Origin: an uncultured SAR86 cluster bacterium
GTDB taxonomy: Bacteria > Pseudomonadota > Gammaproteobacteria > Magnimaribacterales > D2472
Reading direction: 5' to 3'
Assembly (NCBI GenBank): GCA_902635645.1
Contig: CACPON010000001.1
Coordinates: 31,435 to 95,434, forward strand
Length of the DNA: 64,000 nucleotides
The notes beneath the pieces were generated by a model, which was given only the letters and a program-made list of their open reading frames with translations, ran no database searches and was not told the origin of the DNA. Below, one piece after another: positions 1 through 64,000 of the stretch. How positions within the stretch are numbered: position 1 is the first letter of the stretch; every line of letters starts with the position of its first letter. A program made the translations under genes and the position numbers.

Positions 1-169
1 TTTGTGAGGCTTTAGTAAGCTCATTAAGATGTAACTTTAAATTTAAAGATTCTTTTTCATCTCCATAAACTATTGCTGGAACCATTCCGTCAACTTTTCT
101 AATAACTCTAGCTTTATTAGATCCAGTTCTTTCTCTTGTTTCAGCATTTAAAACTATTTGATCACTCAT
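1..169 (-). CDS. rplY: 50S ribosomal protein L25/Ctc, 5' part only (gene runs off the left edge)
   Basis: Not in the ORF track because there is no stop in the window. Reverse complement from 169 reads MSDQIVLNAETRERTGSNKARVIRKVDGMVPAIVYGDEKESLNLKLHLNELTKASQ, a typical L25/Ctc N-terminus. Lies downstream of prs, as in prs-rplY-pth synteny. Confidence 0.75.
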   Translation of the reverse strand, partial: MSDQIVLNAETRERTGSNKARVIRKVDGMVPAIVYGDEKESLNLKLHLNELTKASQ

Positions 170-178
170 AATATCCTC

Positions 179-1132
179 TTATATAAACATCTCACTTAGA
201 GATTCTTCATTGCTTAATCTTTTGATGCATTCTGCAATTGTCGCACCTAAAGAAATGACGCGTATTTTACTGCATTTTTCACCATCTTGTGACAATGGAA
301 TTGAATTTGTTACAACAAGTTCATCAATTTCTGACTTATTTAATCTTTCTATAGCTGGACCAGAGAGCACAGGATGCGTGATATATGCTTTTACACCTGC
401 TGCACCATGATCTTTTAATGCTTTAGCAGCATTACACAGTGTTCCAGCTGTATCAATGATATCATCAGGCACTATACATACTTTACCCTCAATATCACCA
501 ATAATATTCATTACCTCTGATTGGTTTGCCGCAGCTCTTCTTTTATCTATGATTGCTAAGTCAGCATCATTCAATTGTTTTGCTAAGGCCCTAGATCGAA
601 CTACACCGCCAACATCTGGTGAAACCACAACAATATTATTATCTGGATTATTCTCTTTAATATCATCAACCATCAATTTAGTTGCATAGACATTGTCAGC
701 AGGCATATCAAAGAAACCTTGAATAGTCTCAGAATGCAGGTCTACAGTTAAAACTCTATCTATACCGACAGAATAAAACATATCAGCTACAACTTTTGCA
801 CTAATTGGTACCCTTGCAGATCTAACTCTTCTGTCTTGTCTTGCATAACCGTAATAGGGAACAATGGCTGTAATTCTTGATGCGGACGATCGCTTAAGAG
901 CATCTGCAAGCAACATTAATTCCATCAAATTTTTATTTGAAGGAGCGCATGTAGATTGAAGTATAAAAGTATCATGACCTCTAACATTATCTTCAATTTG
1001 GACTTTTATTTCTCCGTCCGAGAAATATCCTACATCTGCTTTAGATATTTTAATATCTAATATTTTTGCAACCTCATTAGCTAGCTCTGGATTTGCTGTT
1101 CCAGTGAAAAGATCTAGGATTTGTTTGCTCAT
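179..1132 (-). CDS. prs: ribose-phosphate pyrophosphokinase
   Basis: 317 aa, full-length Prs-like sequence ([10 protein letters not shown]-type motif seen as [14 protein letters not shown]-binding DDIIDTAGT). Confidence 0.95.
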
Positions 1133-1149
1133 TCTCTCCCTCTCTTAAT

Positions 1150-1224
1150 TGGCTGGGGTGGTAGGATTCGAACCTACGCATGACGGGATCAAAACCCGTT
1201 GCCTTACCGCTTGGCTACACCCCA
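1150..1224 (-). tRNA. tRNA-Gln (anticodon UUG)
   Basis: Reverse complement TGGGGTGTAGCCAAGCGGTAAGGCAACGGGTTTTGATCCCGTCATGCGTAGGTTCGAATCCTACCACCCCAGCCA. It folds as a cloverleaf by eye, has anticodon loop TTTTGAT with TTG, a GGTTCGAATCC T-arm and an encoded CCA. Closely resembles E. coli tRNA-Gln. Confidence 0.9.
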
Positions 1225-1227
1225 ATA

Positions 1228-2040
1228 CTACACAAACTCCCTTAAAGGCGAATATTGTAATGGTTTAGCTAAAAAGAATCTCCAATTACTTGGAATTATT
1301 TTCAAAATTTTATCTTTTTCAGTCTCACTATTATATTTTATAAACATGGTTGAGCCACTACCTGAAAGATAAATCTGATGTTTTTTTGAATTTTTTCTAT
1401 AAAAATCTTCTACTTCTTTATTGCTCTTTAAAAAAATTCCCCAAAAAGAATTCTGATCGTTTTCTAATAATTTATTTTTATTTTTTTTTGATTCTTCATA
1501 GTCTGAGAACATTTTTTGTGTTGAATTAAATATCTTCGGGTCAATGATAATATATTTTGAAATATCGGATTTTTTCTCCTGAAAAATATCACCAATACCT
1601 GAGGCAAATGCATTTTTACAATTTATAAAAAATGGAACATCTGCACCTATTGTTCTTCCAATATCTATCATTTGGTCTTGGTTTAAATTTAACCCCCATA
1701 TCTTATTTAAAACCATAATAGTTGTGGCTGCATTTGAACTACCGCCACCAAGACCTGCACCTATTGGGATATTTTTTTTAATTGTAATTTTAGCTCCATA
1801 ATTTTTCTTAGAAAGCTCTTGTAAAGAAACTGCAGCCTTATAAATTGTATTTTCTTTTGCATTAAGTGAAGAGTTATTGGTATCAATCAAGATATCGTCT
1901 TTTGCTTGCTCAAAAGTCATAAAATCATACAAATCAATAAATTGAAAAGAAGTATCCAGATTATGATAACCATCAGAATTTTTATCTAATATCTTTAGAT
2001 GGAGATTAATCTTTGCTGGTGAGCTTATTGAGACCTTCAT
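1228..2040 (-). CDS. ispE: 4-diphosphocytidyl-2-C-methyl-D-erythritol kinase
   Basis: 270 aa. N-terminus PAKINLHLKI and GHMP-kinase loop PIGAGLGGGSSNAA. Canonical position between lolB and prs. Confidence 0.9.
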   Translation of the reverse strand: MKVSISSPAKINLHLKILDKNSDGYHNLDTSFQFIDLYDFMTFEQAKDDILIDTNNSSLNAKENTIYKAAVSLQELSKKNYGAKITIKKNIPIGAGLGGGSSNAATTIMVLNKIWGLNLNQDQMIDIGRTIGADVPFFINCKNAFASGIGDIFQEKKSDISKYIIIDPKIFNSTQKMFSDYEESKKNKNKLLENDQNSFWGIFLKSNKEVEDFYRKNSKKHQIYLSGSGSTMFIKYNSETEKDKILKIIPSNWRFFLAKPLQYSPLREFV

Positions 2041-2516
2041 TTTTTGATTAAATACCCGTTAATTAAATTTTCTTGATAAGAGATAGCAAAATTTACCTTA
2101 TTGTCTTTTCTGCTGCATGTAAAATCAAAATATGAACCTTCAACCAGTTCATTAATGTTAAAGCTTCTTGATAAAAGGCATTGTCTCAACCAATACTTGA
2201 AATTTCTGTTTACAGTATCAGGTATATAAAAAGGATTACTGTTTTTAGTTGGCACTATGTTTAAATTTTTGTTCTCTCTAGCTTCAATAATCAAGACATT
2301 TCCATAAAAAGGCTTCTTAAGTTGTATAATAGAATCTAGTTTAGATAAGCTTATAACTATATTTAGTGATACTGGTTCAACATTGCTTGATTCAACCAGC
2401 AACTTGCCTGAATAAATGTTGTATTTATTATCTTTGTTAATAGTTGAGCAAGAGACAGTTATACAAACAAGCACATAAATAAATTTTTTTATAATGGAAT
2501 TACAGTTATTTGGCAT
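2037..2516 (-). CDS. lolB: outer-membrane lipoprotein LolB (probable)
   Basis: 159 aa. Signal peptide with KK n-region and Cys-containing lipobox-like end (ITVSC). Canonical lolB slot between hemA (divergent) and ispE, overlapping ispE by 4 nt. Call rests mainly on synteny and size. Confidence 0.6.
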   Translation of the reverse strand: MPNNCNSIIKKFIYVLVCITVSCSTINKDNKYNIYSGKLLVESSNVEPVSLNIVISLSKLDSIIQLKKPFYGNVLIIEARENKNLNIVPTKNSNPFYIPDTVNRNFKYWLRQCLLSRSFNINELVEGSYFDFTCSRKDNKVNFAISYQENLINGYLIKK

Positions 2517-3726
2517 AAATCATAAAACTTCAAATGTTTCTGAAAGAGAGCAATTCATTATAAATGAGTCCAATCAAATTTTATTAAATACTTTTTTAAA
2601 AGAAAAATTTAAAGAAAAGATAGACTCTTTTTTTGGTGTTTCTACTTGTAATAGAACTGAAGTTTATTTACTAGCTGATTCGGGGCTTGTTAGTAAAATT
2701 CTTCTTGAAACATTAATATTCTTTGAAATAAACCACATTCAAAAAGAAAGCTTTTATATCCTTGATAATCAGGATGCATTGATACATATGTGTAAAGTTG
2801 CATCAGGAATAGATTCTCAAGTACTTGGAGAGCAAGAAATATTTGGACAATTTAAAAAAGCTATAGAGGTTGCAAGACATGCAGATATAGCTAAACCCAG
2901 TCTTTTAAGTTACACAAAAAAAGTTATCGAGATAGTAAAAAAAGTTAGAACACAGACAAATATAGGATTAAATCCATTATCTGTAAGTGGGTTGTCGTTA
3001 AATTTAGTAAAAAATATCTTTGAGGAGCCTCAAAATCAAAACGTTCTTATACTTGGAGCTGGATCACTGGCACACGCTATTATTGATGATCTTATTAAAA
3101 AAGGCATAACTAATATTCGAGCAGTAAATAGAAGTAAAAAAATAATAAAAATAAATAATGATCATGAAATAGTGCCATCATCTTTAAATACTTTGCATAG
3201 AGAATTAGAGTTTGCTGACATTGTAATAGCCTCGGCTACTGCTGATCTGCCTTTAATTGGTAAAGGCTCTATAGAAAACGCTCTTAAAGTTCGAAGAAAC
3301 AAACCAATGCTTTTAATTGATTTAGCAGTTCCAAGAAATATTGAGGAAGAAATTAAGAAAATAGAGCAAGCATATTTATTTTCAATCGACGATATAGAAA
3401 AAATTACGCAGGACAATTATGGTCAAAGAGTAATAGAAGCTGAAAAAGCTCTTAACATAATTGTGCTTGAGTCTCAGGATGCCCTTAAATCAATTCGTGA
3501 AAAAATAACCAAAGATAAAATTCAAATAAAATTAGAATCGTTCTTAGATCAGCTTTCAGACGAAGAGATAAAAAGGTTTAAATCCGCAGAGGATTTAAAA
3601 CAAATGATAATGAATTTATCAATAATAAAATATGAAGATAAATCTTTAGATGAGGTCTTAGATATTAAAAATATTGATAATCATGTAATTGAGTCAATGT
3701 TTAAAAGGTATATTGATAATGCATGA
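2494..3726 (+). CDS. hemA: glutamyl-tRNA reductase
   Basis: 410 aa. N-terminus LFGINHKT and catalytic STCNRTEVY motif, NADPH-binding GAGSLA. Confidence 0.93.
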   Translation: MELQLFGINHKTSNVSEREQFIINESNQILLNTFLKEKFKEKIDSFFGVSTCNRTEVYLLADSGLVSKILLETLIFFEINHIQKESFYILDNQDALIHMCKVASGIDSQVLGEQEIFGQFKKAIEVARHADIAKPSLLSYTKKVIEIVKKVRTQTNIGLNPLSVSGLSLNLVKNIFEEPQNQNVLILGAGSLAHAIIDDLIKKGITNIRAVNRSKKIIKINNDHEIVPSSLNTLHRELEFADIVIASATADLPLIGKGSIENALKVRRNKPMLLIDLAVPRNIEEEIKKIEQAYLFSIDDIEKITQDNYGQRVIEAEKALNIIVLESQDALKSIREKITKDKIQIKLESFLDQLSDEEIKRFKSAEDLKQMIMNLSIIKYEDKSLDEVLDIKNIDNHVIESMFKRYIDNA

Positions 3727-4804
3727 TTCAATGAAGGCAAAGCTATCAAAACTTCAGGAAAGGCTTGCTGAAATTCAGAAGCTATTAATAGACTCAGAGA
3801 CTATCAAAGATATGGATAACTACACTCTGCTTAATAAAGAGTTTGCAGATTTAAAGCCAATTGTTGATAAGTTTGATGAATATAACTCTGTTCTTGCTGC
3901 TATAAATGATGCAAATGAGATTCTTGAATCAGGTGACGAAGATTTAAAAAGTCTTGCTGAAGAAGAATTAAAAGAATCATTAGATAAACCAGATAAATTA
4001 GAACAAGAATTAAAATTAATGTTATTACCTAAAGATTCAGCAGATGATGGTTCTGCATTTCTTGAAATCAGAGCAGGAGCTGGAGGAGATGAGGCAGGTA
4101 TTTTTGCAGGGGATCTATTCAGAATGTATTCACGACTTGCAGAAAGAGAAGGCTGGAATGTTGATGTGATTGATATTAAACAAGCAGAGCAGGGCGGTCT
4201 TAGAGAAGTCGTTGCTCAATTGAACGGTAAAAGTGTATTTAAAGTATTAAAATTTGAATCGGGTGTTCATAGAGTTCAAAGAGTTCCTGAGACTGAATCT
4301 CAAGGAAGAATTCACACTTCAACGTGTACTGTTGCGATACTGCCTGAAGTTGAAGAAGTTCAAGACATACAAATTGATAAAAATGATTTAAGGGTTGATA
4401 CATTTAGAGCCTCTGGAGCTGGAGGTCAACATGTAAATAAAACTGATTCTGCTGTTAGGCTAACACATATACCTAGCGGTCTCGTTGTTGAGTGCCAAGA
4501 CGGAAGATCTCAGCATAAAAATAAAGAAAAAGCACTCTCGTTATTGGCTTCAAAATTAAAACAAGCAGAAATTGAAAGTCAGCAAGAAAGTATTGCTAGT
4601 GAAAGAAAAATATTAGTTGGTACTGGAGACAGAAGCGAAAAAATTAGAACATATAACTTTCCACAAGGCAGAATGACTGATCATAGGATTAAGTTAACAC
4701 AACATAACTTAGATCAAATTATGGATGGAGATATTAAATCTATATGTGATGCTCTATTAGCGGAGAATCAGTTAGCAATGCTTTCTCAACTTGAATCAGA
4801 ATAA
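3719..4804 (+). CDS. prfA: peptide chain release factor 1
   Basis: GGQ motif (SGAGGQHVNKTDSAVR) and PET-type recognition region (RVQRVPETESQGRIHTS). The track ORF begins at 3689, but by N-terminal alignment to RF1 the likely start is ATG 3719 or 3731, overlapping the hemA stop. Confidence 0.95.
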   Translation: MHDSMKAKLSKLQERLAEIQKLLIDSETIKDMDNYTLLNKEFADLKPIVDKFDEYNSVLAAINDANEILESGDEDLKSLAEEELKESLDKPDKLEQELKLMLLPKDSADDGSAFLEIRAGAGGDEAGIFAGDLFRMYSRLAEREGWNVDVIDIKQAEQGGLREVVAQLNGKSVFKVLKFESGVHRVQRVPETESQGRIHTSTCTVAILPEVEEVQDIQIDKNDLRVDTFRASGAGGQHVNKTDSAVRLTHIPSGLVVECQDGRSQHKNKEKALSLLASKLKQAEIESQQESIASERKILVGTGDRSEKIRTYNFPQGRMTDHRIKLTQHNLDQIMDGDIKSICDALLAENQLAMLSQLESE

Positions 4805-5632
4805 TTGAATTCCAAAATTAGTTTTTATATCAAGAATATTAATGAAATGTTGCCAAGTGATAGCGGCATTTCAAAAGAGCTGATATTTTTTTTAAAAGAT
4901 AGGCTAGGGTTAAGTGATACATCTATTTTTTTAGATGAATATAATCTTTCAGACAAAGAAGAAAATTTAATTAAAGAATTTATTGATTTAAAAAGCCAAG
5001 GATTTCCTCTAGATTATATTTTGCAAAACACATCTTTCTATAAAGATGATTTTTATGTTGATCGTCGTGTTTTAGTTCCAAGGCCTGAGACAGAATTGCT
5101 TGTTGATTATATTAATGGCTTAAATTTAAAAGCTGGAATGAAAATTTTAGATGCTGGAACAGGTTCTGGTTGTATAGGAATATCCATAGCTAAATATAAT
5201 CCGAGTATTACAGTTTATGGCATTGATTATTCTCGTGATGCATTAGAGGTCGCACAAATTAATAAAAAAAATAAATTATTAGATAACTTTTATTTAATTA
5301 ATTCAGATTGGCTGAATTGCATACAAGAAAGATCTATAAATATTCTAGTGAGCAATCCTCCATATATTGCACCTTCAGACCCTCATTTAGAAAATCTTAT
5401 ATATGAACCCATAAAAGCATTAGTTGCTGGTGATAATGGGCTAAAAGATTTTAAAACCATAACCAAGCAAGCAAAAAATGTCCTAAGCTCTGATGGTATT
5501 TTAGTTTTTGAACACGGCTACAATCAATCTATGAATGTAGAAAATATTTTAATTGCATCAGGTTTTAAAAATATATATTTGATGAAAGATCATCAATCTC
5601 AACCTAGAATAACAACCGCAAGATTGGCATAA
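4805..5632 (+). CDS. prmC: release-factor glutamine N5-methyltransferase
   Basis: 275 aa. SAM motif LDAGTGSGCIG and catalytic NPPY (VSNPPYI). Immediately follows prfA. Apparent TTG start at 4805. Confidence 0.88.
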   Translation: MNSKISFYIKNINEMLPSDSGISKELIFFLKDRLGLSDTSIFLDEYNLSDKEENLIKEFIDLKSQGFPLDYILQNTSFYKDDFYVDRRVLVPRPETELLVDYINGLNLKAGMKILDAGTGSGCIGISIAKYNPSITVYGIDYSRDALEVAQINKKNKLLDNFYLINSDWLNCIQERSINILVSNPPYIAPSDPHLENLIYEPIKALVAGDNGLKDFKTITKQAKNVLSSDGILVFEHGYNQSMNVENILIASGFKNIYLMKDHQSQPRITTARLA

Positions 5633-5702
5633 AAATTTATTGCTCTAGCTGTTTTTTAAGAATATTATTCTTAAAGATTCTTTATTTCTTTGGGGGTAGA
5701 AA

Positions 5703-6791
5703 ATGTTAGATTTTACGATGAATGAAAGCTCATTAAAAATCATTAAGAATAAAGAAGACCAATATAATCTTCCATATTTATGGATTAGAGACAACTGCTC
5801 ATGTGATCAATGCAGAGTTAAAGAAACTCAAGAAAAAAGATTTATGTTAAATGCAGTTTCGGTTGATTTAAAACCAAAAAAAGTTGTTATCGATAAAGAT
5901 ATAGTAAGTATTGAATGGCCTGATAATCACGAAACATCTATAAATATTTCAGAACTTGAAAATTTGAACAAATCTAGAAAGCCTGAAAAGATTTTATGGA
6001 CTAATGATTTTATTCCAGAATATTACGATTGGAATGAGTTTATAGATAATAAAAATGTTGCAATTGATGCCTTTACTAATTTTATTACTAAGGGTGCGAT
6101 ATGCATTAAAAATGCACCATCTACTCCAAACTCTTTAGAAAATCTTGCGCCTAGACTTGGCCCAATCAGAGAAGTTTTATTTGAAAGAATTCACAATGTT
6201 TCTATAGACGGACATGTATATAACATAGCCCATACTTCACTTGAGGTTCCGCCTCATAACGACTTTGCAAGTTATACATGGCCACCAAGTGTTCAAGCTC
6301 TTCATATGCTAGTTAATGATTGTAAGGGTGGAGAATCAATGATTGTTGATGGTTATTCAGTCTTAAACGATTTAAAAGAAGAGCACCCACATTTTTTTGA
6401 AATCTTATGTAATTTCCACGTGCCTTTTAGAGAATTCGATGAAGACAATGAAACTTATGCTATTGAACCAATCATTAGATTAAATTCAAAGAAAGAAATA
6501 GTTGGTTTTAGATACTCAAATCAATTAATGCAAATGATAAATCCTAACTTAGAAAATGTAGATTTATTCTACAAGGCTTATCATGAATTATGTTCAAGAG
6601 TGAATAGTGACAAATACAAATCAAAATTTAGATTAGAGTCTGGTCATATACTTTTAGTTTCTGCTCACAGAGTCCTACATGGTAGACAAGAATTTAAACC
6701 AAATGGAAAGCGTCACCTTCAAGACGCTTACTATGAAATGGATAACATTGAGAATAATCTAGTCTTGTATCAGGCTCAAAGGAGTAATTAG
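5703..6791 (+). CDS. Fe(II)/2-oxoglutarate dioxygenase of the gamma-butyrobetaine hydroxylase (BBOX/TMLH) family; TmpA-like
   Basis: 362 aa. BBOX-type N-terminal Zn motif WIRDNCSCDQC...WPDNHETS, facial triad H-x-D (PPHNDFASY) plus distal His (SAHRVLHGR). SD-like GGGGGT lies upstream of the ATG. Confidence 0.8.
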   Translation: MLDFTMNESSLKIIKNKEDQYNLPYLWIRDNCSCDQCRVKETQEKRFMLNAVSVDLKPKKVVIDKDIVSIEWPDNHETSINISELENLNKSRKPEKILWTNDFIPEYYDWNEFIDNKNVAIDAFTNFITKGAICIKNAPSTPNSLENLAPRLGPIREVLFERIHNVSIDGHVYNIAHTSLEVPPHNDFASYTWPPSVQALHMLVNDCKGGESMIVDGYSVLNDLKEEHPHFFEILCNFHVPFREFDEDNETYAIEPIIRLNSKKEIVGFRYSNQLMQMINPNLENVDLFYKAYHELCSRVNSDKYKSKFRLESGHILLVSAHRVLHGRQEFKPNGKRHLQDAYYEMDNIENNLVLYQAQRSN

Positions 6792-6792
6792 A

Positions 6793-7350
6793 TTGACTAA
6801 AAAAGTTGAGTTCACATCTATGGACAAAGGAACAAGGAATGATTATGACCTTATATCAATCCATGATTCGGAAAATGAAAGAAACTTAGTTTCTAGAGTT
6901 ATTGAATGGTTGAAGATGATGGATGGAGAGTCGCCCTATAAAATTAGCAGATTACAACATTGTCTCCAAACGGCTACAAGAGCAGAAGAAGACGGAGCTG
7001 ATACTGAGACTATTGTTTGCGCTCTTCTTCATGATATTGGTGATGTAATTTCACCTTCTAATCATTCTCAGGTTTCTGCAGCACTCCTAAGACCTTATAT
7101 AAGCGAAAAAAATTATTGGATAGTTCTAAATCATGGTTTGTTCCAAGGTTATTACTGGATGCATCATTATGACAAGGATAGAAATTTAAGAGATCAATAT
7201 AAGGACCATCCATATTATCAAGACTGTATTGATTTTTGTGCTAACTGGGATCAGAAATCTTTTGATCCAGAGTATAAAACTAAATCCTTAGAATACTTTG
7301 TACCTATGATTGAAAAGATTTTTTCAAAAGAACCAAAGTCGTTTGTATAA
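6793..7350 (+). CDS. HD-domain protein with H...HD...H...H...D ligand pattern; PhnZ/TmpB-like putative diiron oxygenase
   Basis: 185 aa. RLQHC, LLHDIGD, SNHSQ, LNHGL and ANWDQKSFDP give the six-ligand pattern of HD-domain mixed-valent diiron oxygenases. TTG start lies 1 nt after the upstream stop, preceded by AAAGGAG (6778-6784). Confidence 0.6.
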   Translation: MTKKVEFTSMDKGTRNDYDLISIHDSENERNLVSRVIEWLKMMDGESPYKISRLQHCLQTATRAEEDGADTETIVCALLHDIGDVISPSNHSQVSAALLRPYISEKNYWIVLNHGLFQGYYWMHHYDKDRNLRDQYKDHPYYQDCIDFCANWDQKSFDPEYKTKSLEYFVPMIEKIFSKEPKSFV

Positions 7351-7353
7351 AAA

Positions 7354-8820
7354 TTAAGTACCACAGAAAGTTTTATATCTCACTGAAGAACTTTTAACTG
7401 GCTTTTCATATTCATAAAATTCTTTAATTTCGTCGTAAGGATTTTTTAAAATATCATGAAGTTTTAAAAAAGGTTTCATATTATTATCAAAAACTGCTGC
7501 CTTTAAAGCTTCCTCAACTTTATGATTTCTTGGAATATATAATGGATTGACTGCATTCATTGAAGATGCAATCTTTTCATCAGATATGCTTTCTTGCGAG
7601 ACTCTTTCTTTCCATAATGTCATCCAGTTATCGAATGCTATATCATTTTTAAAAAGATTTTTAATACTTTTTATGTCACCAACAAGTGCTTTTGAGAGAT
7701 ATCTAAAGCATAAAGTGAAGTCAACCTTATTAGTTTTCATAAGATTTAATAGCTGAGATATTAAATTAATATCATCTTGATCTTCTTTTGATAAACCAAT
7801 TTTAGACCTCATAGAAGAAAGCCAATAGTTTGTATATACAGGCTTAATTAATTGAAGCACCTCTGTTAATAGTTTTATTGCTTCATTCTGATCTTTGTGA
7901 ACTAGAGGAATTAATGTTTCGGCGAGCCTGGTTAAATTCCAAGTTAAGATTTTTGGTTGGTTTTTATATGAGTATCTTCCATTTTTATCTATTGAACTAA
8001 AAACAGTAGAGGGATCATAGACATCCATGAATGCACAAGGACCATAATCAATAGTTTCTCCTGAAATAGTCATATTGTCAGTGTTCATGACCCCATGAAT
8101 AAATCCAATACTCATCCAATTTGCAACTAATGATGCTTGCTCATTACAAACGGCTGCAAAAAAAGCAAGATAGGGATTTTCTACATCTGCGGTTTCAGGA
8201 AAGTGCCTATTAATTGAGTAATCAGCTAAGTCTTTAATTAAAGACTGATTTTTAGATTTGTATGCATATTCAAAACTTCCAACTCTAATATGACTTGAAG
8301 CAACTCTTGTCATTACACCTCCTGGTAATTCTTGTTCTCTTTGAACATTTTCACCAGTTTTAATTGCAGCAAGGGCTCGTGTTGTTGGAATACCTAAGAC
8401 ATTCATACTTTCACTAATTAGATACTCTCTTAGCACTGGTCCCAATGCAGATTTACCATCTCCTCTTCTTGAAAATGGTGTTGGCCCAGATCCTTTTAAT
8501 TGAATATCTCTTAGATCACCATTTGTATTTACAGATTCACCAAGCAATAAAGCTCTTCCATCACCAAGTGCAGGATTGAAGTGACCAAACTGGTGACCAG
8601 AATATGCTTGAGCTACGGGCTGAGAGTCTTTTAAAACTTCTCTTCCTGAAAATATCTCGGTACATTTATTTTGATTCTTTGCCAAAGAGCTTAAATTTAA
8701 TTCTTCTGCAAGTGAATTATTGAATATAAGTAATTCCGGCGCTGGTGCTGGAGTTGCATAACTCTTTTCGCACATTTCACTTAAACTCTCTAAAAAGGTA
8801 TTTTGTAGATCAAGTTTCAA
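7354..8820 (-). CDS. selO: protein adenylyltransferase SelO (YdiU family)
   Basis: 488 aa. GHQFGHFNPALGDGRA motif, pseudokinase core, and a Cys at the antepenultimate position (..FCGT), where eukaryotic SelO carries Sec. Confidence 0.9.
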   Translation of the reverse strand: MKLDLQNTFLESLSEMCEKSYATPAPAPELLIFNNSLAEELNLSSLAKNQNKCTEIFSGREVLKDSQPVAQAYSGHQFGHFNPALGDGRALLLGESVNTNGDLRDIQLKGSGPTPFSRRGDGKSALGPVLREYLISESMNVLGIPTTRALAAIKTGENVQREQELPGGVMTRVASSHIRVGSFEYAYKSKNQSLIKDLADYSINRHFPETADVENPYLAFFAAVCNEQASLVANWMSIGFIHGVMNTDNMTISGETIDYGPCAFMDVYDPSTVFSSIDKNGRYSYKNQPKILTWNLTRLAETLIPLVHKDQNEAIKLLTEVLQLIKPVYTNYWLSSMRSKIGLSKEDQDDINLISQLLNLMKTNKVDFTLCFRYLSKALVGDIKSIKNLFKNDIAFDNWMTLWKERVSQESISDEKIASSMNAVNPLYIPRNHKVEEALKAAVFDNNMKPFLKLHDILKNPYDEIKEFYEYEKPVKSSSVRYKTFCGT

Positions 8821-8826
8821 ATTACT

Positions 8827-9492
8827 TCACTCAATGAAAGTTACAAACTTTTCTATAGATTCTCTTGATGTTCTATAGTTATTTATTGGATGCTCTTTAT
8901 TTGGATAGCCTAATGCAATCCCACACCAAACAACTTCGTTATCTGGAATGTTAAGAATATCTTTAACAGTTTCTGGATATATTGACCAAGATTCTTGAAG
9001 GCAAGTTCCCATGCCACGCTCAACAGTACTTAAACAGATATTTTGAATAAACATTCCAACATGTCCCCATCCATTCTCAGCAAATGCTTTATCAATAGTG
9101 ACTATCATCCCAACCGGAGCACCAAAAAACTTAAAATTCTCTCTTATTTGCGAAAGTCTCGATTCAATATCATCTTGTTTAATAGACAAAGCTGTATACA
9201 TATCCTTGGCACATTCCGATCTTCTTTTTTTATACTCTTCGTCCAATGGGTTGGGGTATATCTCGTATTCTATTTTTTCTTGTACGCCATTGTCATAGTT
9301 AGCAAGAGCTTTTTCAACAAGCTTTTCTTTTGCATTATTAGTTACAACATAAATTTTCCATGGCTGGATATTACCCCCAGAAGGAGCGCAGCTAGAAATT
9401 TCTAGTATCTCTTTGATAGTTTCAATATCTATTTCTTCATTAGTGAAGCTTCTAACAGAATATCGTGATTTTATGAGTTCTTTAATGTTCAT
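8827..9492 (-). CDS. NAD(P)H nitroreductase family protein
   Basis: 221 aa. N-terminal RYSVRSF and SCAPSGGNIQPW are typical of the nitroreductase fold. Lies 6 nt upstream of selO on the same strand. Confidence 0.8.
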   Translation of the reverse strand: MNIKELIKSRYSVRSFTNEEIDIETIKEILEISSCAPSGGNIQPWKIYVVTNNAKEKLVEKALANYDNGVQEKIEYEIYPNPLDEEYKKRRSECAKDMYTALSIKQDDIESRLSQIRENFKFFGAPVGMIVTIDKAFAENGWGHVGMFIQNICLSTVERGMGTCLQESWSIYPETVKDILNIPDNEVVWCGIALGYPNKEHPINNYRTSRESIEKFVTFIE

Positions 9493-9571
9493 AATTACTT
9501 ATCTATTTTTTATTAACAATTCATTGTTCCTTCTTATATAATTTATATCAACAATTTATTAGGGGAAAAAT

Positions 9572-11188
9572 ATGATCAGTGACATGCAAAAGTGGACTCC
9601 AAATGTTGCAAGCATAATCGAACATGCTAAAAACATTTATCCAGAACAAGAAGTAGTCAGCAGAATGGTTTCTGGTGAAATTCATAAAACTAATTATAAA
9701 GAGGTTTGCATTAGATCAAGAAAGCTAGCTTCAGCTCTTGAGAAAGATGGTTATAAAAAAGGTGATGTATTAGCAACTTTGGCCCTAAACACATATAGAC
9801 ATCTTGAAATGTATTATGGAATTTCAGGCATGGGAGCAATCACTCATACCCTAAATTTTAGACTTCACCCAGAACAAGCTGTTTATATTATCAATCATGC
9901 TGAAGATAAGATAATTTTTGTTGAAACACCTTTTATACCAATGATGGAGGCTTTAAAAGACCAGCTGGAATGTGTTGAAAAATATATCATTCTCTGTGAT
10001 CAATCAGAAATGCCAGAAACAACCTTAAAAAATGCTATTTCCTATGAGGAATACATTGAATCAGGCGATGAGAATTATCAATGGCCAGCTATGGATGATG
10101 ATGCAGCATGTGGTTTGTGTTACACATCAGGAACAACTGGTAACCCCAAAGGAGTTTTGTATGCTCATAAATCAAATATACTTCATGCTCAAGCAGCTTT
10201 AACAGGTTTAACCATTAGTCCTGATGAATCAATTTTAATGGTTGTACCATTATTCCATGTTCTTGCTTGGGGAACACCATACTTTGCACCAATGTTTGGT
10301 CTTAAACTTGTTATGCCTGGTATGCAAATGGAAGGAGAGCCTCTGTATGATTTAATTGAAAAAGAAGAGGTCACCCTTGCTTTTGGAGTGCCAACAGTAT
10401 GGATGGGTCTTTTAAGTTATTGCAGAGACAATAACAAGATCTTAAATTCAGTTAAAAATACTGTTATTGGTGGTTCAGCATTATCTTTAGCTATCCTAAA
10501 AGAGTTTGATGAAGTTCACGATGTTAATGTTATTCAGGGTTGGGGAATGACTGAAATGAGTCCATTAGGAACATCGAACTTCCTTACTGAAGAAATGAAA
10601 AAGATGAGTAAAGAGGACAGATATGCTGTTCAATTAAAACAGGGAAGACCAATGTATGGTATTGAACTAAAAGTTGTTGATGATTCAGGAAATGAATTAC
10701 CTAAAGATGGTGAATCTCAAGGACACTTATTGGTCAGAGGACCATGGGTATTGCAAAAGTATTTTAAAGCTGAAAAAGATGCTGTTGATAAAGATGGATG
10801 GTTCGATACAGGTGACATTTCTGTTCTTGATCAAGATGGTTATATGACCATAAAAGATAGAGCTAAAGATGTAATAAAATCAGGCGGTGAATGGATTAGT
10901 TCAATCGATCTTGAAAATGCAGCCGTGGGACACCCAGAGGTTGCTGAAGCCTGTGTCGTTGGAATTCCGCATCCAAAATGGGATGAAAGACCAATATTAT
11001 TTATCGTAACTAATAGCGGAGAGCCAATTGAAAAACAATCAATTTTAGACTTTTTAGAATCAAAAGTTGCAAAGTGGTGGTTGCCTGATGAAATTATTTT
11101 TCTAAAAGAATTGCCGCATGGAGCTACTGGGAAATTACAAAAATTTGAATTGAGAGACGAATATACTAATTACTATATGGAGAAATAA
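9572..11188 (+). CDS. AMP-dependent acyl-CoA synthetase (fatty-acid--CoA ligase family)
   Basis: 538 aa. AMP-binding motif YTSGTTGNPKGV, hinge GWFDTGD and C-terminal GKLQK. Confidence 0.85.
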   Translation: MISDMQKWTPNVASIIEHAKNIYPEQEVVSRMVSGEIHKTNYKEVCIRSRKLASALEKDGYKKGDVLATLALNTYRHLEMYYGISGMGAITHTLNFRLHPEQAVYIINHAEDKIIFVETPFIPMMEALKDQLECVEKYIILCDQSEMPETTLKNAISYEEYIESGDENYQWPAMDDDAACGLCYTSGTTGNPKGVLYAHKSNILHAQAALTGLTISPDESILMVVPLFHVLAWGTPYFAPMFGLKLVMPGMQMEGEPLYDLIEKEEVTLAFGVPTVWMGLLSYCRDNNKILNSVKNTVIGGSALSLAILKEFDEVHDVNVIQGWGMTEMSPLGTSNFLTEEMKKMSKEDRYAVQLKQGRPMYGIELKVVDDSGNELPKDGESQGHLLVRGPWVLQKYFKAEKDAVDKDGWFDTGDISVLDQDGYMTIKDRAKDVIKSGGEWISSIDLENAAVGHPEVAEACVVGIPHPKWDERPILFIVTNSGEPIEKQSILDFLESKVAKWWLPDEIIFLKELPHGATGKLQKFELRDEYTNYYMEK

Positions 11189-11189
11189 C

Positions 11190-11651
11190 GTGCTTAAAAT
11201 AATTAAACCCTCAGAAATAGATTCTGTTATTGGAACTGAAACAGGTTTATCAGAATGGATTACAATTGACCAAGAGCAAATAAATAAATTTGCTGAAGCT
11301 ACTCTTGATAATCAGTTTATTCATGTTGATCCAGAAGCTGCAAAACCAATATTTGGTTCAACCATTGCTCATGGTTTTTTATCATTATCTTTAGCCGCTG
11401 GAATACCTATTGCCCAAGGAATGGGTCTTGCAATCGAAGGTATGAAGATGGGCTTAAATTATGGTTTAGATAAAGTTCGCTTTCTAAGTCCAGTTCCTGT
11501 AGGTTCTGAAGTTAGAATAAGAACAGAATGCATGGATATTACTGAAAAAAATCCAGGCCAATTTCTGATTAAGACTAAAGTTACCATGGAAATCAAAGGA
11601 GTCGAAAAACCTGCATATATTGCAGAGACTCTTGCTATGTATATTCTGTAG
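11190..11651 (+). CDS. MaoC-like (R)-specific enoyl-CoA hydratase / hot-dog fold dehydratase
   Basis: 153 aa. NQFIHVDPE..IAHGF hot-dog hydratase motif. GTG start lies 1 nt after the ligase stop. Confidence 0.8.
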   Translation: MLKIIKPSEIDSVIGTETGLSEWITIDQEQINKFAEATLDNQFIHVDPEAAKPIFGSTIAHGFLSLSLAAGIPIAQGMGLAIEGMKMGLNYGLDKVRFLSPVPVGSEVRIRTECMDITEKNPGQFLIKTKVTMEIKGVEKPAYIAETLAMYIL

Positions 11652-11653
11652 TT

Positions 11654-13081
11654 TTAACTTAAAAGTCTTTTAAGTATTTCGTTGACGCTTTGAGGGTTTG
11701 CTTTGCCTTGAGTTTCTTTCATTACCTGTCCAACAAAGAAGCCAAATAGTTTATCTTTACCACCTTTAAAAGCCTCAACTTGTGATGGATTATTATCAAT
11801 TATTGTTTGTGCAATTTTTTCAAGAAGCGATTCATCTTGAATTTGAACAAGTCCCTTGCTTTCAATAATTGCATCCACATTATTACCAGTTTCCCATATC
11901 TCCTCAAGAACAGATTTAGCTATTTTCCCTGAGATAGTTTTATCAGATATTCTTTCTATCAATAAAGCAAAATTATCTGCAGTTAACTTTGATTCTTGTA
12001 AATCTATATTGTCCTTGTTTAGAAGGGCACTAATATCACCAACTAACCAATTAGCAACCAGTTTTGAATCATTAGTTTTTGCACAAGCTCCCTCAAACAT
12101 GTTTGCCATTGTCTTTGATGAGGCAATAATTTTTGCCTCAGAAGAATCTAGGTTTGATTCTTCAACATATCTTCTTTCTTTTTCATCAGGAAGCTCAGGA
12201 AGGTTGTCTTTAATCTCTTTAAGTTCATTATCTGAAATCACAACCGGAAGAAGGTCAGGGCATGGAAAGTACCTATAATCATTGGCTTCTTCTTTAGATC
12301 TCATTGATCTAGTTTCATTTTTAACACTGTCATAAAGGCGCGTTTCTTGAACAACTGAATCACCGGATTCTAAAATTCTAATTTGTCTATCAATTTCAAA
12401 GTTAATAGCTTTTTCAATAAACTTAAATGAGTTTATATTTTTAATTTCAGCTCTAGTTCCAAGCTCAGTATCATCTGATTTTTTTACAGAAACATTTACA
12501 TCACATCTCATTGACCCCTGTGCCATATTTCCATCACATATATCAAGAAAAGTAACAATTTGTCGAATGGCTTTAAAATAAGCGACAGCTTCTTTTGCAT
12601 TTGAAATCTCTGGCTCAGATACAATTTCAAGCAAAGGCGTTCCGGCTCTATTTAAATCAACACCCGTTTCACCATCAAAAAGATCATGAATAGATTTACC
12701 AGCATCTTCTTCAAGGTGAGCTCTGGTAATGTTAATAATTTTTTCTTCACCATCTACTTCTATACTAATTGATCCCTTTCCTACGATTGGCAAAGCCATT
12801 TGAGTAATTTGATAACCCTTGGGAAGATCTGGATAAAAATAATTTTTTCTATCAAAAGTTGATGTTTGATTTATTTCAGCATTAGTTGCCAAGCCGAAAC
12901 GAATTGCTTTATGAAACGCCCCTCTATTTGCAACAGGTAAAACTCCTGGCAACCCTAAATCAATTAAATCTACATGTGTATTTGGCTCAGCTCCAAAACT
13001 TGTTGATCCGCCAGAAAAAAGTTTTGAATCAGTAGAAAGCTGAACGTGAATTTCTAATCCTATTACTGTCTCCCAACTCAT
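11654..13081 (-). CDS. gatB: Asp/Glu-tRNA(Asn/Gln) amidotransferase subunit B
   Basis: 475 aa. N-terminus [13 protein letters not shown]. gatCAB operon context. Confidence 0.95.
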
Positions 13082-14529
13082 GATTTACTGCCTGATGGTG
13101 TTTTGAGATGCCAGTCTGTTGATATTTGGAAATTATGAGCTGCTTGAAGTAGTCTACTCTCATCTAAAAAGTTTCCAATTAACTGCAATCCAATTGGTTT
13201 ATTATCAACCATACCATTTGGAATAGACATAGCAGGAAGGCCAGCAAGATTTGCTGGTATTGTAAACAAATCTTCTAAGTACATTTGAATTGGGTCATCG
13301 CCTTTAGATCCAGCCTCAAATGCAGCACCTCTTGTAGTAGGAGACATAATGATGTCTACATTTTTAAAAGCAGAATCAAAATCATTTTTTATGAGTCTTC
13401 TAACTTGCTGAGCTTTTTTGTAATAAGCATCATAAAAACCAGCAGAAAGGACATAAGAACCAATTAATATTCTTCTTTTTACCTCGTCTCCAAAACCTTC
13501 TGATCTAGTTTTTATATAAAGTTCTTCAAGATCTTTTGGGTTATCACACCTTTTTCCAAATTTTACTCCATCAAATCTTGATAAGTTTGATGAGCATTCT
13601 GCCGGAGCAACAACGTAATAGGTAGGCACTGATAAAGATATATTTGGAAGTGATATTTCGATAAATTCTGCACCCAAGGATTCATAATGTTTTTTTGATT
13701 CTTCAAAAATCTGAACTACATCATTGTCCAGCTTTGATAAATCGAATTCTTTTACTAGACCAATTTTTAAGCCCTGAATCGAAGAATTTAAGTTTTCAGT
13801 AAAGTCAGGAATTGCCTCATCAATCGAAGTGGTATCTTTTTCATCATGAGAACACATTTCATTGAGGAGCAATGCACAATCTTCAGCTGTTCTAGCCATT
13901 GGACCTGCTTGATCTAGACTAGATGCAAATGCAATCATTCCCCATCTAGAAATCCTTCCATAAGTTGGTTTTAAACCTGATATCCCACACAAAGAAGCTG
14001 GTTGCCTTATAGATCCTCCTGTATCAGTTCCAGAAGCAGCAGGCACTATTCCAGCTGCTACTGCAGCAGCAGAACCTCCAGAGCTTCCCCCAGGAACCAA
14101 ATTTTCACCCCATGGGTTTTGAACATTGCCATAAAAACTTGTTTCATTTGATGAACCCATAGCAAATTCATCCATATTTGTTTTACCTACAGAGATACAG
14201 CCAGCATTTTCAAGGTTCTTAATGACAGTTGCAGAATATGGAGGTATAAAATTTGATAACATGTTAGATCCACATGTAGTTTTAAGATCTTTTGTACAAA
14301 AAAGGTCTTTTTGGGCAATTGGTATTCCAGCTAATGAACCTGAGCCAGCAATATTATCTAAGTTATTTGCCTTTTTAAGAGACTCCTCTTCATTAAGAGT
14401 TATAAATGCATTTAATTTAGAATTATTTTTAATGTTTAAAAAAGTCTCTTGTATAAGCTCTGTGTGAGAAATATCTCTATTATTAAGCATATTTTTTAGC
14501 TCTTTAATACTTTTGTATTGAACACTCAT
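13078..14529 (-). CDS. gatA: Asp/Glu-tRNA(Asn/Gln) amidotransferase subunit A
   Basis: 483 aa. Amidase signature [26 protein letters not shown]. Confidence 0.95.
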
Positions 14530-14807
14530 TCTACAACTCTTGGAACTAAGAAATAGTCATCATTAGACTTTGGAGATCTTTCAAGGAAAACTTCTTTTCT
14601 GTTTTTAGCAGTTATGTTATCTGTTCTAGTTTTGGCAGTTTTTTCAAGTGGACTGGCCAATGGTTCTATATTTTCAGTATCAACCTGATCTAATTGATCA
14701 ACAAATTTAATAATATTTTCAAGATCTTTAGTGATTTTATCCTCATTTTCTCCATAAAGAGAAAGTCTTGATAAGTAAGCTATAGTTGAAACTGTTTTCT
14801 TGTCCAT
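14526..14807 (-). CDS. gatC: Asp/Glu-tRNA(Asn/Gln) amidotransferase subunit C
   Basis: 93 aa. Overlaps gatA by 4 nt. Typical GatC size and IAxLSRL-type N-terminus. Confidence 0.85.
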
Positions 14808-14885
14808 ATATAGGATATTATTATAATTTAGATGGGGGATATTAACCCAACTAAATAATTATTTATATATATTTTAGGGAATCAC

Positions 14886-15935
14886 GTGGAATTCAATATT
14901 TTTAAGACTGTAAGAGGCTATTTTTCAAATGATCTTTCAATTGATTTAGGTACAGCAAATACTCTTATTTATACAAAAGATGTGGGGATTGTTCTTGATG
15001 AACCATCCGTTGTTGCAATCAGAGAGGCCAGAGGACAAAAGACTGTAGTAGCTGTTGGGACAGAAGCTAAAAAAATGCTTGGCAGAACCCCAGGAAATAT
15101 AAAAGCAATTCGTCCCCTTTCAGAGGGTGTTATTGCTGACTTCCAAGTTACAGAGAAAATGCTCCAACACTTTATAGCAAAAGTTCATGAGCAGAGATTC
15201 ATAAAACCTAGCCCAAGAGTATTGGTATGTGTACCTTGTAGGTCAACTCAAGTTGAAAGAAGAGCTATTAGAGAGTCTGTTCTTGGTGCTGGAGCTAGAG
15301 ATGTAAAATTAATTGAGGAGCCAATGGCTGCAGCTATAGGTGCAGGCCTCCCGGTAGAGGAAGCTAGCGGAAATATGGTGGTTGATATTGGAGGCGGTAC
15401 ATCTGAGATTGCAATCCTATCTTTAAATGGTGTTGTTTATTCAGAATCTGTAAAAATTGGGGGAGATAAAATGGATGAATCCATTACCTCATGGATAAGA
15501 AGAAATTATGGCTGTGTAATTGGAGAGTCAACTGCTGAAAAAATTAAATATACTATTGGTTGTGCCACAGCAGAATCTGAAAAACTTGAAATGTCTATAA
15601 CCGGAAGAAATTTGGCTGAAGGTATTCCAGAAACCTTCACAATAAATAGCGAGCAGATATTTGAAGCAATGAGAGATCCCTTATATGGAATAGTTAGAGC
15701 AATTAGAAATGCTTTAGAGCTATCACCGCCAGAGTTAGCTGCTGATATTGCCGAAAGAGGTATTGTATTAACCGGAGGAGGAGCTTTAATGAGAGATCTA
15801 GATAAGCTTATTTCAAGCTCTACTGGCATACCTGTAATATGTGCTGAAGACCCCTTAACTTGTGTTGCAAGAGGCGGAGGTCAAGCATTAGAAATTATGG
15901 ATAAATACAACATAGATCTACTTTCTTCTGAGTAA
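14886..15935 (+). CDS. mreB: rod-shape-determining actin homologue MreB
   Basis: 349 aa. [17 protein letters not shown] and [10 protein letters not shown] actin-fold motifs. GTG start. Confidence 0.95.
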
Positions 15936-15940
15936 AAAAG

Positions 15941-16771
15941 ATGTCGAGGGTAGCACCCACTTCTGGCACAAAAGTTTTATACTTTTTATTGATAATAATT
16001 TCAGGATTTTTAATATATATTGATTTAAAGCATAAAAGCTTTGAAGGTATTAAAAACTTTTATCAATCCTTTATTATTTCTTCATCCTATATTTTTAAAA
16101 GTGCAACAGTTGAGCCTATAAAACTTTTATATCAAATCTCAAAAGATAAGAATGAACTGATTAATGAGAATAAAAAGCTCAAGCGGGAGCTTGATAATAG
16201 TCATATTTTAAATTTTATTATTTCAAATGATTCAAAATTTTTTGCAGACGATGATTCTATAAATAGATTTTTAGATATAAATAACATAAATGAAGTATTT
16301 CACTTAGCTAAATTGGAATACTTTGATACTGAATTATATATGTGTTGCAGTAAACATAGAGCATTTATCAAAACATACAAAAATAACAAAAACTTAATCG
16401 GCAGCACTGTTATCAATGATATGGGAATTATTGGTCATATTATTTATGGAGATTCCTTGAGTGAAGTATTATTACTTACAGATATAGATCATGTAATGCC
16501 AATAATGTCTGGTAATCATTTTTGTAATGCTAGGGGTTCTGGAAAACCAGGAAAAATTACTTGTTCATATAACAATAAGGTTTGGCAAGAAAAAGTCTCA
16601 ATTGGACAAGAATTCTATTCATCTGGGATGGGAGGCATTTATCCTAAAGGCATACTTATTGGAAACGTTTCTGACATAAGAGAAGTTGAAGAAAATTTTA
16701 TAGAATTTGATATTAATCTTGTGTCTAGTCCAATAGTAAAAAATGTAGTTGGAGTTCTTGAGAGCATATGA
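15941..16771 (+). CDS. mreC: rod-shape-determining protein MreC
   Basis: 276 aa. N-terminal TM helix, coiled coil (NENKKLKRELD), C-terminal beta domain ending GIYPKGILIG. Position after mreB. Confidence 0.75.
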   Translation: MSRVAPTSGTKVLYFLLIIISGFLIYIDLKHKSFEGIKNFYQSFIISSSYIFKSATVEPIKLLYQISKDKNELINENKKLKRELDNSHILNFIISNDSKFFADDDSINRFLDINNINEVFHLAKLEYFDTELYMCCSKHRAFIKTYKNNKNLIGSTVINDMGIIGHIIYGDSLSEVLLLTDIDHVMPIMSGNHFCNARGSGKPGKITCSYNNKVWQEKVSIGQEFYSSGMGGIYPKGILIGNVSDIREVEENFIEFDINLVSSPIVKNVVGVLESI

Positions 16772-17247
16772 GAAATATTGGAACTGTAAAACTATTAATT
16801 ATTATTTTTGTTTTAAATATTTTAGAGAGCTTCATTGCACCCCACTTAATAAATTTTTATATAAGTTTGCCAATAACTTTTCTAGTTTTCTCACTTGCCA
16901 TCTACAACTCAAATCGTAATTCCAACCCTTTATTTGCCTTTTTATGTGGCTTTTATTTAGATTTAATATCAAGCTCTCCATTTGGACTTAATGCTGGACT
17001 TTTTACCATGATGTCATATGTGATTAACAGTTATGCAAATACATTTAAGCTATTCTCATATATTCAGATATGTATATTCTTTGCTGTTTCCTCTGTCTTT
17101 TATCTTGGTTTTAAAAACTTAATTATTGGCTTAGATAATTTTTCATATTCAGTGCTATTTGTGAGTCTCTTTTTTAATACTTTATTATTTTTATTGATCG
17201 CAATGCTTAGATATTATTTCCCTTCAATGTCTATCAAATATGATTAG
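16768..17247 (+). CDS. mreD: rod-shape-determining protein MreD
   Basis: 159 aa polytopic membrane protein overlapping mreC by 4 nt. Call mainly from position and topology. Confidence 0.65.
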   Translation: MRNIGTVKLLIIIFVLNILESFIAPHLINFYISLPITFLVFSLAIYNSNRNSNPLFAFLCGFYLDLISSSPFGLNAGLFTMMSYVINSYANTFKLFSYIQICIFFAVSSVFYLGFKNLIIGLDNFSYSVLFVSLFFNTLLFLLIAMLRYYFPSMSIKYD

Positions 17248-19582
17248 CAAGATTAAAAAATTCTTTTCATATATTTTTTTTCTTATCTTCTTTATTATTT
17301 TATTTGTAGCATGTACTTATGGCTTTTTAGTTTATAAACCAGATCATGGAATAAAATTTATTGATAAAGTTCTGCTATTGGACTATTCGCTGAAGATTAA
17401 ATCAACCTCATCAAACAAGAATTTGATAAACCCTTTTTTTATATTTGAAGAAATTCAAATTAATGATAATGAAAATAAAGAATTAGTTTATATTCCCAAT
17501 CTAAAGATTGGAGTAAATTTAATTGAATCCCTTATTCAAGAATATTTATCATTGAGTGTTCTTGAAATAGACACACTGAAGTCTTCTCAAGGCTCTTCGA
17601 TAGAGACATTTCAACCATTTTTGATCAAAGGAAATAAATTAAAGATATCTAATAATACAATTGATATTTCAGCGAAAGGATTTGAATTACTAATATCCCC
17701 AAATGATTCAAAGATTATTCTTATAGAGGGCAATATAAACACATTCTCATACACCGAAATTAAAGCATTCATAGACTCAATAGATAATAAATTATTTTAT
17801 GAAAGTAGCCATAGCTTTGATAGCAATGAACTAAATCAAATTAATTCTATTGATCTTAGTTCGCTTAAAGATCATGACATATATGTAGATCTTGACACAA
17901 AAGGGTATATAGACTTTGAAACAAATCAAAATAATAGATTTGATAGATTAACATTTAAAAATTCTAGTATTACAACAAATTCAGAGTTCTTAATTAAAGA
18001 TATTAATTCAAGTGTTTTTTCGGACCTCAATAAAGAGTTATTAGGTGTATTTAAATCAAAACTACCAGATCAGAACATATCAGGAAGTATTTCTTACGAC
18101 TATAAAAGAAGCGTTATCAGAACTAATTTGACAATAAATATGGGAGGAATTATTGATTCAAATCGTTACTTTTCTATGGATGGAGATGAGATTTTTAGAT
18201 CAATTATAATACTTTCAGAAGATAATTTTTCTATGAATTTGCTATCAAACCTAAGCAATACAAACATCTCATCAAGCATAGAAGAGATTAATGAAAAATT
18301 AAATGAAGTTACAGAAACCTCCATATTTATTGAAGATATGTCTAGCCCAATATATCAAGTCTCGAATAAACATATAAATGCTTCAATTAGTTCAAGCGGA
18401 AGAGGGTATTTTGCTTTTGGCCGAAACTTTTCAGAAAATATTAAAAATAATAACCATAAAGATGGTTTTTATATATATTTAGATCTTGATAATTTAAGTT
18501 TAGACAACATTTTTTATGATGATTCAAGCAGCAGCAATACATTGCTAAAGTCCATTAAAATTAGATCAAAAGAATTTAATTTTTTAAATAATAATTACTC
18601 AAACATAAAATTTAATATCACCTTTAATGACGAAATATATATCAATATTTCAGGAAAAGATTTAAATGGTGAAATAAATATCGATCAAACTAATTTTATA
18701 AAAATTAACTTAAAAGATACTAATTTTAATTTTGATGGCATTAATATAGCGCAATCAAATCTAGCGAGCGATATAAGCAATATTAGTTTAAGGCTAATTG
18801 GCAATAATATAAGAACTGAAGATGACATTTTCCAAGATGTTGATTTTTACATCCTAAAAAATAAGAATGTCTTAACTATCGATAATATAAAAATTGATAG
18901 CAAGAGATTGAATATTGGTCCAGGTCAGGATAATCAAAAAGCATATATAAGCTATAACAACAAATCTGACCTCTATAAAATTAAAGGTAAATATAGATTT
19001 GATAACTCTTCTGGATATTTTGATAATCTCACGAAATATAATTTCGATTTTTTTGAGACTGATCTAAATATTCAATGGAATAGTTTAAACAAACTTACAA
19101 ACCTAGAAGGAAAATTAGATTTCCTCATTAAAGATTTAAACCTAGATACCGAAATACCTGAAACTACTTTTTTAAGAGCATTAAGGATTTTTAACCTTAA
19201 TGGGATTTTTGAAGGTCTTGATGATGTTTCAAATAATATGATGAATATAAACAGAGCTTCCGGTAGATTTATTATAGGTAAAAATAGAGCGTTGATAAAT
19301 TCACCAATTATTTTTGAAACAGATGAGGCAAGCATGAGCTGGAGAGGTGAAATCAGCAAAAATAAGGTTGGTGAGCTAGATGCATTAGATCTTGATTTAT
19401 CTATGAGATTAAAAATTTCAGAAAATATTCCATGGTATGCTGCAATTTTTGGTGGGGTAACAGCTCTTGCAGGTGGTGTTGTAATTGAGAATATTTTTGA
19501 AGACACCATTGAAAATGCATCGACAATAAATTTTCAGGTATTTGGAACTATTGATAAACCAAATATAAGAAGACTAGATTAA
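17240..19582 (+). CDS. AsmA-like / YhdP-like envelope protein (short form)
   Basis: 780 aa. Single N-terminal TM helix, a long N/S/I/K-rich predicted periplasmic body, a C-terminal hydrophobic segment (WYAAIFGGVTALAGGVVI) and a GTIDKPNI tail. Sits where yhdP follows mreBCD(-maf-rng) in other gammaproteobacteria. Confidence 0.45.
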   Translation: MISKIKKFFSYIFFLIFFIILFVACTYGFLVYKPDHGIKFIDKVLLLDYSLKIKSTSSNKNLINPFFIFEEIQINDNENKELVYIPNLKIGVNLIESLIQEYLSLSVLEIDTLKSSQGSSIETFQPFLIKGNKLKISNNTIDISAKGFELLISPNDSKIILIEGNINTFSYTEIKAFIDSIDNKLFYESSHSFDSNELNQINSIDLSSLKDHDIYVDLDTKGYIDFETNQNNRFDRLTFKNSSITTNSEFLIKDINSSVFSDLNKELLGVFKSKLPDQNISGSISYDYKRSVIRTNLTINMGGIIDSNRYFSMDGDEIFRSIIILSEDNFSMNLLSNLSNTNISSSIEEINEKLNEVTETSIFIEDMSSPIYQVSNKHINASISSSGRGYFAFGRNFSENIKNNNHKDGFYIYLDLDNLSLDNIFYDDSSSSNTLLKSIKIRSKEFNFLNNNYSNIKFNITFNDEIYINISGKDLNGEINIDQTNFIKINLKDTNFNFDGINIAQSNLASDISNISLRLIGNNIRTEDDIFQDVDFYILKNKNVLTIDNIKIDSKRLNIGPGQDNQKAYISYNNKSDLYKIKGKYRFDNSSGYFDNLTKYNFDFFETDLNIQWNSLNKLTNLEGKLDFLIKDLNLDTEIPETTFLRALRIFNLNGIFEGLDDVSNNMMNINRASGRFIIGKNRALINSPIIFETDEASMSWRGEISKNKVGELDALDLDLSMRLKISENIPWYAAIFGGVTALAGGVVIENIFEDTIENASTINFQVFGTIDKPNIRRLD

Positions 19583-20914
19583 AAAAACTGTTGCTAGACC
19601 AAGAAAAGATAAAAATCCTATAACATCAGTTACGGTTGTTACTACCACGCTTCCTGATATAGCTGGATCCTGATTCAACCTTCGTAAAATTATTGGAACA
19701 AAAACTCCAGCAATTACTGAGCTTACTAAATTTATAATTAGTGCAAATGAAATCAACAGAGCTAATGTAATTTCATGGAACCAAAAGTATGTCACAAGCC
19801 CAACTAAAATTGATAAGACTAAACCATTAAGAATGGATACGGCTAGCTCTCTTTTGAAAAGCCATCTTAGATTTGAGGAATTGATTTGTTCCAGTGTTAG
19901 ACCCCGAAGAACAATAGTTAAGGTTTGTGTTGCAGCAACCCCACCCATGCTGGCGACTATTGGCATTAAGATAGCTAAATATACAATTTGATCTAGCACA
20001 TCTTTAAAAATATTTATTGTCATAGATGCAATAAAAGCAGTTAAAAGATTCATGCTTAACCAAAACACTCTGCTTCTTGCAGCTCTTCCTGGTGGGGCAA
20101 ATGTATCTTCCGCAACTCCAGCCATACCCAGAAAATTTTGATCAGCATCCTCTCTTATGACATCTAAAACATCATCTATAGTAATTCTTCCTATTAATTT
20201 GCCAGACTCATCAATAACGGCAGATGAGATGATATCATTTCTTTCAAATATTGTTGCAACCTCTTTATCATCTTGAGAAACGAGAATTGGATTGCTTGAT
20301 GTGCTCATAATTTCTCTTACAGTCAGATTTGGCTTGCATGTAATTATCTTACTAATGGCAATCTCGCCAATATATTCATCCTCTTTATTAACAACAAAAA
20401 TCTTATCAGTGTTATCTGGAAGTTCTTCTTGATCTCTAAGGTAGTTAATTACAACCTCTATACTATGACTTGGCCTGACGCTAATGACGTCTGTATTTAA
20501 AAGACCTCCAGCAGTGTTTTCAGGGTAGGTAAGACCAATTTCAATTCTTTTTCTGTCTCTATATGACATTTTAGAAAGAATGGTATTCATTCTGTCTTCA
20601 GGAAGATTCTGAAGAATATCTACAGTTTCGTCCGGCTCAAGTTCTTTTACAGCTTCAGCAAGCTCTTCATTGGAAATATTTGAAACTAACTCTTGTTGGA
20701 TCTCTTCACCAAGATCAACCAAAACATCTCCTTCTTCATTGGTTTCCAGAAGTGAAAAAAATAATTTTCTTTGTTTGGGAGGAGAGGATTCAAGAGCATG
20801 GGCAATTTCTGATGATGATAATTTTTTTAATAGACTTCTTATTTCATCTTGTGAAAGTTCAGAAGAACTTTCTAATAATTGATTAAGATTATTTTCTTGC
20901 TCTATGGGCTCCAT
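19574..20914 (-). CDS. mgtE: magnesium transporter MgtE
   Basis: 446 aa. N-domain, two CBS domains and a 5-TM C-terminal domain with the PxxASxGGxAxTQ-like motif (PIVASMGGVAATQT). Confidence 0.9.
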   Translation of the reverse strand: MEPIEQENNLNQLLESSSELSQDEIRSLLKKLSSSEIAHALESSPPKQRKLFFSLLETNEEGDVLVDLGEEIQQELVSNISNEELAEAVKELEPDETVDILQNLPEDRMNTILSKMSYRDRKRIEIGLTYPENTAGGLLNTDVISVRPSHSIEVVINYLRDQEELPDNTDKIFVVNKEDEYIGEIAISKIITCKPNLTVREIMSTSSNPILVSQDDKEVATIFERNDIISSAVIDESGKLIGRITIDDVLDVIREDADQNFLGMAGVAEDTFAPPGRAARSRVFWLSMNLLTAFIASMTINIFKDVLDQIVYLAILMPIVASMGGVAATQTLTIVLRGLTLEQINSSNLRWLFKRELAVSILNGLVLSILVGLVTYFWFHEITLALLISFALIINLVSSVIAGVFVPIILRRLNQDPAISGSVVVTTVTDVIGFLSFLGLATVFLI

Positions 20915-20946
20915 AGACTAATTCTACATTAATGATAAAAAAATAA

Positions 20947-22221
20947 TTACCTATTCCTTGAAGAAGCTATATTAAGTTTTTTTCTATATTTTGTGATGGT
21001 TCTTCTTGCTAGGTTGAAACCTCTTTTATTTAACTCTATGGCAATTTTATTATCACTTTTAGGTTTTTTTTCATTTTCTATTATTGATTCAATTAGCTGC
21101 ATTAACTGTAAAGGAGTAACATCTCTAGTTTTGGAAACAGATGAAACTAATAAAGATTTTAAAGGTATTATACCTTTTGGAGTATCTATATATTTTGATC
21201 TTAGAATTCTTGAAACAGTTGACGGATGAAGCCCAAGCTCATCTGATAGACTTTTGTTAGAAAGAGGATTAATTTTTAAAGGATTATCTTGTAAAAAAGA
21301 AATTTGCCTCTTGCAAATTAACTCTCCTACTTGCATGACAGTGTCATTTCTTTTTTTAATTGAGCTAAGAAGCCATTTAGCATCCTGAATTTTATCTGCT
21401 AACTCTTTATTAGGGTTATTTTTTAACTGGGTGTTCGTCTTTTCAATTAAATCATGGTCAATTTTAATTTTAGGGAAAGTATCATTTATAAAATTAACAG
21501 AAAGAGATTTCTCTTTTAATTCAATTTTTAAATCTGGAATTATGTAATTAGTATTTTCATAGTTAAGACCTGGACTTAAATCACATGATTTAATTTCATT
21601 CATTGCTTTTTCAATATCTTTGACCGCATATCCCCTTTTTTGAAAGGTATTAATAATATCTTCTAAACTCTCAGATCCATTCTGACTGAGTATTTCCTGA
21701 CATAGCGCTTTAATCTTATGATTAAATTTTTTGGAGTCAATTTGTATTTTTATACATTCTTTGAAATCTCTAAAACCGACACCAATGGGTTCTAGTTTTT
21801 GAACAATATCTTTTAAAACATCGCTGACATCACTTATAGAGTATTTGTAGGAGAGCATTTCCTCTATTTCGTCCAACCCCTCCAATAATTGACCAGATTC
21901 ATCAATACATTCAACTATGATCAGAGCTATTTCCTTTTGTTTATCATTTAAGCTTAAATCATTTACTTGATTTATAAGAGACTCTCTTAAATTTTCGACA
22001 GCTGCTACATTAAAATCAAAATCAGCATCATTATAATTTTCGTCAAACTCAAAATCGTCAGTAATTTCTTTTTCAACAAAAGGATTAATTTCAATCTCTT
22101 GATCAATTTTTTGAATTAGTTCATACCTAGATAATTGAAGCAAATCAATCGATTTTTTAAGCAGTGGAGTCAATGAAATTTTTTGTTTTTGCTTAAATTC
22201 TTTAATTAATGAAATAGCCAT
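20947..22221 (-). CDS. rpoN: RNA polymerase sigma-54 factor
   Basis: 424 aa. Region I (LTPLLKKSIDLLQLSRYEL), HTH, and RpoN box ARRTITKYR near the C-terminus. Follows lptB. Confidence 0.9.
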   Translation of the reverse strand: MAISLIKEFKQKQKISLTPLLKKSIDLLQLSRYELIQKIDQEIEINPFVEKEITDDFEFDENYNDADFDFNVAAVENLRESLINQVNDLSLNDKQKEIALIIVECIDESGQLLEGLDEIEEMLSYKYSISDVSDVLKDIVQKLEPIGVGFRDFKECIKIQIDSKKFNHKIKALCQEILSQNGSESLEDIINTFQKRGYAVKDIEKAMNEIKSCDLSPGLNYENTNYIIPDLKIELKEKSLSVNFINDTFPKIKIDHDLIEKTNTQLKNNPNKELADKIQDAKWLLSSIKKRNDTVMQVGELICKRQISFLQDNPLKINPLSNKSLSDELGLHPSTVSRILRSKYIDTPKGIIPLKSLLVSSVSKTRDVTPLQLMQLIESIIENEKKPKSDNKIAIELNKRGFNLARRTITKYRKKLNIASSRNR

Positions 22222-22227
22222 GATGGT

Positions 22228-22941
22228 TTAACTATACATATCACCTAAATAAACTTTTTTAACCATTTCATCTTTGATTAATGAATTTTTGTCACCTTTT
22301 GCAATAATTGAACCATTATTAATAACAATTGCATGATCACATATTTCTAATGCCTCGCGAACATTATGATCGGTAATTAAAATACCAATATTTTTATTTT
22401 TAAGCTTTATAAGAACTTGTTTAATTTCATCAATAGCTATTGGATCTATTCCAGCAAAGGGTTCATCTAAAAGAATTATCTTTGGATTTGCTGCAAGTGT
22501 TCTTGCAATTTCAACCTTTCTTCTTTGACCACCTGAAAGCTGTCTTCCTTTATGGTTTAAGATTTCTGATAAATTAAATTCATCAATTGATTTAGTTATA
22601 AAATTTTGTATATCCTCTTTTCTTTTAAATGATAATTCTGCAAGACCTAATAAGTTTTCATAAACTGAAAGATTCTGAAAAATAGAAGGCTCTTGTGGCA
22701 AGTACTTTATTCCCATTTTTGATCTTTTATGCATAGCAAAGCTTGAAACATTTTCATCCGCCAAAAAAATATCACCTTTATCTGCTTTTATTAGCCCAGC
22801 TATCATGTAAAAGGTTGTAGTTTTACCAGCACCATTTGGCCCCAAAAGACCACTAATACAACCCGAAGGCACTTCAAAACTTATATTGTCTACAATATTT
22901 TTATCTTTAATTGTTTTATTTATGTTTTGTATTGAAAGCAT
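22228..22941 (-). CDS. lptB: LPS export ABC transporter ATPase LptB
   Basis: 237 aa. Walker A GPNGAGKTT, signature LSGGQRR, Walker B ILLDEP. Confidence 0.92.
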   Translation of the reverse strand: MLSIQNINKTIKDKNIVDNISFEVPSGCISGLLGPNGAGKTTTFYMIAGLIKADKGDIFLADENVSSFAMHKRSKMGIKYLPQEPSIFQNLSVYENLLGLAELSFKRKEDIQNFITKSIDEFNLSEILNHKGRQLSGGQRRKVEIARTLAANPKIILLDEPFAGIDPIAIDEIKQVLIKLKNKNIGILITDHNVREALEICDHAIVINNGSIIAKGDKNSLIKDEMVKKVYLGDMYS

Positions 22942-22943
22942 AA

Positions 22944-23375
22944 TTAATTATTTGATAAAACTTCACCATTTCTTGCGTTTAAAATTATTTCTTTAGATGA
23001 GATGCTTATATCGTCATAGTAGATAGTCGCATTACCAACTAGTTGTATTTTATCTGTTTCTGTAAAAATAATTTCGTCAGCGCTGCCAGTAAAAAAATTA
23101 TTTTTAGCAGTTGATGAAATCTTAGATGGCTCGCCATAGACTGAGATAATTTTATTTATTTTGTTAAATATTGCTTCACGAGCTTCAATAGTAAATTCAC
23201 CAGATTTTATAAAGACCCCATCATTAAAAAAAATTTTATTTGACTTCTTTTCTACCTCAATTGCGCCAGAATTTATAATAATATTATTTGATTTGAATTG
23301 ATTATCTTTTGATTGACCATATGCCAAGTTACATAGTATTAATAGAGATAGGAGGCTTACTTTATTAAATTGCAA
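22944..23375 (-). CDS. lptA: LPS transport periplasmic protein LptA (OstA-N fold)
   Basis: 143 aa. Cleavable signal peptide (..NLAYG/Q). Aligns by eye with E. coli LptA strands (IIINSGAIEV.., VYGEPSKI, LVGNATIYY). Confidence 0.7.
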   Translation of the reverse strand: MQFNKVSLLSLLILCNLAYGQSKDNQFKSNNIIINSGAIEVEKKSNKIFFNDGVFIKSGEFTIEAREAIFNKINKIISVYGEPSKISSTAKNNFFTGSADEIIFTETDKIQLVGNATIYYDDISISSKEIILNARNGEVLSNN

Positions 23376-23376
23376 G

Positions 23377-24339
23377 TTATAAAATCCTTGCTTGAATTAA
23401 GTCATGCATTGATATTACACCAACATTTTTATTTTTTTTCATTACAACCAAAGTAAAGATTTTATTTTTTTCCATTATTCTCGCTGCATCAACAGCTAAT
23501 GCATCCTCTTCAATTGTTTTAAATTTCTTAGTCATTACATCTTTAATCTTTGTTGTATTAATATCAATTTTTTGATTTAAACACCTTCTCAAATCACCAT
23601 CTGTAAAAATACCTTCAACTTTTGAATGTTTTTTTACAAGAGTTATCCCTAAATTCTTTTCTGAAATTTCAATCAGAGCATCTGAAAGAATTGTATTTAA
23701 GCTTACTGATGGTATTTCAGATCCTTGATGCATTAAATGCTTTACTTGAGTAATTAATTTTTTACCTAGCTTTCCAGCAGGATGAGAAGATGCAAAATCA
23801 TTTGAGGTAAAGCCTTTAGATTCTAATAGTGCAATTGCCAAGGCATCACCAAATGCTAATGCAGATGTTGTAGAAGATGTTGGAGCAAGATCAAGGGGGC
23901 ATGCCTCTTTAGATTTAATAACAATAGATATATCAGATGCTAAAGCAATTGAAGATTTATTATTACTAGTAAGGGATGCTAGTTTATAAGAGGATCTTTT
24001 TAGTGAGGGAAGAATATTAATAATTTCATCAGTTTCACCAGAATTAGATATTAAAAAAACAATATCTTTTTTTTCTATCAAACCCATATCTCCATGAGCA
24101 GCCTCTGTTGGATGAATAAAAATTGATCCTGTCCCTGTGCTAGAGAGAGTTGCTGATATTTTTTGACCAATATGACCAGATTTACCAACTCCCATAATTA
24201 TGAACTTTCCTTTGTTTGATCTTATTGAATCACAAAGTTGAGTAAAATTTTTATCTATTTGATTTGCAAGACTATTTATAGCATTAGACTCTATTTTGAA
24301 AGTTCTTTTAGCTGACGCAATGTAGTTAAATTTTTTCAT
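23377..24339 (-). CDS. kdsD: arabinose-5-phosphate isomerase KdsD
   Basis: 320 aa. SIS domain (GVGKSGHIGQKISATLSSTGT) followed by a CBS pair. Confidence 0.9.
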   Translation of the reverse strand: MKKFNYIASAKRTFKIESNAINSLANQIDKNFTQLCDSIRSNKGKFIIMGVGKSGHIGQKISATLSSTGTGSIFIHPTEAAHGDMGLIEKKDIVFLISNSGETDEIINILPSLKRSSYKLASLTSNNKSSIALASDISIVIKSKEACPLDLAPTSSTTSALAFGDALAIALLESKGFTSNDFASSHPAGKLGKKLITQVKHLMHQGSEIPSVSLNTILSDALIEISEKNLGITLVKKHSKVEGIFTDGDLRRCLNQKIDINTTKIKDVMTKKFKTIEEDALAVDAARIMEKNKIFTLVVMKKNKNVGVISMHDLIQARIL

Positions 24340-24393
24340 AACTTTAGTAAGTTTGCTCGATTTTTATTATCTTCTAAATGCTATAATAGAACA

Positions 24394-25029
24394 ATGTTAA
24401 CACTACTAAAAAATTTTTTTACTGTATTGATTCTTTCCTCATCAATTAATCTATGGTCTGATGAAAATCCATACAATTTTATTGACTCTAATGCTCAAAA
24501 GATGGTTATTGTACTAAAAGAAAATAAATCATTATTCTTGGAAGATAGAAAGTTATATGAGCAAAAAATAAAAGAAATTTTTGAGCCAATGATTGATTTT
24601 AGAAGAGTTGCTGCAACTGTTATGGGTAAAAAGTACTACTTAGCCTCATCTAAAGAACAAAGAGCTGAATTTGTAGTAATTTTTAAAGATTCTCTTTTAG
24701 ATACATATGCTGAAACTTTAGCCCAGTGGGAAAACCAAACAATCACTACGATTTTTCCAAAAAATATGGAAATCCAAACTAACAATTTGAAAAATATTGA
24801 GGTACAACAAACTCTTAATACAGGTAGCAGCAAATATCCAATTTCTTATAAGCTCAGAAAAAATAAAGATAACAGCTGGTCAATAGTGAACATAATTGTA
24901 AATGGTGTAAATTTAGGACTAACATTTAGGAATCAGTTTCAAGCCCTAGCAATAAAAAATAATGGAAATATCGAATCTACCCTTAATGGATGGGTTTCTG
25001 ATGCAGGAGATGCTGGAATAAGTGGATAA
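24394..25029 (+). CDS. mlaC: phospholipid-binding periplasmic protein MlaC (Ttg2D family)
   Basis: 211 aa. Signal peptide, NPY..D..AQK N-terminal motif and overall co-linearity with E. coli MlaC. Lies upstream of ibaG-murA. Confidence 0.75.
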   Translation: MLTLLKNFFTVLILSSSINLWSDENPYNFIDSNAQKMVIVLKENKSLFLEDRKLYEQKIKEIFEPMIDFRRVAATVMGKKYYLASSKEQRAEFVVIFKDSLLDTYAETLAQWENQTITTIFPKNMEIQTNNLKNIEVQQTLNTGSSKYPISYKLRKNKDNSWSIVNIIVNGVNLGLTFRNQFQALAIKNNGNIESTLNGWVSDAGDAGISG

Positions 25030-25240
25030 AGAACTAATAAGAGAAATTATCTCTTCAGCAATTCCAAACTCTAAATGTGTTTTTGAGGGAGATTCCTGCA
25101 ATCTAAAACTGATGGTCATATCAGGTTCTTTTAATGGAATTTCTCTAATAAAACAACACAAGATGGTTTTAAGTCCTCTGAAAGAACATTTTGAATCAGG
25201 TACACTGCATGCCCTTAGCATAGAAACAAAAACAAGTTAA
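25022..25240 (+). CDS. ibaG: BolA-family protein IbaG/YrbA
   Basis: 72 aa. Co-linear with E. coli IbaG, including the C-terminal HALSI motif. Canonical slot immediately before murA. GTG start. Confidence 0.7.
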   Translation: MDKELIREIISSAIPNSKCVFEGDSCNLKLMVISGSFNGISLIKQHKMVLSPLKEHFESGTLHALSIETKTS

Positions 25241-26500
25241 ATGGAAAAGTTATTAATAAAAGGAGGCGCCTCTTTAAAAGGTGAGATAAGTTGTTCAGGT
25301 GCAAAGAATGCAGCACTGCCAATGATTGCTGCAACAATATTATCGGATGAAGATGTTATTTTAAAAAACTTACCATATCTTCAAGACATTACAACAATGT
25401 TTGAATTATTGGGCTCTATGGGTGCTGATATTCTTTTAAATGAAAACATGGATTTCACTATTGCTACATATAATCTAAGGGAAAAAGAAGCCAGATATGA
25501 ATTAGTCAAAACCATGAGAGCATCAATTCTTGTTTTAGGGCCATTAGTTGCAAAATACGGTGAGGCTAGAATTGCATTGCCTGGTGGCTGTGCTATCGGG
25601 AGCAGACCAGTTAATTATCATTTAGATGCTTTAGAGCAACTTGGTGCAACTATAACTCTTAAAAATGGTTATATTGAAGCGAGTGCAAAAAAACTAATTG
25701 GATCAAAGATTAAATTTGATGGTATTACAGTTACCGGGACAGAAAATATAATGATGGCAGCTTGTTTGGCTGAAGGTACAACAACCTTAACCAATGTAGC
25801 TAAAGAACCTGAAATTATTGATTTGGCAGAATTTTTAAACAAAATGGGTGCAAAAATATCTGGAGCAGGTTCTAATGAGATAACTATTGAAGGTGTTGAG
25901 AGATTATATGGAACGGAACATAGTATCCCGGCTGATAGAATTGAAGCTGGAACATATCTAGTTGCTGCTGCTGTTACAAATGGTGAAATAAAGATCAATG
26001 GTATTAACCCAAATAGATTGATAAAAGTATTAGATAAATTAATTGAAACAGGAGCTAAAGTTGAGACTAGTGAAGATTCAATTTCATTGATCATGAACAA
26101 AGATAAGCCCAAACCTGTTGACATTACTACAGCACCTTTTCCTGAATTTCCAACAGATATGCAGGCTCAGTTTTCAGTTATAAATGCGTTAGCAAATGGT
26201 GTTTCAAATATTTATGAGACTGTTTTTGAGAATAGGTTTATGCATGTTCAAGAATTAAATAGAATGGGTTGTAATATTCAAATTAATGGCAATCAGGCTG
26301 TTATTGAGGGCGTTGATTCATTATATGGCGCAGAAGTTATGGCAACAGATTTAAGAGCTTCGGCGAGTTTAATTTTAGCAGGGTTGTGCGCCAAAGGAGA
26401 AACAAAAGTAGATCGTATTTATCACATAGATAGGGGATACGAACGCATAGAAGAAAAACTAAATTACTTAGGCGCAAATATTATTAGATTACCGAGTTAA
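25241..26500 (+). CDS. murA: UDP-N-acetylglucosamine 1-carboxyvinyltransferase
   Basis: 419 aa. SGAKNAALP N-terminus and active-site loop PGGCAIGSRPVN. Confidence 0.95.
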   Translation: MEKLLIKGGASLKGEISCSGAKNAALPMIAATILSDEDVILKNLPYLQDITTMFELLGSMGADILLNENMDFTIATYNLREKEARYELVKTMRASILVLGPLVAKYGEARIALPGGCAIGSRPVNYHLDALEQLGATITLKNGYIEASAKKLIGSKIKFDGITVTGTENIMMAACLAEGTTTLTNVAKEPEIIDLAEFLNKMGAKISGAGSNEITIEGVERLYGTEHSIPADRIEAGTYLVAAAVTNGEIKINGINPNRLIKVLDKLIETGAKVETSEDSISLIMNKDKPKPVDITTAPFPEFPTDMQAQFSVINALANGVSNIYETVFENRFMHVQELNRMGCNIQINGNQAVIEGVDSLYGAEVMATDLRASASLILAGLCAKGETKVDRIYHIDRGYERIEEKLNYLGANIIRLPS

Positions 26501-27496
26501 TTCTTTTATTTCAGATGATTCGATTTCAATTGATTTAAAAGTATTATTGCTTGAAATAATTTCAAAACTTATATTATTTCCAAGGCCGGCAAACTTTAAA
26601 GAAGAAGTTAAATTTTTCCAACTCCCTTCATTATTATTAATTCGAATAATTACGTCATTAACACTTGCACCTTTCTCATACAAAGGTCCAACTGAATCAA
26701 TTTCAACAATTCTTAATCCATTTATTAAATTATTATTTAATCTTAACCTTATAGGTGCTACTCTAAAATTACCTATCCAACCAGTTCTAATTTCACCGTA
26801 TTGAATAATTTCAGATGCTATCTGAACAATATTATTGGACGGAATTGCAAACCCCAATCCTTGATAAGCTCCAGTACGTGAAAAAATCTTTGTATTGATA
26901 CCTATCAAATTACCATTTTCGTTAATTAAAGCACCACCTGAATTACCTGGATTTATCGCTGCATCAGTCTGTATTAGTTCAAGATAGGGATTTCCATAAT
27001 CTCTTCCAGTGGCGCTTATAATGCCACTTGAAACAGAAATTCCAATACCATATGGATTTCCTATCGCTAAAACTTTATCTCCAATCTTAAGGTCATCACT
27101 ATTAGAAACATTGATAGGTTTTAGCACGCTATTTGAGTTAATTTTAAGAACTGCTATATCAGCATTTACATCAGCACCAATTAGATTTGCATCAATCTCT
27201 TCACCGGTATGAAGCTTTACTTTAATTAACTTATTCCCAGAAATAATATGCGTATTTGTAACAATATAACCATCTTCTGAAAAAATAACTCCAGAACCAA
27301 TACTATTATTTGCATAGGATCGGTTACCACCATAGGTATATACAGTAACAACTGACTCAATAGAATTATTGGTTGCAGATACAAATTTATTTTCATTTTT
27401 AGAAAAAAAAGCCCATGATAAAAATATAGTTATTGAAATAACTAATAAATAGTTTATTTTAGTTCTCTGTACAAATTTCATAATATTAATATTCAA
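26489..27496 (-). CDS. degS: DegS/AlgW-like periplasmic serine endoprotease (one PDZ)
   Basis: 335 aa. N-terminal TM anchor, His (VTNTHII), Asp (DIAVLKI), Ser (GNSGGAL) triad, single C-terminal PDZ. Confidence 0.7.
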   Translation of the reverse strand: MNINIMKFVQRTKINYLLVISITIFLSWAFFSKNENKFVSATNNSIESVVTVYTYGGNRSYANNSIGSGVIFSEDGYIVTNTHIISGNKLIKVKLHTGEEIDANLIGADVNADIAVLKINSNSVLKPINVSNSDDLKIGDKVLAIGNPYGIGISVSSGIISATGRDYGNPYLELIQTDAAINPGNSGGALINENGNLIGINTKIFSRTGAYQGLGFAIPSNNIVQIASEIIQYGEIRTGWIGNFRVAPIRLRLNNNLINGLRIVEIDSVGPLYEKGASVNDVIIRINNNEGSWKNLTSSLKFAGLGNNISFEIISSNNTFKSIEIESSEIKELTR

Positions 27497-28533
27497 TGCT
27501 TCAAAATATCATCGATAATTTAAAAAACCAAGGCATTGAACCTGATTTAGCTCAATCAAATCTTATAGAAGAATTAAATAATACCTCTCCAAAAAACAAT
27601 ACGTTTATTAATAAAATTAAAAAAAATAAACCATCATTCAAAAGTTTTTATTTGTGGGGTGATGTTGGAAGGGGTAAAACAGTAATACTAAAGTCTTTCA
27701 TAAAAAACCTTGATCTAAAAGTTATAGATTTTCATTATATTGATTTCATGCAAAGTATTCATAATGAATTATCATCTTTGTCAGGTAAAAAAAATCCGCT
27801 TGATCATATAGCTAAATCCTTAAGCAAAAAGAGCGAAGTCATATTCATTGATGAATTTCAGGTTGAAGATATTGCAGATGCAATGATAGTTGGGAATTTA
27901 TTGAACCAGTTGATTGAAAGAAATGTATTTTTATACATTACATCTAATGCTCATCCAAATGAACTCTATAAAGATGGTCTGCAAAGAAAAAAATTTCAAG
28001 ATTCCATGAAACTATTTCAGAAACATGCCAGGGTTTATGAATTAGATGGGGATAAAGATTATAGAACAAGAAATATTGTGAACTTCAATAACTATACAAA
28101 AAATAAAATATATAAGGATAGTGAAATAGCATCTTTGATAGAAACTAATTATCAAAATGTAGACTTTAAAATTAAAACGTTTCAAGTAAATGATAGAGTT
28201 TTTAGTTGCAAAGCGAAGTGTAATAATTTTTTATGGCTTTCTTTTTATAATTTTTTTAATGAGCCTAATGGCAACAAAGATTTTATAAAAATTTCTGAAA
28301 ATGTTGATTGGATATTTATAAGTGAATTTAGACATTGTGATGATGAGACAGCTGACATTATGCGAAGGTTTATATCATTCATAGATATTTGTTATCGAGA
28401 TCAAACAAAAATTAAATTCTTTTTTAACGATATTGATTATGAAAATTTGTATAGCGGCGTAAAGTTAAAAATACTCTGGGAAAGATGCTGCAGTAGATTA
28501 ATTGAAATGCAAACAAAAGAGTATTTAATTTAA
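27496..28533 (+). CDS. zapE: AFG1-family ATPase ZapE
   Basis: 345 aa. Walker A GDVGRGKT, Walker B IFIDEF. Upstream of rplM-rpsI, as E. coli yhcM/zapE. Confidence 0.8.
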   Translation: MLQNIIDNLKNQGIEPDLAQSNLIEELNNTSPKNNTFINKIKKNKPSFKSFYLWGDVGRGKTVILKSFIKNLDLKVIDFHYIDFMQSIHNELSSLSGKKNPLDHIAKSLSKKSEVIFIDEFQVEDIADAMIVGNLLNQLIERNVFLYITSNAHPNELYKDGLQRKKFQDSMKLFQKHARVYELDGDKDYRTRNIVNFNNYTKNKIYKDSEIASLIETNYQNVDFKIKTFQVNDRVFSCKAKCNNFLWLSFYNFFNEPNGNKDFIKISENVDWIFISEFRHCDDETADIMRRFISFIDICYRDQTKIKFFFNDIDYENLYSGVKLKILWERCCSRLIEMQTKEYLI

Positions 28534-28552
28534 ATATTTCTTCACTAAAATA

Positions 28553-28581
28553 TTGCTAATTTTCGCGCTAAACATTAAGAT
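28553..28581 (+). promoter_or_regulatory. candidate sigma-70 promoter for rplM-rpsI
   Basis: TTGCTA (28553-28558), 17-nt spacer, TAAGAT (28576-28581). Pattern match only. Confidence 0.3.
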
Positions 28582-28604
28582 TCGCATCTTATAAAAATAT
28601 GATT

Positions 28605-29039
28605 ATGAAAACATTCTCGTTAAAGAAAGAAAATATCGAAAGACAATGGTATGTAGTAGATGCTTCAGATAAAGTTTTAGGAAGATTGTCTACTAAAATT
28701 GCTGATAGAATTCGAGGTAAAGATAAACCAACTTTTACTCCACATACTGACGGTGGTGATTACGTTATTGTCATTAATGCAGAAAAGATAAAGGTCACAG
28801 GAGCAAAATATACTGATAAAAAGTATTACACTCATTCTTTATATCCTGGAGGACTCAAAACTAAAACCTTTAGAGAAATGAATGAGAAGTTTCCTGAAAG
28901 AATTATTGAAGAAGCTGTTAAAGGTATGTTGCCAAAAAATAAACTTGGCAAATCTATGATTAAAAAATTAAAAGTATTTAGTGGCCCGGATCATGATCAT
29001 GGTTCGCAGCAGCCAATTGAATGGAATCCAACTATATGA
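28605..29039 (+). CDS. rplM: 50S ribosomal protein L13
   Basis: [20 protein letters not shown] aligns with the E. coli L13 N-terminus. The track ORF starts 2 codons earlier (28599). Confidence 0.95.
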
Positions 29040-29428
29040 CAACTGAAACATATTACGCCACGGGCAGAAGAAAAACATCTTCTGCAAGAATTTATCTTTC
29101 ATCTGGAAAAGGTAATATTAAAGTTAATGATAGAGATTTAGATGTGTATTTTGGTCGTAAGGTTGCACAAATGTTAGTAATGCAACCATTAGAAATGACC
29201 GAACTAACAGACAAGGTTGATATCAATATCAAAGTTAAGGGCGGCGGTAGTTTTGGGCAGGCAGGAGCAATCAGACATGGTATTTCTAGAGCTCTTATTT
29301 CTTATGATGAAGAACTAAGACCTCAACTAAAGAGTGCAGGCTTGCTTACTAGAGACCCTAGAAAAGTTGAAAGAAAGAAACCTGGTCTAGTCAAGGCAAG
29401 AAAAAGTAAGCAGTTTTCAAAACGTTAA
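29036..29428 (+). CDS. rpsI: 30S ribosomal protein S9
   Basis: [10 protein letters not shown]..., C-terminal [14 protein letters not shown] at 29036 overlaps the rplM TGA (ATGA). The track ORF 29021 is a 5' extension. Confidence 0.95.
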
Positions 29429-29457
29429 TTTTTTTCAAATTTTTTCTTATAAATTAG

Positions 29458-29466
29458 TGGTATAAT
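29458..29466 (+). promoter_or_regulatory. candidate extended -10 promoter element for petABC
   Basis: TGGTATAAT (TGn + perfect TATAAT) lies 45 nt upstream of the petA ATG. No good -35. Pattern match only. Confidence 0.35.
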
Positions 29467-29510
29467 TCGCTGGTTTTTTTATTACTAAAGTCAAAGCACA
29501 CAAAGGTCTA

Positions 29511-30095
29511 ATGCAAGAAAAAGACAATACTAGAAGAAAGGTTTTAATAGGTTTAACAAGCGCAGTTGGTTTATCAGGCATTCCTTTTGCAGCTACTCCA
29601 TTTATCGCTGCTTGGAATCCAAGCGCTAAAGCAAAAGCAGCTGGAGCATCTGTTAAATTAGATGTATCTAAGATGCAATATGGACAACAAATTCAAGTAG
29701 CATGGAGAAAACAGCCGGTATTTGTTGTTCGTCATACCAAAGAAAGTTTAGAAAATATTGATTCAGCTTTACCTAAATTAGCTGATCCAAATTCTGACCA
29801 AATCGAAGAGCCATACAAAGGTCAAAATCCAACTAGATCAAAAAGTAGTGAATATACCGTTATGGTAGGAGTTTGCACTCATTTAGGATGTTCTCCTAAA
29901 TACCATCCTGAAGTAGAGCCAAAGCCATGGGATGCTTCTTGGGCTGGTGGTTTCTTTTGTCCTTGTCATGGATCAATGTTTGATATGGTTGGAAGAGTTT
30001 ATAAAGGTGTTCCTGCACCAACCAATCTTCCAGTACCTCCTCACTTTTTTGATGGTTCAATTTTAACAATTGGTGAAGACCGAGGAACAGCATAA
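29511..30095 (+). CDS. petA: ubiquinol-cytochrome c reductase Rieske iron-sulfur subunit
   Basis: 194 aa. Tat-type signal (TRRKVL), Rieske boxes CTHLGC and CPCHGS. Confidence 0.93.
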   Translation: MQEKDNTRRKVLIGLTSAVGLSGIPFAATPFIAAWNPSAKAKAAGASVKLDVSKMQYGQQIQVAWRKQPVFVVRHTKESLENIDSALPKLADPNSDQIEEPYKGQNPTRSKSSEYTVMVGVCTHLGCSPKYHPEVEPKPWDASWAGGFFCPCHGSMFDMVGRVYKGVPAPTNLPVPPHFFDGSILTIGEDRGTA

Positions 30096-31312
30096 TGAGC
30101 GAAATGGTTGGAAAATTATTTGGTTGGGTTAATAGCAGACTACCTGTATCTAATACATTTGAAAGACACTTATCAAAGCATCCAGTTCCTTCAAAAGTTA
30201 ACTTTTGGTACCTGTTTGGAGCATTGGCATCTGTCGTATTAATTATCCAAATTGTTTCTGGAATATGGTTAATAATGCCTTATTCAAATACTGAAGAAGA
30301 AGCATTTGCATCAATAGAATATATTATGCGTGATGTTGATTATGGCTGGGTTATTAGATACATGCACACTACAGGTGCATCAATGTTTTTTGCTGTCGTG
30401 TACCTCCACATGTTTAGAGGTTTGTTGTACGGCTCATATCAAAAACCCAAAGAGTTAGTTTGGATTTTTGGATGCACAATATATCTAGCAATGATGGCAG
30501 AAGGATTTCTAGGATATGTTCTTCCTTATGGTCAAATGTCATATTGGGGTGCTCAGGTTATTATTTCATTGTTTGGAGCTATACCTTACATAGGAGAATC
30601 TTTAGAATTATGGATTAGAGGTGACTACTACATATCCGGCATAACAGTATCTAGATTCTTTGCTCTGCATGTTGTTGCTCTACCTTTAGTTCTTATAGCT
30701 TTAGTTTTTTTACATCTAGTAGCATTACATGAAGTTGGAGCAGGCAATCCTGAAGGTGTTGATATTGAAGAACACCTTGATGATGACGGTGTTCCGTTAG
30801 ATAGTGTTCCTTTCTTTCCATACAAAGTCTTGAATGCATTAGTTGGTATTGGTGTTTTCATGACAGTATTTGCAATTATTATGTTCTTCTTCCCTGAGGG
30901 AGGCGGTTACTTTATTGAAATGGCAAACTTTGAAGAAGCTAATCCGCTAGTAACTCCAGAACACATTGCTCCAGTTTGGTATTACTCTCCATATTATGCA
31001 ATGTTGAGAGCTGTTCCAGATAAATTAGGCGGATTGATTGTCATGGGATCAGCAGTTGCAATTTTATTTGTAGTGCCATGGTTGGATAAAAGTAAAGTTG
31101 CATCAATCAGATATAAAGGCATATACAGCAAAGTAGCTTTAGCTTTATTTGGCATTAGCTTTATAACTCTAGGATACTTGGGCACTGTTAGTGTTACTGA
31201 AGTAAGAAAAACAATGAGTGTAATTTGTACGGTAATTTATTTTGCATTTTTCTTATTAATGCCGATTTATACAAAATATGAAAAGACATTAGAAGTGCCA
31301 GAACGACTATGA
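30095..31312 (+). CDS. petB: cytochrome b
   Basis: 405 aa polytopic protein with conserved cytochrome b segments (WNFGS-like FWYLFGA, RYMHTTGASMFF, PEWYF-like PVWYYSPYYA). Confidence 0.95.
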   Translation: MSEMVGKLFGWVNSRLPVSNTFERHLSKHPVPSKVNFWYLFGALASVVLIIQIVSGIWLIMPYSNTEEEAFASIEYIMRDVDYGWVIRYMHTTGASMFFAVVYLHMFRGLLYGSYQKPKELVWIFGCTIYLAMMAEGFLGYVLPYGQMSYWGAQVIISLFGAIPYIGESLELWIRGDYYISGITVSRFFALHVVALPLVLIALVFLHLVALHEVGAGNPEGVDIEEHLDDDGVPLDSVPFFPYKVLNALVGIGVFMTVFAIIMFFFPEGGGYFIEMANFEEANPLVTPEHIAPVWYYSPYYAMLRAVPDKLGGLIVMGSAVAILFVVPWLDKSKVASIRYKGIYSKVALALFGISFITLGYLGTVSVTEVRKTMSVICTVIYFAFFLLMPIYTKYEKTLEVPERL

Positions 31313-32145
31313 TTAAAAAGCAATCAAACATTTTAAATATCAAGCTCAGCAAATTTTTAGTTGCTATTGGCTTGTTAGTATCTATCAACGGTATAGATGC
31401 AGCTGAAGGTGGACCTTGTAAAGATTATGGTGAGTGTGATGAATTTAAATATTCTTTAAATGATATGGCTTCACTACAAAGAGGCGCATCAACATTTTTA
31501 AATTATTGTTACGGTTGTCATTCACTTCAATATTCAAGATGGGGTAGAGTATCTAAAGATCTTCAAATACCAGAAGAAATATTTTTTGATAATCTTGTCT
31601 TTGATAAATCTATAAAGCCTGGTGATTTGATGATTGGGTCTATGTCAAAAGAACAATCAGCACAATGGTTTGGCGTTGCTCCTCCAGATCTTACATTGGT
31701 AAGCAGAGTAAGGGGAGACGATTGGATATACTCATACTTAAGAGCATATTATGAGGACTCGTCTAAACAATATGGAGTTAATAACTTAGTCTATCCTGGA
31801 ACTGCAATGCCTAATGTTTTGATGGCTTTACAAGGAAATCAAAAGTTGGTCTGTAAGGATGTTCCTGTTATTGCAAAAAATGGCGGTGAAAAAAGAGACG
31901 ATTTTGGTAATACCATAACTAAAGAAAAATGTGGATACTTAAAAGTAGATGTGGGTTCAGGCGAGCTAAATAAAGAGGAGTTTGATAGCTTAATCTATGA
32001 CCTAACTAACTTTCTTGTATATGTCGGTGAACCAGCTAAAGCCGAAAGAGAAAGAATGGGCTGGTACGTAATTTTTTATTTTTTAATTTTTACTGCACTT
32101 TCAGCCTTGCTCTACAGAGAGTACCACAAGGATTATCATAAATAA
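31309..32145 (+). CDS. petC: cytochrome c1
   Basis: 278 aa. Signal peptide, heme motif CYGCHS, C-terminal TM anchor. Confidence 0.88.
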   Translation: MIKKQSNILNIKLSKFLVAIGLLVSINGIDAAEGGPCKDYGECDEFKYSLNDMASLQRGASTFLNYCYGCHSLQYSRWGRVSKDLQIPEEIFFDNLVFDKSIKPGDLMIGSMSKEQSAQWFGVAPPDLTLVSRVRGDDWIYSYLRAYYEDSSKQYGVNNLVYPGTAMPNVLMALQGNQKLVCKDVPVIAKNGGEKRDDFGNTITKEKCGYLKVDVGSGELNKEEFDSLIYDLTNFLVYVGEPAKAERERMGWYVIFYFLIFTALSALLYREYHKDYHK

Positions 32146-32158
32146 TTAGGGGAATTAT

Positions 32159-32770
32159 ATGATTTTATATTCAGACAGAGATGACCATTATAGCCAAAGA
32201 GTTAGGATTGTATTAGCTGAAAAAGATATTACCGCTGAAATTCATGAGGCTAAACCTGAAGAAACTCCTGAAGATATTCTTTCAATAAGCCCTTATCATA
32301 AGTTACCAATTCTCGTTGATAGAGATCTTGCAATTCATGATCCTTCTGTAATGATGGAATATTTAGACGAAAGGTTTCCACACCCTCCATTGCTTCCTGT
32401 ATATCCGGTGGCAAGGGCAAACAGCAGAACGTTAATGTTACGTATAGACAGAGAATGGTGTCCAATTGTAGACACATTAATAGCAGGCGAGCTTCCCGAA
32501 AAAGAGTTATTAAAGCTGAGAGAAGAGCTCTTGCATGAAATATCTTCAATTGCTCCAACTTTTAAAGAATTCAAGTTTTTTATGAGCGATGAGTTTACTC
32601 TTGTAGATTGTTGCTTTGCACCTATTCTATGGAGACTTCCTTCTATCGGCATTAAGCTTCCTGTCAACAGACACCTAAAACCTCTCTTAGATTATCAGAA
32701 AGAAGTATTTAAAAGACCTGGATTTTTAGATAGTTTATCTTCCCTTGAGAGGGATCTTAAAGAGGATTAG
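32159..32770 (+). CDS. sspA: stringent starvation protein A (GST-like)
   Basis: 203 aa GST fold. Co-linear with SspA (YSQRVRIVLAEK, ERFPHPPLLPVYPV). Position after rpsI/petABC as in Pseudomonas. Confidence 0.88.
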   Translation: MILYSDRDDHYSQRVRIVLAEKDITAEIHEAKPEETPEDILSISPYHKLPILVDRDLAIHDPSVMMEYLDERFPHPPLLPVYPVARANSRTLMLRIDREWCPIVDTLIAGELPEKELLKLREELLHEISSIAPTFKEFKFFMSDEFTLVDCCFAPILWRLPSIGIKLPVNRHLKPLLDYQKEVFKRPGFLDSLSSLERDLKED

Positions 32771-33722
32771 TTGTATCCGGAGATACGTTCCATAAAGGAA
32801 GATTTCTATTTATACATTGTCCTTTTGAGACTTTTGAAATTCCTGTGTTAAACATCATATTAATGTTGCTAATATTACTTTGATATATCCCTTCAGCTAA
32901 AATAAGGTCTTCAATCAAAGCCTTATTCAACTCATCTTCAATACTTTTAATATCTTTATTTAATGAAATTTTTTCAAAAAGGTAATTTGGTACAGGAATT
33001 ATTACATTTTCAAAATCATTAAATTCTTTTAATGAAGATGCTCCCATTAATAGTTCAGTAGTTGAATAAAATTCAGTACTTATTAAGTAACTTCTAAAAA
33101 TTGGAACAAGACTTTTACCAATATCATAGTCAGTTAAGAAAAAGATCTTATTAAAATCTTTTCTTTCTCTTGGGTTATGATTAATAGTGATATTTCTATC
33201 CAATGATTCCAAACCATTCAGCCTTTTCAAGCTTGATTCAATTCCAGTAATTTGTTGCGAGAAGGCATCAAGATTATTATCTATTAAAAAAAATTTAACT
33301 TCAGGATATTTATCTTCTAAAGTATCTATTCTATTTTTATATTCATTGCTGAATGCAACTATAAGCTTTTCTCTAGAATTATTATTATAAAAAAGTATGT
33401 TTTCGAGTTGATATAATTGATCATCTAAAAAACTATTACAAAAAAATGAAAGATTAGATTCTGTTAATCTATCTTTAAGCTTTTTTCCATTTTCATCAAA
33501 AACAATATTAAATTTATAGTCTGATTCTAATAACGAAGATATAAAATATTCTTTATTCTTATCATTTATTAAATAATTTAATTTTAATTCAGTCCTGCTT
33601 AAAGTTTCTCTAATGTCATTTTCAGTTAAAAAATTTTTCTTGAAATTATTATTAGATCCAGCACAGCTTGTAAGAGCAGCTAATAAAAATACTGTAATAA
33701 ATGTTAAGCTTTGTTTAAACAT
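32757..33722 (-). CDS. lpoA: LpoA-like lipoprotein (short; C-terminal-domain-like only)
   Basis: Start moved to the ATG at 33722, giving MFKQSLTFITVFLLAALTSC with lipobox LTSC. Divergent from rsmI, as lpoA/yraM is. The C-terminal half resembles the LpoA C-domain (..RKDFNKIFFLTDYDIGKSLVPIFRSY..). Confidence 0.5.
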   Translation of the reverse strand: MFKQSLTFITVFLLAALTSCAGSNNNFKKNFLTENDIRETLSRTELKLNYLINDKNKEYFISSLLESDYKFNIVFDENGKKLKDRLTESNLSFFCNSFLDDQLYQLENILFYNNNSREKLIVAFSNEYKNRIDTLEDKYPEVKFFLIDNNLDAFSQQITGIESSLKRLNGLESLDRNITINHNPRERKDFNKIFFLTDYDIGKSLVPIFRSYLISTEFYSTTELLMGASSLKEFNDFENVIIPVPNYLFEKISLNKDIKSIEDELNKALIEDLILAEGIYQSNISNINMMFNTGISKVSKGQCINRNLPLWNVSPDTTNPL

Positions 33723-33739
33723 ATTTAATTTTTTAATAA

Positions 33740-34564
33740 ATGTTAAATTTAATTTCAACACCAATAGGTAATTTAAATGATATATCACTTAGAGCAATTG
33801 AAGCTCTAAAAAGTGCAGATTATATTTTTGCAGAAGATACAAGAAATGCAAAAAAATTATTAAATTTTATTGATTGTAGATCGAAATGTTCTTCTTTTCA
33901 TGAACACAATGAAAGGAAGGTTACTAATCTTATTGTTAAAAAACTTATTGAAGATCAAAACTTAGAAATAGTAATTATCAGTGATGCAGGTACACCAGCA
34001 ATATCTGATCCTGGATATCACCTAATACAAGAATGTATAAAGCACAAAATTAATTTTAGCCACATTCCAGGACCATCTTCAATAATCAATGCAGTTGTTT
34101 TATCAGGACTTCCAACATCAAGTTTTATTTTTTTAGGTTTTGTACCCAAAAAGAAGAATCAAAAAGTTGAATTTATAAGGTCTTTAAAGAAATACTCTGA
34201 AACAATAATTCTTTTTGAATCTGGAAAAAGACTCCCTGAAACAATTCAATATTTGTTTGAAGAGCACCCTCAACATAATAAGATTTCATTGTGTCGAGAA
34301 ATGACTAAAATTCATGAAACCATAGAGAGAGGATCGATAGAGTCAATAAAAGAAAAAATTAATAGTGATGAATTAGTTTTAAAAGGTGAGTTTGTCATTG
34401 TGATAGAAGGCAGCTCTGTAGAATTTAAAAATACAAAATTAGATAAAAAAATACAAAAAGCATTTTTAGAGAATATGCCACCAAAAGATGCGGCAAAGCT
34501 TATATCCATGATTACTAAAGAAAATAAAAGAGATGTTTATAAACAATTGTTAGAACTTGATTAG
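33740..34564 (+). CDS. rsmI: 16S rRNA (cytidine1402-2'-O)-methyltransferase
   Basis: 274 aa. N-terminus LISTPIGNLNDISLRAIEALKSADYIFAEDTR and tetrapyrrole-methylase-like fold. Confidence 0.9.
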   Translation: MLNLISTPIGNLNDISLRAIEALKSADYIFAEDTRNAKKLLNFIDCRSKCSSFHEHNERKVTNLIVKKLIEDQNLEIVIISDAGTPAISDPGYHLIQECIKHKINFSHIPGPSSIINAVVLSGLPTSSFIFLGFVPKKKNQKVEFIRSLKKYSETIILFESGKRLPETIQYLFEEHPQHNKISLCREMTKIHETIERGSIESIKEKINSDELVLKGEFVIVIEGSSVEFKNTKLDKKIQKAFLENMPPKDAAKLISMITKENKRDVYKQLLELD

Positions 34565-34589
34565 CATCTATCTAAAAACTATTTATAAT
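34561..34589 (+). promoter_or_regulatory. candidate rnpB promoter
   Basis: TTAGCA (34561-34566), 17-nt spacer, perfect TATAAT (34584-34589). This places +1 about 7 nt downstream, at the G (34596) that begins the P1 stem. Confidence 0.4.
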
Positions 34590-34595
34590 AGCCAC

Positions 34596-34928
34596 GAGTT
34601 GGTTGGATGATCGCTAACCTAGTTAGAGGAAAGTCCGGACTTCATAGAGCAGGGCGCCAGGTAACACCTGGGAGACGTGAGTCTACGGAAAGTGCAACAG
34701 AAAGTATACCGCCAATATTTTTGGTAAGGGTGAAATGGTGAGGTAAGAGCTCACCGCTTAAGTGGAGACAGTTAAGGCATTGTAAACCCCAGCCCGAAGC
34801 AAGACCAAATAGAAATCCTTTTAAGTTGCTCGCTTAGGATTTGGGTAGGTTGCTAGAATATTGTGGCAACACAGTATCAAGATAGATGATCATCTTTTAC
34901 AGAATCCGGCTTATAGACCAACTCAACT
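34596..34928 (+). ncRNA. rnpB: RNase P RNA, bacterial type A
   Basis: Universally conserved blocks GAGGAAAGTCCGGAC (P4 5' strand), AGGGTGAAATGGTGAGGTAAGAGCTCACC, and ACAGAATCCGGCTTA (P4 3' strand). The 5' GAGTTGGT pairs with the 3' ACCAACTC as P1. About 330 nt. Ends are +/- a few nt. Confidence 0.9.
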
Positions 34929-34949
34929 TTTTAAATCATCTATTATATG

Positions 34950-34984
34950 GTGTGAAAAAGTGTGTAAATGTGTTGCAAAGTGTG
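34950..34984 (+). promoter_or_regulatory. four direct GTGTG/GTGTT repeats at exact 10-bp phasing; putative MraZ operator
   Basis: GTGTGaaaaaGTGTGtaaatGTGTTgcaaaGTGTG. Repeats start at 34950, 34960, 34970 and 34980, and the last ends 24 nt before the mraZ ATG. Possible overlapping promoter: TTGCAA (34973-34978), 17 nt, TATATT (34996-35001). Confidence 0.55.
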
Positions 34985-35008
34985 TAAAAAGGCTATATAT
35001 TTTAATCC

Positions 35009-35476
35009 ATGTATGGTTTTAACACAGTTTCACTTGATCAAAAGGGTAGATTAGCAATTCCTGCTAAATATCGGACCAGTTTTATTCAAAAAAATGAAAC
35101 TCAAATTGTTATAACCAAAGATCCACAATACCCATCATTAAAAATATATCCTCAGTCTCAATGGTTAGAAATTTCATCAAAATTAGAATCTCTTCAAGGG
35201 CTTGACCCAATTGTAAGAAACCTTCAGTGGACTATTTTAGGCAATGCAAGTGTTACGGAATTTGATCCAAAGGGGAGAATGCTAGTCTTAATTCCATCTG
35301 AATTAAGAAAGTATGCAGAATTGATTGATGAAAAGCAGATCTCATTAATTGGTATGGGTAATAAGTTTGAAATATGGAATGTTTCTAACTGGGAAATGAG
35401 ACAAACAGGTGGATCACTAGCAACTGAAATTTTAGATGTAGTTCTTCCAGAGAGCATTAAATCAATGTCTTTTTAA
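35009..35476 (+). CDS. mraZ: transcriptional regulator MraZ
   Basis: 155 aa. Duplicated SpoVT/AbrB-like halves each carrying the D.KGR motif (LDQKGRLAIP and FDPKGRMLV). Confidence 0.93.
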   Translation: MYGFNTVSLDQKGRLAIPAKYRTSFIQKNETQIVITKDPQYPSLKIYPQSQWLEISSKLESLQGLDPIVRNLQWTILGNASVTEFDPKGRMLVLIPSELRKYAELIDEKQISLIGMGNKFEIWNVSNWEMRQTGGSLATEILDVVLPESIKSMSF

Positions 35477-35488
35477 TAGGGGATAAAA

Positions 35489-36598
35489 ATGAATTTTGAA
35501 GTAATAGGGCAAGCAGTAGAAAACGCAAAGATTAAAGTTGTCGGTGTAGGGGGCGCTGGTGGAAATGCTGTTATTCATATGATTAATCATAATATTGAAG
35601 GAGTAGATTTTATTTGTGCTAATACAGATACTCAGGCTCTTTCAATGGCCGATGGAGCAATAACATTAAAACTTGGTAATGGTTTGACAAAAGGGCTTGG
35701 AGCTGGAGCAAATCCAGATGTTGGAAGAAAAGCTGCTGAAAGCGATAGAGCTGCAATAGAAGAATTATTAGTTGGAGCTGATATGATTTTTATAACTGCC
35801 GGCATGGGCGGTGGAACCGGAACTGGAGCAGCCCCGGTAGTTGCATCTATTGCTAAAGATTTGGGAGCACTTACAGTTGCTGTTGTTACAAAGCCGTTTA
35901 AATTTGAAGGTAAAAAAAGAATGACTGCAGCTGAAAAAGGATTAGCTGCTCTTGTTGAAGAGGTTGACAGTCTTGTAACCATCCCCAATCAAAAGTTATA
36001 TGAGATTTTGGGTGAAGATACAGCGATGCAGGATGCATTTGCTAAAGCAGATGATGTACTGAAAGGAGCTGTTCAAGGCATATCAGATATCATCTTAAAA
36101 AAAGGACATATCAATGTCGATTTTGCTGATGTAAAAACTGTTATGTCTGAAAAAGGCATTGCAATGATGGGTACAGGAAGAGCAAGTGGCAAAAATAGAG
36201 CAGAAGCTGCAGCTACTCAAGCTGTAAGAAGTGAATTACTTGAAGATATAAATCTAAAAAATGCAAGAGGCGTCTTAGTTAATATTACTGCAGCAAAACC
36301 AACATTGGGTGATCAGGCAGAGGTTGCTGATATTGTAGAAGAAATTGTTCATGAGGATGCAAATATAATTTATGGACTTGTATATGATGATTCAGTAAAA
36401 GATGATTTGCTGGTAACTATCGTGGCAACTGGTGTTGACCAAAGAGCTCCAAAACTAGTTATCGATAATCAGCCATCAATGCAATTAAATCCCGTTGGAT
36501 TGAATAAAGAACAAACAAGTCAAAAAGGTGGCACATCGTCTGCAGCGGAAATTGATTTCCTTGATGTGCCAACTTTTATGAGAAAGCAAGTAGATTAA
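35489..36598 (+). CDS. ftsZ: cell division protein FtsZ
   Basis: 369 aa. GVGGAGGNAV, tubulin signature GMGGGTGTGAAPVVA, NTDTQAL, and conserved C-terminal peptide DFLDVPTFMRKQVD. Confidence 0.97.
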   Translation: MNFEVIGQAVENAKIKVVGVGGAGGNAVIHMINHNIEGVDFICANTDTQALSMADGAITLKLGNGLTKGLGAGANPDVGRKAAESDRAAIEELLVGADMIFITAGMGGGTGTGAAPVVASIAKDLGALTVAVVTKPFKFEGKKRMTAAEKGLAALVEEVDSLVTIPNQKLYEILGEDTAMQDAFAKADDVLKGAVQGISDIILKKGHINVDFADVKTVMSEKGIAMMGTGRASGKNRAEAAATQAVRSELLEDINLKNARGVLVNITAAKPTLGDQAEVADIVEEIVHEDANIIYGLVYDDSVKDDLLVTIVATGVDQRAPKLVIDNQPSMQLNPVGLNKEQTSQKGGTSSAAEIDFLDVPTFMRKQVD

Positions 36599-36599
36599 G

Positions 36600-37493
36600 A
36601 TGCTGCATTTTCCAGTCTTGCTGGAAGAGTCAGTAGATTTTCTAGTTAACAAGAAAGAAGGCAGCTATATAGATTGCACTTATGGCCGAGGTGGTCATAC
36701 ACAAAAAATTCTAGATACAATTTCCTCCAAGTCTCAATTAACTTCTTTTGATAAAGATTGTGATGCTATTGAGCATGCAAACAATATTCAAAACACTAAC
36801 TTTAAGATCATTCAAGATTCATTTAGCAATATTAATAAATATTTTAGTAAAGATTCAGTAGATGGAATTCTTTATGATTTGGGCACTTGCTCAACTCATT
36901 TTGATGATGCATCTAGGGGTTTCAGTTTTAGGCATAATGGACCTCTTGATATGAGATTTGATACCAAAAAAGGAAAACCATTAGCGGACTGGATCAATAA
37001 AGCAACTGAAAATGATATTAAGGAAGTTTTATATAAATATGGTGATGAAAAGCATGCAAAGCTGATTTCACGAAATATTGTTGAATATCGAAATCAAAAT
37101 ACTCTTGATTCAACATTGCAGCTTGCAAACCTTATTCAAGATATATATCCAGATAAAAAAAATAAAATTCATCCAGCTACAAAATCATTCCAAGCATTCA
37201 GAATTCATTTAAATGACGAATTAACTGAGCTATCAAGCTCTTTAATTCACGCAAAGAGTTTACTCAAAAAAAATGGAATCGTTGTGGTTATTTCTTTTCA
37301 CTCTTTGGAAGATAATATTGTTAAAAATTTTTTTAAAGCTGAAATAAAAAATTATCCTAAAGACATACCAATAAATAATGAAGAGTTTAAAGAATTTGAA
37401 TGTATTGCAAAAAAGGTAAGGCCATCTGCTAAAGAGATTGAACTAAACAATAGATCAAGAAGTGCAATCATGAGAGTATTTAAAAAATTATGA
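36600..37493 (+). CDS. rsmH: 16S rRNA (cytosine1402-N4)-methyltransferase
   Basis: 297 aa. HFPVLLEE, DCTYGRGGHT, DLGTCSTHFD, SFHSLED motifs. Confidence 0.93.
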   Translation: MLHFPVLLEESVDFLVNKKEGSYIDCTYGRGGHTQKILDTISSKSQLTSFDKDCDAIEHANNIQNTNFKIIQDSFSNINKYFSKDSVDGILYDLGTCSTHFDDASRGFSFRHNGPLDMRFDTKKGKPLADWINKATENDIKEVLYKYGDEKHAKLISRNIVEYRNQNTLDSTLQLANLIQDIYPDKKNKIHPATKSFQAFRIHLNDELTELSSSLIHAKSLLKKNGIVVVISFHSLEDNIVKNFFKAEIKNYPKDIPINNEEFKEFECIAKKVRPSAKEIELNNRSRSAIMRVFKKL

Positions 37494-37774
37494 CCAATAA
37501 ACAAAACTCAATACTAATTTTGATGTTATTTTCTATCATCTTTCTCAGTCTTGAAAAAATTAAGCTTTCATTTGAAATAAATAGATTAAATAACAATCAA
37601 GAAAACCTAATCAAAGAGCATGAGTCATTTAAAGATAAAAATATAAAACTTATTACTCAGTCATATACCAATAATTCACCTGCTTACATTGAGCGCATTG
37701 CCAAGGAAGATCTTGGCATGGTTAAACGGAAGCCTAAGATCATAATTAAAAGCACTGCTAATGAAAAAAATTAA
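37490..37774 (+). CDS. ftsL: cell division protein FtsL
   Basis: 94 aa bitopic protein: TM helix followed by a coiled coil. Canonical slot between rsmH and ftsI. Confidence 0.7.
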   Translation: MTNKQNSILILMLFSIIFLSLEKIKLSFEINRLNNNQENLIKEHESFKDKNIKLITQSYTNNSPAYIERIAKEDLGMVKRKPKIIIKSTANEKN

Positions 37775-39380
37775 TTTTATAAATTGGAGACTATTCATTA
37801 CATGCTTTTGTCTTGTTGGAGCAATTTTTGCTGTTGTTTATAAAATTATATTAGTTCAAGTAGAAGACAGCCTTTTTTTGCAAAATGAAGGAAAAAAAAG
37901 ATATATAAAATATAGAGAAATTAATCCCGTAAGAGGAGCGATATATGACAGAAATAAGTTTCCGTTAGCAGTTTCTATTATTAATTATGATTTATATGCT
38001 TTAAAGGGTTTAAATATTGATAAATTTCTTAAGCTTAAAGACCTTATGGAGACAGATGAAGATATTTCTATTACTGAGCCTTTTAAAAGGAAAACTCTTC
38101 TTAAAAAAGGTTTAACTGCTGAAGAACAGTCAATTATTGAAGATCTTAATTTTAATGAATTAGAGATAGAAGTACGTCACAGCAGACATTACCCTCTAGG
38201 TGAACAGATTGCGCCACTTGTTGGTTTTTATGGAAAGGATAGAGCACAAGAGGGACTAGAAAAAAGTTATGATTCTATGCTTTCAGGAAAGAGTGGGAAA
38301 CAAAAGTTTTATAAAAATGCAAAACAAGAAATCATTTCAAAACCTATTGAGATTGAAAAATCAATTAAAGGTCAAGATATAGTCTTAACTATTGATTCAA
38401 CTATTCAGTTTTATTCTTATAAATATTTAGTTGAGGCTATAGTAAAAAATAACGCTAAAGCAGGAACAGTTTTAGTATTTGATAATTTAAGCGGAGAAAT
38501 ATTAGCAATAGCGAGCTATCCTTCTTATAACCCCAACAACCCAAATAGATCAATTCAAAAGAACAGGGCTCTTGTTGATGCATATGAGCTAGGATCTGTT
38601 ATAAAGCCTATAGTTTTTTCGAAGGCTGTAGATGAGGGTGTTATCAATCCTGATGAATTAATAGAGTTACCAAGACGTTTGCAATTAGGTGAGAAGATTA
38701 TTTCTGACACAAAAAATTATGTTCAATTAACCCCTAAAGAAATTATTGCTCATTCAAGCCAAGTTGGAGCATCTAAAATTGCATTAGAATTAGGATACGA
38801 TGCTTTGAAAACCAATTACTATAATTTTGGTTTTAGTAAACCAATATCAATCAACTTCCCATCAGCAGCTTTTGGTTTAATTAATAGTAAAGAAGAGGTT
38901 TCAGATAGAGAGCTCGCCAGTATGGGCTATGGGTATGGCTTTACAGTAAGCCCTTATCAAATTGCATCTGCTTATTCAACTTTTGCAAATAAGGGAATTC
39001 GCAAAGATTTCAAACTGCTTATAAATGACGAAGTAACACATAAGAGAGTTATCTCAAAAGAATCAGCCGATCATACCTTAGACGCTTTGCAAAAAGTTGT
39101 AGAGTTTGGTACTGGTAAGAAAGCAAATATAGATGGATTTACGCAGGGTGGAAAAACTGGAACTGTGCATAGGATTAGATCAGGATCAGGTTACGCTGAA
39201 GATTTATATCGCGCTTCTTTTGTTGGTATTGCACCTCTATCAGAGAAATCATTAACAATATTTGTATCAATTGAGGATCCTGGACTAAATGCATATTCAG
39301 GTGGCATGATTGCCGCACCTCTATTTGCAGAAATTGCTGAGAGTTCTTTAAATTATTTAGGTTATTTAGAGGATGAATAA
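37761..39380 (+). CDS. ftsI: peptidoglycan D,D-transpeptidase FtsI (PBP3)
   Basis: 539 aa. N-terminal TM, SxxK (GSVIKP), SxN-like region and KTG (GKTGT) motifs. Confidence 0.9.
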   Translation: MKKINFINWRLFITCFCLVGAIFAVVYKIILVQVEDSLFLQNEGKKRYIKYREINPVRGAIYDRNKFPLAVSIINYDLYALKGLNIDKFLKLKDLMETDEDISITEPFKRKTLLKKGLTAEEQSIIEDLNFNELEIEVRHSRHYPLGEQIAPLVGFYGKDRAQEGLEKSYDSMLSGKSGKQKFYKNAKQEIISKPIEIEKSIKGQDIVLTIDSTIQFYSYKYLVEAIVKNNAKAGTVLVFDNLSGEILAIASYPSYNPNNPNRSIQKNRALVDAYELGSVIKPIVFSKAVDEGVINPDELIELPRRLQLGEKIISDTKNYVQLTPKEIIAHSSQVGASKIALELGYDALKTNYYNFGFSKPISINFPSAAFGLINSKEEVSDRELASMGYGYGFTVSPYQIASAYSTFANKGIRKDFKLLINDEVTHKRVISKESADHTLDALQKVVEFGTGKKANIDGFTQGGKTGTVHRIRSGSGYAEDLYRASFVGIAPLSEKSLTIFVSIEDPGLNAYSGGMIAAPLFAEIAESSLNYLGYLEDE

Positions 39381-40827
39381 ATTAGCACAAATACTTGGTA
39401 TCCAATTTTCTAATGAAATAGAAATTTCGAGTATTACAAACACAACTGACAAAGTAAAAGAGGGCTCTATTTTTTTTGCTTTAAAAGGAACACAAAATCA
39501 TGGAAGCAAATATATTGATGAAGCTTTTGAAAAAGGAGCAAAATTTGCTATCCATAATGATAAAAATTTTTGTTCATCAAATGAAAATATTATCTATGTA
39601 AAAGATCTTCAATCTAATGGTGGTAAGAAGATTTTTAAAGTTCTAGAAGCTTTTTATACAATTAACAATTTCAATAGCCATAACTACTATGTATTTACAG
39701 GAACAAATGGCAAAACAACGTCAGCATACTTATGCCACCAACTACTCACAAATAAAGGTATTAGCTCGATATATATAGGTACTATCGGAACTCAATATAA
39801 TACCAATCCATTAGATCAATCTATATCAAAAAAAACAACGCCTGATATTTTTGAATTATTTGAAATATTTAATTTTTATAAAATCAAAAATAATATCGCA
39901 GTTTGTATTGAAATATCCTCACATGCGTTGGATCAAAATAGATTAGAGAATATCAAGTATTTTAAATCTTCATCTATATTAAATATTGGGTCTGATCATC
40001 TTGATTATCATAAGAACATTGAAAACTATGCAGAAAGTAAATTAAAAATTTTTAGTACTGAATCTGAAAGTAAATTTATCAACCAAAAAATTTTAAATGA
40101 GAATCCTAATATATTCATTGAAGATAGCTCGCTAACAAAAGTTTCTAATAACCCCTCTACTGATCTATATTACGAAATTCTTGAATGTTCTTTTAAAAAA
40201 TCATTATTCAAAATAATCCAAAATAATGAAAAAGGTGATTCAATATATAAATTTGAGACATCTATTTTTCCAAAGTTCAATATAGTTAACTTAATTTTTG
40301 CTATTTGTTCTGCTGGTTTATCAAACTTTGATAAAAATAAAATCAATAAATTGAACTTTTTAAAACTTCCTAAAGGCAGGAGCGATTTTATAAAAGATAT
40401 TCCTGCAAATATAATTATTGATTACGCGCATAATCCTGAAGGGTTTCTTTTATTTCTATCGTCATTGCAAGATTTTTTTGATAATTTGGTTGTCGTTTTT
40501 GGTTGTGGAGGTAATAGAGATAGATCAAAGAGACCATTAATGCTTAATGCTGCTTTGAAATATGCTGATAAGGTAATATTTACATCTGACAACTCTAGAA
40601 ATGAAGAGTTTAGTGAAATTTTATCTGATGCCATTGCAAACAATAATAGTGAAAGCAAAATTGATGTAATTGAAGATAGAAAAGAAGCTATTATTCATGG
40701 AACAAATTTAATTAAAAAAGATGACTGTTTGGTTATTTTGGGTAAGGGGCATGAAGAGACACAAGAAAAAGATGGTCAGATACTATTTTTTAGTGATCAT
40801 GAGGTAGTCAATGAAATTTATAACTAA
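39373..40827 (+). CDS. murE: UDP-N-acetylmuramoyl-L-alanyl-D-glutamate--2,6-diaminopimelate ligase
   Basis: 484 aa Mur ligase. P-loop GTNGKTT, DYAHNPEG, C-terminal DNSRNE and GKGHE. Confidence 0.88.
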   Translation: MNKLAQILGIQFSNEIEISSITNTTDKVKEGSIFFALKGTQNHGSKYIDEAFEKGAKFAIHNDKNFCSSNENIIYVKDLQSNGGKKIFKVLEAFYTINNFNSHNYYVFTGTNGKTTSAYLCHQLLTNKGISSIYIGTIGTQYNTNPLDQSISKKTTPDIFELFEIFNFYKIKNNIAVCIEISSHALDQNRLENIKYFKSSSILNIGSDHLDYHKNIENYAESKLKIFSTESESKFINQKILNENPNIFIEDSSLTKVSNNPSTDLYYEILECSFKKSLFKIIQNNEKGDSIYKFETSIFPKFNIVNLIFAICSAGLSNFDKNKINKLNFLKLPKGRSDFIKDIPANIIIDYAHNPEGFLLFLSSLQDFFDNLVVVFGCGGNRDRSKRPLMLNAALKYADKVIFTSDNSRNEEFSEILSDAIANNNSESKIDVIEDRKEAIIHGTNLIKKDDCLVILGKGHEETQEKDGQILFFSDHEVVNEIYN

Positions 40828-42145
40828 CTCAAATGACTTATCTAAATATTTAGATACTCCCATCAAAAAGAATATTCAGATAAAAGATATTTCTATTGAT
40901 TCTAGAACTATCAAAAAAGACTCACTATTTATTGCTATAAACGGAGAAAATTTTAATGGTAATGATTATGTTGATGAAGCAATTCACAAAGGAGCATGCC
41001 TTGCAATAACTGACAGTAAGAAATATAAAACTTCTAAGAATAAAAACATAATCTATGTCAATAATTCCATTTCTGCTCTTAAAAAGATTACAAGCAATAT
41101 TCTTAAATCTTTTGATGGAAATATTGTAGGCATAACAGGAAGCAACGGAAAAACTACCACAACTAAAATTATCGCAAATGTTTTATCAAAAAGCTCATCG
41201 ACTTTAAATAATTATAATAATGAAATTGGAATGCCCTTAAGTATTTTTAATGCAAAACAAAACTCAAAAAATTTAGTAATTGAGATGGGTGCAGCTAAAC
41301 CTGGAGACATAAAATATTTAAGTTCAATTCTAAAACCAAATATTGGAGTAATTACAAATATTGGTAATTCTCATTTAGAAAAACTTAAAAATATAAAAGG
41401 AGTCTTAAAAGTTAAATCTGAGTTAGTCTCAAACATAAAAAATGGCGGTTACTTAGTAGTTCCAAATGAAAACAAAGAACACCTAAAATTCTGGAAAAAA
41501 ATAATTAGAGGAAAAGAATTAATTACATTTGGCACTGAAAAAAATGCTGATTTTTATGCAATAAATATAAAATCCTCAATAAAAAAACAAGAATTTAATA
41601 TTATTTCAGATAAATATAATATAGATCATAAAATCAAAACTTCATTATCAGGAGTTCATAACATTAAAAATATTCTTGCAGCATTTGCCGTGTCGTATTT
41701 AATTGAAAATTCACCAAAATTATTTAATCAAAGATTAGAAAAGAGCATTCAAGTAAGACAAAAGCAACAGAAATGGATAAGAGGATCTTTACTAATTGAT
41801 GATACTTACAATGCGAATCCAGAATCTGTAAAAAAAGCTATTGATTTCTTATCAAATTCAAACAAGCGAAAAGTTTTCATTATGGGTGACATGCTTGAAT
41901 TAGGAAGATACAGAAAAAAGATGCATGCTGATGTTGGACAGTATGCAAAAAGAAAAAAAGTAGATGTTTTTCTTGGTTTTGGAGAATTAACAAAATATGC
42001 TGTATCTGGATATGGCAAAAATGGATTATTTTTTAATAATGAAAATGATCTTAAAAAATTTATTAAAGAAAACATTAAAAGTGGAGACATAGTTCTGATT
42101 AAAGGCTCTAGGGGAATAAAAATGGAGAGATTTATAAATGTTTGA
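40811..42145 (+). CDS. murF: UDP-N-acetylmuramoyl-tripeptide--D-alanyl-D-alanine ligase
   Basis: 444 aa. P-loop GSNGKTTT, GVHNIKN, DDTYNANPES, GSRG. Confidence 0.88.
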   Translation: MKFITNSNDLSKYLDTPIKKNIQIKDISIDSRTIKKDSLFIAINGENFNGNDYVDEAIHKGACLAITDSKKYKTSKNKNIIYVNNSISALKKITSNILKSFDGNIVGITGSNGKTTTTKIIANVLSKSSSTLNNYNNEIGMPLSIFNAKQNSKNLVIEMGAAKPGDIKYLSSILKPNIGVITNIGNSHLEKLKNIKGVLKVKSELVSNIKNGGYLVVPNENKEHLKFWKKIIRGKELITFGTEKNADFYAINIKSSIKKQEFNIISDKYNIDHKIKTSLSGVHNIKNILAAFAVSYLIENSPKLFNQRLEKSIQVRQKQQKWIRGSLLIDDTYNANPESVKKAIDFLSNSNKRKVFIMGDMLELGRYRKKMHADVGQYAKRKKVDVFLGFGELTKYAVSGYGKNGLFFNNENDLKKFIKENIKSGDIVLIKGSRGIKMERFINV

Positions 42146-43223
42146 ATATTTAGGCACTATTCTTGTAGACATAGATCCAGGTTTTGATGTTTTACGTTAT
42201 TTAACTGTAAGAACTTTGGGTGGTACAGTGACTGGATTATTAATATCTATTTTATTAGGCCCAATAATAATAAAGTCTCTCAAGTCTATGCAGTTTGAGC
42301 AACATGTTAGAGTTGATGGACCAGAATCTCATTATAAAAAATCAGGAACACCCACTATGGGAGGACTTTTAATTTTATCGTCCTTAGTGATTTCCACGTT
42401 ACTATGGTCCGACCTAGGCAACAGATATATTTGGGTTGTTCTTTTTACAACCATAGCCTTTGCTTTAATTGGATTCTTTGATGACTATTTAAAAATAAAA
42501 AATAAAAGTTCAGACGGACTTAATTCTAAACAGAAAATATTTTTACAAATTATTGCATCATTTATAGCTATGTATTATTTATATCATTCTGCTGAATTGA
42601 TTGCTGAAACTTCATTTATTGTTCCATTCTTTAAAGATCTAATAATTCCTATGAGCGCCTTTGTATTCATATCAACTGGAATGTTTGTTTTAATTGGATC
42701 ATCTAATGCTGTAAATTTAACTGATGGTCTTGATGGCCTTGCTATATTGCCATCTGTTCTTATTGCGGGAGCTCTCGGACTTATCGCTTATAGTATGGGT
42801 AACCAAATTATTGCTGATTATTTGTATTTACCTCACCTAAAATTATCAGGAGAGTTAATAGTTTTTTGTGGAGCACTTATTGGTTCTGGTATTGGTTTTC
42901 TCTGGTATAACACGTATCCTGCTCAAATTTTTATGGGAGATATTGGTTCACTAACTTTAGGAGCAATATTAGGAATACTGGCGGTGATTTTAAGACATGA
43001 GCTAGTTTTTGCAATCATGGCGGGTGTATTTGTAATAGAAACCTTAAGTGTTGCAATTCAGGTTATTTCCTATAAGACTCGAGGAAAAAGAGTATTTTTA
43101 ATGGCACCTATCCACCATCATTATGAATTAAAAGGCTGGCCAGAGCCTAAAATCATTGTTAGGTTTTGGATAGTTACATTAGTTCTAATTTTAATAGCAT
43201 TAGCTACATTAAAACTTCGATAA
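42138..43223 (+). CDS. mraY: phospho-N-acetylmuramoyl-pentapeptide transferase
   Basis: 361 aa polytopic protein. TPTMGG, NAVNLTDGLDGLA, PIHHHYE motifs. Confidence 0.95.
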   Translation: MFEYLGTILVDIDPGFDVLRYLTVRTLGGTVTGLLISILLGPIIIKSLKSMQFEQHVRVDGPESHYKKSGTPTMGGLLILSSLVISTLLWSDLGNRYIWVVLFTTIAFALIGFFDDYLKIKNKSSDGLNSKQKIFLQIIASFIAMYYLYHSAELIAETSFIVPFFKDLIIPMSAFVFISTGMFVLIGSSNAVNLTDGLDGLAILPSVLIAGALGLIAYSMGNQIIADYLYLPHLKLSGELIVFCGALIGSGIGFLWYNTYPAQIFMGDIGSLTLGAILGILAVILRHELVFAIMAGVFVIETLSVAIQVISYKTRGKRVFLMAPIHHHYELKGWPEPKIIVRFWIVTLVLILIALATLKLR

Positions 43224-43232
43224 ATTTAAGGA

Positions 43233-44258
43233 ATGAAATCTTTAATATATGGTTATGGGGTTACCGGAAAATCTTTCGAAAGATATTTAACTAATAGAAA
43301 TATTCCTTTTGATATTTTTGATGAAAATATAGATCAGCATAATAAAAAGAATAACCTCTCTGATTATCAAACTATATTTTGCAGTCCTGGAATCCCAAAA
43401 GATTTATATGAATCACTTAAACAATACGCTGAGGTTATTACGGATCTTGATATTTTTTTTAAGGAAGATAACTCAATAAAAATAGGCATCACAGGAACAA
43501 ATAGAAAAAGCACAACTTGTTTCCACTTAGAACAACTTATTAGAGAAATAGATACAGTTAATCTTGTTGGTAATATCGGTAATCCAATGCTAGACGTGAT
43601 TAATAATAATAAAACATATTCAATTATAGAGTTATCCAGTTTTCAATTAGATAAGATGAATTTTAATGATTTAGATTATGGGATCCTTTTAAATATAGCA
43701 CCAGATCATTTAGATTATCACGGGTCTTTTGAAGCCTATAAAAGTGCTAAAGAAAAGATACAATCTTCAAAAAATTTCTCAAATGAAAATAATCCATACG
43801 AACTCTTCAGGTGGATAACAGGAAAAGAATCAAAAAAATTAGATCTAAAAAACCTTCCTTATAGGTTTGAAAAAATTACTCCATCGATCATTAATGACTC
43901 AAAATCAACCAACTCTAACTCACTCTTCTTTGCTCTTGAAAATGCTATAAAGTTTTTTGGCTTGAAAAATTTTGTATTAATTGTTTGTGGTGATCCAGCA
44001 AAGGAAAATCATAAATCTCTTAAGATAAATGGACCTGAAGAAATTTTAGTTTATGGGAAGCACAAAAAAGAAATTGATGCATGTTTAGATAACAATAACA
44101 AAAAATTATTTAATACACTTGAAGATATTATTTCATATCTAAAAGATTCAAATAAAAAGAATATTTTATTTTCACCTGGATATCCAAGTGGTAAGGATTA
44201 TAAGAATTTTGAGATTAGGGGAGAGCACTTCAATTCTTGTTTAAACCAAGATGAATAG
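43233..44258 (+). CDS. murD: UDP-N-acetylmuramoylalanine--D-glutamate ligase (unusually short)
   Basis: 341 aa. Co-linear with MurD at the ends (YGYGVTGKS, ELSSFQL, NIAPDHLDYH, INDSKSTN, SPGYPSGKDYKNFEIRGEHF). The P-loop reads GTNRKST. Canonical slot between mraY and ftsW. Confidence 0.8.
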   Translation: MKSLIYGYGVTGKSFERYLTNRNIPFDIFDENIDQHNKKNNLSDYQTIFCSPGIPKDLYESLKQYAEVITDLDIFFKEDNSIKIGITGTNRKSTTCFHLEQLIREIDTVNLVGNIGNPMLDVINNNKTYSIIELSSFQLDKMNFNDLDYGILLNIAPDHLDYHGSFEAYKSAKEKIQSSKNFSNENNPYELFRWITGKESKKLDLKNLPYRFEKITPSIINDSKSTNSNSLFFALENAIKFFGLKNFVLIVCGDPAKENHKSLKINGPEEILVYGKHKKEIDACLDNNNKKLFNTLEDIISYLKDSNKKNILFSPGYPSGKDYKNFEIRGEHFNSCLNQDE

Positions 44259-45357
44259 AACAAACAATTTTTTAATTTTATTTTCATTTATAAGCTTAAT
44301 GAGCCTTGGGTTTATTATGGTTGCTTCATCTAGTATTTATGTTGCTGATGAGATGACAGGAGACCCATTTTATTTTGCTAGCAGACAGCTCATATTCATT
44401 TCAGCTGGGTTGCTTGCAATGAGTATTTTTTTGCTGCTGCCCTCTGATTTTTTATTTAAAGCTGATTGGGTGTTTATGCTTATAAGTATTCTTTTGTTAA
44501 TTGCTTTATTTATTCCAGATATAGGCACTTCAGTAAATGGGAGCATTAGATGGATAAGATTAGGACCAATAAACATTCAGCCGTCAGAAGTTTGTAAATT
44601 TAGCTTAATTTTATATATTTCTGGTTATTCGGTTAGAAGAATGTCTGAAATTAATACTCTAAGAAGTTTTCTTAAACCTTTGTTTCTTCTTTTTATTATT
44701 TCATTATTAATAATGGGTCAGCCTGATCTTGGGTCTACAGCAATAATATGCTTGCTTGTTGTTGCAATATTATTTTATGCAGGAATATCTTTTTTTCAGT
44801 TCAGCTTATTATCAATTTTAATATCATTATTGGGATATTTAGCGATTTCAAGCTCACCTATGAGACTGGCTAGAGTTCTTGCTTTCACTGATCCTTTTGC
44901 AGAGGATGTTGTAAGAAATGCTGGATGGCAACTTTCAAATTCATTAATAAGCATTGGTCAAGGAGGGTGGTTTGGCTTAGGTATTGGTAATAGTTTTCAA
45001 AAGAACTTTTTTTTACCGGAAGCTCATACAGATTTTATTTTTGCAATTCTTGTTGAAGAGCTTGGAATAGTTGGTGGATTGGTTTTGATTGCACTGTTTG
45101 TTGTTTTGTTTATTGGTATTCTTAGAGTAGCCCTTGATTCTCTTAGTAAAGACAGGCTATTTCAAGGGTATGTTTCTTTTGGAATTATGGTTTTAATAGC
45201 AGTTCAAGCTCTATTTAATATGGCAGTGAATATTGGTTTGCTTCCAACTAAAGGACTTACGCTTCCATTTATTAGTTACGGTGGAACTAGTATTATTATT
45301 ATGATGTCCCTTATAGCAATAGTTATAAGAATAAATAATGAAAACAAATTAATATAA
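44251..45357 (+). CDS. ftsW: SEDS peptidoglycan glycosyltransferase FtsW
   Basis: 368 aa, about 10 TM. QPSE, PEAHTDFIF, LPTKGLTLPFISYGGTS motifs. Confidence 0.9.
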   Translation: MNRTNNFLILFSFISLMSLGFIMVASSSIYVADEMTGDPFYFASRQLIFISAGLLAMSIFLLLPSDFLFKADWVFMLISILLLIALFIPDIGTSVNGSIRWIRLGPINIQPSEVCKFSLILYISGYSVRRMSEINTLRSFLKPLFLLFIISLLIMGQPDLGSTAIICLLVVAILFYAGISFFQFSLLSILISLLGYLAISSSPMRLARVLAFTDPFAEDVVRNAGWQLSNSLISIGQGGWFGLGIGNSFQKNFFLPEAHTDFIFAILVEELGIVGGLVLIALFVVLFIGILRVALDSLSKDRLFQGYVSFGIMVLIAVQALFNMAVNIGLLPTKGLTLPFISYGGTSIIIMMSLIAIVIRINNENKLI

Positions 45358-45361
45358 TCGT

Positions 45362-46411
45362 ATGAAAATTATAGTATCTGCAGCAAAAACAGGCGGACAT
45401 ATTTTTCCTGCAATAGCTGTTGGCAATGAATTAAAACACAATGGTCATGATATTGTTTTCATTGGTTCGGGCGCTCCAATTGAGGTCAATGCATTAAAAA
45501 AAACAAGTTTTCGTTACCACTTCATATCGATGGAGGGATTCCGTGGTAAAAATTTTTTCGAAAAAATTAAATCTTTGCTACTTATACCAATAAGTATTTT
45601 TAAAATTTTAAAAATTATTAGAAATGAAAAAGTCGATGCTATGATTGGGTTTGGCGGCTTTATTACAGTTCCAGTTGGTATTGCATTCTATATATCTAGA
45701 AAACCAATATTTATCCATGAACAAAATGCTGTCTTGGGCTCAGCTAATAAGCTGCTTGGAAAGTTTTCAAAGATTATTTTTAGCGCTTTTAAATTAAAAG
45801 AAACTTTCAAAAATACATGCATTACCGGCAACCCCATTAGAGAAGAATTTCGTACAGAAGTTCCAAAGGAAGATTATTCTGAGATTACAAAGATATACAT
45901 AACTGGTGGCAGTCAAGGTTCAGAGTATATAAATACCAATATCCCAATGGCATTTGAAGGTCTAAGTAAAAAAATATTGGTTAAGCATCAATCTGGTAAA
46001 GGAAAGGATAAAGACTTAAAGGACTTTTATAAAAAATTTAATATTGAGGCTGAAGTCAAAGAGTTTTATGAAAACCCTGAATCATTAATAAGCTGGTCTG
46101 ATTTTGTTATTTCTAGAGCTGGAGCCTTATCTGTTTCTGAGGTTACCTCATTATCCAAAGGCCTGCTTATGATACCGTTACCGTCTGCTATTGATAATCA
46201 TCAACTTTATAATGCAAAACATATTGAGGACTTAAATATGGGGCTTATACATGAAGAAAAAGATGGTTTAGATGCCCTTAAAAAAAAGATATCAACAATT
46301 GTTAATCAAAAAACATACAATACATGGAAATTACACAGAAATAAAAACCATCTTGAGTCAGCTTCTATTATCGCAGGCAAAGTTATCGAATACCTTGAGC
46401 AAATGAAATGA
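45362..46411 (+). CDS. murG: undecaprenyldiphospho-muramoylpentapeptide beta-N-acetylglucosaminyltransferase
   Basis: 349 aa. GGHIFPA N-terminal motif, HEQN, RAGALSVSE. Confidence 0.9.
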   Translation: MKIIVSAAKTGGHIFPAIAVGNELKHNGHDIVFIGSGAPIEVNALKKTSFRYHFISMEGFRGKNFFEKIKSLLLIPISIFKILKIIRNEKVDAMIGFGGFITVPVGIAFYISRKPIFIHEQNAVLGSANKLLGKFSKIIFSAFKLKETFKNTCITGNPIREEFRTEVPKEDYSEITKIYITGGSQGSEYINTNIPMAFEGLSKKILVKHQSGKGKDKDLKDFYKKFNIEAEVKEFYENPESLISWSDFVISRAGALSVSEVTSLSKGLLMIPLPSAIDNHQLYNAKHIEDLNMGLIHEEKDGLDALKKKISTIVNQKTYNTWKLHRNKNHLESASIIAGKVIEYLEQMK

Positions 46412-47802
46412 ATTTTTTTAAAAAAATAAAACATATACATTTTGTAGGCATAGGCGGTGCCGGAATGATAGGTATAGCAAGATTGCTTCTTAAAAAGGGC
46501 TACAAAGTATCTGGGTCTGACATTAATGATACATATGAGCTAAAAAAAATTAAGAAAGAGGGCGCAAAAGTCTTTATAGGTCATGACAAAACAAACATCA
46601 AAAAAGCGAACTTAATAGTAGTCTCAACTGCTATTGATAATAAAAATCCAGAAATTCTTGAAGGCATAAAGAATGGTATAACAATAATTCCTCGTGCTGA
46701 AATGCTTGGTAGCATTATGAGAGGTTATGAGAGCATAGCCATCGCTGGAAGTCATGGTAAAACAACTACAACAAGCATGATTGCAAAAATTTTTAATACT
46801 GCTGAACTAAGCCCAACATATGTAGTTGGAGGAAAAGTTTTAAGCACCGATGAAAACTCTGATTTAGGTATGGGTAATTATTTAATTGCAGAAGCAGATG
46901 AAAGTGATGGATCTTTTACTCATTTAAACCCAGATGTAGCGATATTAACCAATATAGATGATGATCATTTGACTCACTATGACAATAATTTTGAAAACCT
47001 TTTAGATTCATTTATTCAATTTTCAGAGAATGTGCCTTTTTATGGATATCTGATAGTTAATGGAGATGATAAAAATATAAAAAAAATTACAAAAAGAATT
47101 TCAAGAAAACAGATTACTTTTGGAAAATCAAAAAATGTAGATTTTCAAATTTTAAATTCTGGTTATAAAAACGGATTTCAGACCTTTGAGATTATGGATA
47201 ATCAAAGAAGTAAAAAATATGCCTTTTGCATCAGGCAGCCTGGTTTTCATAATATTTATAACGCTACAGCTTCTATAGCTGTATGTATAGAAGAAGGCCT
47301 ACCTATAAATGCAATAAAAAAAGGCATTAAAGAATTTACAGGAGTTGGCAGAAGGTATGAGAAGGCAGATATTAAAATTAATTCGAATAATAAAATTCTA
47401 ATAGATGATTATGGTCATCATCCAATAGAAATTTTATCTAATATAAAAGCATGCAAAGAAGAATTTCCTAGAAAAAAGATTTGTATGATATTTCAACCTC
47501 ATCGATTTTCTAGAACAGCACAATTGTTTGATGATTTTATTCAAGTTCTTAAAAAAGTTGATTCATTGATAATGCTGGATATTTATGCTGCAAGTGAAAA
47601 TCCTATCAGAGGTATTGATTCAAGAACCATTGTTGAAACACTTAAGCAAAAAGGACATAAAGATGTTTCGTATATCAAAAAACATAATGATGTAGTTAAA
47701 CTTATTGAATCAAAAGAAAATAGTTTCGATGTTCTTATTACCCAGGGTGCAGGCAGTGTTTCAAGCGTATGCGAATTAATAAAAGAAACATGGAAGAAAT
47801 AA
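46408..47802 (+). CDS. murC: UDP-N-acetylmuramate--L-alanine ligase
   Basis: 464 aa. HFVGIGGAGM, P-loop GSHGKTTTT, DDYGHHP. Confidence 0.93.
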   Translation: MNFFKKIKHIHFVGIGGAGMIGIARLLLKKGYKVSGSDINDTYELKKIKKEGAKVFIGHDKTNIKKANLIVVSTAIDNKNPEILEGIKNGITIIPRAEMLGSIMRGYESIAIAGSHGKTTTTSMIAKIFNTAELSPTYVVGGKVLSTDENSDLGMGNYLIAEADESDGSFTHLNPDVAILTNIDDDHLTHYDNNFENLLDSFIQFSENVPFYGYLIVNGDDKNIKKITKRISRKQITFGKSKNVDFQILNSGYKNGFQTFEIMDNQRSKKYAFCIRQPGFHNIYNATASIAVCIEEGLPINAIKKGIKEFTGVGRRYEKADIKINSNNKILIDDYGHHPIEILSNIKACKEEFPRKKICMIFQPHRFSRTAQLFDDFIQVLKKVDSLIMLDIYAASENPIRGIDSRTIVETLKQKGHKDVSYIKKHNDVVKLIESKENSFDVLITQGAGSVSSVCELIKETWKK

Positions 47803-48695
47803 AAAAAATTATTGTCATATGTGGCGGCTCGTCATCAGAAAGAGAAATATCTTTGCAAAGTGGCAAGGGGGTCTATGATGCCCTAAAAAAATTAGGATAT
47901 GAAACAACTATTGTAGATTTTAAAACTATTAGTGATTTCAATATTTTTAAAACGTATGATCTTATTTTTATAGCATTGCATGGGTTTGAGGGTGAAGGAG
48001 GTAATCTCCAAGAAAAATTTGATGATCTATCTATACCTTATACTGGATCAGGGCCAGAAGCTTGCAGAAATACATGGGATAAAAATACATGTAAAACAAT
48101 TTTAAAAGCTCATAATGTTATGACTCCATCATGGAAATATTATGAGACTTTAAAACCATTTTTAAATGAAACTTTCAAAGATTTTCAAAATAAAAACTGT
48201 TTTTTAAAACCAAGTCAAGAAGGCTCAAGCGTTGATATTTTTAAGATAAAAGACGATAAAGATTTTATGGTTGCTCTTAATAATGCAAACAATATAGATA
48301 GACCATTTTTAATGGAAAACTGCATAGATGGAAAAGAGTTTACTGTGACAATTATCAATGATGAATGTATGCCGGTAATAGAAATAGTAACTGAGAATGA
48401 GTTTTATGATTATGATGCAAAATATATCTCAAATAATACAGGGCTTATTGAAGCTAATCTTACTTCTGAGGAACACTTAGCAATAAATGTGGTTGCTTCA
48501 AATGCATATAATGCTCTGAACTGCAGAGGATGGGCACGTATTGATATTCTCCAAGACATCACAGGTCAATTTCATGTTCTTGAAATTAATACCGTTCCAG
48601 GAATGACATCACACAGTTGTGTTCCAAAATCAGGAAGCTTTCTTGGATTAGAATACGAGGAAGTAGTTCAAAATATTATTAATGCAAAACTTTAA
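47790..48695 (+). CDS. ddl: D-alanine--D-alanine ligase
   Basis: Start set at MEEIKKIIVICGGSSSEREISL, which aligns with the DdlB N-terminus. The track ORF 47769 is a 5' extension. ATP-grasp C-terminus EINTVPGMT. Confidence 0.9.
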   Translation: MEEIKKIIVICGGSSSEREISLQSGKGVYDALKKLGYETTIVDFKTISDFNIFKTYDLIFIALHGFEGEGGNLQEKFDDLSIPYTGSGPEACRNTWDKNTCKTILKAHNVMTPSWKYYETLKPFLNETFKDFQNKNCFLKPSQEGSSVDIFKIKDDKDFMVALNNANNIDRPFLMENCIDGKEFTVTIINDECMPVIEIVTENEFYDYDAKYISNNTGLIEANLTSEEHLAINVVASNAYNALNCRGWARIDILQDITGQFHVLEINTVPGMTSHSCVPKSGSFLGLEYEEVVQNIINAKL

Positions 48696-49314
48696 AAAAA
48701 CCTTTTACGCCTTAATAGTATTCTGTTTTACTGGATCAGTTTTTTCAAAAGGTTTAAATATTGATATTTCGCTAGATTCAGAAATATATTTAAAGTCTCA
48801 AAAAATATTCATTGAAAAATTAGGTGAATTAAAGACAAAGAATGATATTAAAGATTTACTTGAGGAGCAGGACTGGATAGATGAGTACTTTATAAATGTT
48901 AAACCATTTAGTAATTCTGCAAAATTAAATATAAAAACAAGAACACCAATATTTATATTAAATAATGAATTTTTTGTAGATACCAATTTAAAAAAGTTTA
49001 AATTTGATAAAACTTTTCTTAATTTGATTTCTGTAAATGGACCCATAGAAGATTTGAAAGAGCCGCTTAATATTATTAATTTTTTTAAAGTGAATAATTT
49101 TGATAATACTAATATAGTAAAAATTACCTATTCACATATTTCAGGATGGCAGATTCAAACGAATTTACATGTCATAATGATTGGCAATAAACTTTCAAAT
49201 AATAAATTTAATTCATTAAAAGATACCTTAAATTACTTGTACGAAAATAGAAAAATTCCTAGTATGATAGATTTAAGGTATAAGGATGGAGTTGCTTTAG
49301 ATTATGGCAAATAA
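48682..49314 (+). CDS. ftsQ: cell division protein FtsQ (short)
   Basis: 210 aa. N-terminal TM then a POTRA-like region. Canonical slot between ddl and ftsA. Confidence 0.7.
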   Translation: MQNFKKTFYALIVFCFTGSVFSKGLNIDISLDSEIYLKSQKIFIEKLGELKTKNDIKDLLEEQDWIDEYFINVKPFSNSAKLNIKTRTPIFILNNEFFVDTNLKKFKFDKTFLNLISVNGPIEDLKEPLNIINFFKVNNFDNTNIVKITYSHISGWQIQTNLHVIMIGNKLSNNKFNSLKDTLNYLYENRKIPSMIDLRYKDGVALDYGK

Positions 49315-50530
49315 TGGTAAAAATTCTAATATAGTTGTTGGCTTAGATATAGGTACTTCCAAAGTAGTTTGTATTGTAGGTAAATATAATGAAGCTCAAA
49401 AACTAGAAATAATCTCACTCGGTGCATACCCATCAAGCGGCTTAAAAAAAGGAGTGGTTGTAAATATTGATGCTACTACTGATGCAATTAAAAAGGCCGT
49501 AGAACAAGCTCAATCGATGATTGAGGATAAGATCCGATCTGTATATGTAGGCATTGCTGGCAGTCACATTAAAAGTCTTAATTCTCAAGGTGCTGTAGGC
49601 ATTAAAGATAAAGAAGTTACACCTTATGATATTGACAGAGTTATTGATTCTGCTCAGGCAGTATCAATTCCATCTGATCAAAATGTTTTGCATGTCCTTC
49701 CTCAAGAGTACGTGATTGATGGTCAAGAAGTTAGCTTGGACCCGCTTGGAATGGCTGGGGTGAGGCTTGAAGCAAAGGTTCATTTGGTTACATGTGCTAA
49801 CAGCGCAGTAAAAAATATAGAAAAATGTATAAGAAATTGTGGCCTATCTGTTGATGGTTTTGTTTTAGAGCAATTAGCAAGTTCTCATTCTATTCTCTCT
49901 GAAGATGAAAAAGATTTGGGAGTATGTTTGGTTGACATTGGTGGAGGTACTACCGACATAGCAATATTTAATTCTGGCTCAATAGTTTTTACTGGAGTAA
50001 TACCTATTGCTGGTGACCAGGTAACTAGCGATATAGCGCAAGCGTTGAGAACTCCGACACCTCAGGCCGAGGATATAAAACAAAAACACGGTTGTGCAGT
50101 GGCTGAGTTCACAAAAGATGATGAAAGTATTGAAGTTCCTGGTGTAGGAGGAAGACCAACAAGAGAACTCTCAAGAAGCTCTCTAGCAGATATTATTCAA
50201 CCTAGGTATACAGAGTTATTTGAGCTTGTTAAGGCAGAAATTACGAGAAACGGATTTGAGGATAAGATTTCTGCTGGTATTGTTTTCACAGGCGGGACAT
50301 CGAAAATGGAAGGTGTAGTTGAATTAGCAGAATCTATTTTTCAGACATCTGTAAGACTAGGTATTCCAAATAAATTCTCTGGAATGGAAAGTATTTTGCA
50401 AAATCCAATCTACGCAACATCCATTGGATTGGTTGATCATGGTTTTAAGCAGAAAAATGATGATTTAATAGCTGAGCAAAATCAAAGTTGGCTTTCCAAG
50501 CTTTTAAAGATAGTTAAAAGCGAGTATTGA
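49304..50530 (+). CDS. ftsA: cell division protein FtsA
   Basis: 408 aa actin-fold protein. [22 protein letters not shown]-terminal amphipathic helix (WLSKLLKIVKSEY). Confidence 0.93.
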   Translation: MANNGKNSNIVVGLDIGTSKVVCIVGKYNEAQKLEIISLGAYPSSGLKKGVVVNIDATTDAIKKAVEQAQSMIEDKIRSVYVGIAGSHIKSLNSQGAVGIKDKEVTPYDIDRVIDSAQAVSIPSDQNVLHVLPQEYVIDGQEVSLDPLGMAGVRLEAKVHLVTCANSAVKNIEKCIRNCGLSVDGFVLEQLASSHSILSEDEKDLGVCLVDIGGGTTDIAIFNSGSIVFTGVIPIAGDQVTSDIAQALRTPTPQAEDIKQKHGCAVAEFTKDDESIEVPGVGGRPTRELSRSSLADIIQPRYTELFELVKAEITRNGFEDKISAGIVFTGGTSKMEGVVELAESIFQTSVRLGIPNKFSGMESILQNPIYATSIGLVDHGFKQKNDDLIAEQNQSWLSKLLKIVKSEY

Positions 50531-50611
50531 TTCTACATATCAATTCCATTAGAATGCGCATTCCTTGGTTTGCATCAATTAAGAAGCAAATCTTTAACCA
50601 TAAGGTAGCAA

Positions 50612-51061
50612 ATGAAAAAGTACGAAGCAGTAATAGTTCTTAACCCCAACCTTTCTTCTAAGGTTGATAACTTTAAAAAAGATTTTGAGAAGCTATTAAA
50701 AGATAATTCTTTTAATATTGTGAAAACAGAAGATATTGGAAGAAGACAATTAGCATATTCAATAGCTAATCATAATAAAGGCCACTATATTTTATTTAAC
50801 CTTGAAGGTGACCCTTCTAAATTATTAGAAATAGAAACAAAAATTAAATATAACGAATCCATCATTAGGCATTTATTTTTAGTTGTAAAAGAACACAACG
50901 GAGAAGATTCAAGCCTCTTTGTTGAATCAAAGAACAAAAAACCTGAACCGTCTGAAGTTGAGAAAGATAAAGAAGACGTTAAGAAAGATCCTGAGCCAGT
51001 AAAAGAGGATGTCGAAGATAAATCAGAAGCTAAACAAGAAGAAGGTGAAGATAATGAGTAA
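50612..51061 (+). CDS. rpsF: 30S ribosomal protein S6 (long acidic/Lys-rich C-terminal tail)
   Basis: 149 aa. [12 protein letters not shown].., GRRQLAYSI core, followed by a tail of about 45 aa rich in E/D/K/P. Confidence 0.92.
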
Positions 51062-51248
51062 ATATGAATTGCCTAAGAAATTTGATTACAAAGATATTGA
51101 TATCTTGAAACAATTTATTACTGAAACAGGAAAGATAATACCCGCAAGAGTTACAGGTGTATCAGCATCAAATCAAAGAAAAGTTACAAAATCGATTAAA
51201 ATAGCTAGATTTTTAGCTCTTTTACCATACACGGATATGCACCAATAA
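51054..51248 (+). CDS. rpsR: 30S ribosomal protein S18
   Basis: [43 protein letters not shown] 51054 has an AGGTG SD 6 nt upstream. The alternative upstream ATG at 51009 (track ORF) would add a basic 15-aa N-terminus. Confidence 0.9.
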
Positions 51249-51252
51249 GATT

Positions 51253-51699
51253 ATGAAGATTATATTATTAGATAAAATACAAAGATTAGGCGAAATTGGT
51301 GACATAGTTGAAGTCAATTCTGGTTATGCAAGAAACTTTTTAATTCCACAGAAGAAAGCAGCATTTGCTAGTGATAAAAATATTGCTGAGGTAGAGGCAA
51401 GAAAAGATGAGCTAGCAGCAGCATCTGCTGACATGCTTACTAAAGCTGAAGCAAGAGCTGAGACTATCAATGGTAAGACTTGTGAAATTGCAGTGCCTGT
51501 AACTGAAGAGGGAGCATTGTATGGTTCAGTTGGTACAAGAGAGATTTCCGAAGCATTTACAAATATCGATATCGAAATAGATAAAAGTGAGGTTCAGCTG
51601 CCAGACGGACCAATTAAAGAAATTGGTGATCATTTAATAACTATTGCTGTTCATCCTGAGGTTTCTGCAGAAGTAACTGTAAAAGTATTAGCTGAGTAG
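51253..51699 (+). CDS. rplI: 50S ribosomal protein L9
   Basis: 148 aa. MKIILLDKIQRLGEIGDIVEVNSGYARNFLIPQKKA. Confidence 0.93.
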   Translation: MKIILLDKIQRLGEIGDIVEVNSGYARNFLIPQKKAAFASDKNIAEVEARKDELAAASADMLTKAEARAETINGKTCEIAVPVTEEGALYGSVGTREISEAFTNIDIEIDKSEVQLPDGPIKEIGDHLITIAVHPEVSAEVTVKVLAE

Positions 51700-51737
51700 T
51701 TGTATATTTTAAAATATGATGTAAAAATCATATTCCA

Positions 51738-53108
51738 ATGTCTGACTTATCTATAAATCAAAACGAGCAAGCAAGAGAAGCTGAAAGAGCAGTTCTTGGT
51801 GGTTTAATGCTCGAAACACATCGTTTTGATACAGTAATACAGGTTATTAAAGAAAATGATTTTGATGGTAAAGACCATCAAATTATCTTTCAATCAATGT
51901 CTGAATTGATTGAAGAAAACAAACCTCTGGATCCTCTGACAGTTTCAGAAAAATTAGATAATAAAAATTCTCTTAATAAGGTTGGTGGAAAAGACTATTT
52001 AATTGAACTTGCCACTTCAACTCCATCTGCTGCTAACCTTGAAGCGTATGCTGAAATAATTAGACAGAGATCTATTACCAGAAAATTAATGAAAGCTAAT
52101 TCTGAGATTTCTGAATTAATCAACAACCCTCAAGGACAAGATGGCAATGCATTATTAGACAAAGCTGAAAGTATGATATTTGCATTGAATGATGAGTCTA
52201 GTCAAAATGATCAAAGCCTTCAATCGATGAAAGAATTAATTCCATCAACAATGGATAGGCTTCATGAGATGTCTAATAAAGCTGGGGGATTAATTGGCTC
52301 TTCTACAGGGTTTAAAGATCTTGATACCAAACTCCAGGGCATCCAAAACGGTGATCTTATAGTGGTTGCTGGAAGACCAAGTATGGGTAAAACATCTTTT
52401 GCTATGAATATAGCTGAAAATGTTTTGCTTGAAAAAGATAATGATGGTGCCGTTTTAATATTCAGTTTAGAAATGCCTGGTGAAGCTTTAACAACTAGAA
52501 TGCTATCAGGAATGAGCAAACTAAATCAGCAAAATGTTCGCTCAGGAATGTTAAAGGACAACGAGCTAAAATTGTTACTTTCAGAAGGTGAAAGACTCAA
52601 GAATTTACCATTGTGGATTGATGATAGCTCTCTGCTAACTCCAATGGAGCTTCGTGCAAAAGCCAGAAGGCTTGCAAGGCAAGAGGAGAATGGATTATCA
52701 CTAATCGTAGTTGATTACCTTCAGTTAATGCAGTTGCCAACATCAACAGAAAATAGAGTGAATCAAATATCAGAAATATCTAGATCATTAAAATCATTAG
52801 CAAAAGAGCTCAATGTTCCAGTTATAGCTCTTTCTCAGCTTAATAGGGCGGTAGAACAAAGACCTAACAAAAGACCAATTATGGCAGATCTTCGTGATTC
52901 AGGTGCTATTGAACAGGATGCTGATGTTATCTTGTTTATTTATAGAGATGAGGTTTATAACGAAGATTCAGATCAAGGCAATAAAGCTGAAATTATTATT
53001 GGAAAACAAAGAAACGGACCAATTGGAACTGTTAATTTAACATTCCTAAAAGAATATACGCGCTTTGAAAATTTTTCTAGCGATGGATATTACGACTCTT
53101 TTGAATGA
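51738..53108 (+). CDS. dnaB: replicative DNA helicase DnaB
   Basis: 456 aa. Walker A GRPSMGKT, Walker B VVDYLQLM, no intein. Confidence 0.95.
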   Translation: MSDLSINQNEQAREAERAVLGGLMLETHRFDTVIQVIKENDFDGKDHQIIFQSMSELIEENKPLDPLTVSEKLDNKNSLNKVGGKDYLIELATSTPSAANLEAYAEIIRQRSITRKLMKANSEISELINNPQGQDGNALLDKAESMIFALNDESSQNDQSLQSMKELIPSTMDRLHEMSNKAGGLIGSSTGFKDLDTKLQGIQNGDLIVVAGRPSMGKTSFAMNIAENVLLEKDNDGAVLIFSLEMPGEALTTRMLSGMSKLNQQNVRSGMLKDNELKLLLSEGERLKNLPLWIDDSSLLTPMELRAKARRLARQEENGLSLIVVDYLQLMQLPTSTENRVNQISEISRSLKSLAKELNVPVIALSQLNRAVEQRPNKRPIMADLRDSGAIEQDADVILFIYRDEVYNEDSDQGNKAEIIIGKQRNGPIGTVNLTFLKEYTRFENFSSDGYYDSFE

Positions 53109-54166
53109 CGACATTAAAAAGCATTCTTGAAATAGATCCATCTATCATAAGAAGCAATATTCAAAAATTAAAAAATAAAACTTCAAATACTTCAAATTTT
53201 TTAGCAGTCATCAAATCTGATGCTTACGGTCACATGCTTAATAATATAGTATCTGATATCGATGATCTGGTTGATGGATATGGAGTAGTAAGACTTGATG
53301 AAGCAATTGATTTAAGAAAAATCTCACAAAAAAAAATTGTCCTCATGCAGGGGATATATTCTCAGGAGGATTACCTTTTAGCTAAGAAGCATGATTTAGA
53401 TATAGTAGTTCATAACGAATTCCAATTAAATATCATTATTAAAAACAATAATTTTGAAAATTTATGGTTAAAAGTTAATACCGGCATGAACAGACTGGGT
53501 TTTGAAATAGACAGATTTTTAGAGATTTATAAAGATTATCTTGAAGATATAAATTTTACACTTATGACTCATTTAGCTGCATCCAATAAGAAAGATGATC
53601 CCTCAAATGCTGAGCAATTCGAGAGGTTTGAGAGACTTTGCAAAGATTTACACTCCGGAGTAACTAAAAGTATTGCAAATACCGGCTGTGTTTTAAACTT
53701 TCCTGACAAGTGTTTTGATTGGGTAAGAGTAGGAATTGGAATATTTGGTGGATATATCGGAAATGAAGAACTAAAAACAGCTATTACACTTAAATCTCCA
53801 ATAATAAATATTAAGGAACTTAATATAGGAGAAAGGGTCGGATATGACGGAAGGGCCATTGCAGAAAAAAGAATGAAAGTAGCTACTGTCTATCTTGGAT
53901 ATGCAGATGGTTTGCCTCAGCACATTAAAGATGGAACAGTTGTAAAAGTTAATAATCAAGATGCTAGTGTTTTTGGAAAGATTAGCATGGATGTAACAAC
54001 TATAGACGTCTCTGATATTAAAGAATGTAATGTGGGAGATTGGTGTGAGTTTTTTTCACCTAATCATTCAATCAATAATCTTGCCTCAGCTAATGGTTTA
54101 ATTTCATATGACATAATGATTAGAATAAAATCCAGAGTTGAAAGAGTTTATAAAAAAATAAGCTAA
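53105..54166 (+). CDS. alr: alanine racemase
   Basis: 353 aa. PLP-lysine motif AVIKSDAYGH. dnaB-alr adjacency as in E. coli. Confidence 0.9.
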   Translation: MTTLKSILEIDPSIIRSNIQKLKNKTSNTSNFLAVIKSDAYGHMLNNIVSDIDDLVDGYGVVRLDEAIDLRKISQKKIVLMQGIYSQEDYLLAKKHDLDIVVHNEFQLNIIIKNNNFENLWLKVNTGMNRLGFEIDRFLEIYKDYLEDINFTLMTHLAASNKKDDPSNAEQFERFERLCKDLHSGVTKSIANTGCVLNFPDKCFDWVRVGIGIFGGYIGNEELKTAITLKSPIINIKELNIGERVGYDGRAIAEKRMKVATVYLGYADGLPQHIKDGTVVKVNNQDASVFGKISMDVTTIDVSDIKECNVGDWCEFFSPNHSINNLASANGLISYDIMIRIKSRVERVYKKIS

Positions 54167-54245
54167 TTTTTTAATTATATTAATAAAGCTTATTTCACTC
54201 TTAGGCGTATTCTGTTATTCTGTTATCCCATCATGATTCAATTAA

Positions 54246-55874
<1,629 letters not shown>

Positions 55875-55876
55875 TT

Positions 55877-56716
55877 ATGAATGATCTGAAACTTAGAAAC
55901 TTTACTATTGGAAATTCACAGCCATTAACTTTAATGGGAGGAATGAATGTACTTGAGTCTCGAGACTTAGTATTGCAAGTTGCAGAAAAATTTAAATTAA
56001 TATCAGATAAGCTTGAGATTAATTATATTTTTAAAGGTTCATTTGATAAGGCTAATAGAAGCTCTGTTTCCTCTTTCAGAGGTCCAGGCATGGATGAGGG
56101 TCTTAAATTACTTCAAGAAGTTTCAACAGAATTTAATGTTCCTGTAGTTACTGATATTCATGAACCGGATCAAGCTAAGCCAGTAAGTGAAGTATGTGAA
56201 GTTGTTCAAATACCAGCTTTTTTAGCAAGGCAAACTGACTTAGTGGTTGCTGCAGCAAAAACAGATGCTATCTTGCAGTTTAAAAAACCACAATTTTTGT
56301 CAGCACCCGAGATGAAAAACATTATAGAAAAATGTGAATCAGCTGGTAACAGTAAAATTACTCTCTGTGAGAGGGGTAATTCTTTTGGATATAACAATTT
56401 AGTTGTAGATACTCTTAATTTTCAAATTCTCAAGAATCTAGGTAAGCCAGCAATTTTTGATGTTACGCATTCGCTTCAACTTCCCGGAGGTCTTGGTAAT
56501 GCTGCAGGAGGAAGAAGGGAATATTTATTAAGTTTGGCTAAAGCTGGTATTTCTCAGGGAATAGCAGGTCTATTTTTAGAAGCACATCCAGACCCTGATA
56601 AAGCTAAATGTGATGGTCCTTGTGCTCTTCGTCTTGATATGTTGGAACCTTTTTTGCAGCAAATTAAAGATCTAGATGTTCTTGTAAAAAACCAAGAAAC
56701 TTTAGATATTTTTTAG
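55877..56716 (+). CDS. kdsA: 3-deoxy-8-phosphooctulonate synthase
   Basis: 279 aa. [30 protein letters not shown]. Confidence 0.95.
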
Positions 56717-56721
56717 TAAGC

Positions 56722-57999
56722 ATGGCTTCAATTCAATCAATAAAAGCTATTCAGGTTTTAGACTCAAGAGGTCTTCCCACAGTTTCTTGTAATGTAATTC
56801 TTGATAACGGCATTAAAGCAAGTGCAATAGTGCCAAGCGGAGCATCAACAGGAACCAAGGAAGCATTAGAGTTAAGAGATGGCGGTAATTTGTACATGGG
56901 TAAAGGGGTTCAAAAAGCTGTAAGTAATATAAATGACTTAATAAACCCACTTCTTGAAAAATTAGATCCAAACGATCAACAATTAATTGATCATAAATTA
57001 ATTGAGTTAGATGGAACTAGTGACAAGTCAAATATTGGAGCTAATGCAATTCTAGCTGTCTCATTAGCAGTTTGTCATGCAGCAGCAAAAGATAAAAATA
57101 TTTCATTGCATGAACATTTTGCCGAGATATATAAAAATATCACTGGAATAGATGTTGAATCTAACCTTCCTATGCCTATGTTAAATATTCTTAACGGCGG
57201 AGAGCATGCTGATAATAATATTGATATTCAAGAATTTATGATTATCCCAAAAGGTGCAAAGACTTTTAAGGAGGTTATGAGATGGTCTTCTGAAATATAT
57301 TGGAATCTTAAATCAATATTGCAACAAAAAAAATTATCTACTGGAGTGGGGGATGAAGGTGGCTTTGCTCCAAATTTACAATCTAATGAAGAGGCAATCA
57401 AATTAATTATTGAAGCAATAAAAATCTCCGGTCTCATACCAGGAGATGATGTCTTTATTGCACTGGATTGTGCTGCAAGTGAATTTTATGATGGTAAAAA
57501 TTATAATTTAGCTGGTGAAGGCAAATCCTTAGACTCTGAATCTTTTTCTGATTATTTAGAAAGTTTGGTGGATAAATACCCAATTATTTCTATTGAAGAT
57601 GGTATGGATGAAAATGACTCAGAAGGCTGGAAAATTCTTACAGAAAGAATTGGCTCCAAGTGTCAATTGGTTGGAGACGATTTATTTGTAACAAATAAGA
57701 CTATTTTCCAAGAAGGTATAGAAAATAATTTAGCTAACTCAATTTTAATTAAATTTAATCAAATAGGTTCTATTACCGAAACAATAGAAACAATTAATAT
57801 TGCTAATCAAAATAACTATAAATCCATTATTTCTCATAGATCAGGAGAAACTGAGGATACGACTATATCTGATTTAGCCGTTGGTCTTGGAGCAGGTCAA
57901 ATTAAAACCGGAGCTCCGTGTAGATCTGATAGAGTTGCAAAATATAATCGATTGCTATGGATAGAAGAGGAGTTTCCTAGTATCAATCTAAGTCAATGA
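56722..57999 (+). CDS. eno: enolase
   Basis: 425 aa. [35 protein letters not shown]. Confidence 0.97.
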
Positions 58000-58301
58000 A
58001 TCGACTATTTTATTCTTTAGCTTTAGTCCTACTTATTTTAATAATTATGCTACTAAACAGTATTTTCTTTGGAGAAAACTCTTATCAAAAGAAAGCTCAA
58101 ATACTTGACGAAAACAATCTTCAACAAGAACAAAACAATGAACTAAAAAAACAAAATGATATTTTAGAATTTGAAATTGAGAATGCACAAAAATCAAACG
58201 AACATGTAGAAAATTTTGCTAGAGAAAAATTGAACTTAGTATATCCTGATGAAGAGTTTATATCTTTCAAGGACGAACACGAATCTAAAGATGACAGATA
58301 A
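57996..58301 (+). CDS. ftsB: cell division protein FtsB
   Basis: 101 aa. TM, coiled coil, ARE.L.LV.P.E motif ([14 protein letters not shown]). Follows eno as in E. coli. Confidence 0.8.
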
Positions 58302-59430
58302 AGTATTAGCAATAATTCCAGCAGCAGGAATTGGTGAAAGATTTCAGAGCGATATTCCAAAACAATATGAGTATCTAGATGGCCAATCCGTTATAGAGAA
58401 ATCAATAAAACCCTTTATAGAATCTGAATTTATATCAAAAATACTAATTGCAGTTTCAAAATCAGATAATTTTATTAAAGAACAAAATTTTTTTGACAAT
58501 GAGAAAGTAGAAATAGTTGAGGGCGGTGAGACTAGAGCTATATCAGTATTAAATGCTTTAAATGAAACTAATGAAAATTATGATTATGTGATTACTCATG
58601 ACGCAGCTAGACCGAACATAACTGCTAAAGACTTAGCCACAATATATGAAAAGATAACCAGCTCTGAATCAGACTGCTCTTTTTTCTACAAACCAGTAGT
58701 AGATTCTATTAAGGAGAGTAAATCTAATAAAACTATAAATAAACAAGACTATTACTTAGTGCAAACTCCCCAAATATCAAAATTTAATAAATTAAAGTTC
58801 TCATTGGCTCATCTTATTGATCAAAAGATTGATGTACCAGATGAGTCCTTTGTAATGGAATCCCAAGGTTATCATGTATCCAAAATAGAAGGCAAAGCCT
58901 CAAATATTAAAATTACTTATAATCATGATTTAAATCTTCTAAGAAAATTAAACTCAAGAGTCGGCAGTGGCTTTGATTTACATACCTATAAACCTGGAAC
59001 AGGTTTTACTATAGGGGGCTATATGCTTAAATGCGATTATGCAATTGAAGCTCACTCAGATGGTGATGTTCTCCTTCATTCAATTGCAGACTCTATACTA
59101 GGTGCTGCAGCTCTAGGAGATATAGGAATATTCTTCTCAGACAAAGATCCTTCCAATAAAGGGCTTGATAGCAAGGAAATAATTAATTTTTGTTTAGAAA
59201 AAATTCATGAAATGAATCTTGAGATTTGCAATGTTGATGCAACTATAATTTGTGAATCACCTAAAATAAGTCCTCATAGAAATAATATTATTGATAGTTT
59301 GTCTGAGATTTTAAAAATTTCAAAATCTAATATTGGTTTAAAGGCTACAACTTCTGAAAAGATTGGTATTATAGGTGAGCATAAAGCTATAGCAGTTCAA
59401 TCACTAGTAAACCTCAAAGAAATCTTATGA
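58291..59430 (+). CDS. ispDF: bifunctional IspD/IspF (MEP cytidylyltransferase / MEcPP synthase) fusion
   Basis: One ORF. The IspD part has AIIPAAGIGERF and THDAARP. The IspF part starts near 58951 with RVGSGFDLH, EAHSDGDVLLHS, GAAALGDIG and ATTSEKIG. Start set at ATG 58291 (MTDKVLAII); the track ORF 58249 is a 5' extension. Confidence 0.9.
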   Translation: MTDKVLAIIPAAGIGERFQSDIPKQYEYLDGQSVIEKSIKPFIESEFISKILIAVSKSDNFIKEQNFFDNEKVEIVEGGETRAISVLNALNETNENYDYVITHDAARPNITAKDLATIYEKITSSESDCSFFYKPVVDSIKESKSNKTINKQDYYLVQTPQISKFNKLKFSLAHLIDQKIDVPDESFVMESQGYHVSKIEGKASNIKITYNHDLNLLRKLNSRVGSGFDLHTYKPGTGFTIGGYMLKCDYAIEAHSDGDVLLHSIADSILGAAALGDIGIFFSDKDPSNKGLDSKEIINFCLEKIHEMNLEICNVDATIICESPKISPHRNNIIDSLSEILKISKSNIGLKATTSEKIGIIGEHKAIAVQSLVNLKEIL

Positions 59431-60173
59431 AAATCTTATTAACAAATGATGATGGTTATCAGGCTCCCAATATTCAAAATCTTTTTAAGAAATTATCAGA
59501 AGAACATGACGTATGGATTATAGCTCCTGAAAATAATTGCAGTGGAATGAGTGCAGCTATTTCTTTTTTAAAAGAAACCGAAATTAGAAAAGTAGAAGAT
59601 AGAGTTTATGCTGTTGATGGCACACCAGCGGATTGTACTTATTTTGGTTTGCTGGGAATTGTTGATTTTGAATTTGATATGGTTGTCTCTGGCATCAATC
59701 ATGGAGCAAATATTGGAACGGATGTTATTTATTCTGGCACCGTAGGTGCAGCAGTAGGTGGCAGAAAACTTAAATATCCCCCGATAGCATTATCTGTTGC
59801 TTCTTATGAAACAGTTAATATGGATTTTATAGTTAATAGAACTTTAGAGATTATTAATACTGTCAAAAACTTACCTGAAGATTTTCATGGCAAAGTATTT
59901 AATGTAAATTTTCCAGATATATCAGAGGATGAATGTAAAGGAATACGGGTAACATCTTTGGCAAAAAGAGGAGTTCCATCACGACCCATTGAGATAAGCT
60001 CAGATGGAGATAAAAAAAAATATAGATACAACCTCTCTGGAGAACCAGTAAATGAATCAACATTAACTGATGCAAATGCCGTTCACGATGGGTATATTTC
60101 AATTTCTGTATTAGATTATGATCTTGATCAGGAGATGCTAAGAGAAAATCTTAAATCACACTTCAATGAATAG
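59427..60173 (+). CDS. surE: 5'/3'-nucleotidase SurE
   Basis: 248 aa. MKILLTNDDGYQAPNI, GINHGAN. Confidence 0.93.
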   Translation: MKILLTNDDGYQAPNIQNLFKKLSEEHDVWIIAPENNCSGMSAAISFLKETEIRKVEDRVYAVDGTPADCTYFGLLGIVDFEFDMVVSGINHGANIGTDVIYSGTVGAAVGGRKLKYPPIALSVASYETVNMDFIVNRTLEIINTVKNLPEDFHGKVFNVNFPDISEDECKGIRVTSLAKRGVPSRPIEISSDGDKKKYRYNLSGEPVNESTLTDANAVHDGYISISVLDYDLDQEMLRENLKSHFNE

Positions 60174-60849
60174 TTCAGGCTTCACATTTAGAAGAGTTAG
60201 AGAAGAGATGATAGAAACTCTTTTAGATATGGGTATCAAAGATTTCAGAGTTCTAGATGCAATGTCACAAGTGCCTCGTCATATTTTTGTTGATAATGCT
60301 CTCCAATCTAGGGCTTATGAAAATAGATCCTTAACAATTGGTTATAAGCAAACCATTTCTCAACCTTATATAGTTGCCAAAATGACAGAGCACCTTATAT
60401 CACATACAAAATCTAGAGGGAAAATTTTTGAAAAAGTATTAGAGCTTGGATCTGGATGTGGATATCAGTCAGCTGTCTTGTCACATTTTTGTGAAGAGGT
60501 GCATGCAATAGAAAGAATCAAACCCTTAGTTACAAAAGCAAGAGAAAATTTAAGCGAATTAAAAATCAAAAATGTTTTGTTTAAATATGGTGATGGTTTT
60601 ACGGATTGGGACAAAAAACTAAAATATGATGGTGTTTTATGTGCAGCAGCACCTCGTCAGTACCCGCAAGATTTGATTGATTGCTTAAATATAAATTCTA
60701 AGATTGTAATACCGGTTGGAAATTCTAAATCTCAACAATTACACGTCATAACTAAGTTAGAGGGAGAGGATATTAAAGAAGACGTATTTGAAGAGGTTGC
60801 TTTTGTGCCAATGCTCTCTGGAACATCTGTTGATGGAAATGACTCATGA
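60166..60849 (+). CDS. pcm: protein-L-isoaspartate O-methyltransferase
   Basis: 227 aa. QTISQPYIVA, SAM motif LELGSGCGYQSAVL. Follows surE. Confidence 0.9.
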   Translation: MNSSGFTFRRVREEMIETLLDMGIKDFRVLDAMSQVPRHIFVDNALQSRAYENRSLTIGYKQTISQPYIVAKMTEHLISHTKSRGKIFEKVLELGSGCGYQSAVLSHFCEEVHAIERIKPLVTKARENLSELKIKNVLFKYGDGFTDWDKKLKYDGVLCAAAPRQYPQDLIDCLNINSKIVIPVGNSKSQQLHVITKLEGEDIKEDVFEEVAFVPMLSGTSVDGNDS

Positions 60850-61577
60850 CTGAAAGGTTAAGATTTTTTATAGCAGGTTTTTTTGTTGGTCTTGCTGAAC
60901 TTCTTCCAGGTATATCTGGGTCTACTGTTGCTATAGCTTTTAAAGTATATGAAAAATTTATTTTATTTTTATCTAATTTAAAAATTAGTAATTTTTCATT
61001 TAATTTTAAGAAATTAAATCAGGTTTTTTTTCTTGATGTAATAATTCCTTTTTTTATTGCTATGGCGATTAGCGTAATATTTGCCTCAAAATTTATTTTA
61101 TTTTTATATTCTGAGTATACGAATGGTTTTTTAATATTCTTATCATTCTTGATGTGTTCAATATCTTTCTTAATAGCCTTTCGATTAAAAAACGAATTTA
61201 AGTTTAATATGAATTGGATAATTTATTTTCTAGCAGGAGCAATTTTTGCAGCAATGCTTAATACCATTAGTCTGGTATCAAATAACCCATCATTTATTGT
61301 ATTTGTATTAATTGGATTTATAGCATTTTCATTTTTTTTACTACCTGGGATTTCTGGAAGCGCAATTTTATTATCAATTGGAGTCTATGAAATCATTATT
61401 GGCTCCATAGCAAACATCCAGCTTGAGATACTTATGCCTTTTGCAATTGGTTGTTTGATTTCATTATTTTTAATGCCAAAAATAATCAATCACCTACTAT
61501 CTAAATATAAATTAAATATAATGATTTTCTTTGCTGCTTTGATTTTTGTAAGCGGAGTTCTTATTTTTCCAAACTAA
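60846..61577 (+). CDS. DUF368-family membrane protein (PopT-type polyprenyl-phosphate transporter family)
   Basis: 243 aa polytopic protein. Duplicated signature LLPGISGS (AELLPGISGSTVA and FLLPGISGSAIL), typical of DUF368. Confidence 0.75.
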   Translation: MTERLRFFIAGFFVGLAELLPGISGSTVAIAFKVYEKFILFLSNLKISNFSFNFKKLNQVFFLDVIIPFFIAMAISVIFASKFILFLYSEYTNGFLIFLSFLMCSISFLIAFRLKNEFKFNMNWIIYFLAGAIFAAMLNTISLVSNNPSFIVFVLIGFIAFSFFLLPGISGSAILLSIGVYEIIIGSIANIQLEILMPFAIGCLISLFLMPKIINHLLSKYKLNIMIFFAALIFVSGVLIFPN

Positions 61578-61582
61578 TTGTT

Positions 61583-61906
61583 TTATAGGCCTATTAAGTC
61601 TCTTTTATTTTTAACAGTTTCATATTTTTCAGCTTCAGGAAGAGGGTCTTTTGCTTCAGTTATATTTTCATAAACTTCTGAAAGACGCGCATTGATTTCA
61701 ATAAAGTCTATTTGATCATCTGGAAGTTCATCTTCTGAGAGAATAGCGTCAATCGGACATTCTGGTTCACATAAAGCACAATCAATGCATTCGTCTGGGT
61801 GAATAACTAAAAAGTCAGGGCCTTCATAAAAGCAATCTACAGGACAAACTTCAACACAATCAGTGTATTTACATTTTATACAAGTTTCAGTTACTACAAA
61901 TGCCAT
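61583..61906 (-). CDS. fdxA: 7Fe ferredoxin (Azotobacter FdxA type)
   Basis: 107 aa. [14 protein letters not shown] and [12 protein letters not shown] cluster motifs. Confidence 0.9.
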
Positions 61907-62000
61907 AATTTAATGTTGATACTTTATTATAAAAGTGTGACTGTAAGATAAAATAAAGAAAAAATATACTTTTATGTTGTAAATTTCTTAATTACTATTA

Positions 62001-62020
62001 TACTGTATAAATATACAGTA
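62001..62020 (+). promoter_or_regulatory. LexA (SOS) box upstream of recA
   Basis: TACTGTATAAATATACAGTA, i.e. TACTG-N10-CAGTA with an AT-only spacer. It ends 10 nt before the recA ATG and is followed directly by the AGGAG RBS (62021-62025). Candidate promoter: TTGTAA (61977-61982), 16 nt, TATACT (61999-62004), overlapping the box. Confidence 0.8.
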
Positions 62021-62030
62021 AGGAGTTATT

Positions 62031-63047
62031 ATGGCTAAATCAAAAGATACAGGTTCAAAATCATTAAAGGATACGCTTGCAGATATAGATAGTCATTTCG
62101 GTAAAGGTACCGTTATGAGAATGGGGGATAGAGAAAATCTTGATATTCCTTCGATTTCAACAGGTTCAGTAGGGTTAGATATAGCATTAGGTATAGGCGG
62201 CATACCAAAAGGTAGAGTTACTGAGATATATGGACCAGAATCTTCTGGTAAAACTACTCTAACTCTTCAAATTATTGCTCAATGTCAAAAAGAGGGTGGA
62301 ACATGTGCATTTATTGATGCAGAGCATGCACTAGATCCTCAATATGCAGAAAAGCTAGGTGTAAATGTCGACGAATTATTATTATCACAGCCAGATACTG
62401 GTGAACAAGCTCTAGAAGTAGCTGACATGTTGGTTAGATCAAATAGTGTTGATTTAGTTATCATTGATTCAGTTGCAGCATTAGTTCCAAGAGCTGAAAT
62501 AGAAGGTGAGATGGGTGATCATCATGTAGGCCTTCAAGCCAGATTAATGTCTCAAGCTCTCAGAAAGATTACAGGGAATATACAAAGGTCTGGAGCAACA
62601 GTTGTATTTATTAACCAAATACGAATGAAGATTGGTGTAATGTTTGGTAGCCCTGAAACAACAACTGGTGGTAATGCTCTTAAGTTCTATTCTTCAGTAA
62701 GATTAGACATAAGAAGAATAGGTGCTGTTAAAGAAGGCGATGAAATTATGGGCAATGAGACGAGAGTCAAAGTTGTAAAAAATAAAGTTTCACCTCCATT
62801 TAAACAAGCTGAGTTTCAGATTATGTATGGTCAGGGCATTAATTCTGAAGGTGAAATATTGGATTATGCTCATAAACTTGGTCTTGTTGAAAAGTCTGGT
62901 GCTTTCTACAAAATGGATGGCGAAACTATAGGACAAGGAAAAGTAAAAGCTAGTTTATTCTTAAAAGAGAATGCAAAAATCCGTAATAGCCTGTTAAAGG
63001 AAATCAGAAAAGCTTATATAACCAGCAAGGCAAAATCTACAAAATAG
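62031..63047 (+). CDS. recA: recombinase RecA
   Basis: 338 aa. Walker [28 protein letters not shown]2 loop region. Confidence 0.97.
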
Positions 63048-63065
63048 TTTTTTGTTGATACAATT

Positions 63066-63100
63066 ATCCCCATTAGAATTTTTTTAGTGGGGATTTTTTT
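63066..63100 (+). terminator. rho-independent terminator after recA
   Basis: ATCCCCATTA (63066-63075) pairs with TAGTGGGGAT (63085-63094) as a 10-bp stem with one G-U. The loop is 9 nt, followed by a T6 run (63095-63100). Confidence 0.7.
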
Positions 63101-64000
63101 ATGGCAGAGAAAGCTTATATTGTTGAGGCAGTAAGAACTGCAGGTGGGAAAAGGGATGGTAAATTAAGTCTTTGGCATCCTGCTGATCTTGGTGCAAAAG
63201 TATTAGATGAGATAACTTCTAGGCTTGATATGGATCCTGCTCTTGTTGACGATGTTGTTTTTGGTTGTGTAGACCAAGTTGGTGCTCAGTCAGGCAATGT
63301 TGCAAGAAATGCAATTCTGTCTTCATCATTTCCTGAATCGGTTCCTGGAACTTCCGTTGATAGACAATGTGGTTCCTCTCAACAAGCAATACATTTTGCA
63401 ATTCAAGCAGTAATGTCAGGTACACAAGATATTGTCATTGGAGGCGGTGTTGAAGTGATGTCCATGGTTCCAATTGGCGCTTCGGTTAAAGATGGTTATG
63501 ATGCTGGCCATGGTTTCCCTTTTGATTCTGACGGTATTAAAGCTAGATATCCAGGTGTATTTTTCTCCCAATTTACAGGTGCTGAACTAGTAGCTAAAAA
63601 ATGGAATCTATCAAGAGAAGATTTAGATCAGTTTGCTCTTGAAAGTCATCAAAAAGCTGCAAATGCTACTGAGTTAAAATATTTTGATAGAGAGATTCTT
63701 CCGGTTCAAGCTAAAAATGCTGAGGGTATTGAAGAAATGGTAACTGCAGATGAGGGCATAAGATTTGATGCAAGTCTTGAAAAACTTGCAGGGCTTAAAA
63801 CTGTTTCTGAAGGCGGGGTAGTAACTGCTGGCAATGCAAGCCAAATTACAGATGGTGCAGCAGCAGTTCTTGTTTGTAATGAAGCAGGACTTAAAAAAAT
63901 TAATGCAAATCCTAGAGCAGAAATAGTATCAATCTCAGTTGTTGGAGATGATCCTGTCTACATGTTAACTGGACCAATTCCTGCATCGCACAAAGCACTA
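63101..64000 (+). CDS. acetyl-CoA C-acyltransferase (thiolase), 5' 300 codons; runs off the right edge
   Basis: Not in the ORF track because there is no stop in the window. My translation from 63101 reads MAEKAYIVEAVRTAGGKRDGKLSLWHPADLGA... and includes the thiolase active-site Cys motif VDRQCGSSQQA. The frame stays open to 64000. Confidence 0.88.
   Translation, partial: MAEKAYIVEAVRTAGGKRDGKLSLWHPADLGAKVLDEITSRLDMDPALVDDVVFGCVDQVGAQSGNVARNAILSSSFPESVPGTSVDRQCGSSQQAIHFAIQAVMSGTQDIVIGGGVEVMSMVPIGASVKDGYDAGHGFPFDSDGIKARYPGVFFSQFTGAELVAKKWNLSREDLDQFALESHQKAANATELKYFDREILPVQAKNAEGIEEMVTADEGIRFDASLEKLAGLKTVSEGGVVTAGNASQITDGAAAVLVCNEAGLKKINANPRAEIVSISVVGDDPVYMLTGPIPASHKAL

Follow-up and report, generated by a model that had tools for sequence, protein, structure and literature searches.

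Genes and features of the mraZ locus

The window, i.e. the whole 64-kb stretch of DNA that was analysed, belongs to a marine gammaproteobacterium of the SAR86 clade and carries mraZ on its plus strand between the gene for RNase P RNA and ftsZ, and the remainder of the dcw cluster follows further downstream. The genes that frame the region of interest are:

34595 to 34929, plus strand: rnpB (RNase P RNA), the upstream neighbour (Rfam RNaseP_bact_a, 318.6 bits)
35009 to 35476, plus strand: mraZ, 155 aa, the presumed cognate regulator (Pfam MraZ, E = 3e-20)
35489 to 36598, plus strand: ftsZ, the second gene of the operon (Pfam Tubulin and FtsZ_C; NCBIfam ftsZ equivalog, 394.7 bits)
36600 to 37493, plus strand: rsmH (mraW), the third gene, after which the rest of the dcw cluster follows
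49304 to 50530, plus strand: ftsA, at the end of the dcw cluster (profile matches)

Upstream of rnpB lie rsmI and then an ORF on the opposite strand (32757-33788, minus strand, 343 aa), located just upstream of rsmI, for which no Pfam or NCBIfam match was found. A good sigma-70-like site, TTAGCA-17-TATAAT at 34561-34589 on the plus strand, agrees with the consensus at 10 of 12 positions. It overlaps the stop codon of rsmI, ends 5 nt before the start of rnpB and presumably represents the rnpB promoter. On the other side of the locus, mraZ and ftsZ are separated by only 12 nt, which include a GGGGA Shine-Dalgarno (SD) sequence for ftsZ, and the genes downstream of ftsZ overlap or abut. A scan of the plus strand called no promoter-like or terminator-like sites within mraZ, the mraZ-ftsZ gap or the rest of the operon. 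Since the short gap contains neither a promoter nor a terminator, it is reasonable to infer that ftsZ is co-regulated with mraZ, in agreement with the suggestion of the first-pass annotation of this DNA that MraZ would gate ftsZ as the next gene.

A four-box direct-repeat array upstream of mraZ

The 79-bp gap between rnpB and mraZ contains an array of short direct repeats, which ends 24 nt 5' of the mraZ start codon and spans positions -59 to -25 relative to the ATG:

34950 to 34984, plus strand: the whole MraZ-type four-box direct-repeat array, reading GTGTGaaaaaGTGTGtaaatGTGTTgcaaaGTGTG (shuffle test and cross-species identity)
34950 to 34954, plus strand: box 1, GTGTG; G, T and G invariant in 33 distinct arrays with 10/10/10 spacing, upstream context variable
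34960 to 34964, plus strand: box 2, GTGTG, with AAA in front (AAAGTGTG); AAAAGTGTG invariant in the 33 distinct arrays
34970 to 34974, plus strand: box 3, GTGTT, the weakest box, overlapping a putative -35 hexamer
34980 to 34984, plus strand: box 4, GTGTG, with AAA in front (AAAGTGTG); near-constant distance to the ATG

With box starts at 34950, 34960, 34970 and 34980 the array has an exact period of 10 bp, and it comprises three copies of GTGTG and one of GTGTT within the consecutive 10-bp units gtgtgaaaaa, gtgtgtaaat, gtgttgcaaa and gtgtgtaaaa. The first-pass annotation had described four repeats with 10-bp phasing in front of mraZ and ftsZ, two of them sharing a more extended sequence, and had placed them between rnpB and mraZ. 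Our analysis confirmed the four repeats as GTGTG/GTGTG/GTGTT/GTGTG, traced the extended sequence to boxes 2 and 4, both of which read AAAGTGTG, and found the location to be borne out by the coordinates of the Rfam rnpB and Pfam MraZ matches.

The array is unique within the window. The pattern GTGTK-N5 repeated four times gave a single match without mismatches in the 64 kb when both strands were considered, and none in 100 dinucleotide-preserving shuffles of the window. GTGTG itself is under-represented, with 19 copies observed on both strands compared to 38 expected, and three of these 19 copies reside in the array. The less stringent two-box pattern GTGTK-N5-GTGTK had no second site in the window outside the array, and the 141 matches to this pattern that were obtained were all located inside the operator regions of related loci, with none outside the mraZ operators in 557 kb of related SAR86 loci. 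Additional MraZ sites, as would be expected for a regulon, were therefore rejected, since neither the window nor the 557 kb of related loci contained any other two-box or three-box array. The other apparent intergenic gaps that were inspected in the window were filled by ORFs.

Conservation of the array across SAR86

Relatives were collected by a scan for the MraZ protein using one genome per GTDB species, which resulted in 80 loci (L001-L080), nearly all of them labelled as SAR86 cluster, and the 90 nt upstream of mraZ were compared among the resulting 81 sequences, i.e. the window and these loci. The MraZ proteins encoded by the 80 loci ranged from 99% down to 68% identity to that of the window, and the array was present in every one of the 81 sequences, always with box 4 at -28 to -33 from the mraZ ATG and with a distance of 10 bp from box 1 to box 2. 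The distance from box 2 to box 4 was found in two forms. In 46 sequences it is 20 bp, as in the window, and box 3 reads GTGTT or ATGTT, while in 35 sequences it is 21 bp due to a 1-nt insertion and box 3 is degenerate (ATGTT, GTATT or TGTAG). Conservation of repeat number and phasing in relatives, which had been named earlier as a check on the operator assignment, was thus observed throughout, with a variation of 10 or 11 bp around box 3. MraZ seems to tolerate this 1-nt shift in phase, comparable to the outcome of spacer experiments with M. genitalium, and the 81 species can be regarded as a natural mutagenesis series in which both the degeneration of box 3 and the insertion of one nucleotide between boxes 2 and 4 have been tolerated.

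The degree of conservation was quantified in 30 species that share the spacing of the window but whose MraZ is less than 80% identical at the amino acid level, with the window as the reference. In these divergent species the 35-bp array was 94.8% identical to that of the window, compared to 30% over the 20-nt flank on its 5' side and 31% at the 4-fold degenerate sites of mraZ. The contrast between the array on the one hand and the flank and the saturated 4-fold degenerate sites on the other indicates strong purifying selection on a site that is specific to mraZ. Among the 33 distinct arrays of the window type, each box had essentially invariant G, T and G positions, and the same was true for most spacer positions. 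The A-rich spacers AAAAA, TAAAT, GCAAA and TAAAAA occur in phase and are conserved like the box cores.

The MraZ protein

MraZ is among the most conserved bacterial regulators, and the gene directly 3' of the array encodes this SpoVT/AbrB-type regulator. The mraZ product matched Pfam PF02381 in two stretches with 72.4 bits (cutoff 23), scored 96.8 bits with TIGR00242, which is approximately 1.5 bits below the cutoff of 98.35, and could be aligned to the M. genitalium MraZ structures, with E = 4e-7 for the MraZ chains in the PDB. Two DXXXR motifs are present in the window protein, D10-Q-K12-G-R14 and D86-P-K-G-R90. The residues D10, K12, R14 and R90 were invariant in the 81 MraZ sequences, and the protein was intact with a length of 155 aa in all of them.

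A SAR86 lineage with divergent boxes was also found (L032, L042-L044, L051, L056, L063, L067, L068 and L072), in which the array reads GTGTT/GTGCG/GTATT/GTGCG with a spacing of 10/11/10. The MraZ of this lineage carries E in place of D86, except in L068, where the residue is K, and has D-K-K-S-R-F as its first motif. The occurrence of divergent boxes together with a divergent MraZ may represent co-variation of protein and operator, which in a single lineage is confounded with phylogeny.

Comparison with known MraZ sites

The published consensus of the MraZ box is GTG(G/T) with 6-nt spacers, usually present in three copies (PMC12957436). Four boxes with the sequence AAAGTGT-N3 are found in M. 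genitalium, for which cryo-EM structures indicated that K13, R15 and R86 read the TGT/G bases (PMC12957436). The SAR86 array shares the number of four boxes and the 10-bp period with the sites of M. genitalium and M. gallisepticum (PMC12957436; Fisunov et al., 2016). In addition, the extended Mycoplasma box AAAGTGT(G/T) is identical to SAR86 boxes 2 and 4 and in several SAR86 species to all four boxes, the equivalents of K13, R15 and R86 are conserved in SAR86 MraZ, and both groups have AT-rich, streamlined genomes with ftsZ near mraZ. However, Mycoplasma belongs to a different phylum, its gene order is mraZ-mraW-ftsA*-ftsZ as opposed to mraZ-ftsZ-rsmH in SAR86, and in M. genitalium transcription starts inside box 1, which places the boxes downstream of the -10 element (PMC12957436), unlike the arrangement at the putative SAR86 promoter described below.

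In E. coli three GTGGG/TGGGN direct repeats have been described in the mraZ promoter Pmra (Eraso et al., 2014, as cited in PMC7761207). The coding strand of E. coli K-12 Pmra reads TTGACA-18-TAAACT-cctttca-GTGGGaaattGTGGGgcaaaGTGGG-19 nt-ATG and, similar to SAR86, has its boxes just 5' of mraZ with a 10-bp period and a GTG core. In a MAFFT alignment the three E. coli GTGGG boxes were paired with boxes 2-4 of SAR86, and the GCAAA spacer is the same in both. The distance from the last box to the ATG is also similar, with 19 nt in E. coli and 24 nt in the window. In contrast to the four SAR86 boxes with a GTGT core, E. coli has three with a GTGG core. Furthermore, the E. coli boxes are situated downstream of the -10 element in a leader that contains an SD sequence, whereas the best candidate promoter in SAR86 lies within or downstream of the array and no SD sequence is present, and in E. 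coli ftsZ is located 14 genes away but in SAR86 it directly follows mraZ. The differences from E. coli are the fourth box, the GTGT core, which equals the Mollicutes consensus, and above all the relocation of ftsZ, together with a probable loss of the SD-containing leader.

Similar arrays have been characterised in two further organisms. In B. cenocepacia four 7-nt repeats with 3-nt spacers are contained in a fragment that is shifted by MraZ in EMSA, and Pmra drives the whole dcw operon (PMC7761207). As in SAR86, this is a proteobacterial four-repeat array with a 10-bp period located 5' of mraZ, but it lies 3' of the -10 element, where it overlaps with the start of transcription, and a 100-nt leader comes after it, while in SAR86 the distance from the putative -10 element to the mraZ ATG is no more than 8 nt. 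In B. subtilis the triple repeat GTGG[A/T]G is unique in the genome, repression by MraZ needs both DXXXR motifs, and the repeats were removed when the -35/-10 region was swapped (bioRxiv 10.1101/2022.02.09.479790). The latter observation suggests that the B. subtilis repeats are embedded in the promoter, like those proposed here for SAR86, although B. subtilis has three boxes instead of four, a GTGG core and ftsZ in the canonical distal position. Arrays of four boxes already have precedents in Mycoplasma and Burkholderia, and the B. subtilis data imply boxes that are embedded in the promoter. In E. coli, B. subtilis and M. genitalium MraZ represses through such boxes (PMC12957436; bioRxiv 10.1101/2022.02.09.479790).

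The SAR86 locus displays all of the sequence-level hallmarks of an MraZ operator, namely the GTG(G/T) core, the 10-bp period, at least three tandem boxes, the position, the conservation and a cognate MraZ. The identification of the array as the MraZ operator, as put forward by the first-pass annotation, is supported at this level by the match to the consensus, the presence in all 81 sequences, the exclusive association with mraZ and the intact MraZ protein, and it appears very likely that MraZ binds the array.

A putative promoter embedded in the array

A promoter scan revealed a candidate sigma-70 promoter that overlaps the 3' part of the array:

34973 to 34978, plus strand: putative -35 hexamer TTGCAA (promoter scan; conservation perhaps derived from the operator)
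34996 to 35001, plus strand: putative -10 hexamer TATATT, with 7 nt between it and the mraZ ATG (promoter scan)

This TTGCAA-17-TATATT site (34973-35001) agrees with 9 of the 12 sigma-70 consensus positions. Box 3 would then overlap the -35 hexamer, box 4 would fall within the spacer and the UP region would be occupied by boxes 1 and 2, a geometry that resembles that of a repressor site. Since the -10 hexamer ends only 7 nt from the ATG, the leader of the mraZ mRNA would be 0 or 1 nt long. In 61 of the 81 sequences the best sigma-70-like site likewise had a -10 element ending 6-8 nt from the ATG, and the bases in the gap between the -10 element and the ATG vary between species with its length being kept. 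In contrast, approximately 20 of the 81 species do not have a convincing promoter at the leaderless position. The promoter over repeats 3 and 4 that had been proposed earlier was accordingly recovered by the scan and has an equivalent in most of the relatives, but its assignment stays ambiguous in this last group of species.

Several observations bear on how this match should be read. The scanned region contained three sigma-70-like sites compared to 5.1 expected from shuffles, so that the match of TTGCAA-17-TATATT alone constitutes weak evidence. Moreover, TTGCAA is composed of box 3 and the GCAAA spacer, and in E. coli GCAAA is not part of the -35 element, which is the TTGACA further upstream. 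The conservation of TTGCAA can therefore be explained by box 3 and the spacer shared with E. coli, and need not reflect a function as a -35 hexamer. Strong SD pairing (duplex energy <= -4 kcal/mol) was detected for approximately 23% of 61 crude gene calls in the window, and essentially no SD pairing was found before about half of them, which suggests that weak use of SD sequences is general in this genome and makes the missing SD of mraZ uninformative with respect to a leaderless mRNA. Among the same 61 gene calls -10-like hexamers were not enriched 5-9 nt before the starts. One gene, at 24394, has a TATAAT that ends 6 nt before its ATG and represents a further leaderless candidate. Overall, we consider the chances to be even that a promoter embedded in the array gives rise to a leaderless mraZ mRNA or one with a 1-nt leader, and of all parts of our interpretation the near-leaderless promoter is the least secure.

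Other elements that might be sought in the region were evaluated and rejected. A promoter upstream of box 1, corresponding to the geometry in E. coli and Mycoplasma, was dismissed because, among 79 distinct upstream regions, no -10-like hexamer kept the same offset. Such a hexamer is missing altogether upstream of box 1 in many species, and the distance from rnpB to box 1 is only about 11 nt in some. An RNA element at 34900-35030 was discarded, since folding of this segment was no better than that of shuffles (z = -1.43). Likewise, a simple scan of the plus strand yielded no intrinsic terminator between rnpB and mraZ, and only a T-run following the P1 helix of rnpB was seen. This T-run (34928-34932 in the window) lies directly 3' of the helix in most species. 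In L033 and L041 the 3' end of rnpB is approximately 11 nt from box 1 and has no T-run.

Proposed mechanism and alternative explanations

On the basis of these sequence comparisons we consider it likely that the array is the operator of MraZ, which would act by promoter occlusion in a negative autoregulation of the mraZ-ftsZ transcript. By analogy with the M. genitalium cryo-EM structures, an MraZ oligomer would engage the array through as many as four of its subunits, each inserting a cradle motif (D10-x-K12-x-R14 together with R90) into the major groove at one GTGT box. The boxes all face the same side of the helix, and binding would be cooperative. Given the position of the array relative to the start codon, bound MraZ would cover the UP region, the -35 element and the spacer of TTGCAA-17-TATATT, the only conserved sigma-70-like promoter, and this occlusion would shut off mraZ-ftsZ-rsmH-ftsL-ftsI and the later genes. 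Because ftsZ occupies the second position, an MraZ operator at this site would also set ftsZ transcription.

The main alternative to an embedded leaderless promoter, which we regard as unlikely, retains the array as the MraZ operator but assumes that mraZ transcription starts upstream, with the rnpB transcript being read through or processed, so that the boxes would lie in a 5' leader. MraZ would then act as a roadblock after initiation, and the block TATATTTT preceding the ATG would function as an A/U-rich region for translation initiation instead of a -10 element. MraZ would block elongation in this case, and negative autoregulation would result either way. Such an arrangement would be consistent with the boxes of E. 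coli and B. cenocepacia being downstream of the -10 element, with the alignment of the E. coli boxes to boxes 2-4 at a similar distance to the ATG, with the simple scan calling no terminator between rnpB and mraZ, and with the approximately 20 of 81 species in which an array-embedded promoter is not recognisable, as well as with the absence of a T-run after rnpB in L033 and L041. However, the T-run directly after the P1 helix in most species argues against read-through, as do the 61 of 81 sequences in which a -10-like hexamer stays at a distance of 6-8 nt to the ATG while the bases in between vary. In addition, a leader of this kind would have no SD sequence at a usable distance, and the RNA of the 34900-35030 segment has no significant structure.

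Returning to promoter occlusion by MraZ as the preferred explanation, the effect of MraZ binding is fairly probably repression and not activation. Activation by overexpressed MraZ has been reported for M. gallisepticum (as cited in PMC12957436), and boxes 1 and 2, at about -59 and -49 in the UP-element region, could be envisaged as a class I-type activator site that assists a weak promoter with imperfect -35 (TTGCAA) and -10 (TATATT) hexamers. Nevertheless, the -35 hexamer is overlapped by box 3 and the spacer holds box 4, a position typical for repressors, and the MraZ proteins of E. coli, B. subtilis and M. genitalium all repress through boxes of this type, which makes an activating role very unlikely. 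Finally, the array might be no MraZ site at all and instead represent an intrinsically bent upstream promoter element with phased A-tracts or a site for another regulator that binds direct repeats, for example an OmpR/PhoB-type response regulator, as response regulators also bind direct repeats of 10-11 bp and the A-rich spacers occur in phase and are as conserved as the cores. This appears extremely improbable given that the G/T cores do not vary in this AT-rich genome and agree with the MraZ box established by experiment, that the array is found exclusively 5' of mraZ in the window and the 557 kb of related loci, and that the GTGGG repeats 5' of mraZ in E. coli can be aligned to it.

Relocation of ftsZ and its implications

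From ftsZ onwards the gene order in the window is rsmH, ftsL, ftsI, murE, murF, mraY, a short murD, ftsW, murG, murC, ddl, an ORF and ftsA. The latter is followed by rpsF and rplI (49304-51061 covers ftsA and rpsF) and not by ftsZ and lpxC. Hence, ftsZ is missing from its canonical place after ftsA and is instead the second gene of the dcw cluster. The order rsmI-rnpB-mraZ-ftsZ-rsmH(-ftsL-ftsI) was found in all 80 SAR86 loci, as far as the contigs reach. In every SAR86 species examined, ftsZ has been transferred from the end of the dcw cluster to the second place. A literature search on the gene order of mraZ and ftsZ in SAR86 returned no relevant report of this relocation.

The array itself is what a specialist would expect upstream of mraZ, and the operon context is mildly unusual. 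The locus extends the rule of GTG(G/T) operators with a 10-bp period to an abundant and poorly cultured marine clade. With ftsZ behind mraZ across the clade, autoregulation by MraZ should reach FtsZ dosage more directly than in model organisms, and the coupling of MraZ and ftsZ would affect how ftsZ levels in SAR86 metatranscriptomes are read as indicators of growth. It is conceivable, if rather doubtful when all parts are taken together, that SAR86 has rewired its division control by combining the shift of ftsZ by 14 genes upstream to a place behind mraZ with a promoter embedded in a four-box operator, in place of the SD-containing leader known from E. coli, and a leaderless mraZ mRNA. If true, MraZ and FtsZ would be encoded by the first two cistrons of a single transcript under tight autoregulation, and this would constitute a minimal division-dosage switch characteristic of the streamlined ocean clade SAR86.

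Two genes in the distal part of the cluster deviate from the usual pattern. The ORF in the ftsQ position (48682-49314, plus strand, 210 aa) gave no Pfam or NCBIfam match. The murD homologue (43233-44258, plus strand) encodes only 341 aa compared to the 441 positions of the profile and scored 182 bits against an NCBIfam cutoff of 212, suggesting that part of the usual C-terminal region is apparently missing.

What the first reader, a model, noticed from the sequence alone, without database searches (positions are those of the whole stretch)
35489..36598. ftsZ is gene 2 of the dcw operon (mraZ-ftsZ-rsmH) instead of its last gene
Seen in the sequence:
- The ORF is an unmistakable, complete FtsZ, with the tubulin signature GGGTGTG and the C-terminal DFLDVPTFMRKQVD peptide.
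- It starts 12 nt after the mraZ stop and ends 1 nt before the rsmH ATG.
- The rest of the cluster then runs in canonical order: ftsL-ftsI-murE-murF-mraY-murD-ftsW-murG-murC-ddl-ftsQ-ftsA.
- ftsA is followed by rpsF, not by ftsZ-lpxC.

Established knowledge:
- The ...ftsQ-ftsA-ftsZ order at the 3' end of dcw is one of the most conserved gene orders in bacteria.
- In E. coli, ftsZ dosage depends on promoters inside ddlB/ftsQ/ftsA, and the FtsZ:FtsA ratio is critical.

Inference: ftsZ is now the first gene after the regulator MraZ and its putative operator, and is transcribed ahead of ftsA. That would be a rewired dosage and regulatory logic for the division ring. I cannot tell from memory whether this arrangement has been described for any lineage.
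Basis: partly seen in the sequence, partly recalled or inferred. Interest (0 to 1): 0.7.

Follow-up and report, generated by a model that had tools for sequence, protein, structure and literature searches.

The report
ftsZ moved to front of dcw
In a major family of the abundant marine SAR86 bacteria, the cell-division gene ftsZ has moved from the end of the otherwise very conserved division/cell-wall operon to second place, right behind the regulator gene mraZ; a sister SAR86 clade moved ftsZ forward in a different way, which suggests that gene position is being used to set FtsZ dosage.

Summary
The order is mraZ (35009-35476), a complete FtsZ (35489-36598), rsmH (36600-37493), then ftsL through ftsA in canonical order. 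ftsA is followed by rpsF.

It is not an assembly artefact. All 19 SAR86 species-representative genomes recovered, and two more contigs, have mraZ-ftsZ-rsmH. All 75 metagenome contigs with room, and three further loci, have ftsA-rpsF. Of 61 non-SAR86 loci, 55 have ftsA-ftsZ; none of the others has mraZ-ftsZ.

The window belongs to SAR86 family D2472 (Suzuki), genus-level relative SCGC AAA076-P13.

New here: a second SAR86 clade, including family AG-339-G14 (RedeBAC7D11), has mraZ-rsmH-ftsL-ftsQ-ftsA-ftsZ-ftsI-mur. Each order keeps canonical adjacencies that the other lacks, so a canonical ancestor was rearranged twice.

Three conserved cis features fit retuned expression:
- four GTGT MraZ boxes over a promoter-like site;
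- a strong Shine-Dalgarno sequence before ftsZ;
- an RNA hairpin in the ftsZ 3' end, built from rare codons and specific to this arrangement.

Co-transcription and dosage effects are inferred, not shown. I found no published description. Verdict: new variant of a known kind, interest about 0.6.

The parts
34595..34929 (+). rnpB (RNase P RNA, class A), directly upstream of the dcw promoter region. The rsmI-rnpB-mraZ context is ancestral and unchanged.
   Evidence: Rfam RF00010, 318.6 bits, full length. The 3' end of rnpB is visible upstream of mraZ in the SAR86 loci.
34949..34985 (+). MraZ operator: four GTGT boxes starting at 34950, 34960, 34970 and 34980, with an exact 10-nt period (6-nt spacers).
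   Evidence: Read from the sequence. Conserved in all 19 SAR86 loci and present in the sister-clade loci. [quoted passage not shown] MraZ here keeps both DxxKGR DNA-binding motifs.
34973..35001 (+). Promoter-like site TTGCAA-17-TATATT overlapping boxes 3 and 4. The -10 element ends 7 nt before the mraZ ATG, and no Shine-Dalgarno sequence precedes mraZ, so the mRNA may be leaderless or nearly so.
   Evidence: Consensus scan, 9 of 12 matches. The hexamers are conserved in the closer relatives L001-L004, L007, L008 and L017, and less clearly in deeper groups. This is a consensus match only; the transcription start site is not mapped.
35009..35476 (+). mraZ, gene 1 of the cluster.
   Evidence: TIGR00242 96.8 bits. 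PF02381 72.4 bits.
35477..35488 (+). 12-nt mraZ-ftsZ spacer carrying a strong Shine-Dalgarno sequence (AGGGGA).
   Evidence: A G-rich Shine-Dalgarno motif, AGGGG(A/T) in 19 of the 20 sequences (AGGGA in L002), lies 4-9 nt before the ftsZ ATG. It is the clearest Shine-Dalgarno sequence among the 15 dcw genes of the window.
35489..36598 (+). ftsZ, gene 2 of the cluster. It is complete and canonical, with the GGGTGTG motif and the C-terminal FtsA-binding-type peptide.
   Evidence: TIGR00065 394.7 bits. It is 69-93% identical across 19 SAR86 species, and the C-terminal motif FLDVPTFMRKQVD is identical in all of them.
36529..36571 (+). Conserved RNA hairpin inside the last 70 nt of ftsZ. A 9-10 bp outer stem (GGCACATC / GATGTGCC) encloses an inner GGAAA / TTTCC stem, flanked by an A-run and CTTTTAT.
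   Evidence: Codon identity at synonymous sites is 0.67-0.85 here against a gene mean of 0.52. RNAalifold gives a consensus on 21 sequences with 97% of cells paired, 2 compensatory pairs and tolerated G.U pairs. The hairpin alone folds at -15.5 kcal/mol. The stem uses rare codons: TCG is 4% of Ser, GTG 7% of Val, TTC 15% of Phe. It is absent from sister-clade and canonical ftsZ 3' ends. No Rfam match.
36600..37493 (+). rsmH, gene 3. Its ATG lies 1 nt after the ftsZ stop.
   Evidence: TIGR00006 330 bits. The junction is 1-5 nt in all 20 sequences.
37490..48695 (+). ftsL-ftsI-murE-murF-mraY-murD-ftsW-murG-murC-ddl in canonical order. Eight of the ten junctions from rsmH-ftsL to ddl-ftsQ overlap; the largest gap is 9 nt.
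   Evidence: NCBIfam hits. Junction distances.
48682..49314 (+). Putative ftsQ (210 aa), assigned by position.
   Evidence: No Pfam or NCBIfam hit in the window. Counterparts in L161 and L162 carry weak PF03799 FtsQ_DivIB_C hits.
49304..50530 (+). ftsA, now the last dcw gene.
   Evidence: TIGR01174 478 bits.
50527..50555 (+). Conserved promoter of the rpsF operon, TTGATT-17-TAGAAT. Its -35 element overlaps the ftsA stop codon, so no remnant of ftsZ is left.
   Evidence: Alignment of 16 diverse loci. The -10 element is conserved in all of them (three single-base variants). The -35 element is TTGAT in 15 of 16 and TTGCAA in the most divergent locus, L161.
50612..51061 (+). rpsF, the first gene after the cluster, followed by rpsR, rplI and dnaB.
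   Evidence: TIGR00166. PF01084 for rpsR at 51054-51248.

Best explanation
The window comes from a SAR86 (Magnimaribacterales) bacterium of family D2472 (Suzuki).

Evolution. In the ancestor of this group, the single orthologous ftsZ was relocated from the 3' end of the dcw cluster (after ftsA) to the slot between mraZ and rsmH. The most likely route is duplication followed by loss of the original copy. The arrangement has been stably inherited since. A sister SAR86 clade independently moved the whole ftsQ-ftsA-ftsZ block to between ftsL and ftsI. The order therefore moved ftsZ ahead of ftsI and the mur genes twice, starting from a canonical ancestor.

Proposed mechanism (inferred).
- The 15.5-kb, 15-gene cluster has no intergenic gap longer than 12 nt. 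It is transcribed mainly from one promoter that is overlapped by four MraZ boxes.
- Placing ftsZ second gives it the highest transcript dosage and puts it directly under MraZ autoregulation.
- Within the shared mRNA, mraZ has no Shine-Dalgarno sequence and is possibly leaderless, so it would be translated weakly. ftsZ has a strong Shine-Dalgarno sequence and would be translated strongly.
- The hairpin in the ftsZ 3' end separates the high-dosage mraZ-ftsZ segment from the low-dosage rsmH...ftsA segment, either by partial termination or by protecting the upstream mRNA.
- The FtsZ excess over FtsA is then encoded by position, not by the ftsZ-proximal promoters used in E. coli.

What is shown: gene identities, gene order, lineage-wide conservation, the operator match, the conserved Shine-Dalgarno sequence, hairpin conservation and specificity, and the second arrangement in the sister clade.

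What is inferred: co-transcription, MraZ control of ftsZ, hairpin function, the dosage consequence, and selection as the cause.
For: Order and identities.

Lineage-wide conservation:
- 19 of 19 SAR86 genomes have rsmI-mraZ-ftsZ-rsmH-ftsL-ftsI-murE, as do L171 and L172.
- ftsA-rpsF is in 75 of 75 informative contigs and in L161, L163 and L164.
- Of the 61 non-SAR86 loci, 55 have ftsA-ftsZ and none has mraZ-ftsZ.

Taxonomy: the closest genome is SCGC AAA076-P13 (93% FtsZ identity). The genera SCGC-AAA076-P13 and MED-G82 are in o__SAR86 f__D2472.

Sister arrangement:
- mraZ-rsmH-ftsL-ftsQ-ftsA-ftsZ-ftsI-murE... is seen in L165-L170 and L173-L181.
- L166 is GCA_902563105.1, classified o__SAR86 f__AG-339-G14.

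Orthology and sister relation: in neighbour-joining trees, each arrangement is monophyletic (99-100%) and the two group together (86% for FtsZ, 100% for FtsA).

Independence of the two moves: this arrangement keeps ftsL-ftsI and ddl-ftsQ, while the sister keeps mraZ-rsmH and ftsA-ftsZ. Their common ancestor must therefore have had all four canonical adjacencies.

Cis elements:
- The operator matches the published GTG(G/T)-N6 consensus and is conserved.
- The Shine-Dalgarno sequence before ftsZ is conserved, and mraZ has none.
- mraZ shows no rise in synonymous-site conservation, so there is no sign of a conserved internal promoter feeding ftsZ.
- The hairpin is supported.
- The cluster is compact throughout.
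- rpsF has its own conserved promoter abutting ftsA.
Against: - No transcript, transcription-start or protein data exist for this lineage in what I could reach. Co-transcription is inferred only from spacing.
- Promoter-like matches are not enriched in this AT-rich region: 65 were found against 90 expected from shuffles. Internal promoters can be neither found nor excluded by consensus.
- Covariation support for the hairpin is modest. There are two compensatory pairs, each in one sequence, and 27 of 500 shuffles reach the observed value.
- The hairpin's U-tract is short and is not conserved in the L013-L019 group (CCUUCAU), which weakens the terminator reading.
- The hairpin lies inside a translated region, so ribosomes would melt it.
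- The taxonomy of three of the four sister-arrangement lineages is unresolved.
- SAR86 families TMED112 (CHAB-I-7) and f__SAR86 (Magnimaribacteraceae) were not positively sampled. One of them could still be canonical.
- The neighbour-joining trees involve long branches.
- Whole genomes could not be searched for a divergent extra ftsZ.
- Neutral fixation of a rearrangement cannot be excluded from sequence alone.
Confidence: 0.6

Rival explanations
1. The relocation is real and inherited but selectively neutral. It was a chance block move fixed by drift in a small, fast-evolving streamlined lineage. Expression is still set by promoters embedded in coding sequence and by translation efficiency, so position has no regulatory meaning.
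For: - SAR86 evolves fast. FtsZ and FtsA identity between the two SAR86 clades is as low as identity to outgroups, and Freel et al. note a rapid evolutionary clock.
- Other adjacencies also changed: lpxC is no longer near the cluster and ftsA now abuts rpsF.
- Internal promoters cannot be excluded in AT-rich DNA.
Against: - Two independent moves in sister clades both carry ftsZ upstream of ftsI and the mur genes. All other dcw adjacencies stayed intact.
- The arrangement is invariant over FtsZ divergence down to 66%.
- Features specific to this arrangement evolved at the new junctions: a strong Shine-Dalgarno sequence and a rare-codon hairpin.
Confidence: 0.25
2. The mraZ-adjacent ftsZ is an extra paralogue, and the true divisome ftsZ sits elsewhere in the genome.
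For: - Orphan ftsZ copies outside dcw do exist in other Gammaproteobacteria. L040, a Marinobacterium MAG, has an ftsZ with no ftsA, ddl or murC within 10 kb.
- Whole SAR86 genomes could not be scanned.
Against: - ftsA is followed by the rpsF promoter in every SAR86 D2472-type contig examined.
- Each of the 19 SAR86 genomes contributed exactly one FtsZ locus among the 80 best of 597 confirmed hits. These include contigs of 880 kb and 859 kb.
- The protein has all FtsZ hallmarks and an invariant C-terminal peptide.
- It is sister to the ftsA-adjacent FtsZ of the other SAR86 clade.
Confidence: 0.04
3. Assembly or binning chimera at the 35476/35489 and 36598/36600 junctions.
For: None found.
Against: Identical junction architecture appears in single-cell genomes, short-read MAGs, long-read MAGs and unbinned metagenome contigs from many studies. 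Sequence divergence at the junctions rules out a shared artefact.
Confidence: 0.01
4. Xenologous replacement: a foreign ftsZ was inserted behind mraZ and the native copy was lost.
For: - The best non-SAR86 FtsZ matches are only 50-58% identical and come from mixed proteobacterial classes.
- ftsZ is somewhat richer in G+C (about 36%) than its neighbours.
Against: - FtsZ groups with the sister SAR86 clade's FtsZ (86% bootstrap), in parallel with FtsA (100%).
- The N-terminus (MNWEV/MNWKV) and the short length (369-376 aa) are shared with sister-clade FtsZ.
- Higher G+C is expected for a conserved, highly expressed gene in an AT-rich genome.
Confidence: 0.05

Closest known systems
Canonical gammaproteobacterial dcw cluster (E. 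coli, Pseudomonas): mraZ-rsmH-ftsL-ftsI-murE-murF-mraY-murD-ftsW-murG-murC-ddlB-ftsQ-ftsA-ftsZ-lpxC
   Same: - Same gene set on a single strand, with tight packing.
- Same upstream context (rplM-rpsI-petABC-sspA-lpoA-rsmI-rnpB-mraZ), as in Pseudomonas by my recollection. The sister-clade loci show it too.
- MraZ boxes lie at the first promoter.
- Every adjacency from rsmH to ftsA is canonical.
   Different: - ftsZ lies between mraZ and rsmH, which breaks two of the most conserved adjacencies (mraZ-rsmH and ftsA-ftsZ).
- lpxC is not linked, and ftsA abuts the rpsF promoter.
- In E. coli, by established knowledge, most ftsZ transcription comes from promoters inside ddlB, ftsQ and ftsA. Here ftsZ is far upstream of those genes.
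SAR86 sister-clade arrangement found here: mraZ-rsmH-ftsL-ftsQ-ftsA-ftsZ-ftsI-murE-... (L165-L170, L173-L181, including f__AG-339-G14 / RedeBAC7D11)
   Same: - Same order-level lineage and the same upstream context and MraZ boxes.
- ftsZ is placed ahead of ftsI and the mur genes.
- A strong Shine-Dalgarno sequence precedes ftsZ.
   Different: - The whole ftsQAZ block moved, so ftsA-ftsZ and mraZ-rsmH stay adjacent.
- There is no hairpin in the ftsZ 3' end.
- MurD is full length at 398-437 aa, against 341 aa here.
Mollicutes minimal dcw operon mraZ-mraW(rsmH)-ftsA-ftsZ (Mycoplasma genitalium; PMC12957436)
   Same: ftsZ lies in a short distance behind a promoter with four MraZ boxes, so MraZ directly governs ftsZ transcription.
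   Different: In Mollicutes the proximity arises from loss of the mur and fts genes in between, and the relative order is canonical. Here all the genes are kept and the order is permuted.
Lineages with dispersed or reduced dcw clusters (Cyanobacteria, Chlamydiae and Planctomycetes; PMC8871954)
   Same: ftsZ is not at the canonical 3' end of a complete cluster.
   Different: Those cases are dispersal or gene loss. Here the cluster stays complete and compact, and ftsZ remains inside it at a new, conserved position.

Membership tests
FtsZ (TIGR00065 / PF00091 + PF12327), the divisome tubulin homologue | Full-length match above the curated cut-off | tested here: met
   394.7 bits against a cut-off of 295.2. 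PF00091 162 bits and PF12327 89 bits.
FtsZ (TIGR00065 / PF00091 + PF12327), the divisome tubulin homologue | Tubulin signature GGGTGTG and a conserved C-terminal peptide of the type that binds FtsA and ZipA | tested here: met
   GMGGGTGTGAAP and ...FLDVPTFMRKQVD are read from the translation. The latter motif is identical in 20 sequences. Binding itself is not testable here.
FtsZ (TIGR00065 / PF00091 + PF12327), the divisome tubulin homologue | Sole (orthologous) copy in the genome | tested here: inconclusive
   There is one locus per SAR86 genome, no ftsZ after ftsA, and it is sister to the ftsA-linked FtsZ of the other clade. Complete genomes could not be scanned.
[quoted passage not shown] | Contiguous co-oriented set of mraZ, rsmH, ftsL, ftsI, murE, murF, mraY, murD, ftsW, murG, murC, ddl, ftsQ, ftsA and ftsZ | tested here: met
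   All 15 genes lie in 35009-50530 on the + strand, with a maximum gap of 12 nt. ftsQ is assigned by position only.
[quoted passage not shown] | Canonical order with mraZ-rsmH at the 5' end and ftsQ-ftsA-ftsZ at the 3' end | tested here: not met
   ftsZ lies between mraZ and rsmH, and ftsA is the last gene. This is why I file it as a variant and not a standard member.
[quoted passage not shown] | Transcription as one operon from the mraZ promoter | not testable with these tools
   Only the spacing and the absence of terminator-like sites between genes can be read.
MraZ operator (repeated GTG(G/T) boxes, 6-nt spacers, upstream of mraZ) | Three or four GTG(G/T) boxes at a 10-nt period next to the promoter | tested here: met
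   GTGT occurs at 34950, 34960, 34970 and 34980. The boxes are conserved in 19 loci. The consensus is from PMC12957436.
MraZ operator (repeated GTG(G/T) boxes, 6-nt spacers, upstream of mraZ) | Bound by the cognate MraZ, with an effect on transcription | not testable with these tools
   Needs EMSA or reporter assays. MraZ here keeps both DxxKGR motifs.
Intrinsic terminator / attenuator (considered for the hairpin at 36529-36571) | Stable G+C-rich stem-loop | tested here: met
   The hairpin alone folds at -15.5 kcal/mol. A consensus structure holds in 21 sequences.
Intrinsic terminator / attenuator (considered for the hairpin at 36529-36571) | Run of U directly after the stem | tested here: inconclusive
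   The window has AACUUUUAU, with two bases before only four U. The L013-L019 group has AACCUUCAU. The simple terminator scan did not call the site.
Intrinsic terminator / attenuator (considered for the hairpin at 36529-36571) | Transcript 3' ends at the site | not testable with these tools
   Needs Term-seq or 3'-RACE.

The most novel reading that the evidence does not exclude
In the genome-streamlined SAR86 order, the loss of local ftsZ promoters and regulators made operon position the main determinant of FtsZ dosage. Selection then drove two independent relocations of ftsZ to the promoter-proximal part of the dcw operon. In the D2472 family a new coding-embedded RNA hairpin evolved as an intra-operon attenuator or stabiliser, so that a two-gene mraZ-ftsZ module, autoregulated by MraZ, sets the division rate. 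This would be a natural experiment showing that dcw gene order encodes stoichiometry.
Probability: 0.3. Interest if true: 0.75.

Novelty: new variant of a known kind. Interest (0 to 1): 0.6.

Why it matters
The mraZ-rsmH and ftsQ-ftsA-ftsZ adjacencies are among the most conserved gene orders in bacteria. Why the order is kept is a long-standing question, with three main proposals: dosage, assembly order, and 'genomic channeling' linked to cell shape.

[quoted passage not shown] It offers two independent, stably inherited permutations of an otherwise intact cluster, both moving ftsZ promoter-proximal. That makes the dosage-by-position hypothesis directly testable with existing marine metatranscriptomes and with the first SAR86 isolate.

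It also has a practical consequence. ftsZ transcript abundance is being used as an in-situ growth index for SAR86 (PMC13349992). If ftsZ there is co-transcribed with mraZ from an autoregulated promoter, its transcript level may not be comparable with that of taxa that use dedicated ftsZ promoters.

Tried and rejected
1. Assembly artefact: rejected.

2. Second ftsZ or lpxC in the window: none.

3. A conserved internal promoter for ftsZ inside mraZ. Synonymous-site conservation across mraZ is flat at 0.40-0.64, so there is no sign of one. Absence is not proven.

4. A known RNA family for the hairpin, or for the mraZ and rpsF leaders: no Rfam match.

5. Assigning the remaining sister-arrangement lineages (L165, L167, L168) and the deeper groups with this arrangement to SAR86 families.
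   - Genome names were absent from the Freel et al. supplements.
   - Only GCA_902563105.1 could be mapped.
   - The last look-ups returned metagenome records without taxonomy.
   - A guess that a mislabelled 'Flavobacteriaceae' record might be TMED112 failed.

6. Seeing the 3' end of the sister-clade cluster, to learn whether ddl abuts rpsF.

7. The representative-library search did not list a close SAR86 FtsZ. Its top hit, P0241, is an unrelated high-G+C tandem double FtsZ. The search was useful only because P0298 led to the sister clade.

8. Literature. I found no description of this order. Megrian et al. 2022, the largest dcw survey I know of, is not held, so prior mention there cannot be excluded.
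Full report
**1. The observation**

The ORF map and the sequence show mraZ at 35009-35476, a 369-aa ORF at 35489-36598 and rsmH at 36600-37493. The gaps are 12 nt and 1 nt.
- The 369-aa protein is an unambiguous FtsZ: TIGR00065 at 394.7 bits against a cut-off of 295.2, plus PF00091 and PF12327.
- It carries GMGGGTGTGAAP and the C-terminal DFLDVPTFMRKQVD.
- The remaining genes are ftsL, ftsI, murE, murF, mraY, murD, ftsW, murG, murC, ddl, a 210-aa positional ftsQ, and ftsA.
- ftsA ends at 50530, and rpsF starts 81 nt later, followed by rpsR, rplI, dnaB, alr and pyrG.
- The 15 genes occupy 15.5 kb with no gap above 12 nt, and most junctions overlap.
- The window holds no lpxC, no secA and no second ftsZ.

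**2. Where the window comes from, and whether the order is real**

A scan of one genome per GTDB species with this FtsZ returned 19 loci from genomes labelled SAR86, at 69-93% identity. The closest is SCGC AAA076-P13. The other 61 loci come from other lineages at 55% identity or less.

tblastn with the window's proteins gave these results.
- All 19 SAR86 loci carry rsmI-mraZ-ftsZ-rsmH-ftsL-ftsI-murE.
- Of the 61 other loci, 55 carry ftsA directly before ftsZ. None of the rest has mraZ next to ftsZ.

The SAR86 loci come from single-cell genomes, short-read MAGs and long-read MAGs. Their junction sequences differ, so a shared artefact is excluded. Two further contigs show the same order.

For the other junction, a metagenome scan with FtsA gave 80 contigs. 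All 75 with enough room continue ftsA-rpsF. So do a locus with only 72% FtsA identity and a locus on a 1.28-Mb contig.

Freel et al. 2024 (PMC11582366) define SAR86 as the order Magnimaribacterales with four families. Their tables place the genera SCGC-AAA076-P13 and MED-G82 in f__D2472 ('Suzuki'). The window is therefore a D2472 genome. All 19 loci may belong to that family, and I could not assign the deeper groups.

**3. A second, different permutation in the same order**

- The representative-library search listed P0298. It is 52% identical, 374 aa long, and has the same MNW-V-E N-terminus.
- Its relatives were then placed on contigs.
- All have the same upstream context as the window: rplM-rpsI-petABC-sspA-lpoA-rsmI-mraZ.
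- Their order is mraZ-rsmH-ftsL-ftsQ-ftsA-ftsZ-ftsI-murE-murF-mraY-murD-ftsW-murG-murC. The whole ftsQAZ block sits between ftsL and ftsI.
- Four FtsZ lineages show this order, one of them in ten independent assemblies.
- One locus, L166, is GCA_902563105.1, which Freel et al. classify as o__SAR86 f__AG-339-G14 (RedeBAC7D11).

In neighbour-joining trees of FtsZ and FtsA:
- the window's arrangement is monophyletic (100% and 100%);
- the sister arrangement is monophyletic (99% and 100%);
- the two join to the exclusion of 32 outgroups (86% and 100%).

The adjacency logic is decisive for history. The window's arrangement keeps the canonical ftsL-ftsI and ddl-ftsQ adjacencies. The sister arrangement keeps the canonical mraZ-rsmH and ftsA-ftsZ adjacencies. 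Deriving either from the other would require re-creating two canonical adjacencies by chance, while each is one block move from the canonical order. The common ancestor was therefore canonical, and ftsZ was moved forward twice.

The grouping with the ftsA-linked FtsZ of the sister clade also shows that the window's ftsZ is the orthologue and not an added paralogue.

**4. Cis features of the new arrangement**

(a) Operator.
- GTGT boxes start at 34950, 34960, 34970 and 34980, an exact 10-nt period.
- They are conserved in all 19 loci and present in the sister clade.
- The window's MraZ keeps both DxxKGR motifs.

(b) Promoter.
- TTGCAA-17-TATATT (34973-35001) overlaps boxes 3 and 4.
- Its -10 element ends 7 nt before the mraZ ATG, and none of the 20 sequences has a Shine-Dalgarno sequence before mraZ.
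- mraZ may therefore be leaderless. This is a consensus match only.

(c) ftsZ ribosome-binding site. A G-rich Shine-Dalgarno motif, AGGGG(A/T) in 19 of the 20 sequences (AGGGA in L002), lies 4-9 nt before the ATG. It is the clearest Shine-Dalgarno sequence in the cluster.

(d) No embedded promoter signal. Synonymous-site conservation across mraZ is flat.

(e) Hairpin.
- The last ~30 codons of ftsZ show codon identity of 0.67-0.85 at synonymous sites, against 0.52 for the gene.
- The cause is a hairpin at 36529-36571: an outer stem GGCACATC/GATGTGCC, an inner stem GGAAA/TTTCC, and -15.5 kcal/mol for the hairpin alone.
- RNAalifold recovers it from 21 sequences. 97% of cells pair, two pairs show compensatory changes and G.U pairs are tolerated.
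- The covariation statistic is only modest, reached by 27 of 500 shuffles.
- The stem is built from codons that are rare in this genome and almost never vary across the family: TCG is 4% of Ser, GTG 7% of Val, TTC 15% of Phe and GGC 18% of Gly.
- All six sequences tested with this arrangement fold well there (z = -2.1 to -3.6). The four sister-clade and four canonical ftsZ 3' ends do not (z = -1.9 to +0.7).
- No Rfam family matches.

(f) Downstream boundary. A promoter TTGATT-17-TAGAAT, conserved in the 16 loci aligned with minor variants, begins inside the ftsA stop codon and serves rpsF. Nothing of the old ftsZ position remains.

**5. How it most likely works**

*Shown:* identity, order, inheritance, operator match, Shine-Dalgarno sequence, hairpin, and parallel relocation.

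*Inferred:*
- The cluster is one operon driven mainly by the MraZ-controlled promoter.
- Second position gives ftsZ maximal transcript dosage and direct MraZ feedback.
- Weak translation of mraZ and strong translation of ftsZ split regulator and product levels on one mRNA.
- The hairpin lowers read-through into rsmH...ftsA or stabilises the upstream segment.
- The FtsZ excess over FtsA, which is critical in E. coli by established knowledge (Dai & Lutkenhaus 1992), is then produced by position. In E. coli it comes from the ftsZ-proximal promoters inside ddlB, ftsQ and ftsA.

I put about 0.95 on the evolutionary statement and about 0.5 on the regulatory model.

*Rivals:*
- Neutral fixation (0.25). 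The two parallel moves and the junction-specific features argue against it.
- Paralogue (0.04).
- Xenologous replacement (0.05).
- Chimera (0.01).

**6. Comparison with what is known**

The thing is a dcw cluster in content, orientation and compactness. It fails the canonical-order criterion, so it is a variant.
- The nearest functional analogue is the Mollicutes mraZ-mraW-ftsA-ftsZ operon, where MraZ also sits just upstream of ftsZ. That proximity arose by gene loss, and the order there is canonical.
- Dispersed clusters (Cyanobacteria) or ftsZ loss (Chlamydiae, Planctomycetes) are different phenomena (PMC8871954).
- The SAR86 isolate paper does not mention fts, dcw or synteny.
- Searches for SAR86 with ftsZ, for dcw gene order, and for the junction names found no description.
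- The main dcw survey (Megrian et al. 2022) is not in the library, so I cannot exclude a mention there.

**7. Verdict**

It is a new variant of a known kind.

Interest is about 0.6. A specialist would be moderately surprised that two of the most conserved bacterial adjacencies are broken, and more so that the same order did it twice in different ways. The finding also makes the 'order encodes dosage' idea testable with existing data.

Noticed in passing
L165-L170, L173-L181 (for example L166:6726-21197): A second non-canonical dcw order occurs in a sister SAR86 clade, which includes f__AG-339-G14 / RedeBAC7D11. The order is mraZ-rsmH-ftsL-ftsQ-ftsA-ftsZ-ftsI-murE-murF-mraY-murD-ftsW-murG-murC, so the whole ftsQAZ block was moved between ftsL and ftsI. 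The 3' end beyond murC could not be read.
   Followed up: partly
window 36529-36571: A conserved RNA hairpin made of rare codons lies inside the 3' end of ftsZ. It is specific to the mraZ-ftsZ-rsmH arrangement and matches no Rfam family. Its function (attenuator or mRNA stabiliser) is unknown.
   Followed up: yes
window 43233-44258: MurD is only 341 aa. It has a partial Mur_ligase_M hit, a weak N-terminal hit and no Mur_ligase_C hit, and it scores below the TIGR01087 cut-off (182 against 212 bits). The short form recurs in a relative (343 aa in L163). Sister-clade SAR86 MurD is 398-437 aa and has the C-terminal domain.
   Followed up: partly
window 34996-35011: mraZ has no Shine-Dalgarno sequence in any of the 20 sequences with this arrangement, and the promoter-like -10 element ends 7 nt before its ATG, so the mRNA may be leaderless. 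Three of the four distinct sister-clade loci (L165, L166/L170 and L167) have a GGGAC/GGGGTC motif about 7-12 nt before the mraZ ATG. In L168 the boxes lie about 100 nt upstream of the ATG.
   Followed up: partly
P0004 (JGI contig of 40,624 bp; 93% FtsZ identity): This is a 525-aa gene call that fuses MraZ to FtsZ in frame. The MraZ tail and the spacer are missing (...GGSLSTV-MNFEV...), and the call starts at a GTG inside the MraZ boxes. It is either an assembly or frameshift error, or a natural deletion variant.
   Followed up: no
window 50527-50611: The rpsF promoter (TTGATT-17-TAGAAT) overlaps the ftsA stop codon. A strongly conserved leader (TTCCTTGGTTT...AAATCTTTAACCATAAGG) follows and has no Rfam match. 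It is possibly an S6/S18 autoregulatory leader. RpsF has a long acidic C-terminal tail (149 aa), and rpsR overlaps rpsF with no priB between them.
   Followed up: partly
L040:9902-11215: A Marinobacterium MAG carries a 437-aa ftsZ in a non-dcw context, next to an ion channel, an O-methyltransferase and a sugar transferase. No ftsA, ddl or murC lies within 10 kb. It is probably a second, orphan ftsZ copy.
   Followed up: partly
L010 (859-kb contig) and L164 (1.28-Mb contig): These long-read SAR86 assemblies have apparent frameshifts in mraZ, ftsZ, mraY, murD and murG. For example, ftsZ is interrupted after 26 codons in L010. I read these as sequencing errors, not pseudogenes.
   Followed up: no
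window 36611-36632: A second small inverted repeat, TTCCAG-N5-CTGGAA, lies in codons 4-11 of rsmH and is conserved in 21 sequences. It encodes the widely conserved HxPVLLxE motif, so amino-acid constraint may be enough to explain it.
   Followed up: no
window 14886-19582 and 25241-28533: Other envelope and division genes lie in the same 64 kb in ordinary gammaproteobacterial contexts: mreB-mreC-(mreD)-yhdP, a MurA-like gene (PF00275) and a zapE-like AFG1 ATPase gene next to rplM. The organism keeps a rod-type elongation system.
   Followed up: no
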